From: an uncultured Bacilli bacterium
GTDB taxonomy: Bacteria; Bacillota_I; Bacilli_A; RF39; UBA660
Direction of reading: 5' to 3'
DNA: 64,000 nt
Assembly (NCBI GenBank): GCA_949505625.1
Contig: CATBQD010000005.1
Location: 3,046 to 67,045, forward strand
Part shown: piece by piece, positions 1-64,000 of the stretch
How positions within the stretch are numbered: the first letter of the stretch is position 1
How the letters are laid out: every line of letters begins with the position of its first letter
The notes under the pieces: model-generated
What the model was told of the DNA's origin: nothing
Database searches by the model: none
Seen by the model: the letters and a program-made list of their open reading frames with translations, nothing else
Position numbers and translations under genes: made by a program

Positions 1-150
1 GTAATTTTGGAACTGGTTTTTCCTCTACAACTGGTTCTTTTAAAGATTCTTCTTGTTTTGGTTCTTTTTTCTTAAACGTCTGATACAAAAGTGGTACACT
101 AACTCCTAACACTAGTAAACTCAAGATGAATAAAATTATTTTTTTCTTCA
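1..150 (-). CDS. partial CDS (N-terminal end only, continues past window start); hydrophobic signal/TM-like N-terminus
   Basis: minus-strand frame open from ~150 to window edge (VKKKIILFILSLLVLGVSVPLL...); AGGTGAG RBS-like upstream; start codon uncertain (GTG/TTG). Confidence 0.25.
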
Positions 151-241
151 CTCTCTCACCTTCTATTTTAAGTATAGCAGTTAATGCTTAAAAAAGAAAT
201 AAAAAATTTCTCAATTTTTGTCAAAAAAAGAACATGTCTTT

Positions 242-1390
242 TTAATTGGAGAAAAGAACATGTTCTGATTTATATTGTTTGATAATAATTCCAAGAACAA
301 CAATAATAATTGCAATTGTTGATAAAAGCATTAAGAAAATTTGTAAATAATTAATTGTTCCAGCTGTAATATCTGTAAATAAAAGTGTGAAATTTAAAAA
401 TGGAACAAGTGATAATACAGTTGATGACTCAATATTAATCATAAATGCTATCATTCCTGGAAAGAATGAAACAAAAGTAAGAGGTGTCAAAGCACTTTGG
501 GCTTCTTTAAAAGTTTTAGAACGACTTGCTATTGCAATACATAATCCACTAATTAAGAAAGAATATGCAATAATTACAATACAAGCAAATAAAGTACTTT
601 CTAATGATAACATTAAGTTAATGCCTTCATATATTTGAAACATATTATTTGCCACCATTAAAGAAATAATTGTTAGTATCAAACTTATTGCCCCTGTAAT
701 AATAGAAGATAAACTAACACTTAAAAATTTTCCAATAATAATATCTTTACTTCTAATTGGAAAAGTAAGTAGAGTTTCCAAAGTTCCTCTTTCTTTTTCC
801 CCAGCTGTTGCATCTGTTGCTGGATAAGTAGCCGAAACTGTAATCGCCATAATGATAAATAAGAAAGCATAATTAATAATATAGCTTGCATAGAAATTTT
901 CTACTTCTTTAATACTTTTTTCTACAGTAATGATAGAAATCACATCTTCTGGTTTCATATTGTTTTCTTCTAAAAATTCCTTTTGTAGATATTCCTTGTA
1001 AGAAGCAAAGAAGCTGTCCATTAATGAAGTAGCATAGCTAGTTGTCTCATTATCATCTCCATGAATAATATATTTATTATCTTCTTTAATGACATATAAA
1101 TCAATGGTCCTTTTTTCATATGCTTGTTTTAATTCTTCTTGTCCCATTGTTGTTACTTGTATTTGTAATTCTTTTGCAATTTCTTTTTCTACATCAGATA
1201 ATTCATAAGAAAACCCAATTTTATTATATTCTTCTACTGATTTATTGACTTGCGATTCAAATAAAGCAGACATTCCAATTACTAATAATGGAATCATAAT
1301 TGGAATAATTAACATCATTGATAATGATTTTTTATCACGAAACATTTCCCGAATTTCTTTTTTTAACATATTCCATAAATTATTCTTCAT
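242..1390 (-). CDS. ABC transporter permease, ABC-2 type (N-terminal TM, large extracytoplasmic loop, C-terminal TM bundle)
   Basis: 382-aa ORF, hydropathy pattern typical of ABC-2 permeases; overlaps ATPase gene by 11 nt (operon). Confidence 0.75.
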   Translation of the reverse strand: MKNNLWNMLKKEIREMFRDKKSLSMMLIIPIMIPLLVIGMSALFESQVNKSVEEYNKIGFSYELSDVEKEIAKELQIQVTTMGQEELKQAYEKRTIDLYVIKEDNKYIIHGDDNETTSYATSLMDSFFASYKEYLQKEFLEENNMKPEDVISIITVEKSIKEVENFYASYIINYAFLFIIMAITVSATYPATDATAGEKERGTLETLLTFPIRSKDIIIGKFLSVSLSSIITGAISLILTIISLMVANNMFQIYEGINLMLSLESTLFACIVIIAYSFLISGLCIAIASRSKTFKEAQSALTPLTFVSFFPGMIAFMINIESSTVLSLVPFLNFTLLFTDITAGTINYLQIFLMLLSTIAIIIVVLGIIIKQYKSEHVLFSN

Positions 1391-2138
1391 CAGTCTTACC
1401 TCCTATTAAAGCAAAGAAAGCATCTCTTAAATTTGTTGTCTTTGTCTCTTTTTTGATTGTTTCTGGAGTTCCCTCTTTTATAATAATTCCCTTATTTATC
1501 ATGACAACATAGTCACATATATTTTCTGCTTCTTCCATATAATGAGTAGAATAAAGAATCGTTTTTCCTCTCTTTTTTTCCTCTTTCATAAAGTCTAGTA
1601 TGACTTGACTAGAAATAATGTCTAAACCACTTGTCGCTTCATCTAAAATATAATATTTTGGGTCATGCATTAAACATCGTGCAATATTTACTCTTTGTGT
1701 TTGACCAGTTGACAAGTTTGCAATTCGATTATAAAGAAAGCTGTCCATGTTTAAAGTTTCTGATACTTCCTTTATTCTATTATCAATTGTTTCTTTTTTT
1801 ACTTCATAAATTTCAGCACACATTTTTAAAAGTTCATAAGTAGATAAAGTATTATAAATCTTAGTGTTACCAGATAAATATGCAATGTTTTTCTTTATCT
1901 CAATCTCGTTTTTTGAATAATTTAAATTGTCAAATTCGATTGTTCCTGAGGTTGGTTCTAAAATTCCTGCAATCATACGAAGCAATGTTGTTTTCCCAGC
2001 TCCATTTGGACCTAAAACTCCAATGATTTCTCCTTCTTTTGCTTCAAATGAAATTCCATTATCTGCATAAAATTCCTCTTTTTGTTTTTTTGAATTATAA
2101 CGTATAAATTTCTTTTTTAAATCCTTTACTTTAAGCAT
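1380..2138 (-). CDS. ABC transporter ATP-binding protein
   Basis: Walker A GPNGAGKTT, ABC signature LSTGQTQRV, Walker B ILDEATSGLD. Confidence 0.9.
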   Translation of the reverse strand: MLKVKDLKKKFIRYNSKKQKEEFYADNGISFEAKEGEIIGVLGPNGAGKTTLLRMIAGILEPTSGTIEFDNLNYSKNEIEIKKNIAYLSGNTKIYNTLSTYELLKMCAEIYEVKKETIDNRIKEVSETLNMDSFLYNRIANLSTGQTQRVNIARCLMHDPKYYILDEATSGLDIISSQVILDFMKEEKKRGKTILYSTHYMEEAENICDYVVMINKGIIIKEGTPETIKKETKTTNLRDAFFALIGGKTDEE

Positions 2139-2246
2139 TCTCTCACTCCTTTATCTACATTATACTACAAATTACTTTTTAGGAATAAAAATTTTTATTA
2201 GAAATTAGTAGAACAAAAAAATAGTTAGTACCTATTTATTAAATCA

Positions 2247-2855
2247 CTATTTTTTTATCAATTTTTTAAAACTTAAATATTCACTTTTGTACCAATCTGC
2301 AAAAATATCTGTAGCAGATGTATGGTCATCGTTTCTATCTTTTCGTTCTTCGTCTGACATTTCTGCTAAGGTTTTATCACAATTTTTAGGAATAAATACA
2401 CACCACAAATTTGATTTTGCTTTTCTGATATCGTTTCCTCTTCTTGATAATGATAAAGTTCCCTCACTTATTCCATAAAAGGTATAGAACTCTCTACCAT
2501 CATAAAATGTCAAGCAATCTAAAAATCTACAAGTGCGATTTTGAACATTTTTCATTACCTCAAGAAGGTCATCTATATCATTTGCTACTCCACTTCTTTT
2601 TACGAATGCCCCAGGATAGCCTGGATTATTTGGATAATCTTCTATATAAAATCCTGTATCCGCAACAAAGCATGGTGTTCCTAAAATTTTATACGCCTCT
2701 AATGCTTTTTGCTTTGATATTCTTTCTATATCGTTTATTTCTGGTTCCATAAATTCATATTCTAAAAATTCTAAATCAATTTGTTTTTCTGCAAAATGTT
2801 CTTTGACAGAAATATATTTTCCATAGTTTCCTGTGACATAAGTTAGATTTGCCAT
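2247..2855 (-). CDS. divergent Ham1/RdgB-family (ITPase-like non-canonical NTP pyrophosphatase fold) protein
   Basis: N-terminal TGNYGKY..VKEHF matches the Ham1 TGNxGKxxE motif. VADTGFYIE and PGYPGAF resemble RdgB DDSG and PG.YSAR. C-terminal DEERKDRNDDHT resembles EK..SHR. Several catalytic positions are diverged. Start codon is 4 nt after the stop of the upstream gene. Confidence 0.5.
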   Translation of the reverse strand: MANLTYVTGNYGKYISVKEHFAEKQIDLEFLEYEFMEPEINDIERISKQKALEAYKILGTPCFVADTGFYIEDYPNNPGYPGAFVKRSGVANDIDDLLEVMKNVQNRTCRFLDCLTFYDGREFYTFYGISEGTLSLSRRGNDIRKAKSNLWCVFIPKNCDKTLAEMSDEERKDRNDDHTSATDIFADWYKSEYLSFKKLIKK

Positions 2856-2856
2856 T

Positions 2857-3888
2857 TTACATTACTCCTTTAAATTTATATAGTTTTTTTATAACATTTT
2901 CATTATATTCTGGTCTTGTTAAATCCATATTTTTATCATCTGCAATTCTTTTTGATAAATAATACATTTGAGCCATTAAATAGTATTCTTTCCAAAAATA
3001 ATCATCATCCATCTCTTTAGAATCAAACACATATATATTAGGATACTCCCCTTTTAGAGACCCAATTAATGTCTTATCCAACTCACTCATTGCGTGTGAT
3101 AAATATAGCATGTGACTTTCTGGATTCCTAAATAATAAATTACTTCTTCCATGACAATATGACCCCTTATCATGAACAACTACAGGGCATACTCCTGATT
3201 CTATAAGATTGGATTCTAATACACTACTAGAACATTTTGTATCATAGCCACTCATTATTTGAACCAAATTAGTATCTGTAAAACTTTTATCCAATTTCTC
3301 AATTTTTCTAGCGCTTAATTCTAACAATCTTTTTATCTTATCATTCATTGCTTTTACTTCTTTTGAAGTCATATCTTTTTCTAATAAAGTAGCAGCAGAT
3401 AAAAGAAGGGCAATAGGTCCCAAACTAGTGGCAAGAGAAATAAAACTTTTTTCTCTTTCGTACAAATAATTTCCCCACGCAATCACTTTATAATCCACTT
3501 CTTTTTCTTTCTCACAAATCAAACATTTATTGCCTTTAAAATCGTTTAACGCTTCTTTAACCCCATTCGTATTTCCACTAGCTGATATTACTATCAAATT
3601 AGAAAATATATTTTTATTGGCTTTATAAAAGTAATCTCTAGGTTCGATTACTTCACAAAACAGTCCATTTGTTCCTATTCTTTCTAATATTCCCTGTAAA
3701 TAATAAGCAATCACTTTTGATCCACCAGTTGCCATAATTAAAGTTGGCTTATTTATTGTTAATAATTCATATAGTAATCTTCTAATTTCATTTGCTTTAT
3801 TAATTTCAGGATCATTAATAGAAAGAATCCTATTTTCTAATTTTGAAAAATTAATTTCTGCTTTTTCTGTATGTGTATGCTGAATCAT
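2857..3888 (-). CDS. SIS-domain (phosphosugar-binding fold) protein with uncharacterised ~190-aa C-terminal domain
   Basis: ATGGSKVIAYY (GxGxS) and LIVISASGNTNGV (SIS S-x-SG-T motif); strong RBS AAGGGAGG; translationally coupled to the downstream Ham1-like gene. Confidence 0.4.
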   Translation of the reverse strand: MIQHTHTEKAEINFSKLENRILSINDPEINKANEIRRLLYELLTINKPTLIMATGGSKVIAYYLQGILERIGTNGLFCEVIEPRDYFYKANKNIFSNLIVISASGNTNGVKEALNDFKGNKCLICEKEKEVDYKVIAWGNYLYEREKSFISLATSLGPIALLLSAATLLEKDMTSKEVKAMNDKIKRLLELSARKIEKLDKSFTDTNLVQIMSGYDTKCSSSVLESNLIESGVCPVVVHDKGSYCHGRSNLLFRNPESHMLYLSHAMSELDKTLIGSLKGEYPNIYVFDSKEMDDDYFWKEYYLMAQMYYLSKRIADDKNMDLTRPEYNENVIKKLYKFKGVM

Positions 3889-3943
3889 AAAAAAACCTCC
3901 CTTTGTTAATTCAATATTAACATTAGTAGAGGAAGTATTTATG

Positions 3944-4423
3944 TCAGTTATAAAAGTTTTCTAATAAATTTATATATTTTATCCGATTAATGTAAAAATG
4001 TCTTATTTCATCTTTTGCTTCACAATAAGCAGCTACACCCCATTCATTTCCTAATAATATTAAATCATAAGGATGAATTGTCCTTTTAGAAAGGACTTTT
4101 TTATCTTTTGAATAATATTCTATAAAACATTTTCTTTTCTCTTTCATAGCACGATTTATTAAATTTAAGAAGTCTTTATTTATGACATTAATCGTATTTG
4201 GAGTAATAAATCGCTTTGGAACATTTATATTTTGGTTTAAAACATAGCCTCCATATGGGCCCTTTATTGTATCAATATAAATTCCTGCTTTTTCTATTTC
4301 ATCTTTATATACACGAATCATTCTAGGAGATACTTCTAATTTTTCTGATAACTCTGCTATACTATATTTTTTACCTGAACTTAAACATTCAATCATTGTT
4401 AATATATTACTAACCTTAGACAT
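3944..4423 (-). CDS. HTH + WYL-domain transcriptional regulator
   Basis: N-terminal HTH_11-like region ending in the GPYGGYVL signature; C-terminal WYL-like block EWGVAAYCEAKDEIRHFYINRIKYINLLE. Confidence 0.65.
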   Translation of the reverse strand: MSKVSNILTMIECLSSGKKYSIAELSEKLEVSPRMIRVYKDEIEKAGIYIDTIKGPYGGYVLNQNINVPKRFITPNTINVINKDFLNLINRAMKEKRKCFIEYYSKDKKVLSKRTIHPYDLILLGNEWGVAAYCEAKDEIRHFYINRIKYINLLENFYN

Positions 4424-4663
4424 ATAGCACCTCCTAAATTTAATACAATTTATTATAACATAAATTTAATATATCAATATAATTTATTTTTTTGAAATGC
4501 CTTATGAATAAATTTCTAGTTTATTACAAATATCACTAACTCCAAAAACAGAGTCAACACATATAACAAGTTTTCTTAATGTGGATTCCATCTTGATTAT
4601 ATCATTCATTATTATCATATACTTTAAAACATATAAAAATTCGATATTTAAAAGGATCAATTT

Positions 4664-4878
4664 TTCTATCAGCAACTAGTGTGAGTAATAACCATATTTG
4701 CATCTTTTAAAAAACAAAAAATCAACAATCTATTTTTAGAAAGTTGATTTTGTTTTTAAATTCAAATCATTTTTAAGAGTCCAAATGGATTTCCTTCTAG
4801 TGCTCAAAAGGTAAAAGTACGACAATTCTTTGAATCAAAGAAATAGTGAGTAATAAGCTTAACTAATGAAACTATAAC
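4664..4878. repeat. ~210-nt repeat copy R1 (3' element of the GluRS-family gene); contains a bidirectional terminator hairpin AAAATCAAC-N16-GTTGATTTT
   Basis: ~85% identical to 6922..7138, aligned by eye; begins 10 nt after the aaRS stop codon. Confidence 0.6.
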
Positions 4879-4887
4879 ATAATTTAA

Positions 4888-6525
4888 TTAGTTAAAATAG
4901 TCAAATCTAGATTTTATTCTATCTTTTCCTAATAATTTCATTATTTCATATAAATCTGGAGTCATAGACTTAGTAGTTAAAGCAACTCTAATAACCATAC
5001 TAACATCTACAATACTTCCTTTATATTTATCAGAATTATCTTTATAATCTTTTGTATTAGAAGCATACCCTAACTCATCAGATAATGATTTCATTTTTGC
5101 AAACCACATATCTTTATCATCACTAATATTATAATATTTATTAATATAAACATCTAATATATTTTTTATTTCATCTGTATTAGTTATATTTTGCCATTCA
5201 TAATTATTTTCATCATCAAACAACTCATCATACATATACCAAATATAGGATTTAATTTCAGAATAACAACTAAAATCTTTTCTTGGCTTTTTTTGTTCTC
5301 TCTCTATATTTAATATTTCTATAGTATAATCTTTATATTTGGTAATAAGAGTTGCAAAGCTCTTATCAAATTCATTAGCCCATACTAATAAATTATCATA
5401 TACTTCTTTGGCTGATAATCTTGACAAATAATTTTTAGAAATATTAATTACCTTTTCTAGATCAAATATAGGTCCACTTTTGCTCATCTTATTAAACGTA
5501 AAAGTAAAATTTCTATAAGATATATTTGAATTTTGTAAAAACCAACCCTCGAAATTAGAATTCATTATAGTTGCAAAATATAATTTAATTGCCTCTACTG
5601 GAATTCCCTTTTCGTGATAAAACGACACTGCTGCTTCTGGATCTTTTCTTTTACTTATCTTTCTTATCGTATTTCCTTCTTTAATATTTAGTGGAAGTAA
5701 ATGTGCAAATTTTGGTGCTTTAAATCCACAAGCCTCCCATAATTCCAAGTGATATGGTACTGATGATATATATGAATCATCTCTAGTCACAGTAGTAACT
5801 CTCATAAAATGATCATCACATACATGGGCTAAAGCATAAGGAGGAATTCCATCTGACTTAATTAAAACTTGGTCTATATCATTTTCAGGCAATTCAATAA
5901 TACCTTTTACTAAATCTTTAAATACTATTTTCTTGTTGAAATCTCCTAATGATTTTAATCTCAATACCCATTTATCACCATTATCAATATGATTTTTCAC
6001 TTCATCATAACTTAAATTTCTACATTTAGCATAATGACCATAATAACCAATTCTATCTTTTCTTTTTTCTTGCTTTTCTCTCATCTCGGCTAAATCATTT
6101 TCAGAGCAAAAGCAAGGGTATGCTCTTCCTATTGATACTAGATATTTAGCAACTATATGATAAATCTCTTCTCTTTGAGTTTGAATATATGGTCCATAGT
6201 TTCCGCCTTTAATTGGGTGTTCATTAACTATATAATTATAATTTTCTAAATCTTCAATAATTAGTTGAGTTCCATTTTCGATCGCTCTTTTATTGTCAGT
6301 ATCTTCAATTCTTAACATAAATATTCCGTTAGTTTGATTGGCAATAACCTCTGGAATAAATGATGCATATAAATTTCCCATATGCATTCTCCCAGTAGGG
6401 CTGGGCGCAAATCTGCACACTTCAGCACCATCAACCAAATTTCTTGGTGAGTACATTTTTTCCAAATCTTCAATTGTTTTTGTAATATTTGGATATAATA
6501 AATCCGCTAAATCGTTACTTGTCAT
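4888..6525 (-). CDS. gltX: class I aminoacyl-tRNA synthetase, GluRS family (divergent; RFAPSPTG and RIEDTDNKR GluRS signatures but HxGN and KMSKS motifs like class-I LysRS)
   Basis: Motifs CRFAPSPTGRMHMGNL, LRIEDTDNKR and KMSKSGP. The ORF-finder start at 6567 lies inside the leader terminator; the likely true start is the MTSNDL Met at 6525, preceded by an AGGAAAGGAAAGG RBS. Confidence 0.7.
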   Translation of the reverse strand: MTSNDLADLLYPNITKTIEDLEKMYSPRNLVDGAEVCRFAPSPTGRMHMGNLYASFIPEVIANQTNGIFMLRIEDTDNKRAIENGTQLIIEDLENYNYIVNEHPIKGGNYGPYIQTQREEIYHIVAKYLVSIGRAYPCFCSENDLAEMREKQEKRKDRIGYYGHYAKCRNLSYDEVKNHIDNGDKWVLRLKSLGDFNKKIVFKDLVKGIIELPENDIDQVLIKSDGIPPYALAHVCDDHFMRVTTVTRDDSYISSVPYHLELWEACGFKAPKFAHLLPLNIKEGNTIRKISKRKDPEAAVSFYHEKGIPVEAIKLYFATIMNSNFEGWFLQNSNISYRNFTFTFNKMSKSGPIFDLEKVINISKNYLSRLSAKEVYDNLLVWANEFDKSFATLITKYKDYTIEILNIEREQKKPRKDFSCYSEIKSYIWYMYDELFDDENNYEWQNITNTDEIKNILDVYINKYYNISDDKDMWFAKMKSLSDELGYASNTKDYKDNSDKYKGSIVDVSMVIRVALTTKSMTPDLYEIMKLLGKDRIKSRFDYFN

Positions 6526-6527
6526 TT

Positions 6528-6790
6528 TGACCTTTCCTTTCCTAAATAAAAAAATAGATTCATCCAATAAGGACGAATCTATCGTGGTACCACCTTAATT
6601 TATATAACTTTAAAGTTATATATCTCAACATCTTAACGCGATTAACGAAATAACTTGAATACGCTATTTGGCTCCAAAGCTTCTTTCAAACATTTCAAAT
6701 GTTAATTTCCACCAACCATTAACTCTCTTTGCATTGAAAATATTTTACTCTTCTTCTTCATTGCTTTCATAATATGTGCTAATTTTATCA
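6528..6790 (-). promoter_or_regulatory. T-box leader (tRNA-sensing riboswitch) with terminator/antiterminator
   Basis: minus-strand RNA carries AAUUAAGGUGGUACCACG (T-box consensus AAUUAGGGUGGUACCGCG), followed by hairpin GAUAGAUUCGUCC-UUAUU-GGAUGAAUCUAUU and a U7 run directly before the RBS. Stem-I-like AGAGAG and GGUGGAA elements lie upstream. The specifier is ambiguous (GAAAGAAG could read as Glu GAA or Lys AAG). Confidence 0.6.
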
Positions 6791-6896
6791 CTTTTTAATT
6801 CACTTGTAAATAGATAAGTTGCTGTTCTCTCAAAATATCTAGAATTTTTTAATTTTTGATATTGGTGATTAGCCATTTCTTCTTTCGTTAATATTT

Positions 6897-7138
6897 ATTA
6901 CTCTTGAATGAAAAGTTCGAGTTTCCTATCGACCAGTTGTGAGTAATAACCACATTTGCATCTTTTAAAAAGCAAAAAATCAACAATCTATTTTTAGAAA
7001 GTTGATTTTGTTTTTAAATTCAAACCATTTTTGAGAGTCCGAATAGATTTCCTTCTGGTGCCCTTTGGGAGGACGTACAACAACTCCTAGGGAAAAATAA
7101 ATAGTCAGTAATAATTCATTAACTGACTATAGTATATC
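6897..7138. repeat. repeat copy R2 (3' element of lysK) plus a 38-nt motif shared with the tRNA-Thr-like flank; includes the lysK terminator hairpin ATAGTCAGT-N12-ACTGACTAT and the bidirectional AAAATCAAC/GTTGATTTT hairpin
   Basis: aligned by eye to 4664..4878; first 38 nt (6897..6935) also match 10650..10688. Confidence 0.6.
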
Positions 7139-7163
7139 ATTTTTTGCATTAAAATCATAGTAA

Positions 7164-8717
7164 TCATAATAAATTTTTGATTTTTTCTTTATCTATTGCC
7201 ATTAAAAATAATCCTAATTTTGGTCCTTGATCAGTACCTAATAACATATTGTATAATATTTGAAAATATCTTTTTTGTGCTTGTTTTAATTCTTTATCAA
7301 CTAAAATCTCATCTTTCACAACATCATACAATGCTGTTTGTAATTCATTTGTAGTATTAAATTGGAAATCTAACAATTTAATAGTTTTATTTAACCATTC
7401 TTTTTCTAAATCACTTATTGTATTATAAAAATTATCATTTCTTTGATTTAATAGATTTACTTGATAATCAGAACCATATTCTTTAACCCAATTTATAGCT
7501 AGATCTAATCTATTACTAAATTGTTCAGAATTAACATCAATATCTTCTTTAGATAATAATTCTTTTAATAAATCAATATCAAAATTCACAATAGGAAGAA
7601 ATGTTACTAAATAACTAAAATTAGGATTTTTTAAATATTCTTCTTTTACATTTGTTAAATCTAAAATACTTTTGTTTTTTTCATCAATGTTATCATTAAA
7701 GTATAATTTTACCCATCTATCAAATTCACTATAATATCTAATAACATCATTATCAAGAGCAATATCAAATGCATGCATATTGTCAAATCTTGCATAAAAC
7801 CACCAAATAATATTTTTATCATATACTTTTAATAAATCTGTTATTGTTAAAACATTGCCTGTAGATGATGACATTTTAGCACCGCCACCTTTTATCCCTA
7901 TAAAATTATATGGGATATAAATAGGTGGTTCATAATTAAATATCTCTCTTGCAACTCTTTCAGATACTGCTTTACTACCATTCGAAGCAGAATGATCAAT
8001 GCCACCAGTTTCAAAAGTTACTCCTTCTACCATCCAGCGCATTGGCCAATCAACTTTCCATTGAAGTTTAATATTAGTAGCATTATTAATATTTAAATCA
8101 CCTCTATGTCCACAATTACACATATATTTAACATTACCAGAATCAGATTCGTAATTTATTATTTTTGTTGAATCTTTGTGACAATTAGGACAATAAATAC
8201 TTATAGGATAATAATTTCTTCTTTCTTCATCAGTAGATTCTTGAGTTCTAAAATCATCTATAATACTGAAAATTTTATCTCTATTATCCATTGCAACTTT
8301 AATATATTTATTATATCTACCACTTTGATACTCTTTTGCTTGATATATGCATTCTACTTCAACATCCATTGATTTTAATTCATTTAAAAATCGATTTTCC
8401 ATATAAGATGCATATGATTCATTTTCACTAAATGGACTAGGTAATTCAGTATAAGGCATACCAATATATTTTTCATAACTTGAGTCGATATTTCCAGGGA
8501 CCTTTCTAAATCTATCAAATTCATCAAAAGATAAAATATATCTTACTTTCTTTCCTAACTTTTTTAACTCTTTTGCAACAAGATATGGAGTAGCAATTTC
8601 TCTAAAATTTCCAATATGTACAAAACCACTTGGACTTACACCACTAGCTACCGTATAAACTTCTTCATTTGGTCTCTCATTAATAATTTTTAGTGCAACT
8701 TCTTTTGCCCAATTCAT
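7164..8717 (-). CDS. lysK: lysyl-tRNA synthetase, class I (LysRS-I)
   Basis: SGVSPSGFVHIGNFREI (class-I LysRS HxGN), FDEFDRFRKVP, KMSSSTGN; 517 aa. Confidence 0.85.
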   Translation of the reverse strand: MNWAKEVALKIINERPNEEVYTVASGVSPSGFVHIGNFREIATPYLVAKELKKLGKKVRYILSFDEFDRFRKVPGNIDSSYEKYIGMPYTELPSPFSENESYASYMENRFLNELKSMDVEVECIYQAKEYQSGRYNKYIKVAMDNRDKIFSIIDDFRTQESTDEERRNYYPISIYCPNCHKDSTKIINYESDSGNVKYMCNCGHRGDLNINNATNIKLQWKVDWPMRWMVEGVTFETGGIDHSASNGSKAVSERVAREIFNYEPPIYIPYNFIGIKGGGAKMSSSTGNVLTITDLLKVYDKNIIWWFYARFDNMHAFDIALDNDVIRYYSEFDRWVKLYFNDNIDEKNKSILDLTNVKEEYLKNPNFSYLVTFLPIVNFDIDLLKELLSKEDIDVNSEQFSNRLDLAINWVKEYGSDYQVNLLNQRNDNFYNTISDLEKEWLNKTIKLLDFQFNTTNELQTALYDVVKDEILVDKELKQAQKRYFQILYNMLLGTDQGPKLGLFLMAIDKEKIKNLL

Positions 8718-8739
8718 TTTTTATCATTCCTTTCAATTT

Positions 8740-9077
8740 AAAAAAGTGACTTAAAACAAATTGATTGTCCTAAGCCACTTATCTTTTATTTTATAAATAA
8801 AGTTTAGAAAATCTATTTTGAAGATATGCTAAAACAACCAATATTATTTATTGATTTCTTGTTCTTCTTTATAGATTTCTTTATTTGGTTGTTTAACATA
8901 AAAATCTTCCTTTCCGTTAGTATTATAACATATTCAATAATTTATGTCAAAAAAATGATGGGTACCCCAGGCGAGATGAATGCTCACATACAAAGTATGC
9001 TTACTGGCTTAGCCAACACATCGTTAATCCCTCACAAGTATCCCATCTACAAATATATTATAGCACAAATATAAAAA
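8740..9077 (-). promoter_or_regulatory. long 5' leader of lysK with an intrinsic terminator hairpin just upstream of the RBS (candidate attenuator; class not identified, no clear T-box motif)
   Basis: 8-bp stem GUGGCUUA/UAAGUCAC (8746..8778) followed by U6 on the minus strand, ~30 nt before the lysK ATG; 320-nt non-coding leader; a possible long-range pairing GAUGGG/CCCAUC. Confidence 0.3.
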
Positions 9078-10025
9078 TTATTCACATTTTTTATTACTTT
9101 TGTATTCATCAATGTAAACTTGACTTACATATTCAATTGCTATATCACTATATTTGTTAATTGTGTTTTTTGAATATGAGAATTGGTAACAATAATCTTG
9201 ATTATTTTTAATTCCTTTTCGTTTACAAATATCTTGAAATTTATTTGGTGTAAAACCATGATTCGGTCCAAGTGATAATTCTAACGTTTCTTTTATTTTC
9301 TTTACAACATCATTTGTTGTATAAGGGTGAGTTTTTTCAATATCTTTTGGAACATTAATTATAGTTGCTCGTTCGCCACCATCTTTTACAATTGTAAATT
9401 TAATATCAGCTTCTGCTTCTTTTTTAGTAGAAACTAACCTTAAAGTTTGACTTAGCGATTCATCTGAATCTAATTCCTTTTTAATTTTTTCTAGCATAAG
9501 TAAATTATTAGGATTTAATATTAAAGAAGAAACATCTTTATCATTTCCCGGATTAACTAATGCGATATATGGTGTAACCTTTTCATTTAAGTTATATTCT
9601 GTAAAATGTTTTTTGAAAAACTTATTATAGTTTGTTAAACATCTTTGAAAAGCAGGAGATAATATATAATCATATTCTGGTAAAATTAAATGAGTCGCTT
9701 TATTTCTTATATTTCTAATAAAAGAAATATTATTTTTTGTTTTATCTGTTGTACTTGTAAACACTTTTTCTACACACTCATCTAATCCAATTGTTCTATT
9801 TGAATCATCTTTATAATTAATAACATTTATATCTTTAGCTTTATTAATTAAATATGCCTTTAATAATAACTCCCACGCATTACATATAAAGAAGCAAAAA
9901 CCTTCAGTTCTATAGTTGATAGTTGGTTTATTTATTATTTCGATTGACATTAAATATGCTTCTTCTGATTTGTTTAATAAAGCATTAATATAATTATTTA
10001 ATTCATCAGTTGTCATGAATATCAT
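9078..10025 (-). CDS. HEPN-domain protein (Rx4H motif), abortive-infection/toxin-like
   Basis: ISFIRNIRNKATHL contains R-x4-H; helical N-terminal NAWELLLKAYL typical of Abi-type HEPN proteins; 315 aa. Confidence 0.45.
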   Translation of the reverse strand: MIFMTTDELNNYINALLNKSEEAYLMSIEIINKPTINYRTEGFCFFICNAWELLLKAYLINKAKDINVINYKDDSNRTIGLDECVEKVFTSTTDKTKNNISFIRNIRNKATHLILPEYDYILSPAFQRCLTNYNKFFKKHFTEYNLNEKVTPYIALVNPGNDKDVSSLILNPNNLLMLEKIKKELDSDESLSQTLRLVSTKKEAEADIKFTIVKDGGERATIINVPKDIEKTHPYTTNDVVKKIKETLELSLGPNHGFTPNKFQDICKRKGIKNNQDYCYQFSYSKNTINKYSDIAIEYVSQVYIDEYKSNKKCE

Positions 10026-10161
10026 CTCCTTTTAATTTATTATTATAACATGATTTTTGTCATTTTAATCCGATAAATTTTACTACACACGCTCATTGAT
10101 TATGTCAATGTGCAAGTGTGTTTACTAAATTGACACCATTTTGTATTTTACGGCTTACGAA

Positions 10162-10587
10162 TTAAAAAATATCGTAGTCCTTTTCTTCTAAATACAAAGT
10201 CATTTCTTTTTCTTTAGATGTATCTTTTGTAATATAAGTAATATCAGAATCATTATACAAGTTGTTAGCATAGCAATCTTTGATTTGATTTATAACTATA
10301 TCTTTTTCTTTATCTTTTCCAGACAACAAGATATTTCTAAATATATCTTTTAATTTAATCCTTTGGGAATAACCATTTATAAATACATCATCACATTCTC
10401 CAAATAATAAATAGTCATTTCCATTAACTGATAAGATAGGAGGTTTCACATAGGCAATATTTGTTCCTTTGATATTTTTTACACATCCACTTGTTAAGTT
10501 TGAACTTACACCTGCAAACCTACATATCATATCAATCTTTTTCTTTAATTCACTACTAATTTCTAACTCTTTTACTTCAACTTCCAT
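10162..10587 (-). CDS. hypothetical acidic 141-aa protein, upstream partner of the HEPN gene
   Basis: ORF with GAGGAG RBS; no recognisable motif. Confidence 0.45.
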   Translation of the reverse strand: MEVEVKELEISSELKKKIDMICRFAGVSSNLTSGCVKNIKGTNIAYVKPPILSVNGNDYLLFGECDDVFINGYSQRIKLKDIFRNILLSGKDKEKDIVINQIKDCYANNLYNDSDITYITKDTSKEKEMTLYLEEKDYDIF

Positions 10588-10690
10588 TTAAAACTCCTCA
10601 CTTTCATTCATAAATAACAAAAAAACTAGACGGTACTTCTAGTTAATAATTTATTACTCTCGAATGAAAAGTTCGAGTTTCCTATCAATC

Positions 10691-10764
10691 TGGTGCCGCA
10701 AGTAGGAATCGGACCTACGTTAAAGCCTTACCATGGCCTCGTAATACCATTATACTATTGCGGC
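10691..10764 (-). tRNA. atypical tRNA-Thr(GGU)-like gene (possible pseudo- or specialised tRNA)
   Basis: 7-bp acceptor GCCGCAA/UUGCGGC, discriminator A, encoded CCA. Anticodon stem AGGCC/GGCUU with loop AUGGUAA (U33, anticodon GGU, A37). T-stem GUAGG/CCUAC but non-canonical T-loop UCCGAUU; short D-arm with GG. Folded by eye only. Confidence 0.45.
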
Positions 10765-10813
10765 AAATGTTGGTAATATTAATTATACCATAATATATGT
10801 GAAAATAAAAGAA

Positions 10814-12496
<1,683 letters not shown>

Positions 12497-12508
12497 GAGT
12501 GATTTATA

Positions 12509-12793
12509 TCACTCTTCATTTTTGTAAATTGTAATTCCAAATACCTTAATCTCAGTTTTATAGACATAAAAGTGAGTATCAGCTGATAATCTTCCTCGTA
12601 ATGTAATAGAATACCCTAGCCCTTTATATACTCCAGAGCCACCATCTTTTTCTATCGTATTTTTATCTGCTGAGGCAAAAATCGGTTTTTTATGAAAATT
12701 AGAGGTCACTACTCCATCTGTAATAATAAGAGCACTCCATATCAATACCAATGTAAAAACTATAATACTTACAATTTTAAAACCTTTTTTCAA
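12509..12793 (-). CDS. hypothetical membrane-anchored small protein
   Basis: N-terminal TM helix; no motif. Confidence 0.4.
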   Translation of the reverse strand: MKKGFKIVSIIVFTLVLIWSALIITDGVVTSNFHKKPIFASADKNTIEKDGGSGVYKGLGYSITLRGRLSADTHFYVYKTEIKVFGITIYKNEE

Positions 12794-12806
12794 TTTTAAC
12801 TCTCCC

Positions 12807-13283
12807 TTATTTATATTTGGAAACTCTGATATACCCTTCTCTTATACAAGTTGGTACAATCTCATTTTTAAGCGTATTTGAAAGAAGTGAAAAATCATCT
12901 TCAGCTCCAAACCACATAAAATTTTCTATTTCTTCTGAACAAGTAAGCTCTCCTTCAAGTTCTCCTTCATACATAAAAATATACATATGAAGTAGTGTTT
13001 TTTGGTCACTTGTTGCAATCTCATCAAAGTCCATAAATGGGACTACCTTTTTAGGGTCAAAAATTGCTTTTTCTCCTAATTCTTCATGACACTCTCTAAT
13101 AGCAGCATCATATACATCTTCTCCATTTTCAACGCTTCCACCAATCATTTGATATGTTGGTCGCTTTCTTGGTTTATCAATTAATAGTTTCCCATCTTTA
13201 AAAAATAATGTTCCAACTACTTTTTTTCTTTCTTCCATATTATCCTCTTTTCTAATTTTATTGTAACATACTTTCATAAACAA
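12807..13283 (-). CDS. NUDIX hydrolase
   Basis: Nudix box GGSVENGEDVYDAAIRECHEELGE; the true start is probably the MEERKK Met (~13238). Confidence 0.8.
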   Translation of the reverse strand: MFMKVCYNKIRKEDNMEERKKVVGTLFFKDGKLLIDKPRKRPTYQMIGGSVENGEDVYDAAIRECHEELGEKAIFDPKKVVPFMDFDEIATSDQKTLLHMYIFMYEGELEGELTCSEEIENFMWFGAEDDFSLLSNTLKNEIVPTCIREGYIRVSKYK

Positions 13284-13293
13284 AAAAAGAGCT

Positions 13294-13632
13294 CTAGTCT
13301 CTTTTCTTTAGTTTTACTGCAGTTCCATAAGCAATAATCTCTGCGGCGCCACTCATAACAGCAGAAGAACCATAACGAATGTTTATAATTGCATCTGCAC
13401 CTAAACTCTTAGCCTCATCCACCATTCTTTTTGTTGCCATCTGTCTAGCGATTGAAATCATTTCTGTGTACCCAGCAATTTCACCACCAACAATTGTTTT
13501 CATTCCAGCCATAAAATCTCTTCCTATATTTTTAGATTGAACAATTTGTCCTTTTACAATTCCTAAAGCTTCTACAATTTCTTCTCCAGGAATATAATCA
13601 ATATTTACTAGCTTCATCTTCTTCACCTCCAT
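13294..13632 (-). CDS. YbjQ/UPF0145 family protein
   Basis: ~110 aa, GxxxG-rich pattern DFMAGMKTIVGGEIAGYTEM…AYGTAV characteristic of UPF0145. Confidence 0.75.
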   Translation of the reverse strand: MEVKKMKLVNIDYIPGEEIVEALGIVKGQIVQSKNIGRDFMAGMKTIVGGEIAGYTEMISIARQMATKRMVDEAKSLGADAIINIRYGSSAVMSGAAEIIAYGTAVKLKKRD

Positions 13633-14266
13633 TAATCTCTTTTATTCTACTAATTAAGTTTACAACCATACCAAGTAGTGGAACACCTAAAACTGCTATA
13701 ATAAAAAGATAAATAAGCCATGGCATGTTTTTTGGTTCTGTAAATTGAAAATAACTAATCATTCCTATTAAAAATAGAAAGAAAGCACCGAATAGAAAAC
13801 TTGATATTACTGCTCCTACTATTTTTTTTGTTTTACTTGTTTTTGTATTCCTCATTGTAAATCCTTCCTTATTTAAAACATTCATCGTTTTAAAATATTC
13901 TTCTATTTCTATTGTTTTGTAAGTATCATTCGAAGTACTAATTGAAGTGCACATAGCTTTTATCTTTTGATAGTTTTCTTCTTCATTTTCTATTTTTTTA
14001 ATTCTGTCTGCCATACATTCTTGTAGTGTTAATTCTCCACTTTCAAGCTGCTTTAGTTCTCTAATAGGAACATTAAGCTCTCTTAAAAACTTGATAATTT
14101 TTAATTTCTGAATATCATTTTCGTCATATACTCTATAATCATTTTCTTGATTCCGTTTTGGCATTAATAATCCATTTTCTTCATAATAGCGAATACTTTT
14201 TTTGGAAAGTCCTACTATGTGTTCTACTTCATTAATAAGCATATGTTCCTCCTTTCTAAAATACAC
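13598..14266 (-). CDS. MerR-family transcriptional regulator with C-terminal transmembrane segments
   Basis: N-terminal MerR HTH (LINEVEHIVGLSKKSIRYYEENGLL), coiled region, two C-terminal hydrophobic helices. Confidence 0.65.
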   Translation of the reverse strand: MYFRKEEHMLINEVEHIVGLSKKSIRYYEENGLLMPKRNQENDYRVYDENDIQKLKIIKFLRELNVPIRELKQLESGELTLQECMADRIKKIENEEENYQKIKAMCTSISTSNDTYKTIEIEEYFKTMNVLNKEGFTMRNTKTSKTKKIVGAVISSFLFGAFFLFLIGMISYFQFTEPKNMPWLIYLFIIAVLGVPLLGMVVNLISRIKEINGGEEDEASKY

Positions 14267-14302
14267 TATAAGCTATTCCCTTAGGGGAAAGTCAAGTATT
14301 TT

Positions 14303-14620
14303 TTACTTTTTGATTTCATTGATACTCGTTATATCAGAGATTCTTATATATTGTTCTATTGTTTTCTTATTTTTTTGATATTCAAATAATAACCATTCTC
14401 GGTCATAATCTTTTATTATTCCGATTGTAGAAGAAATCGATGTAAATAAATAAGAGTCAGAAATATTTTCATTATTAACAATAAGAGATACTGGCTTTCC
14501 TAAATAATTTTTAAAATTTAATTTTCTATTTTCTGTTTGAAACTGCTTTTTTAATTTTTCCAATTTTTCATTGATAGTTCCAAAACCAATAATAAGTCCA
14601 AATAAAATAATCCACTCCAT
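14303..14620 (-). CDS. hypothetical small protein (N-terminal hydrophobic segment), co-transcribed with the XRE regulator (ATGA overlap)
   Basis: ORF only. Confidence 0.4.
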   Translation of the reverse strand: MEWIILFGLIIGFGTINEKLEKLKKQFQTENRKLNFKNYLGKPVSLIVNNENISDSYLFTSISSTIGIIKDYDREWLLFEYQKNKKTIEQYIRISDITSINEIKK

Positions 14621-15042
14621 TATTTTTCCTCTTTTCTAATAGTAGAAATTAAGTTTAAATCAACTAGTTTTGTTATTGATTCTTTTCCGTATTGAAATTC
14701 TATTTTTATAAAGTCTCCTTCTATATTCAATACTTTGCACAATGTCTCATCATCCATTTTATAATCATCTTCTAGTAATTCTATATAACATGTTTCTCCA
14801 ATTAAATTTTTTAAAATTGAATGACTACTTTGACAATTGATATCTAAATGATTTTCTAACAAATCGTCCAAACTAATTTGAAAAATATAAGCAATTTCTT
14901 TTGCATCTTTAATATTTGGAGAAGTAATATCGCTTTCCCAGCTTGAAAGAGTTTGCCTTGTGACTCCTATTTTACTTGCCAAAGCTTCTTGTGTCATGTT
15001 TTCTTTCTTCCTAAGTTCTATTATTTTTTCTCCTAGTGTCAT
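14620..15042 (-). CDS. XRE-family HTH transcriptional regulator
   Basis: LRKKENMTQEALASKIGVTRQTLSSWE HTH_3 motif. Confidence 0.7.
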   Translation of the reverse strand: MTLGEKIIELRKKENMTQEALASKIGVTRQTLSSWESDITSPNIKDAKEIAYIFQISLDDLLENHLDINCQSSHSILKNLIGETCYIELLEDDYKMDDETLCKVLNIEGDFIKIEFQYGKESITKLVDLNLISTIRKEEK

Positions 15043-15120
15043 AATATCACCTCGTTATTTATTATATAAAAGCAGGAAACTGAAATCTATCAAAATAGGT
15101 TAACATTGCGTAAAAAAAGA

Positions 15121-15549
15121 TTACATTTTTTCTACTAAACTATAACTTTCATCAATTAATTGTTTCAATAGATTAAAATCTACATTTTTATCAAGTAATA
15201 TTGTAACCCAATATTTTTTATTCATATGATAAGCTGGAAAAAAATTTTTATAATCAATTAACGTTTGGATTTTACCAGGGTCATTTTTTAGATTGATTGC
15301 ATCCACTAGTTCGTCTCCTTTTAACCCTAATGTCTTACCTGGAATATCAATGACAAGTCCATACCATTTCTTTGTATTTTTCGTTTTCAATGTAAAATAG
15401 TTTGGATACTTGTCCCAAGAATATTCTGGTATCGTTCTATATCTCTCTTTTACATAAGATAAAATCTGATTTCTAATATTCAAAGATTCGAAGCAACACT
15501 TCATTATATCCTGAATTATAAATTCTATTTTTGCTTTTAAATTACTCAC
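15121..15549 (-). CDS. MmcQ/YjbR-family putative DNA-binding protein
   Basis: KKWYGLVIDIP … KKYWVTILLD pattern; 142 aa. Confidence 0.5.
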   Translation of the reverse strand: MSNLKAKIEFIIQDIMKCCFESLNIRNQILSYVKERYRTIPEYSWDKYPNYFTLKTKNTKKWYGLVIDIPGKTLGLKGDELVDAINLKNDPGKIQTLIDYKNFFPAYHMNKKYWVTILLDKNVDFNLLKQLIDESYSLVEKM

Positions 15550-15782
15550 ATATACACCTTCTACTTCTTTTATATAAAATGGGATATATTTTTCATTTGT
15601 ATCATTTTCATAAACATCTACTTCAAATAAATCTTAGCAAACTTTAATTTCTACATTTAGTTCTTGATTCAATTCTTTTTTCAAAATATAAGTATCTTGT
15701 TCTAATCGAAAACCAAATTCTAATAGTTTTCCTGGAATTATTTGATATTGGTTTAATAGAATATTTTTATTCATGATAATCC

Positions 15783-16232
15783 TCACTTTTCTTTTTTGTT
15801 TCTTATAATTTCTATTTTTTGATATTTGAATGCGAAAATAGTAAGTCTTTTTTTACAAGTTGGACATTTTGTATGTTTGATACCTCTTTTTGAAGGAAGT
15901 GGTAAACGTAATACAGTTTTACACTTACAACATTTCTTATAAATATGGTCTTTATCTTTCCAATTTTTTATTATCGTTTGAAATGGTTTTGTAATACACT
16001 CTTTCCATTTTAGAAATATTTGATTTTCCTTTTTTCTTTGATTAATATTTTTGGAAAGGGTACGGGAAAAAATAGTAAGTACCAAAAGAAGCTCTATTAT
16101 AAATAACCAAGTTTGTTTCAAAAATAAATTTATAATAAAAACTAAGATATATAAAATGAAAAGAAAATGATTTAAATTATCAGTTCCATATCTACCATAC
16201 ATAAAACGAGCTATTTTTGTTAATAATTTCAT
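15783..16232 (-). CDS. membrane protein with C-terminal zinc-ribbon (CCKC…CPTC)
   Basis: two N-terminal TM helices, Cys4 cluster at the C-terminus. Confidence 0.4.
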   Translation of the reverse strand: MKLLTKIARFMYGRYGTDNLNHFLFILYILVFIINLFLKQTWLFIIELLLVLTIFSRTLSKNINQRKKENQIFLKWKECITKPFQTIIKNWKDKDHIYKKCCKCKTVLRLPLPSKRGIKHTKCPTCKKRLTIFAFKYQKIEIIRNKKEK

Positions 16233-16244
16233 ATAATTTCTCCT

Positions 16245-17102
16245 TTACAATTTTACTAAGATTACACCGAGTGTTAATAAAATGGCCGCAATTAATTTTT
16301 GGACAATTCTATTTTTGTTTTTAAAAACTACAAATTCTATCACTGCATTCATAATAGAGGTGAGCGTAAAAATAGGAGCAACAACTGCAATATCACCTAA
16401 TTGATATGCTTTCACAGAAGATATCAGCATTAAACACCATGAAAAAGCTGATATTAAGAATTTCTTTTTATTATATGTATCAAATTCTCTTTTTAAATCT
16501 TTCAATTTATATCGACCAAATAGTTTAATAAGACAAGCTGGAATCAATACTGTGATAATCGTATAAAATGCAAGATTAAAATAATCAGAGATATTTACGT
16601 TTAATAGCATTGCAATCGCAAATAAAAAGTTAGAAATGAATGACATCATAAAATATCTATTGATTCTAATTTTCCCTTTTTCAAAAGCCAATATTAGGTT
16701 TGCCAAAATGATGATAATTGCTCCTATCATTCTTATTGCTATCATCTTTTCATTTAAAAAAACAAATCCAAAAAAAATCATAAAAACTGTGGACAGTTGT
16801 TTTAATACACTAAAAGTCGAAGGGTCTAATCCATACCTCGCTTCAATATTTAATCTATCTGTAATAGCATAAAGAATAGTAACAATAAGTAATGTTATAT
16901 AGATACTCGGATTATCTGGCAATGTAAACGGAAAAAAAGGAATAAATAAGAGCGCAAAAAGGGCTGTAAAAAATTCAAGTAAAATTGTTAATGCGCCTGC
17001 ACTTTTCATATTTCGGTTTGTCGATTTAAAAACTTGGGCAAATAAGACTGCTGAAATTAAGTAAATGACAACCCATGTTTCCCATAAATTAAATAAATTC
17101 AT
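16245..17102 (-). CDS. polytopic integral membrane protein, unknown function
   Basis: ~8 hydrophobic helices; no motif. Confidence 0.45.
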   Translation of the reverse strand: MNLFNLWETWVVIYLISAVLFAQVFKSTNRNMKSAGALTILLEFFTALFALLFIPFFPFTLPDNPSIYITLLIVTILYAITDRLNIEARYGLDPSTFSVLKQLSTVFMIFFGFVFLNEKMIAIRMIGAIIIILANLILAFEKGKIRINRYFMMSFISNFLFAIAMLLNVNISDYFNLAFYTIITVLIPACLIKLFGRYKLKDLKREFDTYNKKKFLISAFSWCLMLISSVKAYQLGDIAVVAPIFTLTSIMNAVIEFVVFKNKNRIVQKLIAAILLTLGVILVKL

Positions 17103-17192
17103 ATCATCACCATAATACTATTTTATAGCGAAAAGAAAAGAATGTAAAGATACACCCTTTTCTGTATTGGCTCTAAAATCTATTAATTTCAT

Positions 17193-18041
17193 TTATAGGA
17201 TTCCCTTTTTATTTTCCTCCATAATAGACAATCTTTTTATATATTCTTGTACTTCTAACATAGCTTCTTTTTCTTCTAAATATTCAGCAACAATTTGTTT
17301 TATTCCGTCTTCTTGTTTTTCTCCTAAAAAAGAATTTGGAAGATATAATTTTTTTTCTAATATTCTTTCTAAAATATCCATCAATTCATATTTGCTAAAG
17401 GAAGAGGCCATATTTGGATTTTCTTCTATTACCTTTTTTTCTAAATCCAGAAGAAAAGGTACTTTAGAAAATTGTAAGGACCCACAAACTATATTATTTC
17501 GATAAGCATATAAAAAATTTATCAAATCAGTTCTTGTAATTCTTTGATGCACATAAAAATATGTAAAAAACTGAAATAGTTCTAACCATTCTTCTGTAAA
17601 ACCATAGCCTCCACCAGAGCGTTTCAAATCTACTTTTTCTATATAAAGTTCCCCCGAATTTTTTTGACTAGAATGAATAGAGTTATTCATAAGCAATTTT
17701 GAAAATAAAGGAGAAATTGTAAACTCAATACTTGTTTGTTCTTCACCAGTTGGAGAACTTCCAACAATTTTTAAGATTGCTTTAAATGTTTCTAAATTTG
17801 TCACACTAGATTTTTTTAATGAAAGTCCAGTCCCTTTTAACATTATGTTATTGATTAATTGCCTAAGTCTTTTAGAAACATAAAAGCAGTGATGTTTCAT
17901 TGTTCTAGAAACATAGATATATTGATTTGTTCCTTTTAAAAATTCAGGATTAGAAAAATTAAAATGATTGTAGGAATTCGTTCCTTCAAAGCGATAAAAT
18001 CTTGGTAACTCTGAACATTGTAAATAAAATTTTCGTATCAT
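17193..18041 (-). CDS. hypothetical protein (282 aa)
   Basis: ORF with -10 TATAAT-like promoter at ~18050; no motif recognised. Confidence 0.45.
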   Translation of the reverse strand: MIRKFYLQCSELPRFYRFEGTNSYNHFNFSNPEFLKGTNQYIYVSRTMKHHCFYVSKRLRQLINNIMLKGTGLSLKKSSVTNLETFKAILKIVGSSPTGEEQTSIEFTISPLFSKLLMNNSIHSSQKNSGELYIEKVDLKRSGGGYGFTEEWLELFQFFTYFYVHQRITRTDLINFLYAYRNNIVCGSLQFSKVPFLLDLEKKVIEENPNMASSFSKYELMDILERILEKKLYLPNSFLGEKQEDGIKQIVAEYLEEKEAMLEVQEYIKRLSIMEENKKGIL

Positions 18042-18115
18042 ATTTTTCCCCTTTTTGACATACTATATTATACTTATATTTTTATTTTTTCAACAAAAAA
18101 GCTCGTAATTTGAGC

Positions 18116-18604
18116 TTAATATCCCATAACACCTTCTAAAGACTCATCATTTTCTATATATTCACTAACTAATATATGTCTATATTCCTCTTTAGAATCT
18201 CTAATATAAATATCTTTTATTCCTGCATTAATAATCATTCTTTTACATAATGCACATGGATTAGATTTTGCAACATAAGAGCCATCTGTATAGTTTTTGC
18301 CACATAAGAATAACGTAGCCCCTATCATTTTACTTCGTTCCGCACTTATAATAGCATTTTGCTCGGCATGAACACTACGACAAAGTTCATATCTCTCGCC
18401 TCTTGGAACATTTAGTTTTTCACGAATGCATACTTTCATTTCACAGCAATTTTTTCTTCCTCTTGGAGCACCAACATAACCTGTTGATACAACCTCATCA
18501 TTTTTAATAATGACTGCTCCATAATTTCTTCTAATACAAGTTCCTCTTTCTAAAGCTACCTCTGCCATATCTAAATAATAATTAATTTTATCGATTCTTT
18601 CCAT
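18116..18604 (-). CDS. dCMP/cytidine deaminase family zinc enzyme (ComEB-like)
   Basis: HAEQNAI and PCALCKRMI zinc-binding motifs. Confidence 0.8.
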   Translation of the reverse strand: MERIDKINYYLDMAEVALERGTCIRRNYGAVIIKNDEVVSTGYVGAPRGRKNCCEMKVCIREKLNVPRGERYELCRSVHAEQNAIISAERSKMIGATLFLCGKNYTDGSYVAKSNPCALCKRMIINAGIKDIYIRDSKEEYRHILVSEYIENDESLEGVMGY

Positions 18605-18652
18605 ATTTTCACACCTTACTTCCTATATCTATTATAACATAAAAATCTTTTT

Positions 18653-19540
18653 TTAAGCCTTTCTTCTTTTTACTATATCATTTTTTTCTAAACTTCCAAT
18701 CAACATTGTGCTATTTAAATCGTGTCTTAGGAAATTTCTATTTACTTTTTTCTCGTCATAGTTGGCATAACAATATTTGCAAAAATGTTGGCAAGAGTTA
18801 TAAGCCCCTATGTCAACCATTTCTACACAATTACATTTTTTGCCCTTCCTAGCTTTCCAACTTTTATATGTTTTTCTCGTCATTTGAAAAGCAAGTTCAT
18901 GACTCAAACATTCCCCTTTTTTAAATCCATATTCAACTAAAATTTTTTCTTCAAAACAGGTCTGAACTGTCATACCAAATTCTTTTGCACTCTTACTAAA
19001 TGAAAAACCGATTTCCTGATAGTCACTTTCTGTAAAGAGCTTTATATTTAATATTCCATTATTTTTTCTTACATTTTTATAATCATCTATAAAAGAAACA
19101 ATAATTGTTTTGACATATCCATTTAATAAGGAACACATATTATGAAATGCTCTTTTATGATAATCCAATGTATAACTGTTATTTAAAAAAATCGGGTCAT
19201 AACGGACTACAATATTTTGGTTTCCAACAATACTAGATACTTTTTTTATTGCTTCTATAACAATTCCTTTTGGTGGAACGTTAGGCTCTATATCTTTTTT
19301 ATAAGGCGTTAAAGTTACATGAAATAAAATAGGCTTTTGAATTACTGGCAAATACTTGATAATAGGAATTGGATTTTTAGTACAAAAGAAAATCATATCT
19401 ACATCTTCAAAATAAATTCTACTTACCATCCTTTCTGAAAAAGGATTTCTAACATCTATGAACCCTTCTTGATAACGTTTCATAAACCAATCAATATAAA
19501 ATGCTACAATATCGGTCCTTCCGCTTACATTTAGAATCAT
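18653..19540 (-). CDS. DUF1848-family protein with C-terminal Cys cluster
   Basis: N-terminal MILNVSGRTDIVAFYIDWF (DUF1848 signature); CNCVEM…CQHFCKYCYANYD cysteine cluster. Confidence 0.55.
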   Translation of the reverse strand: MILNVSGRTDIVAFYIDWFMKRYQEGFIDVRNPFSERMVSRIYFEDVDMIFFCTKNPIPIIKYLPVIQKPILFHVTLTPYKKDIEPNVPPKGIVIEAIKKVSSIVGNQNIVVRYDPIFLNNSYTLDYHKRAFHNMCSLLNGYVKTIIVSFIDDYKNVRKNNGILNIKLFTESDYQEIGFSFSKSAKEFGMTVQTCFEEKILVEYGFKKGECLSHELAFQMTRKTYKSWKARKGKKCNCVEMVDIGAYNSCQHFCKYCYANYDEKKVNRNFLRHDLNSTMLIGSLEKNDIVKRRKA

Positions 19541-19569
19541 ATTTTTCTCTTATAGAAAAAGAAAGAATT

Positions 19570-20292
19570 TTAGTCTTCCTTTTTCCCTTTCTTTTGTTTT
19601 TCTAACTGATCCATTATATAGTCTAATTTTTCTTCTACTCTTTTATTTTGAAAGTAATTTACAATTAAAATGATACTTATTCCAATTGTTATAAATATAA
19701 AGTTCCATAAAATGTTTGAAGTGTCTACGCCTTTTTTATCTCCTGAAGTATTAAAAACTTCTTCATCTAGACTTCCATCGCTTGGGTTTATATAACCTTC
19801 ACTATCAGCATTTTTTATTGCTTCTTCTATTATATTGTTTTTATTTTTGTTTTCATATTCTTCCATTATTGCTTTTTTAATTTTATCATCATATAAATCA
19901 GCATAACCTGTAAAATATTGATCTCCGATAACAATAAAAGGAACTCCACCTACTTCAACTTCTAAAGTTTTTGAAAAACCATTTAATAATGGAAAATTAT
20001 CGGCATCTTGCCATACCTCATAAGAAACAACTCTAAAATATTTACCATACTCTGGAACTATTTCATTGAGGAACATTAAAAAGCTTCGACAATATCCGCA
20101 TCCATTTCCTCTAAATAAATATATAATGGCTTGATCTTCTGTTTCTTTATAACCATCTAAGTTATGTTCTATTCCCTCTTCTGTTAATACCTCTTCTAGA
20201 TTTTTAGAATGATATAAACTTTCTTCTGCTTTTGCTTGCCATGGAAATAATAATACCATTGCAATTAATAAAAATAATATTTTCTTTTTCAT
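19570..20292 (-). CDS. secreted/membrane-anchored thioredoxin-fold protein (glutaredoxin-like CGYC motif)
   Basis: signal peptide, CGYC redox motif, C-terminal TM helix. Confidence 0.5.
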   Translation of the reverse strand: MKKKILFLLIAMVLLFPWQAKAEESLYHSKNLEEVLTEEGIEHNLDGYKETEDQAIIYLFRGNGCGYCRSFLMFLNEIVPEYGKYFRVVSYEVWQDADNFPLLNGFSKTLEVEVGGVPFIVIGDQYFTGYADLYDDKIKKAIMEEYENKNKNNIIEEAIKNADSEGYINPSDGSLDEEVFNTSGDKKGVDTSNILWNFIFITIGISIILIVNYFQNKRVEEKLDYIMDQLEKQKKGKKED

Positions 20293-20374
20293 AAACTCAC
20301 TCCATAAAGATTATAATTGTTTATGCCGAAAAAGTCAAAGGATTTACAAAACCTTCACAATTCTTTCAAATATA

Positions 20375-21061
20375 CTAGGCTCTACTACACTCTTCTATAA
20401 ATTCTTCAAATATAGGAGTCATTGTTTCCATAAATTCTGGATGCCATTTAATTCCTATTACAAATCTTTTATTTTCTAGTTCTACTGCTTCTACTGTACC
20501 ATCGATTGGACATGTAGCAACGACTTTATAACCTTTAATTTCATTCTTATTAGCAATACATGTATGAATACTATTGACTTTAATTTTTTCTGTTTTTAAA
20601 ATTTTAAATAATTTAGAATTTTCTACTATTTCTACGTCATGCGCAATTCTAGATCCAAATTGATTGTGAAAAGTACTTTCATCAATATGAACCGTTCCAT
20701 CTAGCGCTCTAATCAAATTATTAAATCCTGAACAAATCCCCATAATTGGAATGTCTTTTTCTATACAAAGCTTGGCGATTTCTTCTTCATATTGATTACT
20801 AACTAATCCACCTTCTAGTATAACACCATCTACCTTTTCAAGTATTAATTCCAATCCTTCAATATCTTCTGTTGTCAGACTATTTTGATCTATTTCTTCA
20901 TCTGTTTTAAAATCTATTTTTTTCTCTGTTGGAAGAATTCCAATCGCCAAAGCATTATTTTTAGATAGAACATACCGAATATCATCAACAATTTCCATAT
21001 AATGCCACATATCAGTCGAAAATGATGGCTTTCCAACAATCCCAATAATTGGTTTCTTCAT
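20375..21061 (-). CDS. class I glutamine amidotransferase-like protein (peptidase C26 / gamma-glutamyl hydrolase family)
   Basis: GICSGFNNL nucleophile elbow, HPEF. Confidence 0.7.
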   Translation of the reverse strand: MKKPIIGIVGKPSFSTDMWHYMEIVDDIRYVLSKNNALAIGILPTEKKIDFKTDEEIDQNSLTTEDIEGLELILEKVDGVILEGGLVSNQYEEEIAKLCIEKDIPIMGICSGFNNLIRALDGTVHIDESTFHNQFGSRIAHDVEIVENSKLFKILKTEKIKVNSIHTCIANKNEIKGYKVVATCPIDGTVEAVELENKRFVIGIKWHPEFMETMTPIFEEFIEECSRA

Positions 21062-21117
21062 AAAATCTACTCCTTATCTTTGTAATATTATAATTCTTGT
21101 TTATGAACTGAATATTT

Positions 21118-21354
21118 TCATTCATCCTTATTTACATAACCATATTTTTTAATTTTAATAATTAAATAAATATAGCAAATAAATAATAAGACTGACATAA
21201 TAACTCCAAAAGGCTTTGCAAATTTGAATATTCCTTTTATCATAATCCCAATAAATATAAATTCTAAAAATCCAGCTACAAGTGTAATTAGAATATATTT
21301 TAATATTTTAGGAACTTTTTTACTATTTATTATATCTACAAAAATCAATTCCAC
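21118..21354 (-). CDS. small membrane protein
   Basis: two TM helices. Confidence 0.35.
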   Translation of the reverse strand: MELIFVDIINSKKVPKILKYILITLVAGFLEFIFIGIMIKGIFKFAKPFGVIMSVLLFICYIYLIIKIKKYGYVNKDE

Positions 21355-21384
21355 TTTTCTTATCCTACTTTCGCATTATTATGT

Positions 21385-21741
21385 TTACTTTTCTTTTTTA
21401 TAAATACTTTGGCAAGATTTGCAAGTAATCTTTAATTCATAATCAAAAACTTTTTTATCTAATATCGTAATTAACGGCTCTTTATCTTTTGGACAGCATA
21501 ATCTATTTTTTATGACCACCAATTGTTCATTACAATTTTGGCCTATCTTGCTATCCTCAAAATCTAATAATGCATTTCCCTTACTTCCACAATTACATGT
21601 ATATTCAAGTTCCAACTTGTCATAAGTTGAATAACATAAGTAGCCTATATTTTCTTTACAGTTTCCACAATACATCCATCCCCCATAATTGGTTGCCAAT
21701 GCTGTATTTATTAATTGCTTATTTTTTAATACTCTTACCAT
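21385..21741 (-). CDS. cysteine-rich (multiple CxxC) small protein
   Basis: CGNC, CNCG, CCPKD, CKSC motifs. Confidence 0.4.
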   Translation of the reverse strand: MVRVLKNKQLINTALATNYGGWMYCGNCKENIGYLCYSTYDKLELEYTCNCGSKGNALLDFEDSKIGQNCNEQLVVIKNRLCCPKDKEPLITILDKKVFDYELKITCKSCQSIYKKEK

Positions 21742-21928
21742 AACATTACCTCCTATAAAATTTGAAATAAAATTAGAATCAACAATTTCTTAACAACAAT
21801 ATTATATACCACTTAAAGAATAAAGGTCAAAATAAATGGTGAAAAAATTATTATTTATTAAATAATAGTTTTTTTAAAAAAATTTAGGAAGATAATAAAT
21901 AGGAAAAGGTCAAAAAACTTTCTTATCT

Positions 21929-21958
21929 TAAATAAAAAGAGACTTTTGAAAAGTCTCT
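21929..21958 (-). terminator. intrinsic terminator downstream of tRNA-Met
   Basis: AGAGACTTTTGAAAAGTCTCT hairpin followed by a U-run on the minus strand. Confidence 0.6.
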
Positions 21959-21994
21959 ATCTAAAGTTCGAAAAAATTCGAACATATTTTTCAA

Positions 21995-22071
21995 TGGTAG
22001 CGACGGGGAGATTCGAACTCTCGACCTACTGGGTATGAACCAGTTGCTCTAGCCAACTGAGCTACATCGCC
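21995..22071 (-). tRNA. tRNA-Met (CAU), elongator type
   Basis: GGCGATG-TA-GCTCAGTTGGCTAGAGC-A-ACTGG-TTCATAC-CCAGT-AGGTC-GAGAGTTCGAATCTCCC-CGTCGCT-ACCA; close to the B. subtilis elongator tRNA-Met. Confidence 0.85.
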
Positions 22072-22139
22072 ATTTGGAACAATATAATAATATCATATTT
22101 ATGTTTGTTTGACAATACTTTATTATTCCTTTTTTTATT

Positions 22140-22430
22140 TTATTTATTCGAAACATATTTTAATAAATATTCTCCAATTGGGTCACTATCAAATTTTACA
22201 AATCGATTTTCAGTTAACCAACACATTGTGTTTCTTGATTGATGATCTACTTTTACCATTTCTTCTAGATTAAAATCACAGATTACAAATTTTCCTTTCG
22301 GTGTTTCTTTAACAGCCAGAAAACGCAAATTGGTAACAATTAATTGAATTTCTATTTTTTCATTATTAGATTCTATCCAAGCTTGTGTATCAATAACCTC
22401 TATTGTTTCATTATCTTTAAACTCTAACAT
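22140..22430 (-). CDS. hypothetical 96-aa protein
   Basis: ORF only. Confidence 0.4.
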   Translation of the reverse strand: MLEFKDNETIEVIDTQAWIESNNEKIEIQLIVTNLRFLAVKETPKGKFVICDFNLEEMVKVDHQSRNTMCWLTENRFVKFDSDPIGEYLLKYVSNK

Positions 22431-22461
22431 TTAGTATCACCATTCTAAGTATAACATGAAG

Positions 22462-23244
22462 TCACTCGAAAAACAACTGAAATAATTTCGCTGCAGTTAC
22501 TTCAAAAAATGGAGCACGATAGATAAATCTTGGTCTTTTATTATCAATTGCCTCACATATTTTATTACTAATAGAGATTAAATTTTTCTTAGACATTTTT
22601 AATATCATCTTATCTTGTAAACGAAGAAATTCTATCATATTATTAAAATATGCTTCATTTTCTATTTCTGGATATTTATTTTCTAACATTACTTGATTGA
22701 ATCCAGTTTTATATAAGCCTGGTTCTATTAAACTGATTGTAACTGGAATCTTTGCTTCTAATAATTCTAGTTTTAAACATTCTGCCCATTTTATTAAGCT
22801 TGCTTTTGTTGAACAATAACTGCCTAAAAATGGAATCGGCATAATTCCTGCCAAAGATGCCATTAAAATAACTTTTCCAGATTTCCGTTCAATCATTTTG
22901 TTTAAAATATATTGTAATAATTCTAGATTTGCAAACACATTTGTTTCATAGTTTTCTCTTACTCTATCAATATCCATATTGATAATACTTCCACCCATAC
23001 CTATTGCTGCATTCGCAATATAAATATCAATATCTAATAAATCTAATTGCTTGTAATCATCTTTATTTTGAATATCTAGTTTCAAACAAGTAATATGTAA
23101 TTCTTCTGCATATTTTTTTTGAATTCGTACCAATTCATTTTCTGTATGTACAGATACATAAATATGATAATTTTTGTTTAGTAACTGCTCAATTACCTGA
23201 TGTATAATTCCGCTTCTTGCTCCTGTTATCAAAATCGTCTTCAT
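22462..23244 (-). CDS. SDR-family short-chain dehydrogenase/reductase
   Basis: ITGARSGII Rossmann motif, YCSTK catalytic YxxxK. Confidence 0.85.
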   Translation of the reverse strand: MKTILITGARSGIIHQVIEQLLNKNYHIYVSVHTENELVRIQKKYAEELHITCLKLDIQNKDDYKQLDLLDIDIYIANAAIGMGGSIINMDIDRVRENYETNVFANLELLQYILNKMIERKSGKVILMASLAGIMPIPFLGSYCSTKASLIKWAECLKLELLEAKIPVTISLIEPGLYKTGFNQVMLENKYPEIENEAYFNNMIEFLRLQDKMILKMSKKNLISISNKICEAIDNKRPRFIYRAPFFEVTAAKLFQLFFE

Positions 23245-23262
23245 AAAAAATCACCAGTATTA

Positions 23263-24105
23263 TTATTTACTGGTGTTTTTATTATTATAACATTCTATTA
23301 CATTTTTTAATAACATTGTAACGGTCATTGGACCAACTCCTCCAGGAACAGGTGTAATATAAGATGCTTTTTTTTCTACTTCATCAAAGTTAACATCTCC
23401 ATATAATTTTTCACCTTCTCTTGTAATTCCTACATCAATAATTATTGCGTCCTCTTTTATCATGTCAGCAGTAATCAAATGTTTTCTTCCAGCAGCTACG
23501 ATCAAAATATCTGCTAATTTTGTAAATTCTTTTAAATTTTCTGTTTTAGAATGACAAACGGTCACTGTTGCATCTTTTTTTAGGAGAAGCTGCGCTAATG
23601 GTTTTCCCACCAAATTACTTCTTCCTACTACAACAACATGCTTCCCACTTACTTCAATTTCTTTTTGCTTTAATAATTCCATAACTGCTAAAGGAGTACA
23701 TGGAATAAAACATTTTCGATTGTTATAAAACCGTGCAATACTTTTATCTGTTAAACCATCTACATCTTTTGATACATCAATCGCATTAATAATTCTTTTT
23801 GTGCTCATTCCACTTGGAAGTGGTAACTGTACAATAATACCATCAATATATTCATCGTTATTAAGCTCTACAATTTTATTAATGATTTCTCTTTCACTAG
23901 TATCAAAAGCATACTGAAATAATCTGAAATTCATGCCTATTTCATTAGCCGCTTTTGCTTTTCCTCTAATATAAGCATTACTAGCTGGGTCTTCTCCTAT
24001 TTGAATTACCGCTAAACTTGGTTTTATCATACATGTTTTTACTTTTGAAGAAAGTTCATCTTTAATTTGTTTACTAATTTCTTTTCCATCTATTATTTGA
24101 CTCAT
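23263..24105 (-). CDS. folD: bifunctional methylene-THF dehydrogenase/methenyl-THF cyclohydrolase
   Basis: conserved FolD motifs incl. PVPGGVGPMTV. Confidence 0.9.
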   Translation of the reverse strand: MSQIIDGKEISKQIKDELSSKVKTCMIKPSLAVIQIGEDPASNAYIRGKAKAANEIGMNFRLFQYAFDTSEREIINKIVELNNDEYIDGIIVQLPLPSGMSTKRIINAIDVSKDVDGLTDKSIARFYNNRKCFIPCTPLAVMELLKQKEIEVSGKHVVVVGRSNLVGKPLAQLLLKKDATVTVCHSKTENLKEFTKLADILIVAAGRKHLITADMIKEDAIIIDVGITREGEKLYGDVNFDEVEKKASYITPVPGGVGPMTVTMLLKNVIECYNNKNTSK

Positions 24106-24228
24106 AAAATCACCTCTATGTGCTTTATCTTTCTTATCATCATTATATCATTAATAAAAGTGAAAAAAAATATTTTTTGACAGAGTTTACATTTTGAGTG
24201 TAAAAAAAGCATCTTTTGATGCTTTTTA

Positions 24229-24768
24229 TTAATAGTTTGTAGCTCTTAACTCAAAATATGCTTGTGGGTGAGCACAGATTGGACAAACTTCAGGTGCTTT
24301 TTCTCCAAAATGAACATGTCCACAATTACGACATACCCACATCATTTTTTCTCCTTTTTCAAATACTTTGCCTTCTTTGATGTTTGCTAATAACGCTTTA
24401 TATCTTTCTTCATGTTCCTTTTCAATTTTTGCAACCCCTTCGAAAAGGAATGCAATTTTATCAAATCCTTCTTCATGTGCTACTTTGGCAAACTCTGCAT
24501 ACATTTCTGTCCATTCATAGTTTTCTCCATTAGCAGCATCTTCTAAGTTTTCAATTGTTGATGGAACTTCGTCCTCATGTAATAGTTTAAACCACATTTT
24601 AGCATGTTCTTTTTCATTTTTTGCTGTTTCTTCAAAAATAGCTGCGATTTGTTCATATCCTTCTTTTTTGGCCTTTGATGCATAATAAGTATATTTATTT
24701 CTTGCTTGGCTTTCTCCAGCAAAAGCCGCCATTAAGTTTTGTTCTGTTTTTGATCCTTTTAAATTCAT
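24229..24768 (-). CDS. rbr: rubrerythrin
   Basis: ferritin-like ExxH pairs plus C-terminal rubredoxin CRNCG…CPIC. Confidence 0.9.
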
Positions 24769-25220
24769 ATTTCTTCCTTCTTTCTACATTGTTTACAAAT
24801 ACCAGTAAACAACAATTCATGAGATAGTATTCTATTACCACTAGTTTGTTCAAAAGTTTGCTCTAAACCATAAAACATATCTATTTTTAAATCAATAATC
24901 TTTTTACATTTAAAACAATACATATGATCATGAGGCTCTATTTTATCATAATGGGCTTCATTACCTATATTTGATATTTTTCGTATATAACCAATTTCCA
25001 CAAGTTGATTCAGATTACGATAAACAGTGCCTAAACTAATATTTGGAATTTGCTTTCTCACATCCATATAAATTGTTTCTACTGTTGGATGATCATAGGA
25101 ATTCTTGATTCGATTGTAGATACATTCTCGTCTATCAGAATATTTCAATATATCACTTCCTAAATAGTAATGATTACTATTTCTATTTATCATTATAAAT
25201 TTATTTTGAAAATTTGTCAA
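24765..25220 (-). CDS. perR: Fur-family regulator, PerR-like (operon with rubrerythrin)
   Basis: [22 protein letters not shown] motifs. Confidence 0.75.
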
Positions 25221-25298
25221 TAATTTTCAAACTTATTATTGTTTTATCAAAAATTTTATTTATTTTTATTTTGTGATATGATAAATATAGGTGATTTT

Positions 25299-25634
25299 AT
25301 GATAAATAATATTGGAATTGATATAATAGAAAATGAAAGAATTGAAAAACATATATCAAGTGAATTTATAAATATGGTTCTCACTCAAAATGAAAAAATC
25401 TTATATTTCTCTAAAATTGGACATAAGAAAATTGAATTTTTATGTGGAAGATTTGCTGCTAAAGAAGCAATTATAAAAGCTGTTAATCATTTGGAAAATC
25501 CTCATTTTTTAGATATTGAAATTTTATCACAAAAAAATGGCGCTCCAATCGCCACTTTTAAAAATTATAAACTAATAGTATCAATTGCCCATGAAAAACA
25601 TTATACAATTGCGCAAGCTATTCTTTTAAACTAG
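25299..25634 (+). CDS. acpS: holo-[acyl-carrier-protein] synthase
   Basis: MINNIGIDIIENERI … GRFAAKEA; the ORF-finder start at 25239 is probably too early. Confidence 0.8.
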   Translation: MINNIGIDIIENERIEKHISSEFINMVLTQNEKILYFSKIGHKKIEFLCGRFAAKEAIIKAVNHLENPHFLDIEILSQKNGAPIATFKNYKLIVSIAHEKHYTIAQAILLN

Positions 25635-25638
25635 TATG

Positions 25639-26559
25639 TTAATTGACTAGTTTATTTTTTATAATTTCATAAATATGTTTTGCATCTAATCCATTCATCT
25701 CTAATAATTGTTTATGTGTTCCATAACCAGTTGCAAAACAATCTTCAAGTCCTATTTTTATCAATTTTGTTGACAAGTTATTTTCGGCAATGATATCAGC
25801 AATACTACTTCCAACTCCGCCAATTTTATTATGTTCTTCTACTGAAAAAATAACATGATTCTTTTTGCATTCTGCTATAACAGATTGTTGATCAAATGGT
25901 TTGATAGTTGAAACATTAACAACTTCTATTTCAATTCCTTCTTCTTTTAATTTATGAATTGCTTCTAACACTTCACTTATAATGCTTCCTGTTACAAAGA
26001 CAGCTGCTCTATTTCCGGTTTTAATTATATTGTTTTTTCCAAGTTCAAAAGAAGCCTCACCATCATAAATTTCGATTTCATTACTCATTCCCATCCGAAT
26101 ATAAACTGGCCCTTTGATTTGATATGCTGCATTTACACAACATTCTAACTCCTTTGGAGAACAAGGAGACAAAATAGTTAAATTTGGAATTGCTTTTAAG
26201 GCTGCAATATCTTCTGTTGTGTGATGTGTAGAACCGAGTGTTGACCAAGAAAGTCCACAACCCATTCCAACCAGTTTTACATTTTGGTTTTGAAGACACA
26301 CATCATTTCTAATAAATTCATAAGAACGATAAGCAAGAAAGGCACTAGTAGTATATACGAACGGGGTCTTACCACAACTAGCTAAACCAGCTGCTGCTCC
26401 GATTTTATTATTTTCGCTAATACCAAAATTAATAACTTGATCAGGAAATTCCCTAGCAATCATTTCATCATAGTCTGTTCCACTATCAGATAAACAGGAA
26501 ATCACATTTTTATCACTTTTTAATAATTTATATAATGAATTTACATAACTTTTCTGCAT
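25639..26559 (-). CDS. transketolase, C-terminal (pyrimidine-binding) subunit
   Basis: typical two-gene split tkt; overlaps the N-terminal subunit gene by 19 nt. Confidence 0.9.
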   Translation of the reverse strand: MQKSYVNSLYKLLKSDKNVISCLSDSGTDYDEMIAREFPDQVINFGISENNKIGAAAGLASCGKTPFVYTTSAFLAYRSYEFIRNDVCLQNQNVKLVGMGCGLSWSTLGSTHHTTEDIAALKAIPNLTILSPCSPKELECCVNAAYQIKGPVYIRMGMSNEIEIYDGEASFELGKNNIIKTGNRAAVFVTGSIISEVLEAIHKLKEEGIEIEVVNVSTIKPFDQQSVIAECKKNHVIFSVEEHNKIGGVGSSIADIIAENNLSTKLIKIGLEDCFATGYGTHKQLLEMNGLDAKHIYEIIKNKLVN

Positions 26560-27374
26560 GCTGTAATTTCCTCCTCACTAATGCCTAATTCTGCCATAAA
26601 TGTCTTTAGTTCTCTTTTGTTAGGAAGTCTCCAATGCCATCTTGGATCATTCTCTATAATTGATACACCTTTTCCTTTTATTGTATTTGCTAAGATTACA
26701 AGTGGTCTATCTGTTTCGTTTCCTTTTAAAAATACTTGATCTAATGCATCTACATCATGCCCATCCACTTCTTCTACTACCCATCCAAATGCCTCAAAGC
26801 GTTCTTTCCAAGAATGAATTCCCATTACATTTTCTATTGAGCCCATTTTTTGGATTTTATTACAATCTACAATCGCAATTAGATTATTTAGATGTTGATG
26901 TGCTGCGAACATAACCGCTTCCCATATTGTTCCTTCTTCGCATTCCCCATCACCTAATAATACGTATATTTTTTCTTTTTTTTGATCAATCTTTTTTGCC
27001 AAGGCCATTCCTACTCCGAGCGATAATCCATGACCTAAAGAACCTGTAGTAGCTTCAATGCCTGGAATATTTGGTATACAAGGTTCTCCGCCTAATACGC
27101 TTCCTGGCTTGCAAAATGAGTTTAAAAAGTTCAAATCAAAATATCCAACATAATAAAGCATTGTATAAAGTGCTAAACTACCATGACCTTTACTTAATAT
27201 AAGACGATCACGATTCTCTAAATTTGGTTTTCTCGAATCATAATTTAAGTTTTGGTGTACATATAAGCTATACAAAATTTCAACGATTGAAAAGGCTGAA
27301 GCAATATGCGCTATATTAACAGAATAACCTGTTAAAAATATTTGTTTTCGTAATTTTCTCAATTCTTGTTCCAT
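26541..27374 (-). CDS. transketolase, N-terminal (TPP-binding) subunit
   Basis: GHGSLALY, GSLGHGLSLGVGMA, GDGECEEG. Confidence 0.9.
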   Translation of the reverse strand: MEQELRKLRKQIFLTGYSVNIAHIASAFSIVEILYSLYVHQNLNYDSRKPNLENRDRLILSKGHGSLALYTMLYYVGYFDLNFLNSFCKPGSVLGGEPCIPNIPGIEATTGSLGHGLSLGVGMALAKKIDQKKEKIYVLLGDGECEEGTIWEAVMFAAHQHLNNLIAIVDCNKIQKMGSIENVMGIHSWKERFEAFGWVVEEVDGHDVDALDQVFLKGNETDRPLVILANTIKGKGVSIIENDPRWHWRLPNKRELKTFMAELGISEEEITACRKVM

Positions 27375-27383
27375 AAGTTTCTC

Positions 27384-28229
27384 CTATCCAAATAATGTGA
27401 TTGTTTCTGAATCAAGCCCTGAACCACCTAGATATGGCATTTCATTTAACAATTTCATATCTTCGCTTGATATCTCAAAATCAAATACATTTAAATTATT
27501 TTTCATTCGTTCCAAGTTTTTACTTTTAGGAAGAGGCAAAACTCCATTCTGTAAACACCATTTTATACAAAGCTGTGCTATAGTAATTTGATATTTATTT
27601 GCGATCTCTTCTAATTCTTTAATTTTTAACATTTTCCCTGAACCAAGTGGACTCCACGCTTCTACTAAAATTCCTTTGTCCTCACAATATTTTCTAATTT
27701 CTTCCTGATTTTGTCCTATATGCATTTCTACTTGGTTTACCATTGGTATAATTGTAGCACTTTTCAGTAACTCTTCTAATTGATTTACTTTAAAATTACA
27801 AACACCTATTGCTTTCACAAGTCCTTCTTGATACAAATATTCCATTGCTTTCCAAGTTTCTTCATTAATTTTTTCCCAGTCCTTGTGAACAGCTTTCGAT
27901 GCTGGCCAATGAATCAAATACAAATCTAAATATTCACAATCTAGATTTTCTATTGTTTTTTTACACGCTTTTATAGTACTTTCATATCCACGATCTTCAT
28001 TCCATAATTTTCCACTTATAAAAATTTCTTTTCTAGAAATTCCAGATTTTTTTAGACCTGCACCAATCATTTGTTCATTTCCATATGCAAAAGCTGTATC
28101 AAATAGACGATACCCACACTTTACTGCATTCTCAATAATCTCAATTGTTTCTTCTTTATTCTTTAGTCTCCAAGTTCCATATCCTATCAAAGGAATTCTT
28201 TGACTATTTGACAGTTCATAATAATCCAT
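27384..28229 (-). CDS. aldo/keto reductase
   Basis: YRLFDTAFAYGNE, LIHWP. Confidence 0.85.
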   Translation of the reverse strand: MDYYELSNSQRIPLIGYGTWRLKNKEETIEIIENAVKCGYRLFDTAFAYGNEQMIGAGLKKSGISRKEIFISGKLWNEDRGYESTIKACKKTIENLDCEYLDLYLIHWPASKAVHKDWEKINEETWKAMEYLYQEGLVKAIGVCNFKVNQLEELLKSATIIPMVNQVEMHIGQNQEEIRKYCEDKGILVEAWSPLGSGKMLKIKELEEIANKYQITIAQLCIKWCLQNGVLPLPKSKNLERMKNNLNVFDFEISSEDMKLLNEMPYLGGSGLDSETITLFG

Positions 28230-29353
28230 TATTCTTCTCCATTCATTATCTTAGTAATTGTTTCTTTTGTTAAATCTACTTGATCATTCCAATTTGGTAA
28301 TAATCTGTTCCAAGAATCATATTTTTTATCATTTCTTCTATCAGGTAAATTATAGTGTTCTTTTAAATATTGAGTTAAAAAATCAGTATATTTATCTGCT
28401 CCAAATATATTTACATGATTTTCATTATAAAAATCAGTATCAAAATTTAATTGCATTTCTTTATTATAGTCATTTGCATCTAAGAAATCAAAGCCTGCTT
28501 CTTTTACTTTTCTTTCTACGAAATTAAAATTCTCTTTATGAGCTTCTGTTTCTTCATAAGGTGAAACAATAAATAAATATTTATGATTTGTTGTTTTCAA
28601 AAATGTCAAAAGCTCATCTAATATTTTTACTGTATCTTCTTCCATTGGAGTTACTTTATCTGTTTTAAATTCATATTCTACAATTGAATCTACTTTCGGC
28701 ACAAAGTAGAACCCTTTAAGCGGATTTTCGTATAAATGAAGCATTTTCTTTACTGCTGCACGATAATCAACCCCTGCTAAACTTCGATGATATTTTATAA
28801 TATCAAAATGATAAGACAATGTATCTTCTTTCAATATTTTTGGCACATATTTTTCAATAAATTCTGCTTTTTCTAATGAAAATGGGGTGCCTGTAAGAAA
28901 GTTACGATAAGCTACTTCTGTTGGCGGCTGATCTTTATCCCTGTATTGAAAAGCTCTGGCATCTATTATAATAATTTCTGGATTTTGATACTTTAATACC
29001 TCTTTCACTAAATAAATATAAGCTTCTGCTTGTATTGTATTAGCTCCAAAATTATAAGAGGCAATTCCTTCCTTCTCATAAGAACGTAGGGGTTCCCAAT
29101 AGACAAAATTGGCACTTCCTCCAATATATACCATATCCAATGAATTCTTTTTTTCTCCATAAAATCCTGCAATATTATCTAAATCTACAGAAGAGGGCTT
29201 CAAAATATATGTCAGTGTTGTAAATATAATCATGAATATGATAGCAAATGTAACAATTTTAAAAATTGGAACAATATGTTTTCTTATATTATTCATATTA
29301 AAAACCTCCATAAATAAAATCGCTTGCATTATATCCTGGACCATACGCTCCAT
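28229..29353 (-). CDS. DltD-like / SGNH-type accessory protein of the MBOAT acylation system (membrane-anchored)
   Basis: N-terminal TM, position directly downstream of the MBOAT gene as in dltB-dltD; GGS and ENHVN (DHHW-like) segments; the true start probably lies downstream of the 56-nt overlap. Confidence 0.4.
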   Translation of the reverse strand: MERMVQDIMQAILFMEVFNMNNIRKHIVPIFKIVTFAIIFMIIFTTLTYILKPSSVDLDNIAGFYGEKKNSLDMVYIGGSANFVYWEPLRSYEKEGIASYNFGANTIQAEAYIYLVKEVLKYQNPEIIIIDARAFQYRDKDQPPTEVAYRNFLTGTPFSLEKAEFIEKYVPKILKEDTLSYHFDIIKYHRSLAGVDYRAAVKKMLHLYENPLKGFYFVPKVDSIVEYEFKTDKVTPMEEDTVKILDELLTFLKTTNHKYLFIVSPYEETEAHKENFNFVERKVKEAGFDFLDANDYNKEMQLNFDTDFYNENHVNIFGADKYTDFLTQYLKEHYNLPDRRNDKKYDSWNRLLPNWNDQVDLTKETITKIMNGEE

Positions 29354-30815
29354 ATATCAAAATTAAAGAGATTATGATAAATAATGTGATCCATCGAAAC
29401 CATAAGTTTTGCTTTGAAAACCAATCTAAAACATTTATATTTTTATATTTTAAATAATCCACAACTATTACAATAAAACTTGCGAATAATATAATTGCTG
29501 GTAATTGTGGAAGCTCGTATTGCAATCCAGCACGTGGCAATTTAAAAATGTTTTTAATAATTATTAAGCTAGACCCTAAATTCGGAGCACAGGCAAATAA
29601 CCAAATAAAACACATTAATAAGAATGTTCTAAATGACTGAAATAAACGAAAACTAAAACAATCAGTTGTCATTTGCAATTTTTTTGTAATATAATGAATC
29701 TTTTCTTCAAATATTTCGCCCATTGTTAAATAAATCCAAGGAAGAATTCCAGCTGCAAAAATATATTTATAAGAAGCTCCATGCCACAATCCAATTAAAA
29801 ACCATAATATAAAAATTGATAATAATGTCGGAATTCTCTTTCCAATCTTTTTCCCAAATTTATTTTTACACTTTTTACCTAATTTTTGAAAAAAGGAAGA
29901 TTTTAATAATGGATACATAATATAGTCCTTTGCCCAGACTCCTAGGGATATATGCCATCTTCTCCAAAATTCAGATAAATTTTTGGAAAAGAATGGACTT
30001 TCAAAGTTCTCTATCAGCGTAATTCCATACATTTTAGAAGCTCCATTTACAATATCCATACATCCAGAAAAATCTGCATATATTTGTACAGCATATAACA
30101 TTACAGCAATAATAATATAGTACCCAGTGAAATCATTATATTGAGAAAAAACTTGTCTTACAAAAGGAGCTAATAAATCCGCAATCACTAATTTTTTCAT
30201 CAAACCATACATAATTCGATAGAACCCTTGAAATAAATTATTCCAGTCAAAATTTTTTGGTTCAAAAAACTCTTTCTTCATATCATTGTATCTTACAAAT
30301 GGTCCAGAAATCATAATTGGATAATAACTTGCAAATAATGCGTACTTTAATATATTTTTTTGTGGCTCATAGGCGCCCCTATAAACATCAATTACATACC
30401 CAGTTAAAGATAATGTATAATATGAAAGTCCTAATGGAGCTAATAAAGATAGTGTTCCAAAATGAAAATTCATATGAAATAAATTTCCGAATGCATTTAA
30501 AGTAATTGGAAAAATATTAATATATTTTAACACACATAAAATTGATAAAATTGAAAACAAAGTTACAAATAACGTTAATTTCTTTTTCTTTTCTGTTCTA
30601 CACCTATTGTATAAATAATTTGTACCAATATAAGTTGTTAAAATCCCAAATAATAAATACAACAACAATTTCCACTCACATGATAATAAAAAAAACAAAA
30701 TACTTGCAATTAGTAAAATTCCCCATCTATATTTTTTAGGGCAGACATAATAGCAAATAACTGTTATTAATAAAAATATTAAAAACGAAAATGACACAAT
30801 TGACATCTCTCTCAC
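29298..30815 (-). CDS. MBOAT-family membrane O-acyltransferase (DltB/AlgI-like)
   Basis: WRRWHISLGVW and LWHGASYKYI (conserved His) motifs; 505 aa polytopic. Confidence 0.85.
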   Translation of the reverse strand: MREMSIVSFSFLIFLLITVICYYVCPKKYRWGILLIASILFFLLSCEWKLLLYLLFGILTTYIGTNYLYNRCRTEKKKKLTLFVTLFSILSILCVLKYINIFPITLNAFGNLFHMNFHFGTLSLLAPLGLSYYTLSLTGYVIDVYRGAYEPQKNILKYALFASYYPIMISGPFVRYNDMKKEFFEPKNFDWNNLFQGFYRIMYGLMKKLVIADLLAPFVRQVFSQYNDFTGYYIIIAVMLYAVQIYADFSGCMDIVNGASKMYGITLIENFESPFFSKNLSEFWRRWHISLGVWAKDYIMYPLLKSSFFQKLGKKCKNKFGKKIGKRIPTLLSIFILWFLIGLWHGASYKYIFAAGILPWIYLTMGEIFEEKIHYITKKLQMTTDCFSFRLFQSFRTFLLMCFIWLFACAPNLGSSLIIIKNIFKLPRAGLQYELPQLPAIILFASFIVIVVDYLKYKNINVLDWFSKQNLWFRWITLFIIISLILIYGAYGPGYNASDFIYGGF

Positions 30816-30819
30816 TCCA

Positions 30820-31239
30820 TTATTCTAAAAATCCAATTTTCATAATTCCTCTAGAAACCTTTTCTCCAGAATTATCTTTAATGATAAATTTAACTACAAT
30901 TCTAGAAAAACGATCATCCTTTTCTAGTACCTTTCCGATTATAGTTAAAGGGCATTTAGATAAAAAAACTGGTTTTACAAAATTTATTTCTACACTATGA
31001 ATTAAACTTTTCTCTCCTGGCAAATAAACTCCAGCCAAAGTTGAAAGTGCTGAAGCTGTTAACAACCCATATACTACTTTTTCAGAATAGCCTTTTTCTT
31101 TTGCAAATTCTAAATCATTATGTAATGGATTAATATCATTAGTAATCATAAGGAATTGTTTCATTTTTGTTTCATCAAGTTCAAAAACAAAACTTTCCTC
31201 ATGACCAATTTCTAATTCTTTAAATTTAAAGTGATTCAT
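30820..31239 (-). CDS. MaoC-like hot-dog fold dehydratase/thioesterase
   Basis: 139 aa; NDINPLHND motif. Confidence 0.7.
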   Translation of the reverse strand: MNHFKFKELEIGHEESFVFELDETKMKQFLMITNDINPLHNDLEFAKEKGYSEKVVYGLLTASALSTLAGVYLPGEKSLIHSVEINFVKPVFLSKCPLTIIGKVLEKDDRFSRIVVKFIIKDNSGEKVSRGIMKIGFLE

Positions 31240-31475
31240 TGTCTTTCTAATATAATGTCAACCATTTCACCAACGTTTTTCATAGAAGTTACTTCACTCA
31301 TATTAAATTTTATTCCAAAACGGTTTTCAATCGCCACAACTAAATTAATATGTTCTAAACTATCCCAGTCTTCTATATCGTCTGCTGTTGTTTCATCAGT
31401 AACATGAATACTTTCATCATCAAATACTTCCTCAAATACCTCATCTAATGCTTTAAAAATTTCTTCTCTTGTCAT
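31236..31475 (-). CDS. acyl/peptidyl carrier protein (DltC-like)
   Basis: 79 aa, DSLEHINLV phosphopantetheine-attachment Ser. Confidence 0.75.
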   Translation of the reverse strand: MTREEIFKALDEVFEEVFDDESIHVTDETTADDIEDWDSLEHINLVVAIENRFGIKFNMSEVTSMKNVGEMVDIILERQ

Positions 31476-31477
31476 AA

Positions 31478-33259
31478 TTATTCCTCCACCTTTATAAATT
31501 TATTTTTCTTTTCATAAGTTTCATTAATTTCAAATTTCCAGATAGCATTGCCTTCTGCATCTTCACTAATTTTATCAAATCCTTGCAATCCATAAAACTC
31601 TTTTACCATACTGTTTTTAGCAGTTGGATAATAATAACCATATATTTCTTCAATTCCACGCTTTTTACATTGTTCTACCAAGGAATCCATCATTGCATAT
31701 TCCATATCTCTTTTTAAAACTCGGCAACTCATAATCCATAAGTCAATGTCCAAACGCTTTTTATCTTGCTTTCCAATTACAACAGATACAACTCCATTAT
31801 CCCCAAATTTATCTTCTAGTTTTCCATATAAAGTTATATGTAATTGATCTTGAGCAGTCTCTTCTATTTCTGCTTGAGTATAACGTTTTGTTGTCAAATT
31901 AAATTGATTACTTTTATTCGTTAATTGAGCAATTCTAGCCATATAAACAGGTGTAAACCGCCCAATCTCTGCCTCCATATTGAGAGATTTTAAATAATCA
32001 TCATAATTTGTGAATGATTTTTGTAACTGATTTCTTTTTGCATTTTCTTTATACATTTCGGTTTTATTGAAATCATCTTTTGAAAAATTCGTAACTTCAA
32101 AAAATCCTGAGTGATCTAACATTTCAATATAGCGATATGGAATTTCCATATTTGGGGTTGATACCTCTGGAAGCTCCTGATTGATAATGGCACGCTCTGC
32201 TGGATTATCATCTACAAAAACCAAACTATCAGTTCCTATATTTAATTCTTGAGCAATTTCTTTGAAATTATTGGATTTGGGATTCCAATTTGCTTTTATA
32301 ACAATAAAATCTTCTGGCTTTAATATAGAATCAATATGCCTTAGACCTGCTATGGCATTACTTTCTTCATTCTTACTATTAATATTCAAAATAATTCCCA
32401 TTTTCTTATGCTCTAAAATATATTTTTGAAAATCTGTATAAACTTGGCCTTCTGATGTTTCTTCTCCTAACATCAGATTTTCTACACCATCATCTCCTAC
32501 AATTCCCCCCCATAATGTATTATCTAAATCTAATACAAAACCTTTTTTATTTTTTCCTAATATTGCTTTTATAATATTTGCAACTTGAAAAGATAAACTT
32601 GGTATTGCAGGCACTGCTACTGCATATTTATACATATACCAATAAAATGGGTCTGCCCATTTATCTAATCCATACAAACTAGATTGGTAATTAATATCAT
32701 TTATAAAAAAATTTTGTTTTGTTTCTGCATATTCCGCAAATTTCATATTTAATTTTGTTATAAAATTGATTTTTCCATGGATATCTGTAGCATCTTTATT
32801 TCCAAATAATCGATATGTTGGATAATCAAAATTATTTTGAATAATGGAGCAGTGATAAGTTTGAAATAACTTCTCCCATATTGCTTCATAGCGTTCATAT
32901 TCACTTTCTAATACAGCATTCACTTCTGCTTCTGTATCTCCTAATTCTGGATAATGAATAATATTTTTATTTGTTGTATGAATAAATATAATATCAGGTT
33001 TAAATGTTTCTAATTCTTGATTTGGAAACATTGCATCTTCAAAATATTTATTATATTCTGATTCATAAAAAGAGGCTTTTATTCCATAATTTAATAAAAA
33101 TAATTCTAATATTAACTTAATATCACTTGTAGTAGATCCACCTAAAATAGCAATATTTTTTGTAATAAATTGCTTATTGCTTGCTAGTAATTCTTTCTTT
33201 AGAGATTTTTTCTTTTTTAAAATATAATCACTATCAAAGGGATATTCCAACTCTTTCAT
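31478..33259 (-). CDS. FkbH-like HAD-IIIC family protein with N- and C-terminal extensions
   Basis: VLDLDNTLWGGIVGDDG (HAD motif I, IIIC type), INSKNEESN, VFVDDNPAE. Confidence 0.65.
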   Translation of the reverse strand: MKELEYPFDSDYILKKKKSLKKELLASNKQFITKNIAILGGSTTSDIKLILELFLLNYGIKASFYESEYNKYFEDAMFPNQELETFKPDIIFIHTTNKNIIHYPELGDTEAEVNAVLESEYERYEAIWEKLFQTYHCSIIQNNFDYPTYRLFGNKDATDIHGKINFITKLNMKFAEYAETKQNFFINDINYQSSLYGLDKWADPFYWYMYKYAVAVPAIPSLSFQVANIIKAILGKNKKGFVLDLDNTLWGGIVGDDGVENLMLGEETSEGQVYTDFQKYILEHKKMGIILNINSKNEESNAIAGLRHIDSILKPEDFIVIKANWNPKSNNFKEIAQELNIGTDSLVFVDDNPAERAIINQELPEVSTPNMEIPYRYIEMLDHSGFFEVTNFSKDDFNKTEMYKENAKRNQLQKSFTNYDDYLKSLNMEAEIGRFTPVYMARIAQLTNKSNQFNLTTKRYTQAEIEETAQDQLHITLYGKLEDKFGDNGVVSVVIGKQDKKRLDIDLWIMSCRVLKRDMEYAMMDSLVEQCKKRGIEEIYGYYYPTAKNSMVKEFYGLQGFDKISEDAEGNAIWKFEINETYEKKNKFIKVEE

Positions 33260-33365
33260 ATTCCACCTTCTACTTTCATATCCAAAAACATTATAACACA
33301 GAATGTGGCTATTGGCCTATATATTTTAACGTTTTTTTCTTAGAAAATAGATACAGGTGGTATTT

Positions 33366-33608
33366 ATGAAGGCAAAAGCATATATCCATGATGACGAATA
33401 TTACTATTCTATTATTAGAAAAAATATTAAATTTTATCGTTTAAAATTACATTTAACACAACAAGATTTAGCAGATATGACAGAATTATCACGAGAATAT
33501 ATATGTGACATCGAAAACGAGCGTCGAAATAAACATTTAACTATTGCTGTTTTAGGAAGAATTGCTGAAGCATTAAATATTGACATCACAAATTTTTTTA
33601 CATCTTAA
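33366..33608 (+). CDS. XRE-family HTH regulator
   Basis: LTQQDLADMTELSREYICDIENERR. Confidence 0.6.
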   Translation: MKAKAYIHDDEYYYSIIRKNIKFYRLKLHLTQQDLADMTELSREYICDIENERRNKHLTIAVLGRIAEALNIDITNFFTS

Positions 33609-33630
33609 AATATTCTTTTTCTCATAATAC

Positions 33631-33656
33631 AAAAAAGCATTTATTAATGCTTTTTT
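33631..33656. terminator. bidirectional intrinsic terminator
   Basis: AAAAAAGCATTTATTAATGCTTTTTT. Confidence 0.6.
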
Positions 33657-33662
33657 ATCAAT

Positions 33663-34724
33663 CTATTCTGGATTTCCATCCAATAGAATTTCTAGCTTAT
33701 TTGTAATTTCACAATTATACTCTTTTAAATCATTAAACTGTTTTTTTTCTTTCTTTTTATATTCTTTTAGGTTAGCAATAATATCATTTGTTCCTTTTGT
33801 ATTTGGACAATATTTCTCTAAATGTTCTGGAATGATAATATCTAATCCTATCGCTAAGGCTTCTAGTATTACCATGCCTTGCCCTTCATACCTACTTGAG
33901 AGGTAAAACAAATCCATTTTTTTCAAATATTTAAAAGGATTTTTCTGATTTCCTAAAAAAGTTATAAAATCTTTAATTTCTAAATTTTCTGCCTGTTCTT
34001 CTAAGCTCTTTCTCAATGGGCCATCTCCAATTAAATACAAATGAAAATCATTTCGGTAATCAGTTAATTTTTTTATGTTATTTAGCATGATGTCAATTCC
34101 TTTTTGATGACATAGACGACCTACTGTCACAATATTTATTTTACTGCTATCAACCACTAACTCACAGTCTTCTTCCATTTTTTCTTTTATTTCATTTGTA
34201 TCAATATAATTTGGTATTACAAAATACTTTTTATTTGAATCATAATACAAAGTTTTAAAAGAATCTAGTGCTCCCTTTGAAACTGCACAAAATGTATTAA
34301 AATATTGATATTTTCGTTTGAAAAAGAAATGTAAAATTTGATATTTCTTCTCTTCCTTTAATTTAATAGGAATATCATTATGTATCCATATTGCTGTAAT
34401 TTTGGCATTCGCCTTTAGTGCTCCTAATGCAGTATGCATTTGATAACTATCAAAATCAATTGCTACATCATAATGTTTCTCTAATATATTTAATTTTAAA
34501 ATTTTTTTATTAATATTAAAAAATATAAATTTGTGAAACGAAGTTGGTTTTTTCAAATAAATAACATTTATATTGGGCGGTAATTCATAAAAATTATCAC
34601 GATCAAATAAGTATAAATCAATATTATATTTCTTATGATCAATGTTTCTTAATAGATTGACAATTGACTTTTGGATTCCTCCAACATGCAAATTGTCTGT
34701 AAATATCGCAACGTTTTTCATCAT
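33663..34724 (-). CDS. glycosyltransferase family 4 (GT1/GT4 fold)
   Basis: EGQGMVILEALAIGL. Confidence 0.8.
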   Translation of the reverse strand: MMKNVAIFTDNLHVGGIQKSIVNLLRNIDHKKYNIDLYLFDRDNFYELPPNINVIYLKKPTSFHKFIFFNINKKILKLNILEKHYDVAIDFDSYQMHTALGALKANAKITAIWIHNDIPIKLKEEKKYQILHFFFKRKYQYFNTFCAVSKGALDSFKTLYYDSNKKYFVIPNYIDTNEIKEKMEEDCELVVDSSKINIVTVGRLCHQKGIDIMLNNIKKLTDYRNDFHLYLIGDGPLRKSLEEQAENLEIKDFITFLGNQKNPFKYLKKMDLFYLSSRYEGQGMVILEALAIGLDIIIPEHLEKYCPNTKGTNDIIANLKEYKKKEKKQFNDLKEYNCEITNKLEILLDGNPE

Positions 34725-34737
34725 AGCTTCTCCACTT

Positions 34738-35724
34738 CTAAAATTTATATTTTTTATATAATTTCAAGTAAACTTGACTATTTGCTTTTAACAATACTTT
34801 CTTTATTGCTTTTTTGAAATTGTAACAATAAATATCAGAGCTATTTAAATTACTTTTAATCTCTTCTAATTTCTGCTTTAAATCAGTATCATTTAAGAAT
34901 GTTAACTTCGATAACATTGCCTCTAAGCTATAACTTCTTAGAAGTTTTCCTTTTATACTATCTCCTTTAATCTCTTTCATATGAATACAATAAAGGAAAT
35001 ACATATCATCTACTCTCTTTTTCATTTTCTCATATTGTGTCTCTGCCATAATAGAGCCCTCTCGCTCTACATAATTATATCCTATATATGGAAGACAACT
35101 AATTGTTTCGGCTTTATATAAAATAATTGGAATTAGTCCATAATCTTCATGAATTCTTTTTGGAGCAAACTCAAATTTATTTTTTTTATAAAAAGAAGCT
35201 TTATATACATATCCCCAAGGTACTTCCAGTGCTCTTTTTTCCATAATTCTTTTTAAAAGTTCAACATCATCATTGCATTCTTCTACAAAAACAGTTTGAA
35301 TAACAGTTCCATCAGATTTTACATCTTGACTATTAATTCTTATTACATCAGGTGCTCCTTTTTCTAAAATATGTGCTGATAATTTTTCTAATAAATATGG
35401 ATCTAAATAGTCATCAGAATCCACAAATAAAATATATTCTCCGTTAACATATTTTACTCCTTCATTTCGTGCTGATGCAACTCCACCGTTTTCTTTTTTT
35501 ATATATTTAATCAACTGTGGATATTGTTCTTGAAATGCTAATATTATTTTTTCACTATTATCTGGGCTTCCATCATTAACAATAATAATTTCATATTTTT
35601 CTTTTATATTTTTCTGATTTACTAAAGATGATAAACATTTTTCTAAATAATCATAAGTGTTATAAACTGGGACAACAATACTAAATTTAACCATTTCTTT
35701 TATCCTCTCTATTAAGATTTGCAA
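34738..35724 (-). CDS. glycosyltransferase family 2
   Basis: FSIVVPVYNTYDYLEKCLSSLVNQ, DSDD. Confidence 0.85.
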   Translation of the reverse strand: MQILIERIKEMVKFSIVVPVYNTYDYLEKCLSSLVNQKNIKEKYEIIIVNDGSPDNSEKIILAFQEQYPQLIKYIKKENGGVASARNEGVKYVNGEYILFVDSDDYLDPYLLEKLSAHILEKGAPDVIRINSQDVKSDGTVIQTVFVEECNDDVELLKRIMEKRALEVPWGYVYKASFYKKNKFEFAPKRIHEDYGLIPIILYKAETISCLPYIGYNYVEREGSIMAETQYEKMKKRVDDMYFLYCIHMKEIKGDSIKGKLLRSYSLEAMLSKLTFLNDTDLKQKLEEIKSNLNSSDIYCYNFKKAIKKVLLKANSQVYLKLYKKYKF

Positions 35725-38083
35725 CTATTTGCTTATTATATATTTCATCTTTGATTTCGCTTGACTCTTCCCCATTGTCAACTTCATTTACATATTTATT
35801 TTCAATTTTCACTTTTTTCGTTTCTTTTCTTAAAAACCATTCATATTCCAAATCAATATGTCCTAAATCAATCGCTTGATATCCTTTTTGATATAAATCA
35901 TAAACTAAAACTTTAGCAGTTGGTCCTAGAGATATTAATATCAAATATTTCTTACTATACTTGCAAACTTCTTCTAATATTTCTTGATATTTTTCATAGG
36001 CATTTTGAGTTGGACAAAGAATTCTTTTTAAGCTTTTCACTCCATCGAATAAGTCATTTCCAACTCCTAACCTTGAATATTCACCTTCAACTAAAATGAC
36101 ATCTCTATTTTTATAGATTTTTTTTATTTTGTCAAAAATATAATCACAATTTTCTTTTTCTTTATACCTCAAATACGGTCTTGATAAAAATGCATTATAA
36201 TAATTTCCATTACAATATAAATTCCAATTCTTGCTAGTTTTTAATAAGCTAATAGACCAAAATATCTTCTCTTCTTTTACATATTGATTTAGTCCATTAA
36301 ATATTTCTGGTACAGCAATCAATAATCGTTCATCTGATTTCAGCCTTAAAATTTCTTCCAATTTCGTTCCTAATTCTTGATTATAGGTTTGAAACTTCAA
36401 GGATTTTCCATTAATAATATCTATTTCTCCATCTCCATATCTTACAATAGATGCTTTTTTACTAATGATATCATCTATTGTTTGATCAATACTGTAGACA
36501 TTAATATTTTTATTTTTGACACGTAATACATAATATAACGCAGATATATAATAAAGAATCTTTCTTTTTATTTTAAATACAAATTTATTATTAGAGAATC
36601 TTGCTACTACACCTCGGAAATCTTCATAAAATAAATATAAAAATATAAATAAGAAAATGGAAACGGCAAAAAAAACAATAATTGTTACTAAAAACCATTG
36701 AACCAGATTAGTTATATTGCCATATATATTAAGAAAATAAATCATAGAAATCAAACCACCACTTATAAATAACGAAGATACAGTCATTACAAGAAAATAA
36801 ATCGAATTATGCCCAAATTCATTAAAAGCAATTTTAGCTTTTATTGGTAGCAACATAATAGTACTTGTGATTGCAGTTGCTAACAAAATTCCAAAAATCC
36901 CGAGCCATCTAATAAAAAGTAATGACAATACAATATTACTAATTGCTTGCACTAAACTGAGCCATTTTATTTTCTTATAATATCCTTTTACTTCTACAAT
37001 AACATGTAAAGATTTTAATATTACATTTAGCCATAAAATAAACCCAAACAAAATACAAATTTCAATGCTAAAATAATAGCTTTCTTTTATAAATATACTC
37101 ACGAAAGAAGCAGCAGATACACTATATGTCACTGTGCATATCAAAGCGACAAAATTCATAACTAATATAAATTGTTTAAAAATTCTATATCCTTCTTCTT
37201 TGGGAACATTTTTATTATTAACAACAGCACCTAAGGAGCCTTTTACTCCTGTTACAAAGTTAAGCAAAAATAAATGAATATAGTTATTAATAAGATTATA
37301 GATACTATAAGTAGATGTATCTTTTAATCCCATTTGATTGGCAATAATAATAGAATCCGTTTTTTCATTTACAATTTCAGAAATATTATTGACAACTATA
37401 TCTTTTGCAGATTTTGCAACCGTCCGATCTCTTCCTTTATATTTTTTTAAATAAGGATATTTTTTCTTAGTTATTTTTATTAGGAAGTAGGACCCAACCA
37501 AATTAGCTATTACACTCAACAATATTACCAAAATTAAATTTACATGGTTAATAATTAAAATAAGTTCAATTACTTTAAATATAATTTGTTGAGTAGTTTT
37601 GACTAAATTTATAATATAAATGTTCTCATTTACAATAAGTAAATTTCTATATGGTAGTCCATATAAATAATCTGCTAAGAAATCTATAGCATAAAATATC
37701 ATAATAACAATAATATAATAAATTGGAACACTATTATTTTTAATAAAGAAAGGTAATACAATAGAAATTAGAATTCCCATTATGAAAATAAACATTCCGC
37801 TTTTAAAATACAAATGCCTGCTTTCATTAAATACTTCTGTAATTTTTTTCTCGTCTTTTTCTTGAAAATATTTATATAGTTTGACATTAGTAGCAGCTCC
37901 AAAACCTAATTCTGCCAATGTTAAATATGCATATATTTGAGTAATTAATTGAACAATTCCATTTAAATCATCACCATAAACATCTATAAAAAATTTAAAT
38001 TTTAAGAAGCCTATAATTGTGATGATTATAGAAGGAACTATAGAAGTTATAATATTTAACATACTACGCTTTGTCTTTTTCAT
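35687..38083 (-). CDS. Wzx-like polysaccharide flippase (MOP superfamily) fused to a ~300-aa C-terminal soluble domain (RYGDGE motif; possibly a GT-D/DUF1792-like glycosyltransferase)
   Basis: ~12-14 TM helices in the first ~480 aa; C-terminal IVRYGDGEIDI. Confidence 0.6.
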   Translation of the reverse strand: MKKTKRSMLNIITSIVPSIIITIIGFLKFKFFIDVYGDDLNGIVQLITQIYAYLTLAELGFGAATNVKLYKYFQEKDEKKITEVFNESRHLYFKSGMFIFIMGILISIVLPFFIKNNSVPIYYIIVIMIFYAIDFLADYLYGLPYRNLLIVNENIYIINLVKTTQQIIFKVIELILIINHVNLILVILLSVIANLVGSYFLIKITKKKYPYLKKYKGRDRTVAKSAKDIVVNNISEIVNEKTDSIIIANQMGLKDTSTYSIYNLINNYIHLFLLNFVTGVKGSLGAVVNNKNVPKEEGYRIFKQFILVMNFVALICTVTYSVSAASFVSIFIKESYYFSIEICILFGFILWLNVILKSLHVIVEVKGYYKKIKWLSLVQAISNIVLSLLFIRWLGIFGILLATAITSTIMLLPIKAKIAFNEFGHNSIYFLVMTVSSLFISGGLISMIYFLNIYGNITNLVQWFLVTIIVFFAVSIFLFIFLYLFYEDFRGVVARFSNNKFVFKIKRKILYYISALYYVLRVKNKNINVYSIDQTIDDIISKKASIVRYGDGEIDIINGKSLKFQTYNQELGTKLEEILRLKSDERLLIAVPEIFNGLNQYVKEEKIFWSISLLKTSKNWNLYCNGNYYNAFLSRPYLRYKEKENCDYIFDKIKKIYKNRDVILVEGEYSRLGVGNDLFDGVKSLKRILCPTQNAYEKYQEILEEVCKYSKKYLILISLGPTAKVLVYDLYQKGYQAIDLGHIDLEYEWFLRKETKKVKIENKYVNEVDNGEESSEIKDEIYNKQIVANLNREDKRNG

Positions 38084-38200
38084 AATATATCACATTCCTT
38101 TCTGGATGATATTTAAAAATATATTGTAAGAAATGGAAAAAAGTTTATAAAAACATAAAACCAAAGACTTACAACTTTTTGATAAAAGATTATAAAATAA

Positions 38201-39184
38201 TTATTTTCTATGTTTTAATAAAGTAATATTATAAAAATAATATTTAATAACTGCTTTTAATTTATATTTGAATTTTACATTTTTAAAAATAAAGTCATGT
38301 AAATATCGTTTCATATTGTTTTTCAATTGTTTATAAATATCTTGAGAATCACGATATTGATCACTAATTCTTAATCTAATACTAAGCTCATAATTTAATT
38401 CAAAGATAAAATAATAATACGTAGGAAGATAATCTTTTCTCAAATTTTCTATTAATGGAATTGCATTTTCATATGCTGTCAAAGCAGTTAGTTTTCCTTT
38501 ATTAAATGTGCTATTTACTAAAGAACCATTTCTTTGTAAATAATTATATAGAATAGAATTTGAAAAATAAATTTTATTGCAATAAGAAAGGTAATGAATG
38601 ACAAATTCTAAATCTTCAATATGCTTAGTGGCTTCATTAAAGCATATCTTATTTTCTTGGATAAGACTATTTTTAAATACTTTATTCCAAACATAACCTC
38701 TTACTGCTTCATTTTCAAAAAAAAGTGGAAGGGATTCTACTTTACTGACTAATTGACTTTGTTCAATACATTTTTTTATTTCTATACTATGATTGTTTTC
38801 ATACACGTTCTGATAACTATATATAAACAAATCATAATTATTATTTTGTTCCATTATTTTTTCTAATAAGTTCTGTTCTACAAAGTCATCAGAATCTACA
38901 AATAAAATGTATTCCCCTTTGGCTTCTTTAAGCCCAGCATTACGGGCAGAAGAAATTCCTCCATTTTCTTTTTTTATATATTTTATCAAATCATGGAACT
39001 TTTCTTTATACTCTAATATAATTTTTTCACTTTGATCTGGGGATCCATCATTCACTACTATAATTTCATAGTGAAAATTTCCTTTTTGTCTTACCAAAGA
39101 TTCTAAACACTTCGGCAAATATTTTTCTACATTATAAACTGGAACTATGATACTAAATTTCATTACATAACTCCTCCCTATCAC
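38201..39184 (-). CDS. glycosyltransferase family 2 (paralog of 34738..35724)
   Basis: FSIIVPVYNVEKYLPKCLESLVRQ, DSDD. Confidence 0.85.
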   Translation of the reverse strand: MIGRSYVMKFSIIVPVYNVEKYLPKCLESLVRQKGNFHYEIIVVNDGSPDQSEKIILEYKEKFHDLIKYIKKENGGISSARNAGLKEAKGEYILFVDSDDFVEQNLLEKIMEQNNNYDLFIYSYQNVYENNHSIEIKKCIEQSQLVSKVESLPLFFENEAVRGYVWNKVFKNSLIQENKICFNEATKHIEDLEFVIHYLSYCNKIYFSNSILYNYLQRNGSLVNSTFNKGKLTALTAYENAIPLIENLRKDYLPTYYYFIFELNYELSIRLRISDQYRDSQDIYKQLKNNMKRYLHDFIFKNVKFKYKLKAVIKYYFYNITLLKHRK

Positions 39185-40508
39185 AAGCTATAAATAGGAA
39201 ATATATATAGGCAATCAGTTGAACTTCCAAAACGTTTATAAACAATCCAAAAAAGGCAAATATTAAACTACTAATAATGGATATCATTTTTTTCTTTTTC
39301 CACTGTTCTTTTAAAAGCAATATAAATGCAATACCTATAAATATAAATCCAAGTAATCCTGATTCTACTAATATCGCAATATATTGATTATCTGCATACT
39401 CAAGTCCTCGCTTTTTTGCTTCTTCATCTGGATTCAAAAAATTTGAAGCTGTTAAGAAAGAACTAAACCCAGTCCCAATCAAAACATCATTTTTCATCCT
39501 ATCAATTCCATAATTCACAATTGCCAAACGGCCATTTTGTAAGCTAGCAGTTAAAAATTCTGAATTGCACATTGCCAATAGTCTTGAAAAAAAGGTTTCT
39601 CCATTTACCATATCTTGCATATTTGGTCCTGTTGGTTTTTTATCATCATCTTTATCCACCACGGGACTTTTTTCATCATCAATGTTACTTCTATACAGGG
39701 CATTTGTTTTATAAGATCCCAAAGTTAAAACCAAACAACAAATACCAACAATTGATATTAATTTAAAATTATTCCAAGTCGCTTTCTTCTGAAATATATC
39801 CTTTAAATTTTTTAAAATATATAATGTTATAATACCAATAAAACAGATTAAAGCACTTCTTGAAATAGAAAGAAAAACGCCAGTAAATATCAATGTATAT
39901 AACATAATGTTCTTAATTGAAAAATTCGCATTTCCAAATCTATAATTATATAATAATACAAATAGTAAGAAAAAAGCATATACATTAGGATTACAAATCA
40001 AACTATAGGCCCTAATAAAATTATCAGCATATACGATTTCTCCTGCCCATTGTGATGGAAACAAATAATTCTTTTGAAAAATAACTTCTATAATTGAAAA
40101 TATGACTAATACAATTGTGATACCATTTAAAATATGAAGCATTTTTTTTATTTGTTCAGCCTTAAAAGGAATACTTCTTATAATCATAAATAATAAATAA
40201 TAAATTCCTAATGCTTTTATTTGATAAATAATTGCAATCAATTTTTGATGGTGTAATAAGCCTGAAATAGTTCCTACAACTAACATCAGCGCAAAAAAGA
40301 CATCATATAATTTTATTTTAATTTTTCCTTTCAAAAATGAAACTGCAAACCATACAGCAACTACAACAGAAGGAATTAATGTCACTATTGATGATATATA
40401 TGTACTAATAAATTCTTTAAATATTAAAATCAACATCATAGAAATTGTTAAAATTATTGTTATTTGATTATTTTCATTATTAAAAATTTTATTTATTTGT
40501 TCTTTCAT
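39153..40508 (-). CDS. O-antigen polymerase/ligase family (Wzy-like) membrane protein
   Basis: polytopic with large external loop; NGRLAIVNYGIDRMKNDVLIGTGFSSF. Confidence 0.55.
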   Translation of the reverse strand: MKEQINKIFNNENNQITIILTISMMLILIFKEFISTYISSIVTLIPSVVVAVWFAVSFLKGKIKIKLYDVFFALMLVVGTISGLLHHQKLIAIIYQIKALGIYYLLFMIIRSIPFKAEQIKKMLHILNGITIVLVIFSIIEVIFQKNYLFPSQWAGEIVYADNFIRAYSLICNPNVYAFFLLFVLLYNYRFGNANFSIKNIMLYTLIFTGVFLSISRSALICFIGIITLYILKNLKDIFQKKATWNNFKLISIVGICCLVLTLGSYKTNALYRSNIDDEKSPVVDKDDDKKPTGPNMQDMVNGETFFSRLLAMCNSEFLTASLQNGRLAIVNYGIDRMKNDVLIGTGFSSFLTASNFLNPDEEAKKRGLEYADNQYIAILVESGLLGFIFIGIAFILLLKEQWKKKKMISIISSLIFAFFGLFINVLEVQLIAYIYFLFIACDREELCNEI

Positions 40509-40644
40509 TTTCTAACCTCGCATATATTATATATTTTACTATGTAGTACATAATTAGTCAAGAATTTACAAGATAAACAAAATAGGAAAATAAAAAAACA
40601 GTTGCTAGAAATAGACAATTGTTTTTCAACTACAAATTATGATT

Positions 40645-41250
40645 TTATTTTTTAGGATTGTAAAACAGTGATATCACTTTCGAAAATTCAAATAAAATAA
40701 TATTACTTTTGTTCACTGCAAAGCCTTTTCCCATTGCTTTCCCACCTATTGTTAGTGCTGCAATTAATGCAGTTACTATCAAGCTGACTAACAATGTATC
40801 TAAATTTAAGGAGTTTGATATAGTAATTGATAAAATAGCGCCTGTGGAACCCGATATGATTCCACAAATGTCTCCTATTACATCATTGCAAAAAGAGGAA
40901 ACCTTATCTGCACTTTTTTTAAATTTTACAGCTACTTTAGCACCTCTTACTTTTCTAGCAGCCATTGAATGAAAAGGAATTTCATCGGCAGCCGTTACTG
41001 CTACTCCCACCATATCAAATAAAATTCCTATTCCTATGAATAAAATTAATATAATAATTCCTATCCAAAGATTCACTTTAGGCATAACCGTTTCAGAAAG
41101 TGACGAAAATACAATGGACAATGTAAAAGCAATTATCGATATTTTCAAAATCCAATTATAATCAACCAGTTTTTTTTCCTTTTTATTTTTTTTGTTTTTA
41201 TTTAATTCATCAATATATTTTCCCATTATACACCTCATAAAAATATACAA
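40645..41250 (-). CDS. small 4-TM membrane protein with DxxxD motif (OapA-like candidate)
   Basis: four hydrophobic helices, NDVIGDICG (DxxxD); directly downstream, on the same strand, of the GC-rich non-coding region. Confidence 0.4.
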   Translation of the reverse strand: MYIFMRCIMGKYIDELNKNKKNKKEKKLVDYNWILKISIIAFTLSIVFSSLSETVMPKVNLWIGIIILILFIGIGILFDMVGVAVTAADEIPFHSMAARKVRGAKVAVKFKKSADKVSSFCNDVIGDICGIISGSTGAILSITISNSLNLDTLLVSLIVTALIAALTIGGKAMGKGFAVNKSNIILFEFSKVISLFYNPKK

Positions 41251-41289
41251 AAAAAATGGCTATTTATATAGTAAACTTTACGTCTTAAG

Positions 41290-41900
41290 GTCAAGTAGGA
41301 TTTCCCTTACTTCAAACTCTTTCGTTACCAAAAGAGGGGTTCCCCATTATAGAAGTAAATATATCGTCACCGAATATATGACTTGATTGCCACTGAGTAC
41401 GCACTGCAATCCTATATAAATAGACACTCTAGGAGATTTCCTCGACAACTCTGTTTATTATTAGTTCCTTTTTGCAAGTATTGTTTCATATTGCAATCAT
41501 TTTAGTTGGTTGGCCAATCAACTAAAAGTCGTTCAATAATCCCCAAATACTCACTCAGGACAAGCTACACTACTCGTAACTTATCATCACATAGTAGGTT
41601 CAATCCTAAGTCGTCATTTCTCCATCAACTTAACGTGTATAGGGAAATAACAAGATTAGGTCTCCAAGATAGATGGGTCAGATCCTGTATGCCATTACAG
41701 TTGCCCAGCTATCCATACCTCCCAGCACTCACCCCAAACTGGGCGTAAGAAGCAAGCACCAGAAGTTTCACAGATATGCTCTTTAGTGACTTTTTAGGGC
41801 CACCTTCATAATAAACGAAATTGACTAGAATAATGTGCCATTTCAATTTACATTTCAACATTCTACCATATTTAAAATAGAATGTCAAATTGTTCAATCA
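41290..41900 (-). ncRNA. candidate large structured ncRNA (OLE-RNA-like, ~610 nt); strand inferred from the downstream gene
   Basis: ~640 nt without protein-like ORFs, local GC ~42-45% against ~27% background, many local inverted repeats; only S/R-rich junk ORFs. Confidence 0.35.
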
Positions 41901-41919
41901 ATACATTATATGCTTATAC

Positions 41920-42906
41920 TCAATATTTATTGCTTTTCTCTTTAAATGGGAATAATAATAACGCCAAATAAGTAATTGGAATTCCTATTATTGCGGCAAT
42001 GATGTAAGCAATTAATTTATGTAATTGCAACAAATCAATAATAATATATACACAACTTAGTTGAATTATAAAATTTGGAATATAAGAAATGCAGAACTTT
42101 ATAAACTTTGATATAGTAAGTTTTTTATCATGAAATGTAATATAACTATTCAATAAATAAGAAATGATTAAACTTGTCATATATCCTACTACAAAAGCTA
42201 ATGTAGCATTTTTAATCATTAATGAATATAAATAAGAAAGTAATATACCATTAAAAGTATTTAAACATCCAACAAATACAAAACGAATAAATTTGGGTGT
42301 TAAAAATGTATGCTTTAATTTTTCTATTTTTGTTTCTTGATATTCGTAATAAGGCATCACCACATTTTTTTTAACTTTAAACCCTTTTTTAGAAATTTCT
42401 ATCATTGGAAGATCTGCACTACTATCTGTATACATTTCTTCTACTACGATTTCAGGATATTTTTCTTTCAATCTTTTTACCTTTTCTTCCCCATGACAAT
42501 TTTCTTTCAAAAATTTTCCCGTTTTTATGTCTACTACAGAAGCAATTAAATCTTTTACTTTTAACTTTTTTATCGGTAATTCTAACAAGAACTCGGGAGA
42601 AGCCGAAATGATAATATCATTTAAATGTTCTTTTTTTAAATACCATGGTTTGATTTTTGTATAATGATTATTCCAAAATTCTTTTAATAACCCATCTATA
42701 TCATGTAAGTCCTTTAAAAAGCAGAAGAGAACTTCTTTCATTTCTGTTTTTGTTTTAAGGCCCAAAATATAAAGTCCAAAATACCAAAGTTGTTTTAGCC
42801 AATATTTACAAATCGTTTTTTTCTTTTGAAAACAAAACTTATAAAAATCAACTGAGGAATCTCCGTCATAGATAGTTCCATCAAAATCATAAGCAATTAT
42901 ATTCAT
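41920..42906 (-). CDS. HAD-hydrolase domain (DFDGTI) fused to a GtrA-like membrane domain
   Basis: N-terminal IAYDFDGTIYDGDSS, C-terminal ~4 TM GtrA-like segment. Confidence 0.5.
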   Translation of the reverse strand: MNIIAYDFDGTIYDGDSSVDFYKFCFQKKKTICKYWLKQLWYFGLYILGLKTKTEMKEVLFCFLKDLHDIDGLLKEFWNNHYTKIKPWYLKKEHLNDIIISASPEFLLELPIKKLKVKDLIASVVDIKTGKFLKENCHGEEKVKRLKEKYPEIVVEEMYTDSSADLPMIEISKKGFKVKKNVVMPYYEYQETKIEKLKHTFLTPKFIRFVFVGCLNTFNGILLSYLYSLMIKNATLAFVVGYMTSLIISYLLNSYITFHDKKLTISKFIKFCISYIPNFIIQLSCVYIIIDLLQLHKLIAYIIAAIIGIPITYLALLLFPFKEKSNKY

Positions 42907-42916
42907 TTATTTCACC

Positions 42917-44020
42917 TTATTTCGAAAACTTTTCAACAATTGAATCAACAATACGCTTACTGGCTTCCCCATCACCATAAGGATTACTTGCTTTACTCAT
43001 TTTATCATACACATTTTTATCTATTAACAATAATTTCGTTTCATCATAAATTGTTTTTTCATCTGTACCAACTAGTTTTAATGTCCCTGCTTTTATTCCC
43101 TCTGGTCTTTCTGTTGTATCTCTTAATACCAAAACTGGCTTACCAAGTGATGGTGCTTCTTCTTGTATTCCACCGCTGTCTGTTAAAATAATATAAGATT
43201 GATTGATAAAATTATGAAAGTCAATTACCTCTAATGGTTCTATTAATTTTACTCTATCACAATCTTTTAAAACTTCATTTGCAATTTCTCTTACCTTTGG
43301 ATTCATATGAATTGGATAAACAACTTTCACATCTGAAAATTCATCAACAACCTGTTTTACAGCTTTAAAAATATGGCGCATTGGTTCTCCTAAATTTTCT
43401 CTTCTATGGGCTGTTAATAAAATCATTCTACTATCTTTAACCCAATCTAAAACTTTGTGATGATAATTTGTTTTTATTGTTGTTTTCATTGCATCTATTG
43501 CTGTATTTCCAGTAATATAAATAGTCTCATTTTTCTTGCCTTCCATTAACAGGTTTTCTGCACTGGCACTAGTAGGCGCAAAATGCATATCTGCCAAACA
43601 TCCTACCATTTGTCGATTCATTTCCTCAGGATATGGAGAATATTTATCCCAAGTTCTAAGACCTGCTTCAACATGACCAATCATAATGCCATTATAAAAA
43701 GCTGCCAATGCTCCTGCAAAAGTTGTTGTTGTATCTCCATGTACAAGAACAATATTTGGTTTTTCTTTTCTCATGACCTCTTCCAAGCCGTTTAAAGATC
43801 TAGTTGTAACATCACCTAAAGTTTGCCCTTGTTTCATAATATTTAAATCATAATCAGGTATAATCTGAAATGCATCTAATACTTGATCTAACATTTCTCT
43901 ATGCTGAGCAGTTACACACACAATTGTCTCTATTTCTTTTCTATTCTTTAGTTCTTGTACTAAAGGTGCCATTTTAATTGCTTCTGGTCTTGTTCCAAAT
44001 ACAGTCATTACTTTTATCAT
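42917..44020 (-). CDS. mnaA: UDP-N-acetylglucosamine 2-epimerase (non-hydrolysing)
   Basis: MIKVMTVFGTRPEAIKMAPLV, HVEAGLRT. Confidence 0.9.
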   Translation of the reverse strand: MIKVMTVFGTRPEAIKMAPLVQELKNRKEIETIVCVTAQHREMLDQVLDAFQIIPDYDLNIMKQGQTLGDVTTRSLNGLEEVMRKEKPNIVLVHGDTTTTFAGALAAFYNGIMIGHVEAGLRTWDKYSPYPEEMNRQMVGCLADMHFAPTSASAENLLMEGKKNETIYITGNTAIDAMKTTIKTNYHHKVLDWVKDSRMILLTAHRRENLGEPMRHIFKAVKQVVDEFSDVKVVYPIHMNPKVREIANEVLKDCDRVKLIEPLEVIDFHNFINQSYIILTDSGGIQEEAPSLGKPVLVLRDTTERPEGIKAGTLKLVGTDEKTIYDETKLLLIDKNVYDKMSKASNPYGDGEASKRIVDSIVEKFSK

Positions 44021-44024
44021 TTGA

Positions 44025-44759
44025 TTACCTCACTCTTTTCATTTTTTTTACTTTAAAAATGAATTTAACATTACTGTTATAAAATCTTTTTATTCTTTTT
44101 GGTTCCTTTATTAATCTATACAACCATTCAATTCCAAATTTCTGAAATACTTTTGGAGCTCTTTTTTTAGTTCCACTAATTACATCAAAAGAGCCTCCAA
44201 CACCTATAAAAATTCCCTTGTCGAAATCTTTTAAATGCTTATATATTAATTTTTCCTGTGCTGGAATTCCTAAAGCGACTAATATAATATCTGGCTTTGC
44301 TTCCTTTATTTTATCAAATTCCTCATCTTTATTTTGTCCAAAACCGTTTACAGCACCTTTTAAAGTTAAATCTGGGTAATCATTTCTAATTTTGTCAACC
44401 ATTTTTTCTTTTACTTCTTCACTTGCGCCTAATAAATAAATGCTTTTTTTATTTTCATTTCCCATTCGAAGTAGTTCCCAGGATAAATCAATACCAGTAA
44501 TGCGTTCTACGACAGGATAATGTAATATATGAGCCGCTTTTACTATTCCAACACCATCTGGAACTATTATTGTTTCTTTATCTAAAATCAATTTGGCAAA
44601 TTCTGCTTCTTTCTCAGCTATCATAAATGTTTCTGGATTTGCTGTCACTATAAATGCTTTTTTATCTTCCTTTAAGTTTTTTTCTAATAATAAAACAAAA
44701 TCTTCAAATTTCTTTTGATATAATTTTTCAAAAAGATCTTTCATTACTTCACCTCTCAT
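44025..44759 (-). CDS. tagA: WecB/TagA/CpsF-family N-acetylmannosaminyltransferase
   Basis: GIEWLYRLIKEPKR C-terminal signature. Confidence 0.85.
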   Translation of the reverse strand: MRGEVMKDLFEKLYQKKFEDFVLLLEKNLKEDKKAFIVTANPETFMIAEKEAEFAKLILDKETIIVPDGVGIVKAAHILHYPVVERITGIDLSWELLRMGNENKKSIYLLGASEEVKEKMVDKIRNDYPDLTLKGAVNGFGQNKDEEFDKIKEAKPDIILVALGIPAQEKLIYKHLKDFDKGIFIGVGGSFDVISGTKKRAPKVFQKFGIEWLYRLIKEPKRIKRFYNSNVKFIFKVKKMKRVR

Positions 44760-44915
44760 AATTTTCTTATTTCATTATATCATGTCTAATAACACTTCGT
44801 AAACTAAATTCGCCTTCTTTTTTAGTTTCATCTTTATGTAAACTTCTTTAAAAAATATCTCCTATTATTTTCATATTTCATAAAATACGATATAATGTAT
44901 ATTAGGTGATTATAG

Positions 44916-46886
44916 ATGAATGAAAATGAAAAATTAAAAGAAAAATTAGATTTATTAAGCGCTTTAAAGGAAGATGAAGAAAACACAAAAACAATCAAAA
45001 AAGAAAATAAATCTCTAAAGAAAAAAGAAACTACAGAAATAAAAGAGAAAAAATTAGATGCTTCTAAAAAATGCATAAAGCAATCGCATCAGAAACCGCG
45101 AACTTTACTTACAATCATTTCTTTTATCGCACTTGTATCTAGTTTAAGTTACTTAATATATACAATTGTAAAATCAACAGACCAAGTAAATCAACCATAT
45201 TTGATTATCACAAGTGCTTGCCTATTTATAATCAGTTCTTTTATGGTATTAACGGGTTTTACATCAAACAAAAAAATGCAAAAGAGACTGGAGATATTTG
45301 GCATTATTTTAATTACTTTATATACAAGTTTTCAGTTTCTGGTTACTTCCAACATTCTTACATTACCAACTTTAAAAACGGTTGGAGACTTTAGTAATGT
45401 AAGTATCAATGAAGTTGTAAAATGGGCTAATAAAAATAAAATAACCCTAGAGCAAACATATGAATATAGCGACTCTATAGAAAGTGATCATGTTATTAGT
45501 CAAAATATTCCAGCTAATACATTGATAAAAGAAATTAAATCTTTAGAAGTTGTTGTTTCTAATGGGCCAAATTATGAATCTATTGTTAGTATCCCTAACA
45601 TGATTGGCTGGAATGTAGATGATGTTGTTTCAAAAATTAAAGAATTAAAACTGAACAATGTAAATATAGAATATCAATTTAATGATGTAATCGAAAAAGA
45701 TATTGCATTTGAGCAAAGCAAATCAGGAGAAGTTAGACGAAACGAAGAAATCAATATTACATTTTCATTAGGAAATGAAGCCAATTTGAAACCAGTTAAT
45801 CTTAAAGATTTAATAGATTTAGAAGAATTCGATGCAATTTTATGGTTAAAAAGAAATGGTATTAAATATGAGATTAGCTATGAATTTAGTAATGATATCA
45901 AAGCAGGTAATATTATTTCTACTACCCCAAACAGTGGAACTTTAATCGATCAAAAAGAAACAACTGTTCAAATTATTATTTCAAAAGGTCCAAAAATCAT
46001 TGCTCCTAATTTAATGAAAATGTCATTAGAAGAAATCACAGAATGGGCAATAAAAAATAAACTAGTTATTATTTATGAAAGTGAATACAATAGTGAAATA
46101 AAAGCAGGAGGTATTATTCGGGTAAGTGTAAAAGAAGGAGATACTTTAGAAGAAAATACTAGAATCAATATCATTACTTCTAAAGGTACCTTAAAAATGA
46201 TTACAATAGCAGATGGTGATATTACAGCACTCCGTAATTTCGCCAATGAAAACAATTTAACATTAAGTGAAGAATCTGAATTTAGTGATACAGTTGAAAA
46301 AGGAAAATTTATTAGCGTTTCTAAAAAAGCAGGAGAAGAAATTAACCCAGGAGAAGAATTTAAAGTCGTTATATCTTTAGGTGCTTCAATAGAATTACCG
46401 AACTTCATTGGAATGAATGCAAATAAAGCAGCCTCTACTTGTAAAGATTTAGGAATCACATGCAAAATATCCTATGTATATAGTAATAAAACAAAAGGAA
46501 CTGTATTTAATCAAAGTATGAATGCAGGTTCAAAAGTAATTGGTGATACAACAATCGTTTTAACTGTCAGTAATGGCCCAAAACCTTCAAGTAATGGTTC
46601 TAATTCAAATAACAATCAATCAGGAAATGGAAATTCTGGATCTACTAATCCACCTACTACTCCTACTTGTACAAGTTATACATTATATTTAGGTGCTGGG
46701 AATACAGTACAACAGACCCAATCAATTATTCAACAACAAAATCCATATGGCAAATTCAACTTTGTTACAATTCCAGATCCTGGTTATGGAACAACTGGAT
46801 CATTAAGGCGTGATATGCTAACAACATATCAAGGAACAACACATACTTCATGTGAAACAATTACAATTTATATTATCAGTAAATAA
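44916..46886 (+). CDS. membrane-anchored protein with multiple PASTA-like repeat domains and Ser/Asn/Thr-rich C-terminal region
   Basis: charged N-terminus, one TM, ~6 repeats of a ~70-aa PASTA-like unit (…NMIGWNVDDVVSKIKELKL…). Confidence 0.5.
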   Translation: MNENEKLKEKLDLLSALKEDEENTKTIKKENKSLKKKETTEIKEKKLDASKKCIKQSHQKPRTLLTIISFIALVSSLSYLIYTIVKSTDQVNQPYLIITSACLFIISSFMVLTGFTSNKKMQKRLEIFGIILITLYTSFQFLVTSNILTLPTLKTVGDFSNVSINEVVKWANKNKITLEQTYEYSDSIESDHVISQNIPANTLIKEIKSLEVVVSNGPNYESIVSIPNMIGWNVDDVVSKIKELKLNNVNIEYQFNDVIEKDIAFEQSKSGEVRRNEEINITFSLGNEANLKPVNLKDLIDLEEFDAILWLKRNGIKYEISYEFSNDIKAGNIISTTPNSGTLIDQKETTVQIIISKGPKIIAPNLMKMSLEEITEWAIKNKLVIIYESEYNSEIKAGGIIRVSVKEGDTLEENTRINIITSKGTLKMITIADGDITALRNFANENNLTLSEESEFSDTVEKGKFISVSKKAGEEINPGEEFKVVISLGASIELPNFIGMNANKAASTCKDLGITCKISYVYSNKTKGTVFNQSMNAGSKVIGDTTIVLTVSNGPKPSSNGSNSNNNQSGNGNSGSTNPPTTPTCTSYTLYLGAGNTVQQTQSIIQQQNPYGKFNFVTIPDPGYGTTGSLRRDMLTTYQGTTHTSCETITIYIISK

Positions 46887-46893
46887 TAATTAT

Positions 46894-46917
46894 AAGAGAC
46901 TATAAAGTCTCTTTTTT
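46894..46917 (+). terminator. intrinsic terminator
   Basis: AAGAGACTATAAAGTCTCTTTTTT. Confidence 0.6.
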
Positions 46918-46930
46918 AATACAAATATAC

Positions 46931-46965
46931 AAAAAGAGGAATTATATACAAATTCCTCTTTTTTA
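46931..46965. terminator. bidirectional terminator between convergent genes
   Basis: AAAAAGAGGAATTATATACAAATTCCTCTTTTTT. Confidence 0.6.
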
Positions 46966-46971
46966 ATTATA

Positions 46972-49900
46972 TTATGATACCGATAATACAACAATATTTC
47001 CTCTTGCTCCTATTGTTATGAAATCAAATCTTTTACCATTAATTATCTTTGATTTTCCAGATAAATCTTGATTAAATAAATCTTTCAACTCAGAAACATC
47101 AGAAATATTAGATGCTGTAGATAAATAAATATAATAAACTCCTTTTTCTAGTTTGCTAATATCTATATTTCCATCATACCAAGCCAATGTTTTTGATAAC
47201 GAATCAGATTCTGGTAAAGCTGGATCATAAGCTCCTTTGACTGCATTTAATGAGAAAACTGTTTTTTCAAATGTTTCAATATTTTCAAAAATAATATTTC
47301 TCTTTACATTAGCAGATGATTTTAAGTCCATTCCATAAGAATATGTATACCCTTTTATATGCAATAAATTATTGCTGGTAAAATCCAACTCAAAGAATTG
47401 ATCAAATTGATTATATGTATATGTATTTGTTGTCCTATCAGCTATTTTATTACTACGAACAACAAACTCAACTGGTTGTAAATTATCATAATAAATATTT
47501 CTAATAATGACTTCCTTTTTGCCAGTATAATTCGTTGCCTGTGGGGCAAACATCTTATTATTCAGAATAGAAACTGAATACTCATGGTTTGTATATGCCA
47601 TTACTCCAGCAATATAATTTCCATCTGAGACTCCATCAAAATCAGTTTCTAATTCAAACCAAGCATAAGAATAATCCTTATTACTTAGTCCATATGATGG
47701 GAACGGCCGCTCTTGAACATCCTTTATGCGTCGTGCATTTTTTATATAAATTTTTTCTGGATTTTCCAAATCAATTAACACAATCAAATATTGAATTCCA
47801 ATATTTAAATTATTATCGATCCCTTCAATCGTTTGAAAACCTTTTACATGGAGTTTTCCATTTTTAGATTGAATACTGTCTAGATAGAAGAAAGAATCAT
47901 TTAATTTTAACTCTTCAAGATCATCTGCATCTAAAATATTTTTATATTTTGCTTTATAAGTTGTATTTTTAGTTGCAACAGTAATTTCTTCATCCCAGCC
48001 AACAAAAATTGCATTCTCCTTATTCGGTTCCATAGAAATGACAGGTTTTTTCCCTTTTTCTGTCAAAACTTTTTTAGTACTTGTCTGATCTACAAATTCT
48101 CCGCCATTTGCGTCAAATGTAATTTCATACATTTCAATCTCAGTATAAACAGCCATATAAGTTGTATTCGCTGTTGTGGCTTCAAATTTTCTATCCCATC
48201 CTATGAAAATGTAGCCCTCCTTACTTGGGGTTAAAGAGAAAATCGGTATTTGATCTTTATCTACTTTAACAGTTTTAGTCGTAGATCCATCTGTGAATTT
48301 TCCTCCATTTGCATCAAATGTTACATTATATGAAACAGTTGCTTCCCATATTGCTGTATAAGTAGTATTTTCTGTTGCTCCTACTATTTCTTTATCCCAA
48401 CCTTTAAATATATATCCATCTCTAATTGGTTCATTAATTTCAGGAATTACATATTCTTCTATTGTTAAACTCTTTGTACTAGTTATATTATCAGTAAATT
48501 TTCCTCCATTTGGATTAAATTGAATTGTATATCTTGATTTAAAGTCTTTTCCTTTTCTAAGAAAATTAATATAAGAGGAATGAATATAGGCTATATTTTG
48601 TTCAAAATTATATGCCCCTTGATCTTGTAATATTCCAGTCCTAGTTTGATTTAAAGTTGGATCAGATTGAATTTTGTACCAAATATTATTGCCATTTATT
48701 TCCTCTCCTACTACTGATTCTAATACTGTAATGGCATAATTATTAGACTTTCCAGTCATATAAAGAGTAACACTATTATTATTTGGTTCCGCTTTCACTG
48801 GATAACTGTCTGCTGTTGTCTTTATTCCAATACTATATTTTCCATAATCTTGTAATCCATAATGTTTGTCAAATGAATAATAATTAGCCGCTGCTTTTTC
48901 TCCCCAATAAGGATCAGAAGCATATTTTACATTCATTCCAGAAGATTTATCTCCTAAATTTCCTCCATAATACTTTCCATTATGACATTTATCACTTGTG
49001 CCATTTCCATTTACTGTATAACTATCACAAGGATCTAAATAAGTTTCAGAGATGAATCTTTTTGCATGAGCATATATACTTTGGGCTACTGATACATATC
49101 CATTTGCACTTGCGCCTGGAGATGAATCAAATGCACTATGGCCAAACAAATTATTCTTATTAACTGCAATATTAGACGTTCCGTTTCCAGATTCATTTTT
49201 AGCTGTACCAAGCATCATAATAGCATTTGCACCAAATTCATTTTGATATTGAATAAAAGAAATTTCTTCTCCAAACAACTGAGATTGCCCTGCAGAAACA
49301 GGAAAGCTAGTAGGTTTTGAAGTATACATGGATAAATTTTGTTTGATTTGTGCACTTGTATAATTGGAAATGGAGCGGTGTGATAAGAACTGATAATAAT
49401 TATAATAAGGATTATTTGGATTAATGGAACTTGTTCTTACACCATTTTTATAGTCACGCATCATAGCACGATAGCCTTCTAAATTTTCTGGATAAAAATA
49501 ATGGCCATCATAACTTAGATAATTAGTCTTGTTTGCCATTCCTTCTGGCCTTTCTTGACCGAGAATCATTTGAGAAACTGACTTATAATTTCTAACATCA
49601 AGAGCCACATAATGCCTTAATTCCCAAGTATCTGTATAAATCATACTATAAACAGAAGTATATAAGGATTGATAAGAATCACTATTCATATTTAAAATTT
49701 CTACTTCATTTGCATTTACCCATCCGATGACTCCAGCTTGCATAAATCTAACTTGAGTACCATCTTCATTTGTTCCTAGGAACGCAGCATCTGCTCCATA
49801 ATAACCATTTGTATATCCTGATTTTCCATTAAACTCAATGGTATAGTTTGTCGTCACTCCCGAAGATGCTTTTGTTCTAAAATTTACTAATGCATAAGTT

Positions 49901-50136
49901 GCATAAACAACTTTCCCATCTGCATAAATTACTACATTATTATTTTGATCTTCTTTTTCTTTTTCTAATGCGAATGCATAAGCTTCTTTATAATTACCAG
50001 CACTAAGGGTTAGATTATTTCCTTCTGTATTCTCTATATATACTTCATAAACGGCTGCTGCGCTAGTTTGAAAGGATGGTGCAAAAAAGCAAAATAGAAA
50101 TAATGCTATCACAACTAATTTAACTATTTTTTTCAC
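46972..50136 (-). CDS. large secreted cell-wall hydrolase-like protein: GH73-like glucosaminidase region plus repeated Listeria-Bacteroides (Flg_new) repeats
   Basis: signal peptide; KYASDPYWGEKAA (GH73-type YATDP motif); three GG(K/E)F…GYIFxGWD repeats. Confidence 0.55.
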   Translation of the reverse strand: MKKIVKLVVIALFLFCFFAPSFQTSAAAVYEVYIENTEGNNLTLSAGNYKEAYAFALEKEKEDQNNNVVIYADGKVVYATYALVNFRTKASSGVTTNYTIEFNGKSGYTNGYYGADAAFLGTNEDGTQVRFMQAGVIGWVNANEVEILNMNSDSYQSLYTSVYSMIYTDTWELRHYVALDVRNYKSVSQMILGQERPEGMANKTNYLSYDGHYFYPENLEGYRAMMRDYKNGVRTSSINPNNPYYNYYQFLSHRSISNYTSAQIKQNLSMYTSKPTSFPVSAGQSQLFGEEISFIQYQNEFGANAIMMLGTAKNESGNGTSNIAVNKNNLFGHSAFDSSPGASANGYVSVAQSIYAHAKRFISETYLDPCDSYTVNGNGTSDKCHNGKYYGGNLGDKSSGMNVKYASDPYWGEKAAANYYSFDKHYGLQDYGKYSIGIKTTADSYPVKAEPNNNSVTLYMTGKSNNYAITVLESVVGEEINGNNIWYKIQSDPTLNQTRTGILQDQGAYNFEQNIAYIHSSYINFLRKGKDFKSRYTIQFNPNGGKFTDNITSTKSLTIEEYVIPEINEPIRDGYIFKGWDKEIVGATENTTYTAIWEATVSYNVTFDANGGKFTDGSTTKTVKVDKDQIPIFSLTPSKEGYIFIGWDRKFEATTANTTYMAVYTEIEMYEITFDANGGEFVDQTSTKKVLTEKGKKPVISMEPNKENAIFVGWDEEITVATKNTTYKAKYKNILDADDLEELKLNDSFFYLDSIQSKNGKLHVKGFQTIEGIDNNLNIGIQYLIVLIDLENPEKIYIKNARRIKDVQERPFPSYGLSNKDYSYAWFELETDFDGVSDGNYIAGVMAYTNHEYSVSILNNKMFAPQATNYTGKKEVIIRNIYYDNLQPVEFVVRSNKIADRTTNTYTYNQFDQFFELDFTSNNLLHIKGYTYSYGMDLKSSANVKRNIIFENIETFEKTVFSLNAVKGAYDPALPESDSLSKTLAWYDGNIDISKLEKGVYYIYLSTASNISDVSELKDLFNQDLSGKSKIINGKRFDFITIGARGNIVVLSVS

Positions 50137-50278
50137 ACTATCACCTTACCTTTTTCTCATTATATTATACCAAATTTTCTTTTTTTTGTATAGTGCATTA
50201 TTATAAAACTGTAAACTAAAAGAGAAACCTTAATCCTAAGAGTTTCTCTATCTTATTATATGTATATAATTACAGAAA

Positions 50279-50306
50279 TTGACAATTTTTGTAAAAATGA
50301 TACAAT
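50279..50306 (+). promoter_or_regulatory. sigma-A-type promoter
   Basis: TTGACA-16nt-TACAAT. Confidence 0.5.
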
Positions 50307-50330
50307 ATCGATATTAAAATGTGAGGAAGT

Positions 50331-51104
50331 GTGCTTATGAAAAGTATAAAAAGAGAATGGAATGAAATTTGGCTACCAGAAATAAAAAAAGCATTAATAG
50401 AGTTTAAAAATTCCAAAACAAGATATCGACAAATTCCTAATATTTTAACAGCTTCTAGATTATTATCTCCTATTGTAATTATTCCTGTTGCGTTATTTAC
50501 AAATGTAATAGCAACTTTTGTTGTCACTAGTTTGTTTGCTCTAACAGATGCACTAGATGGGAAAATTGCCAGAAAATATAATTTAAAATCCAAATTGGGC
50601 GCTATGCTAGATCCTGTCACAGATAAATTATTTGCATTTGCTTTATTAATTCCTAATATTACTACTTTCCCAATCATTACAACAAGTATTATTGCTTTAG
50701 AGGGCACAATTGGTTTCATCAATTCTTGTTCTACTTTAAAAGGGAATCAACCTCATTCTAATATGCTCGGAAAAATAAAAACAACATTTGTTTCTATTAC
50801 TGCTATAGCAATGTATCTAACTGGTATTCCTTTGATACAAATACTATTTCCGTTTCTTGTGGGATCCACTATTTGTTTACAGATATCAGCAGCCACAACT
50901 TATAAAATAATTGATTCCAAAAAAGATCATCAAAAAGTTTTTTTAGAGCAAAAAGCAAAAAGTACCATTCCAAAACGAAAAGAAACTAAGGTAGAAGAAA
51001 AGAAAATTAGGAAGGAAAATTTAAAACAAGAATTGTTACAAGAAAAAGAAAGTTTATTATCAAAACCTGATGAAGATAATTTTACACTTATAAAAAATAA
51101 ATAA
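50331..51104 (+). CDS. CDP-alcohol phosphatidyltransferase family protein with charged C-terminal tail
   Basis: DALDGKIARKYNLKSKLGAMLDPVTDKL (D-G-x2-A-R…G-x3-D-x3-D). Confidence 0.75.
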   Translation: MLMKSIKREWNEIWLPEIKKALIEFKNSKTRYRQIPNILTASRLLSPIVIIPVALFTNVIATFVVTSLFALTDALDGKIARKYNLKSKLGAMLDPVTDKLFAFALLIPNITTFPIITTSIIALEGTIGFINSCSTLKGNQPHSNMLGKIKTTFVSITAIAMYLTGIPLIQILFPFLVGSTICLQISAATTYKIIDSKKDHQKVFLEQKAKSTIPKRKETKVEEKKIRKENLKQELLQEKESLLSKPDEDNFTLIKNK

Positions 51105-51136
51105 ACGAGTTTTATCGCTCAAAACTCGTTTTTTAT
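51102..51136 (+). terminator. intrinsic terminator
   Basis: AACGAGTTTTATCGCTCAAAACTCGTT followed by TTTTTT. Confidence 0.6.
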
Positions 51137-51141
51137 TTGTA

Positions 51142-51792
51142 CTAAAGCCCCAAAATTTCCCATAATATTTTTATAAATATGATAAAGCCAAAAATAACTC
51201 CGATACTAACTAAAATCACATTACAGAAATTCTTTGCTCCTTGACTCATAGGATTATCTCTTCTAATTTCTGGCATTTCTTCATTAGGTTTAATTTCTAA
51301 TGCTTTGGCAACGCACATGTCATAGTCTTTTAGACATGTCTCTCGAAGTTCATCATCAATCCTTACACTACAAATATTAGCGTTCATTCGTGCTATTCCA
51401 TGTAACACAACTATAATTACATTATTTATTACTTGTTCTGTACCTGAATTAGAAACAAGCTTTACTACTTTTTCTGTTGCTAATTTGAAATTTTATTTGT
51501 GCTCTTATTTCATCCGTGAATGATTTATCGGAATCTATCATCTCAATTGTTTGATTACATCCATCTATTGCACTTTTCATATCAAAATCATAGAAGTCTC
51601 CATTTTCAGATTTTGAAAATCCTTCTCTATATATAACATACCAATTATCTGGGTTTATTTTTAAAGCAGAAGTATAATCTTCTAAGGTCTCATACTAAAC
51701 AATATCCTTTTTGCAAGTCTTTTCCGAGTTCTATATTTGCTCCACATTGTGGACAAATCGCGGGAATTAATGTATTATTTTTTTTCATATAC
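51142..51792 (-). pseudogene. decayed gene: zinc-ribbon N-terminus (MKKNNTLIPAICPQCGANIELGK…) broken by stops/frameshifts; the 88-aa ORF 51142..51408 is its C-terminal remnant
   Basis: three consecutive fragments in different frames on the minus strand. Confidence 0.35.
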
Positions 51793-51883
51793 TCACCATT
51801 TCTTAATTATGGTACTATTATATCATTAATAACCTTCATTTAAAAGCTCATTTCAAAAGAAAAAAGCTCCATAGAGCTTTTTC

Positions 51884-52033
51884 CTACATCATATTTTCTA
51901 ACTGTTTATCTGCTTTTTTTGCTACCTTATTCATAGCCTTTTCCATTTTCTTCATGACTGGTTTATTGTATTTCTGATACATCAAAACAGCTCCTGCACC
52001 TAATCCCATAAGTGCCATATCTTTCATCTTCAT
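51884..52033 (-). CDS. 49-aa Met/Lys-rich small protein (MKMKDMALMGLGAGAVLMYQKYNKPVMKKMEKAMNKVAKKADKQLENMM)
   Basis: RBS AGAGGTGAG, own terminator GGAAAAAGCTCTATGGAGCTTTTTTC. Confidence 0.4.
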   Translation of the reverse strand: MKMKDMALMGLGAGAVLMYQKYNKPVMKKMEKAMNKVAKKADKQLENMM

Positions 52034-52081
52034 AAATCTCACCTCTTAGCTAGAACCTATGATTTCTTGTATAGAGTTTAT

Positions 52082-54334
52082 CTATACAATATTATTTTCA
52101 CCACTTTCTTTATCTTTATACAAACAATTTTTTAATTTTTCACATAATCTGGATTTTCTTTTTCTTTCCTCTTCATGATGAACACTATATAAAAAGGCAT
52201 CTGGTTCTCCTAACAAAATCAGTTTTCTTTTGGCTCTGGTAATTCCAGTATATATCAGTTTTCGATAAAGCATTCTTTTGTAATTCGCACTAATTGGCAT
52301 CACTACAACTTCAAATTCGCTTCCTTGCGATTTATGAATGCTAATAATAAAACCGTGTTTTATTTTATTAAAATCTTTTGGAATATATTTTACCACGTTT
52401 CCATCATAATCTACATAGATTTCATTTTTCCCACTTTTACTAGTATTCGCATACATAATTCTTGTGATAACACCAATATCTCCATTAAAAATGTTTTCTT
52501 CTGGCATATTGACAAGTTGTAATACTTTATCATTTTCTCTAAAAATGATGTCTCCTACTTTTAATTCTCTTTTTGTTTCATCTTTGGGATTAAATACATC
52601 TTGTAATTCTTTATTTAAATTATCAATTCCGTTCATTCCAGCATACATAGGAGCCATAACTTGAACTCTTTTATAATCATAACCTTTTTCTACTATTTGT
52701 CTTGAAAGACGTTTTAAATTTTCTCTTATATGATTAGAACTACACTCTAAGAATGTATAATCACTTCTTGTATCTGTAAAACTCTTACTAATATTATCAT
52801 CTTTTATTTCTTCTGCTAATGTTGTAATATATGAATTTTCATCTTGCCGATATAATAAATCCAAATGAACAGTTTCAATTACACCACTTAGAGTAAAATC
52901 TTTTAAAAGTTCTCCTGGTCCAACGCTTGGTAATTGATTATAATCTCCAACTAAGATCAATTTGATATGATCGGTTAATCCTCTTAACAAATGATCAAAC
53001 AAAGATAAATCAATCATACTTACTTCATCTATAATAATAAGTCGACTATTATCTTTATTATATTCATCAACTCCAAAACGATTATTTTCTTTATTCCATT
53101 TCAAAAAACGATGAATTGTTGTTGCGGGAAATAATGTTGCTTCACTCATTCGTTTTGAAGCTCTCCCTGTTGGCGCTAGCAAAGCAAGCTCTTTATTTAG
53201 GCCTTCATCATCTAAATTCCGTAATCGTTTGTAAAGTTCTACAATTGCTTTTATAATGGTAGTTTTTCCTGTTCCAGGGCCTCCAGTAATAATAAGCAGA
53301 TTTTTCGTAAGTGCTTTAGTAATTGCTTCTTTTTGCTTTTCATTATATATAATTCCAGAAGCTTCTTCTAGCTCTTGTAATTTTTTTTCTAATTTTTTAT
53401 AATGATCTTCAGGCCTTTTAAATAAAACTTGAAATTTTTTTAAAATTTGCTGTTCAGAATCGTACATATCTTTCAAATAATAGACATCTTCTTCTCTCAC
53501 TAATTTTTCATCTACCACAAGTTCTTCTAAATATTCTAAAAATAAATTTTCCTCTAAATCAATTTTCAAAAAATTAAGAGTTGTTTTATATATTTCATCA
53601 TATTCTAAAAAAGTATCTCCATTTTTAAATGTTAATTCTTTCATACAATATAAAATACAAGCTTTTACTCTACTCTCATCATCTTCTAACATATTCAACT
53701 TATGAGCGATATCATCTACTTTAGAAAAAGTGATTTCTTCAATATCATCAATCAAAAGATAAACATTATGTTCTATCATAGAAACAGTATTCCCCTTATA
53801 TTTATTATAAATCAAAAGAGAATCTTTCATACTAAAACCGAGTTCAGTTAAGTATACAATCGTTTTATGACTTTCTTCATATTTCGTTAACGTTTGATAA
53901 ATTTGTTCTGCCTTTTTACTAGACAATTTTGGAACCAAAGTTAAACAACTTGGATCTTCTAAAATCCGCTCTAGTGTTTGATCACCTAATGTTTCTACAA
54001 TCGTTAATGCTAATTTCTCTCCAACACCTTTAAATAAATCACTTGCAAGAAATTCTACAATACCATCTTTATCTTCTGGCTTTACTTTTTCATATTCTGT
54101 TACTTGAAATTGCAATCCATATTTTGGATGATCTGATTCCTCTCCATAAAAAAAATACGTATCATCTTCATTTAATTCATGAAAATATCCAGTAAAGGCG
54201 ATTGTTTTTCCAATATAGATATTGAGTGTTTCAATATTAGTCTCTTTTATTTTAAATACACCTATCACATATCCTTTTTCAGAAGAAAAAATACTTCTTT
54301 TAAAGTTACCTTTGATATATTTTTTTTCTTCCAT
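52082..54334 (-). CDS. recD2: RecD2-type ATP-dependent DNA helicase
   Basis: LLIITGGPGTGKTT Walker A, helicase motifs, 750 aa. Confidence 0.85.
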   Translation of the reverse strand: MEEKKYIKGNFKRSIFSSEKGYVIGVFKIKETNIETLNIYIGKTIAFTGYFHELNEDDTYFFYGEESDHPKYGLQFQVTEYEKVKPEDKDGIVEFLASDLFKGVGEKLALTIVETLGDQTLERILEDPSCLTLVPKLSSKKAEQIYQTLTKYEESHKTIVYLTELGFSMKDSLLIYNKYKGNTVSMIEHNVYLLIDDIEEITFSKVDDIAHKLNMLEDDESRVKACILYCMKELTFKNGDTFLEYDEIYKTTLNFLKIDLEENLFLEYLEELVVDEKLVREEDVYYLKDMYDSEQQILKKFQVLFKRPEDHYKKLEKKLQELEEASGIIYNEKQKEAITKALTKNLLIITGGPGTGKTTIIKAIVELYKRLRNLDDEGLNKELALLAPTGRASKRMSEATLFPATTIHRFLKWNKENNRFGVDEYNKDNSRLIIIDEVSMIDLSLFDHLLRGLTDHIKLILVGDYNQLPSVGPGELLKDFTLSGVIETVHLDLLYRQDENSYITTLAEEIKDDNISKSFTDTRSDYTFLECSSNHIRENLKRLSRQIVEKGYDYKRVQVMAPMYAGMNGIDNLNKELQDVFNPKDETKRELKVGDIIFRENDKVLQLVNMPEENIFNGDIGVITRIMYANTSKSGKNEIYVDYDGNVVKYIPKDFNKIKHGFIISIHKSQGSEFEVVVMPISANYKRMLYRKLIYTGITRAKRKLILLGEPDAFLYSVHHEEERKRKSRLCEKLKNCLYKDKESGENNIV

Positions 54335-54416
54335 GATATCACCAGCTTCTTATTCAGTATATCACAGAGTACATTTGTTCGTCAATTGTTTATTTTTGGA
54401 ACCATCTTTTTTTAGT

Positions 54417-54770
54417 TTATAGCTTATTTTCTTCTTCATCTTCAAAAATAATATCTGGGGTCTCACTTTCTTTCTTTTCTTCTATTTCAGATATTACTTG
54501 ATCAATAAAATGAACTGAATTCAAATCCATTTTTGGAATTTGAAAGCGAACTTTTCTAGAACTCACTCCATCAAAATAAAAAAATTGATAGTAAATGAAA
54601 TCTCCAACATCTTGCCTCTCAATATTATTTCTTACTATATATCCTTTTTTAAAAATATCATCACGAAAAGAGTTTAAAATATTTTCTTTTGAATCTTTAT
54701 TACTTTTCCCATTATATTCAATTGTTACTGTTTTATCTTCCAAAAATTCTATATTCATTACTTGATTCAT
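54417..54770 (-). CDS. hypothetical 117-aa protein with acidic C-terminus
   Basis: ORF only. Confidence 0.4.
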   Translation of the reverse strand: MNQVMNIEFLEDKTVTIEYNGKSNKDSKENILNSFRDDIFKKGYIVRNNIERQDVGDFIYYQFFYFDGVSSRKVRFQIPKMDLNSVHFIDQVISEIEEKKESETPDIIFEDEEENKL

Positions 54771-54792
54771 ATTTTTTTCCTTTCCATTCTTA

Positions 54793-56073
54793 TTATTCCA
54801 TAATCACATATGGATATTCCACTTTTATAATTTTTCCAATTTTCTCTATATGATTATTTAAATCCATTCCTTCTTTTTTCACCAATAAATAATTTCCTGT
54901 ATGTCCAATTACAAAACCTTCTTTTACTATTTCTGGTATAAAGGAAAGCGTCTCACCTACAAATTTTTGAAAATATTTCTCTTCTAGGTTTTTAGAAAGT
55001 TCTAACAACTCTTGTACTCTTTTTTTCTTAATCTCTTCTGGAACCTGATTTTCCATTGTATCTGCAACCGTTCCTTTTCTTCTAGAATATGGAAAAACAT
55101 GAAGTTTTGAGAAATTAATCTTTTTTATTGTTTCAACGGTTTCTAAAAATAATTCTTCTGTCTCACCCGGAAATCCTACAATAACATCTGTTGTGATTGA
55201 AATGTTTGGTCTTATCTCTCTAATACTTTCTATTTTCTTTATAAAATCTTTTTTCGAATATTTTCGATTCATTGCTTTTAAAACAGCATCACTTCCTGAC
55301 TGAAGTGGAATATGTAGATGATCTACTAAAACTTTACTTTTTTTCATAATTTCTAATACTTGATCTGTCAATTCATTCATTTCAATAGAAGAAATTCGAA
55401 GTCTTTCTAGCCCTTCTATTTCAATTAATTCTTCTAACAAATCTGAAAATGCATAGTTTTCAAACTCGGCTCCATAATTTCCTGTATGAATTCCTGTTAA
55501 GACAATTTCATGATGTCCATTTTCAATTAGTGTTTTTACTTCTTCTAATACGTCTTCTCTTTTTTTACTTCTCACAGTTCCTCTAGAATAAGGAATGATA
55601 CAATAAGAACAATAGTTATTACAACCATCTTGTATTTTTACAAATGCTCTTGTATGAGTAAAGTTATTTAATTTCATTGTTTCAAAAGAAATACTCTCTA
55701 AGCTTTCAATATCTTCTAGCCGTTTTTGCTTCTGTTTAAATTCTTCTATATATTCTACAATTCTCGATTTATTTCTATTTCCTAGAATAATATCAACATC
55801 ATTTAGAATTTCTGCTTTTTCTTTACTTACTTGTGTCATGCAACCAGCCACTATAATAATGGCCTTCTGGTTTTGCTTTATCGCTTGTCTTATCATCTTC
55901 ATTGATTTGTTATCGGCTGCATTCGTTACAGTACAGGTATTAATAATGTAAATATCAGCCTCTTCTTTATTTGCTTCTATATATCCAGCATTTTTTAAAG
56001 CGTCCATCATAACATTGCTTTCATACATATTTACTTTACAGCCTAATGTATAAATATAAAATTTCATATACAA
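54793..56073 (-). CDS. mtaB: radical-SAM tRNA methylthiotransferase (MtaB/YqeV-like; context rsmE-x-mtaB as in Bacillus)
   Basis: LGCKVNMYESN, CNNYCSYC radical-SAM cluster. Confidence 0.75.
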   Translation of the reverse strand: MYMKFYIYTLGCKVNMYESNVMMDALKNAGYIEANKEEADIYIINTCTVTNAADNKSMKMIRQAIKQNQKAIIIVAGCMTQVSKEKAEILNDVDIILGNRNKSRIVEYIEEFKQKQKRLEDIESLESISFETMKLNNFTHTRAFVKIQDGCNNYCSYCIIPYSRGTVRSKKREDVLEEVKTLIENGHHEIVLTGIHTGNYGAEFENYAFSDLLEELIEIEGLERLRISSIEMNELTDQVLEIMKKSKVLVDHLHIPLQSGSDAVLKAMNRKYSKKDFIKKIESIREIRPNISITTDVIVGFPGETEELFLETVETIKKINFSKLHVFPYSRRKGTVADTMENQVPEEIKKKRVQELLELSKNLEEKYFQKFVGETLSFIPEIVKEGFVIGHTGNYLLVKKEGMDLNNHIEKIGKIIKVEYPYVIME

Positions 56074-56098
56074 CCTCCTAAAAAATAAGCCCTAAGGC

Positions 56099-56815
56099 TT
56101 ATTCCAAATGACTTCTAAATTCTTTTAAAGCATTCAAGAAAGCATCATTATGATTGCTATCTAATTCTTCAAATGTATCTACTTTTTTTTCTAGCTCAAT
56201 ATTGTTCCTTACTTTTTTTAGTTCATTAAAATTAGGAATTTTAGGATATTCAATATTACTATCCTGCTTGCCATAAACTGGTGAAATGAAATCTGTGGTT
56301 TTAAACTTTTTAGGTTCTTCTATAATAGTTGGAATTGCTTCTATTGGTTCTTCTACTTCCTCATAAGTATTTATATCTGGATTACTGATCTGTTCAATTA
56401 CTGAAAGTAATTCTTTATTAGAACCTTCTACATTTTTATTCTTGCTTTGTAATAATTCTTGGTAACTAATAATTGCTTTTTCTTCTTGTTCTTGTTCAAA
56501 TATTGCAACTACATCTTCTTTTTTATCCAAATCAGCTTGCATCTTTTCTAGGACTTCTTCTAAATTTGCTTTAGGTTTTTCTTCTTCATTAATTTGAGTT
56601 ATTTTAATTTCCTCTTTCGGTGCTTCATATTCTTTTAATTCATCCAATAAATTCTTTTCTTCTGCTTGAAATAATTTTAAATTTTTACGATCCATATAGA
56701 TTAAAGTAAAAAGAACGATTGCTCCTATGCAAAAGATGGCTAAAAAGCTATAAAATAATACTTGGTTACTCATAATATTTTCAATCCATTTCATAGAATC
56801 ACTCCATATATTCAT
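56099..56815 (-). CDS. membrane-anchored acidic coiled-coil protein, unknown function
   Basis: single N-terminal TM, E/K-rich. Confidence 0.45.
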   Translation of the reverse strand: MNIWSDSMKWIENIMSNQVLFYSFLAIFCIGAIVLFTLIYMDRKNLKLFQAEEKNLLDELKEYEAPKEEIKITQINEEEKPKANLEEVLEKMQADLDKKEDVVAIFEQEQEEKAIISYQELLQSKNKNVEGSNKELLSVIEQISNPDINTYEEVEEPIEAIPTIIEEPKKFKTTDFISPVYGKQDSNIEYPKIPNFNELKKVRNNIELEKKVDTFEELDSNHNDAFLNALKEFRSHLE

Positions 56816-57503
56816 AATTTAATGCACTTAATACATAAATTGGAACTGTCTCAACTCTCATAATTCTAGGCCCTAATGTAACTGGAATAAAATTATGCTT
56901 TTGAAGAAATTTTTCTTCCTCTATGTCGAGTCCACCTTCAGGCCCAATCACTATAATCAGTTTATCATAATTTGACGATGTTTGCAAAAACTTTTTAAAA
57001 GTATTTTCTTTTTCTCTTGTACTGCAAACTAATTTCAGCCCCTCTAATTTCGTAATTTCAGAAAATGTAGTAACTGATTGAAGTTTTGGAACAAAGTTTC
57101 TCATTGACTGCTCACTAGCTTCTTTCATAATCTTGTTCCAACGTTCTAATTTTTTTGTTTCTTTTTCACCTATTTTTACCATTGACCGTTTCATTGAAAC
57201 AGGAATAATTTCTGTAACTCCTAATTCTGTTGCTTTTTGTAAAATCAAATCCATTTTTTGTTCTTTTAAAATAGGGATTACTAAAATAACAGGTTTCATA
57301 AAATCATTTGGTGTTTTTAATTCTTCTTTTATAATAATTTCATCTAAATTATTTTCTAGATAACATAAATAAAGTTTTCCATCAATCACAACTTCTATTT
57401 CGTCTCCATCTTTCATCCTCATCACTTTTCTGATGTGATACATATCTCCATCTTCTAATATCATCCTATTTTCTTGTTTTTCTTTTCCAAAATATCGTTG
57501 CAT
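56799..57503 (-). CDS. rsmE: 16S rRNA (uracil1498-N3)-methyltransferase
   Basis: PUA-like N-terminus, SPOUT C-terminus, 234 aa. Confidence 0.8.
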   Translation of the reverse strand: MQRYFGKEKQENRMILEDGDMYHIRKVMRMKDGDEIEVVIDGKLYLCYLENNLDEIIIKEELKTPNDFMKPVILVIPILKEQKMDLILQKATELGVTEIIPVSMKRSMVKIGEKETKKLERWNKIMKEASEQSMRNFVPKLQSVTTFSEITKLEGLKLVCSTREKENTFKKFLQTSSNYDKLIIVIGPEGGLDIEEEKFLQKHNFIPVTLGPRIMRVETVPIYVLSALNYEYME

Positions 57504-57536
57504 AAATTCACCTATAAATAGGAAGTTTATTACTTC

Positions 57537-59777
57537 CTATTCCTCTTCGCTTCCTTCTATTTTTACCAGTACTTCTCTTGGTTTTGATCCATTTGCAGGT
57601 CCTATAATACCACGTTCTTCTAATAAGTCAATACATCTCGCTGCTCTATTATACCCTAGTCTAAAACGACGTTGTAAAAGAGAAGCACTCGCTTTTCCTG
57701 ATGTTACTACAAATTCTACAATATCGTTATAAAGTGGTTCATCTTCATCTCCATCTTCGATCATTGTTGTAGCACCTTTTTCTTCTTCATCCATGGTTAA
57801 TGTCTCATCATAGCGTGCTTTTTGCTGAGCACAAACATAATCAACAACCGCCTTTATTTCTTCATCAGAAATAAAAGTTCCTTGTATACGGATTGGAATA
57901 TTTTCTCCTTGTGGCTTAAACAGCATATCTCCCTTTCCAAGAAGTTTTTCTGCTCCTGTCATATCTATAATAGTACGAGAATCAATACTACTAGATACAG
58001 CAAAAGATATCCTAGATGGAATATTGGCTTTTACAACGCCTGTAATAACATCTGTTGATGGTCTTTGAGTTGCTACAATTAAATGAATTCCCGCTGCACG
58101 CGCCATCTGCGTAATGCGCATAATAGAATCTTCTACTTCTTTTGCTGCTACTAACATAAGGTCTGCAAGTTCATCAATAATAACTACAATATAAGGCATT
58201 TTTCGTAATTGATCACGTTCTGGGATTCCTTCATTTTTCTTATCTACATAATCATTATATCCAGCAATATTTTTTGTACCTGATTGCTCAAAAGCTTCAT
58301 AACGTCTTTCCATTTCTACAACCATTTTTTTTAGAACAATATTGGCTTTTTTCGCATCTGTTACAACAGGTGCCAGAAGATGGGGAACTCCATTATACAT
58401 AGAAAGTTCTACTTTTTTAGGATCTACCATAATAAGTTTTACTTCTTCTGGTTTACTTCTCATTAATATGGATACAATTAAACTATTAATACATACAGAT
58501 TTACCACTACCAGTAGATCCAGCTACTAAAAGATGAGGAGTTTTATTAATTTCCATCCATTGTGGTTTTCCCATGATGTCCCTTCCAAGTACAGCAAGTA
58601 ATTTGCTTTTTTCCAAGTTGCTCGGAACCGCCTCTAGAACTTCTCTTACACAAACAGGGATAGATTTTATATTTGGAATTTCTACTCCAATCGTTTTCTT
58701 ACCTGGAATTGGAGCTTCAATACGCACTTCTTTTGCTGCTAGAGCAAGTGCGATTTCTCTATGAATACTTAAAATTTTACTTACTTTTGTTCCTGCTTTG
58801 ATTTCTAATTCATATTGTGTTACTGCAGGCCCTATATTTGCTGCCACTGTTTTTCCTTCTATTCCAAAGTCCTTTAATACTTGTTCAAGGGCCACGACAT
58901 TATCTTTAATTGCATTTTGATTTTCCTTATTATTTCCTCTTTGCGGTTTAGCAAGTAAATTCATAGGTGGATATTTATATGCTTCATTCACTACAAAGTC
59001 CTCACTATCATTAATAGCAACTGCTGGGGTTGGTGCTGATTCTTCTTTTTCTTCTTTTGCCGGTTCTGCTACATGAATAAGCTCATCAACACTAGAAACA
59101 ACAATCTTATTATCTTCTTCTACTAGCGCTTCTTCAGATTCTACTTCTTTCAAGGTTTTCTTTTCTAACTTTTCAAGTCGATGTTTTTCTTTTCTCTCTT
59201 GGTTATGAGCGACTAAAGTTTCTGATTTTTTCTTACAAGCTTGCACAAAATCCCAAATAGAAACTCCAGTAAACATTACTGTTCCGCAAATAATCATGGT
59301 CCATACGACAATTGTAGTCCCTTTTAGATCAACTAAATTTACAGAAATTAAAGAAAATATGGCTCCTATAATTCCTCCACCTTGTGCACTTCTCACTTTT
59401 GTAGTAGCATCTAAAAAATTTGTAATGGTTTCTGTTACTACATCGAATCCTTTCAAATCATTCTGTGATAAATAGCTAGTATGGGCCATCATTAAAATCC
59501 CAATAACAATGATATAAAGCCCAAAAAGTTTTGATGTAAAAAAGTTAGGTTTACTACGTTTTACAATCATATAAACCCCTACTACAAAAAGAGCTAAAAA
59601 AAGAAGTCCATACCAAGCTCCAAATACAAATATAAAGAACGAACGAATAAGGGCTCCTAAGGGCCCATAGGCACAAAAGCCAATAATTGCAGTAATAATA
59701 AATAATAAGCCTACTAATTCTGTACTATATCCAGTACTTTTTTTCTTTTCTTCTTTTCGTTTTTTCTTTTTTGCCAT
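57537..59777 (-). CDS. ftsK: DNA translocase FtsK/SpoIIIE
   Basis: N-terminal TM helices, VAGSTGSGKS Walker A, C-terminal gamma domain. Confidence 0.9.
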   Translation of the reverse strand: MAKKKKRKEEKKKSTGYSTELVGLLFIITAIIGFCAYGPLGALIRSFFIFVFGAWYGLLFLALFVVGVYMIVKRSKPNFFTSKLFGLYIIVIGILMMAHTSYLSQNDLKGFDVVTETITNFLDATTKVRSAQGGGIIGAIFSLISVNLVDLKGTTIVVWTMIICGTVMFTGVSIWDFVQACKKKSETLVAHNQERKEKHRLEKLEKKTLKEVESEEALVEEDNKIVVSSVDELIHVAEPAKEEKEESAPTPAVAINDSEDFVVNEAYKYPPMNLLAKPQRGNNKENQNAIKDNVVALEQVLKDFGIEGKTVAANIGPAVTQYELEIKAGTKVSKILSIHREIALALAAKEVRIEAPIPGKKTIGVEIPNIKSIPVCVREVLEAVPSNLEKSKLLAVLGRDIMGKPQWMEINKTPHLLVAGSTGSGKSVCINSLIVSILMRSKPEEVKLIMVDPKKVELSMYNGVPHLLAPVVTDAKKANIVLKKMVVEMERRYEAFEQSGTKNIAGYNDYVDKKNEGIPERDQLRKMPYIVVIIDELADLMLVAAKEVEDSIMRITQMARAAGIHLIVATQRPSTDVITGVVKANIPSRISFAVSSSIDSRTIIDMTGAEKLLGKGDMLFKPQGENIPIRIQGTFISDEEIKAVVDYVCAQQKARYDETLTMDEEEKGATTMIEDGDEDEPLYNDIVEFVVTSGKASASLLQRRFRLGYNRAARCIDLLEERGIIGPANGSKPREVLVKIEGSEEE

Positions 59778-59885
59778 GATATACCTCCTAGACTCACTAT
59801 ATTCATTATACTAAAAATCTACAAAAATCGAAATAGAATTAAGAATATTTACGTGAATTTGACAAGAAATTTCATTTTAAATATA

Positions 59886-59912
59886 AGAAAACAAGAAACG
59901 CTTAGTTTCTTG
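59886..59912 (-). terminator. intrinsic terminator of eno (overlaps stop codon)
   Basis: CAAGAAACTAAGCGTTTCTTG followed by UUUUCUU on the minus strand. Confidence 0.55.
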
Positions 59913-61131
59913 CTATTTCCTCTTCTATTCTCATTAATTGATTATATTTACAGATTCTATCTGTTCTAGACATAGAGCCAGTTTTAATTTGCCCTAAATT
60001 AAGCCCAACAGCTAAGTCTGCAATTGTTGTATCTTCTGTTTCTCCACTTCTATGAGAAATAATTGTTGCATATCCATGTTTTCTTGCAAGTTCTATTGTT
60101 TCTATTGTCTCAGTAATTGTCCCTATTTGATTTACTTTCAATAGAATCGCATTCCCAGCATGTTTATCAATTCCCATTTGTAAGCATTTTTTATTTGTAA
60201 CAAATAAGTCATCTCCAACTAGTTGAATTTTATTTCCTAATCTTTCTGTAATCAACGCAAATCCATCCCAATCATTTTCGTCTACAGGATCTTCTATAGA
60301 AATAATTGGATATTTTGAAACTAAATCTTCATAATATTCAACAAGTTCTTCTGTTGTTAAACTTCTTCCTTCTCCAACAAGTTCATATTTTCCATTTTTA
60401 TAAAATTCACTAGCTGCTACATCAATTGCCAATTTAATATCATTTTCCGTATAGCCAGCTTTTTTAACAGCCTCCATAATAAGTTCAAAACCTTCTCTGT
60501 TACTATTTAAATCAGGAGCAAATCCTCCTTCATCACCCACACCTGTTGCAAGGCCTTTTTCATTTAATACTTTTTTTAAATTGTGAAATACTTCTGCTCC
60601 AATTCTTACTCTTTCATGGATTGTTTCTGCTTGCGGTATAATCATAAATTCCTGAAAATCCAATTTGTTATCAGCATGAGCACCTCCATTTATGATATTC
60701 ATCATTGGAGCTGGTAATTTAATGCCTCCTCCAATATATTCATAAAGAGGTTTCTCTTCATATAATGCTGCTGCTTTTAAAGCTGCCATAGAAATTCCTA
60801 AAATAGCATTCGCGCCATAATTTGATTTTGTTTCTGTTCCATCTGCCTCTATCATTTTATAATCTAATGCTTTTTGATCCAAAACGTCCATCCCAAGAAC
60901 TAAATTTTTAAGAGGGCCATTAACATTTTCTACTGCCTTTAAGACTCCCTTTCCCATATAACGAGTACCACCATCGCGCAATTCCAAGGCTTCCCTCTCT
61001 CCTGTCGAAGCTCCGCTTGGTACTGCTGCTCTACCTATAATTCCACTTTCAAGAATGACATCTACTTCTACTGTAGGGTTTCCTCTTGAATCCAATATTT
61101 CTCTTCCAATCACGTCTTTTATTTTTGACAT
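59902..61131 (-). CDS. eno: enolase
   Basis: [32 protein letters not shown]. Confidence 0.95.
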
Positions 61132-61202
61132 TATATCACCCTTTCCTGATTTTATCCTTATTCATTATATCATAAATAATAAAAATAAGTGAATAATATC
61201 AC

Positions 61203-62534
61203 TTATTTTAAAGCTTCTACAGCTTGTTTAAAATCTTCTCCACGTTTTTCAAAAGAATCATATTGATCCCATGAAGCACATGCAGGCGATAATAAAATTA
61301 CTTCTCCTTCTTCTGATAAATTATAAGCCACTTTTGTTGCTTCTCTCAATGTTTCTACAACAGTTACATCTTTATTAATGGATTCGCAAAATTCTTTAAT
61401 TCTATTTTTTGTTTCTCCATAGCAAACGACGTGTTTTACATAACGCATATCATCTTTTAAATCTTCAAATGAATGACCCCTATCTAAACCTCCTAATAAT
61501 AGAATCATTGCTTTATCAAATGAACCCAGCGCTATTTCAGTTGATTTTACATTAGTCGCTTTTGAATCATTATAGAATTCTCTTCCTCTTATTTTGGCAA
61601 CAAATTCTAACCTATGTTCTACTCCAGCGAAACGTGAAAGAACAGTTCTTATCGCATCATTTGGGATTCCAAATCGTTTTGTTGCAATTATCGCACACAT
61701 AATATTTTGATAGTTATGTTTACCTTGAATTCGGATATCACTTGTCTCTATAATTTTTTCCTCGCCATAATAAATTGCATTTTCTTTATAATAAGCAGTT
61801 GCATTTCTTTTTATAGAAAAAAACGCTTTATTCGAATTAATATTCTCTGTCAAAGCCAATTCTGTTTCATCATCTAAATTGATAATCGCTAAATCAGATA
61901 ATGTGTGGTTCATAAATATTTTTTTCTTCATTTCTTGATAGTATTCATAATTCCCAAAAAAATCGATATGTACAGGAGTTAAATTGGTTAATACTGATAC
62001 TTCTGTTTTAAAGTCATACATATCATGAAGTTGTTGTGCTGAAATTTCAAGAACAATATAATCTCCTTCTTTTACATTTTTTATTAAAGAACACATTGGA
62101 AAACCAATATTTCCTCCCAAATGTACTGGAGCTTTCATTTCTTTTAAGAATTCATAAATAAGTGTAGTAGTTGTCGTTTTTCCATTAGAACCAGTTACTG
62201 CAATAATATGAGTATTTTTTGGCAAAAAATGATAAGCAAGTTCTACTTCATTTATGATCTTAATTCCTAATTCTTCTGCTTTTTTTATACAAGGGGTATC
62301 AAATCGAATTCCAGGATTTTTGATAACAATATCAAATGTATCATCTAAATAGTCCTCTTGTTTATCTGTAATAACAATTTTAACTCCTAATTTTTCTAAT
62401 TCCTCTACTTGAGCTTGGTCTTGCTCTTTTCCATCTGTTATTAAGATATCATTATGAAATGGCGCCAAGATTTTAGCGGCTTCATATCCACTTCTAGCCA
62501 TTCCCATGATATATATTTTTTTATTCTCAAACAT
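61203..62534 (-). CDS. murD: UDP-N-acetylmuramoylalanine--D-glutamate ligase
   Basis: GSNGKTTTT, Mur ligase domain order. Confidence 0.9.
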   Translation of the reverse strand: MFENKKIYIMGMARSGYEAAKILAPFHNDILITDGKEQDQAQVEELEKLGVKIVITDKQEDYLDDTFDIVIKNPGIRFDTPCIKKAEELGIKIINEVELAYHFLPKNTHIIAVTGSNGKTTTTTLIYEFLKEMKAPVHLGGNIGFPMCSLIKNVKEGDYIVLEISAQQLHDMYDFKTEVSVLTNLTPVHIDFFGNYEYYQEMKKKIFMNHTLSDLAIINLDDETELALTENINSNKAFFSIKRNATAYYKENAIYYGEEKIIETSDIRIQGKHNYQNIMCAIIATKRFGIPNDAIRTVLSRFAGVEHRLEFVAKIRGREFYNDSKATNVKSTEIALGSFDKAMILLLGGLDRGHSFEDLKDDMRYVKHVVCYGETKNRIKEFCESINKDVTVVETLREATKVAYNLSEEGEVILLSPACASWDQYDSFEKRGEDFKQAVEALK

Positions 62535-62631
62535 GTTTTCACCTTCCTAAAAAATTATATCATGTTTCTTTTTATTTGTTAAGTTCCACTTAAGAATATG
62601 ATTTCAATATAAAAAAAATAACTCAAAAGAG

Positions 62632-63096
62632 TTATTTACATGTTGCGCCCATTGCTTCATAAAGAGATGTTGCGCCTTTTACAGTTATACGATTTTTCTT
62701 ATTAACAAAGCTTTTCATTGCACTATTATCGCTGATCATTTTTTCCATATCCACTTTGCTATAATCGATTGTTACTTTACTTTCTAGTTTAGAACCATCA
62801 ATTGTTACCTTGTAGTCATAACCACCATATCGTTTATCATTGTTTCCATATTGAGTATTAAGAGTAGATTCAAATTCTTTTAATACTGCATTACTAGATG
62901 AGTCTACAACTTCTATTGTTTCCACTTTGTCTACAACGTCTCCTGTTGCATAAATTTTATAAGTTGCATTCAATTTATAATTTGATAAATTTTGTGTTAC
63001 AGTACATTCAATTGTTCTTTTTTTAGCTCCACATCCTGATACAACTCCAATACAAACACAAAGTAACAAAACTGACAACATTTTTTTCATTTTCAT
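62632..63096 (-). CDS. lipoprotein (lipobox VSGC), paralog of the next gene
   Basis: signal peptide with lipobox; ends …GATCK, as does its neighbour. Confidence 0.7.
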   Translation of the reverse strand: MKMKKMLSVLLLCVCIGVVSGCGAKKRTIECTVTQNLSNYKLNATYKIYATGDVVDKVETIEVVDSSSNAVLKEFESTLNTQYGNNDKRYGGYDYKVTIDGSKLESKVTIDYSKVDMEKMISDNSAMKSFVNKKNRITVKGATSLYEAMGATCK

Positions 63097-63181
63097 CTTT
63101 CCTCCTCAATATTCATTATAGCACTTTTTCACGAAAATTTCACTCTTTTTATATCGAGAACAAAAAAATAACTCAAAAGAG

Positions 63182-63649
63182 TTATTTACAAGTCGCTCCA
63201 TTTAGCTCATAACGTTTGACAACGCCATCTAAAGTTAAACGATCGTTTTTAATATAATTTTCTAATTTTTTGTCAGTGGCAAATTTTTTAGAATCAAATT
63301 TGCTATAATCAATTGTTACAGAAGCTGATACTTCTTTTTCACCTTTGGTTACTTTATGTGTATATCCTCCATATGAACTATTTAAGTTCTCATACTGCAA
63401 ATTTAATGTTTGTTCTAATTGATCTACAATTGAAGTATCCTCTGATGTATAAGTCTCATTAGCTTCTACTTTTTCTACAACATCTCCTTTAGCAGTAATT
63501 TTAAAATTTGATTTAATTTCATAAGTAGATAATGTTTGAGTTTGCGTACATTCTACCACTTTCGTTTCTTCTTTTTGTTTTTTATCTCCGCATCCTGTAA
63601 GAATTCCTACACAAATACAAAGAGACATAATTGTTATCATTTTCTTCAT
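63182..63649 (-). CDS. lipoprotein (lipobox LTGC), tandem paralog
   Basis: same architecture and C-terminal GATCK; same terminator sequence downstream. Confidence 0.7.
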   Translation of the reverse strand: MKKMITIMSLCICVGILTGCGDKKQKEETKVVECTQTQTLSTYEIKSNFKITAKGDVVEKVEANETYTSEDTSIVDQLEQTLNLQYENLNSSYGGYTHKVTKGEKEVSASVTIDYSKFDSKKFATDKKLENYIKNDRLTLDGVVKRYELNGATCK

Positions 63650-63734
63650 AAAATCCCCTCCTAGTTACAGTATAACATAAATCTTTGTTTTTTTCAAATT
63701 ATAACACTTTAATATAAAGGCTTTTATCTATATA

Positions 63735-63950
63735 TTATAAGGTGTATTTTGATATTAATGTATTAATCGTAGTAATATCAACATTGGATTTAAAATCGAA
63801 TTGCAATACTTGCCCACTACTAAAAGCGACGATTAATTCACTATCAATATCTAACATCCCTGCTGTTTCTATTCCATAATATTGAATCTTTGAATATGGG
63901 TATGAAAAATAAGCAATTTTTTTACCAGTGATTCCTTTTACATTTGCCAC
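63735..63950 (-). CDS. hypothetical 71-aa ORF near the window edge
   Basis: ORF only. Confidence 0.25.
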   Translation of the reverse strand: MANVKGITGKKIAYFSYPYSKIQYYGIETAGMLDIDSELIVAFSSGQVLQFDFKSNVDITTINTLISKYTL

Positions 63951-64000
63951 AAAAATTCTATGACTTGTGAAAATGACTTGGTCTCTAATTGTTTGAAAAG

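Follow-up and report, generated by a model that had tools for sequence, protein, structure and literature searches.

The window, by which is meant the whole stretch of 64,000 nucleotides that was analysed, raises the question of what a long region without protein-coding genes does directly upstream of the gene for a small membrane protein, in the middle of a locus for cell-envelope glycans. According to the original prediction the region, put at about 640 nt and lying on the same strand as the membrane-protein gene, is a candidate OLE (ornate, large, extremophilic) RNA, and the protein is its partner OapA (OLE-associated protein A). The gap between the 201-aa open reading frame and the gene for a HAD-GtrA protein extends from 41251 to 41919 and thus measures 669 nt, or 693 nt if oapA begins at the ATG at 41226; the longest open reading frames inside it are 80, 64 and 62 aa, and all genes around it are on the minus strand, so that the general layout was described correctly. 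The GC content had been put at 42-45% against a background of about 27%. An enrichment is indeed found, but it is smaller than was thought: the GC content is 37.1% in the OLE match described below and 28.1% in the whole window, and 44% is reached in a single 200-nt interval only (41600-41799). No other 618-nt stretch in the 64 kb is richer in GC than the OLE match, which is in the top 0.3% of such windows. The features on which the argument turns are these:

41860..41888, minus strand: predicted sigma-70-type promoter of OLE, with 11 of 12 hexamer matches and an extended -10 TG

41857..41240, minus strand: OLE RNA gene of the full-length type, 618 nt, identified by its RF01071 match

41231..41236, minus strand: Shine-Dalgarno sequence GAGGTG of oapA, read directly from the sequence

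40645..41226, minus strand: oapA, stop codon included, 193 aa, assigned by motif, fold and synteny

40593..40627, minus strand: weak hairpin, rich in A and U, behind the oapA stop and with a U-run after it, centroid energy -5.6 kcal/mol

When the region is compared by Infernal with the Rfam model of OLE (RF01071), as had been proposed, a match of 419.4 bits is obtained at 41857..41240 on the minus strand, with a gathering score of 50, an E value of 4.2e-121 and coverage of model positions 1-616 of 616. It is the single Rfam match in 40000-43000 also at a permissive E value. Other large RNAs had been suggested for comparison, and ROOL, GOLLD, RNase P and tmRNA are absent from a scan of the whole window at gathering thresholds. 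Another large RNA family as the identity of 41240-41857 was therefore rejected, since OLE has no competitor at the gathering score in the whole window.

Besides OLE, the scan returns one T-box and two tRNAs in the rest of the 64 kb. The T-box leader (6566-6770, minus strand, 121.7 bits) is directly upstream of a gene for a class I tRNA synthetase of the Glu/Gln type (4888-6567, minus strand). The lysyl-tRNA synthetase encoded at 7164-8717 on the minus strand is also of class I (PF01921, E = 3.6e-113), a type that is uncommon in Bacillota.

The alignment to RF01071 shows how much of the RNA is preserved. The parsed alignment has identity at 212 of the 249 high-information (upper-case) consensus positions (85%), and 143 of the 159 consensus pairs (90%) are canonical or G-U, while 6 are gapped and 10 are non-canonical. 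The gapped pairs consist of one 4-bp hairpin and two other pairs, and this hairpin, at model positions 424-435, is the sole helix of the model that is missing outright. In 72 of the formed pairs both bases differ from the consensus, which is the signature of a conserved structure. Long invariant blocks of nucleotides are shared by the window and four relatives, and in the OLE family as a whole about 25% of positions are more than 97% conserved. Compensatory base-pair changes of this kind, which are many, speak against the reading that 41240-41857 is a degraded protein-coding pseudogene, a reading that the original prediction had itself raised. Open reading frames of 62-80 aa on both strands can be quoted in its favour, but the four longest in the gap have no Pfam match at E <= 0.01, and the covariance-model match spans the whole region. 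The pseudogene was thus rejected, and its probability is vanishingly small.

In length, in its major helices and in its conserved nucleotides the RNA resembles the full-length OLE of Halalkalibacterium halodurans (RF01071; PMC12265935, PMC11332333, PMC12286853), and from the coverage of the full model in 618 nt follows that it is of the full-length type, not one of the shortened variants of gut clades (PMC11332333). These variants have been described as variant 1 in TANB77 and variant 2 in RF39 (PMC11332333). The present host is like theirs, an uncultured gut member of the Bacillota known only from metagenome-assembled genomes, but here the RNA is unshortened, with the 616-position model contained in 618 nt and the P13 site for OapB present. 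The OLE of some relatives is 504-560 nt. In four closer relatives, with 65-88% OapA identity, Rfam finds OLE at 394-404 bits in a gap of about 700 nt before oapA. The same locus occurs in identical form in the independent assemblies GCA_965646415.1, GCA_948852825.1 and JGI 3300006168, and the identical and closest sequences are gut metagenome-assembled genomes named 'Bacilli bacterium', which means a host from the Bacillota; from the gut origin we infer that this host is anaerobic. It is an uncultured Bacilli bacterium with low GC content (28%) and, in contrast to H. halodurans, no extremophile.

Two sites at which proteins bind OLE can be compared in more depth. The OapB site has been defined crystallographically as the P13 GNRA hairpin with its bulge together with the P14.1 GNRA loop (PMC7936274). 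In the window, the tetraloop of the P13 hairpin is GUGA and one U is bulged (the alignment reads AUAUA-U-UCG-GUGA-CGAUAUAU), and the P14.1 loop is GUAA, a GNRA loop; both features agree with H. halodurans OLE. The predicted OapB site at P13 is, as judged from these letters, intact. The second site is the k-turn flanking P5, which binds OapC/YbxF (PMC9723947) and which was mapped here from the text of that paper, not from its figure. With this mapping the 5' strand of the k-turn, AUC-UGU-GA, fits, and in the 3' strand of P5 and the k-turn (41620-41632, minus strand) there is a G at position 1n, where an adenine is expected (A143 in H. halodurans numbering). On the same text-based mapping the 3' strand reads GUAUGGAU in the window and GUAUAGAU or AUAGAA in relatives, and position 1n is an adenine in most relatives and a U in two of them (L019 and L027). 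The substitution may point to a relaxation of selection at the k-turn within the gut clade of the window species, and OapC binding may not apply to this RNA. The missing 4-bp hairpin at 424-435 and, on this mapping, the G at 1n are differences from the H. halodurans RNA.

A Pfam scan of the 58 open reading frames of at least 90 aa in the 64-kb window finds no protein of the YbzG/KOW type (OapB), none of the YbxF/L7Ae type (OapC) and no bS21. All three are small (the bS21 gene in one of the sampled loci, L090, encodes 68 aa), so that open reading frames shorter than 90 aa could escape such a scan. Elsewhere in the window, pyrG (CTP synthase, 10895-12496, plus strand) is divided into two open reading frames by one in-frame TAA at 12005-12007. 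The break reads …IKAIT*ARENNIPFLGICLGMQ…, the frame being otherwise continuous, and the TAA may be explained by a sequencing error, by a nonsense mutation at strain level or by the gene being a pseudogene.

Consider now the protein. The full open reading frame, 40645..41250 on the minus strand, would give 201 aa, close to the roughly 200 aa first estimated. The ATG at 41226 is the likely start, giving 193 aa, since it follows the Shine-Dalgarno sequence GAGGTG by 4 bases and gives a protein of the same length as its closest homologues. Four membrane helices had been predicted, and four hydrophobic segments are found at residues 26-44, 55-73, 116-134 and 142-160 in the 193-aa numbering. The motif NDVIGDICG, also pointed out from the start, contains the DxxxD sequence as D115-V-I-G-D119, and N114, D115, V116, G118 and D119 are invariant in an alignment of 15 sequences down to 59% identity. 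DxxxD is distinctive for OapA, and CNNM domains lack it (PMC11332333).

The AlphaFold2 model of the protein has a mean pLDDT of 77.7. Its best fold matches in the PDB are the archaeal CNNM protein CorB (7M1T and 7M1U, both with probability 1.0 and a TM-score, normalised to the query, of 0.46-0.56) and the transmembrane domain of CorC (7CFF). No relative of solved structure turns up when PDB sequences are searched with a profile. A relationship to CNNM proteins has already been published for OapA (PMC11332333). The likeness to the Mg2+ transporters CNNM, CorB, CorC and MpfA (PF01595, the DUF21/CNNM transmembrane domain) is a resemblance at the level of the predicted fold only, and the window protein differs from them in having DxxxD and in having neither CBS nor CorC domains; CBS domains are excluded already by the length of 193 aa. 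For a few OapA homologues a PF01595 match is recorded as precomputed, and the window protein has none in hmmscan. On the strength of the model, the window protein is thus a distant structural relative of the CNNM transporters and not a member of PF01595. The presence of mpfA in genomes is reported to be anticorrelated with OLE.

There is no curated OapA model in Pfam or in NCBIfam. The window protein matches nothing in NCBIfam and has a sub-threshold DUF1189 match as its only one in Pfam, and family membership must therefore be shown by motif, fold and synteny. It has approximately 7,400 homologues in the databases, and the nearest of those with names belong to gut metagenome-assembled genomes labelled 'Bacilli bacterium'. 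The protein is similar to OapA in being small, in its four hydrophobic helices, in DxxxD, in the predicted CNNM-like fold and in the position of its gene right after ole, and the likeness to OapA of H. halodurans rests on motif, predicted fold and gene position, not on a direct sequence alignment. From DxxxD, the four segments, the predicted fold, the adjacency to ole and the linkage of its homologues to OLE, this 193-aa protein is identified as OapA, as predicted.

This linkage was evaluated in 80 species-representative genomes that encode an OapA homologue with 44-66% identity. OLE is upstream and on the same strand in 74 of the 80 loci, as it is in H. halodurans, where oapA is the next gene downstream. 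The median distance from OLE to oapA is about 46 nt, and it is at most 100 nt in 54 loci. The remaining six loci comprise one that is interrupted by a contig end and five (L007, L029, L053, L059 and L076) in which Rfam finds no OLE within 6 kb of the oapA homologue. In these five the homologue has 58-64% identity and is found at about position 6000, directly behind protein genes; their OLE would be either unlinked or lost. The linkage between ole and oapA is strong but not absolute.

How the RNA is transcribed bears on how it acts. The predicted promoter has its -35 hexamer TTGACA at 41888-41883, a 17-nt spacer, the extended TG at 41868-41867 and the -10 hexamer TAGAAT at 41865-41860, which ends three bases ahead of OLE model position 1. 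From this geometry the transcription start is expected near 41853. In four related species the -35 TTGACA is invariant and a -10 of the type TGnTAnAAT is present in each, while the sequence farther upstream diverges. This pattern supports a dedicated OLE promoter that is conserved in the clade, and such a promoter directly upstream sets the window copy apart from H. halodurans OLE. A terminator scan predicts none between the HAD-GtrA gene and OLE, nor between OLE and oapA. Since there is no terminator before OLE, read-through from the tagA-mnaA-HAD/GtrA genes is possible. Since there is none after it either, and the Shine-Dalgarno sequence begins 4 nt past the final base of the OLE match, with the oapA ATG 14 nt after the match end on the same strand, ole and oapA are most likely carried on one transcript. 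The hairpin at 40593..40627 is possibly a weak terminator. This assignment is uncertain: the hairpin is not called in the terminator scan, and the fold of the 111 nt after oapA has a z-score of -0.69, indistinguishable from shuffled sequence.

Probable co-transcription, with no terminator between the two and a ribosome-binding site only 4 nt past the match, is also what would be expected if 41240-41857 were no independent, trans-acting RNA but served oapA as an extended, structured 5' leader with a purely cis-regulatory role, in the manner of a riboswitch or attenuator. A leader of this kind could not tolerate a large separation from its gene, and in 14 of the 74 species with OLE the RNA and oapA are separated by over 300 nt, with a maximum of 5.8 kb. 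Furthermore, no expression platform, i.e., neither a terminator nor a sequestering hairpin, is seen in the window, and experiments on the family have established OLE as a stable, abundant component of a ribonucleoprotein particle (PMC12265935). Regulation in cis as its sole role is very improbable.

Finally, the RNA could be a decaying, non-functional OLE remnant left in the reduced genome of a gut bacterium. Reduced-genome gut clades do have shortened OLE variants, often without OapB and OapC (PMC11332333), and in the window the adenine at 1n is replaced by G and one small hairpin is absent. A remnant would hardly be full-length at 419 bits with 85% of the conserved positions and 90% of the pairs intact, next to an intact oapA with an invariant DxxxD and behind a promoter that is conserved between species. 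Moreover, relatives at 65-88% OapA identity keep OLE at 394-404 bits, which indicates purifying selection. With these observations taken together a remnant is scarcely credible, and 41240-41857 is almost certainly, on sequence grounds, the OLE RNA of an ole-oapA locus and an ordinary member of an already known family.

What the RNA would do can be modelled by analogy. OLE at 41857..41240 on the minus strand would be transcribed from its own extended -10 promoter, with oapA on the same transcript. An OapA dimer, with four helices and a CNNM-like fold, would then bind OLE and anchor it at the cell membrane, as in H. halodurans and in the cryo-EM structures; the RNA would itself dimerise, and small RNA-binding proteins may aid its folding or assembly. 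By the same analogy the ribonucleoprotein may help the cell to adapt to cold, short-chain alcohols, excess Mg2+ and poor carbon sources. The stoichiometry expected of the complex is two OapA proteins to one RNA, and an ole deletion in H. halodurans has reportedly been complemented in trans already. The model is taken from work on H. halodurans and from cryo-EM (PMC12265935, PMC11332333, PMC10898510, PMC12286853). In that organism OapA binds OLE and brings the RNA to the membrane, OapB and OapC are required for its function, and cryo-EM shows an OLE RNA homodimer that is proposed to span the membrane (PMC12265935, PMC10898510, PMC12286853).

It remains to account for the surroundings, which had been called unusual for a locus of this kind. 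The neighbours are genes for cell-envelope glycans and not of the folD/ispA/dxs type found with H. halodurans OLE, and they are arranged as follows:

44025-44759, minus strand: TagA/WecG-type glycosyltransferase, in the upstream block, given as context

42917-44020, minus strand: non-hydrolysing UDP-GlcNAc 2-epimerase (mnaA), in the upstream block, given as context

41920-42906, minus strand: HAD phosphatase-GtrA fusion, in the upstream block, given as context

24765..40508, minus strand: lineage-specific island for glycan and acyl modification, about 15.7 kb, from oapA to rubrerythrin/folD

The island contains genes for a Wzy-like protein, GT2, GT-D, GT2, GT4, HTH, FkbH, ACP, MaoC and MBOAT proteins, a protein without an assigned role, an aldo-keto reductase, a split transketolase and Fur. 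A 656-aa protein with six PASTA repeats, in which no kinase or transpeptidase domain is detectable, is encoded at 44916-46886 (plus strand), where the glycan locus ends and on the strand opposite to it.

The two sides of ole-oapA behave differently when close relatives are compared. On the upstream side, one relative (L087) has WecG, the epimerase and HAD-GtrA in common with the window at 66-85% identity, another (L089) shares WecG and GtrA, and a third (L088) has other envelope-glycan genes in this position. On the downstream side the comparison is between 24765-40508 of the window, 8589-10475 of L087 and 8704-11972 of L088. Immediately behind oapA, L088 has the gene for rubrerythrin, which shares 91% identity with window 24229-24768, and after it folD (75%, window 23263-24105); in L087 an IS transposase takes the place of the Wzy-to-GT4 block of the window. 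An island of about 16 kb in the window species and an IS transposase at the same junction in L087 mark the junction between oapA and rubrerythrin/folD as a hotspot of gene-content change. As judged from gene order, ole-oapA borders a conserved block of the tagA type and has come to be enclosed in a lineage-specific island of glycan genes.

When 13 window neighbours of oapA were searched for by tblastn in the 80 species loci, essentially none was found within 6 kb. The polysaccharide context thus appears to be confined to close relatives, and there to the upstream side, and is not general. None of the classic ole neighbours dxs, ispA, xseAB, argR and recN is beside ole in the window, and folD is about 16.5 kb downstream. 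A weak DXP_synthase_N match at 25639-27374 on the minus strand belongs to a transketolase whose N-terminal and C-terminal subunits have a gene each, and a reading of this segment as dxs was rejected in favour of a split tkt.

The part of the original prediction that concerned the polysaccharide setting therefore holds for the upstream block, which close relatives share. Its unusualness is to be put less strongly, since cell-wall genes are known ole neighbours (PMC12265935) and the downstream part is a lineage-specific insertion. The cell-wall genes dltE and yqhY, and folD, are already among the recorded neighbours of ole, and earlier authors have suggested that OLE is connected with the cell wall (PMC12265935, PMC10898510). 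The glycan context fits this idea and is not evidence for it. One could go further and suppose that in the lineage of the window the OLE-OapA particle is linked in function to the production or export of a glycopolymer similar to wall teichoic acid. Across 77-100% OapA identity, ole-oapA comes right after tagA/mnaA/HAD-GtrA (or WecG-GtrA), on the same strand and with no terminator between. Such a coupling is unlikely; if true, it would give a concrete pathway to the speculation that domain 2 of OLE senses the cell wall (PMC12265935).

Among conserved non-coding RNAs of bacteria that still lack a biochemical explanation OLE is one of the largest, and for this reason every well-characterised copy is of some value. 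With more than 2,800 representatives of the family catalogued, to which gut metagenome-assembled genomes contribute many (PMC11332333), the present locus adds to it modestly, by showing that an ole-oapA pair is recognisable from the raw sequence alone. Two minor additions are the apparent clade-conserved promoter just 5' of OLE and the association, at the level of the lineage, with glycan genes of the teichoic-acid type.
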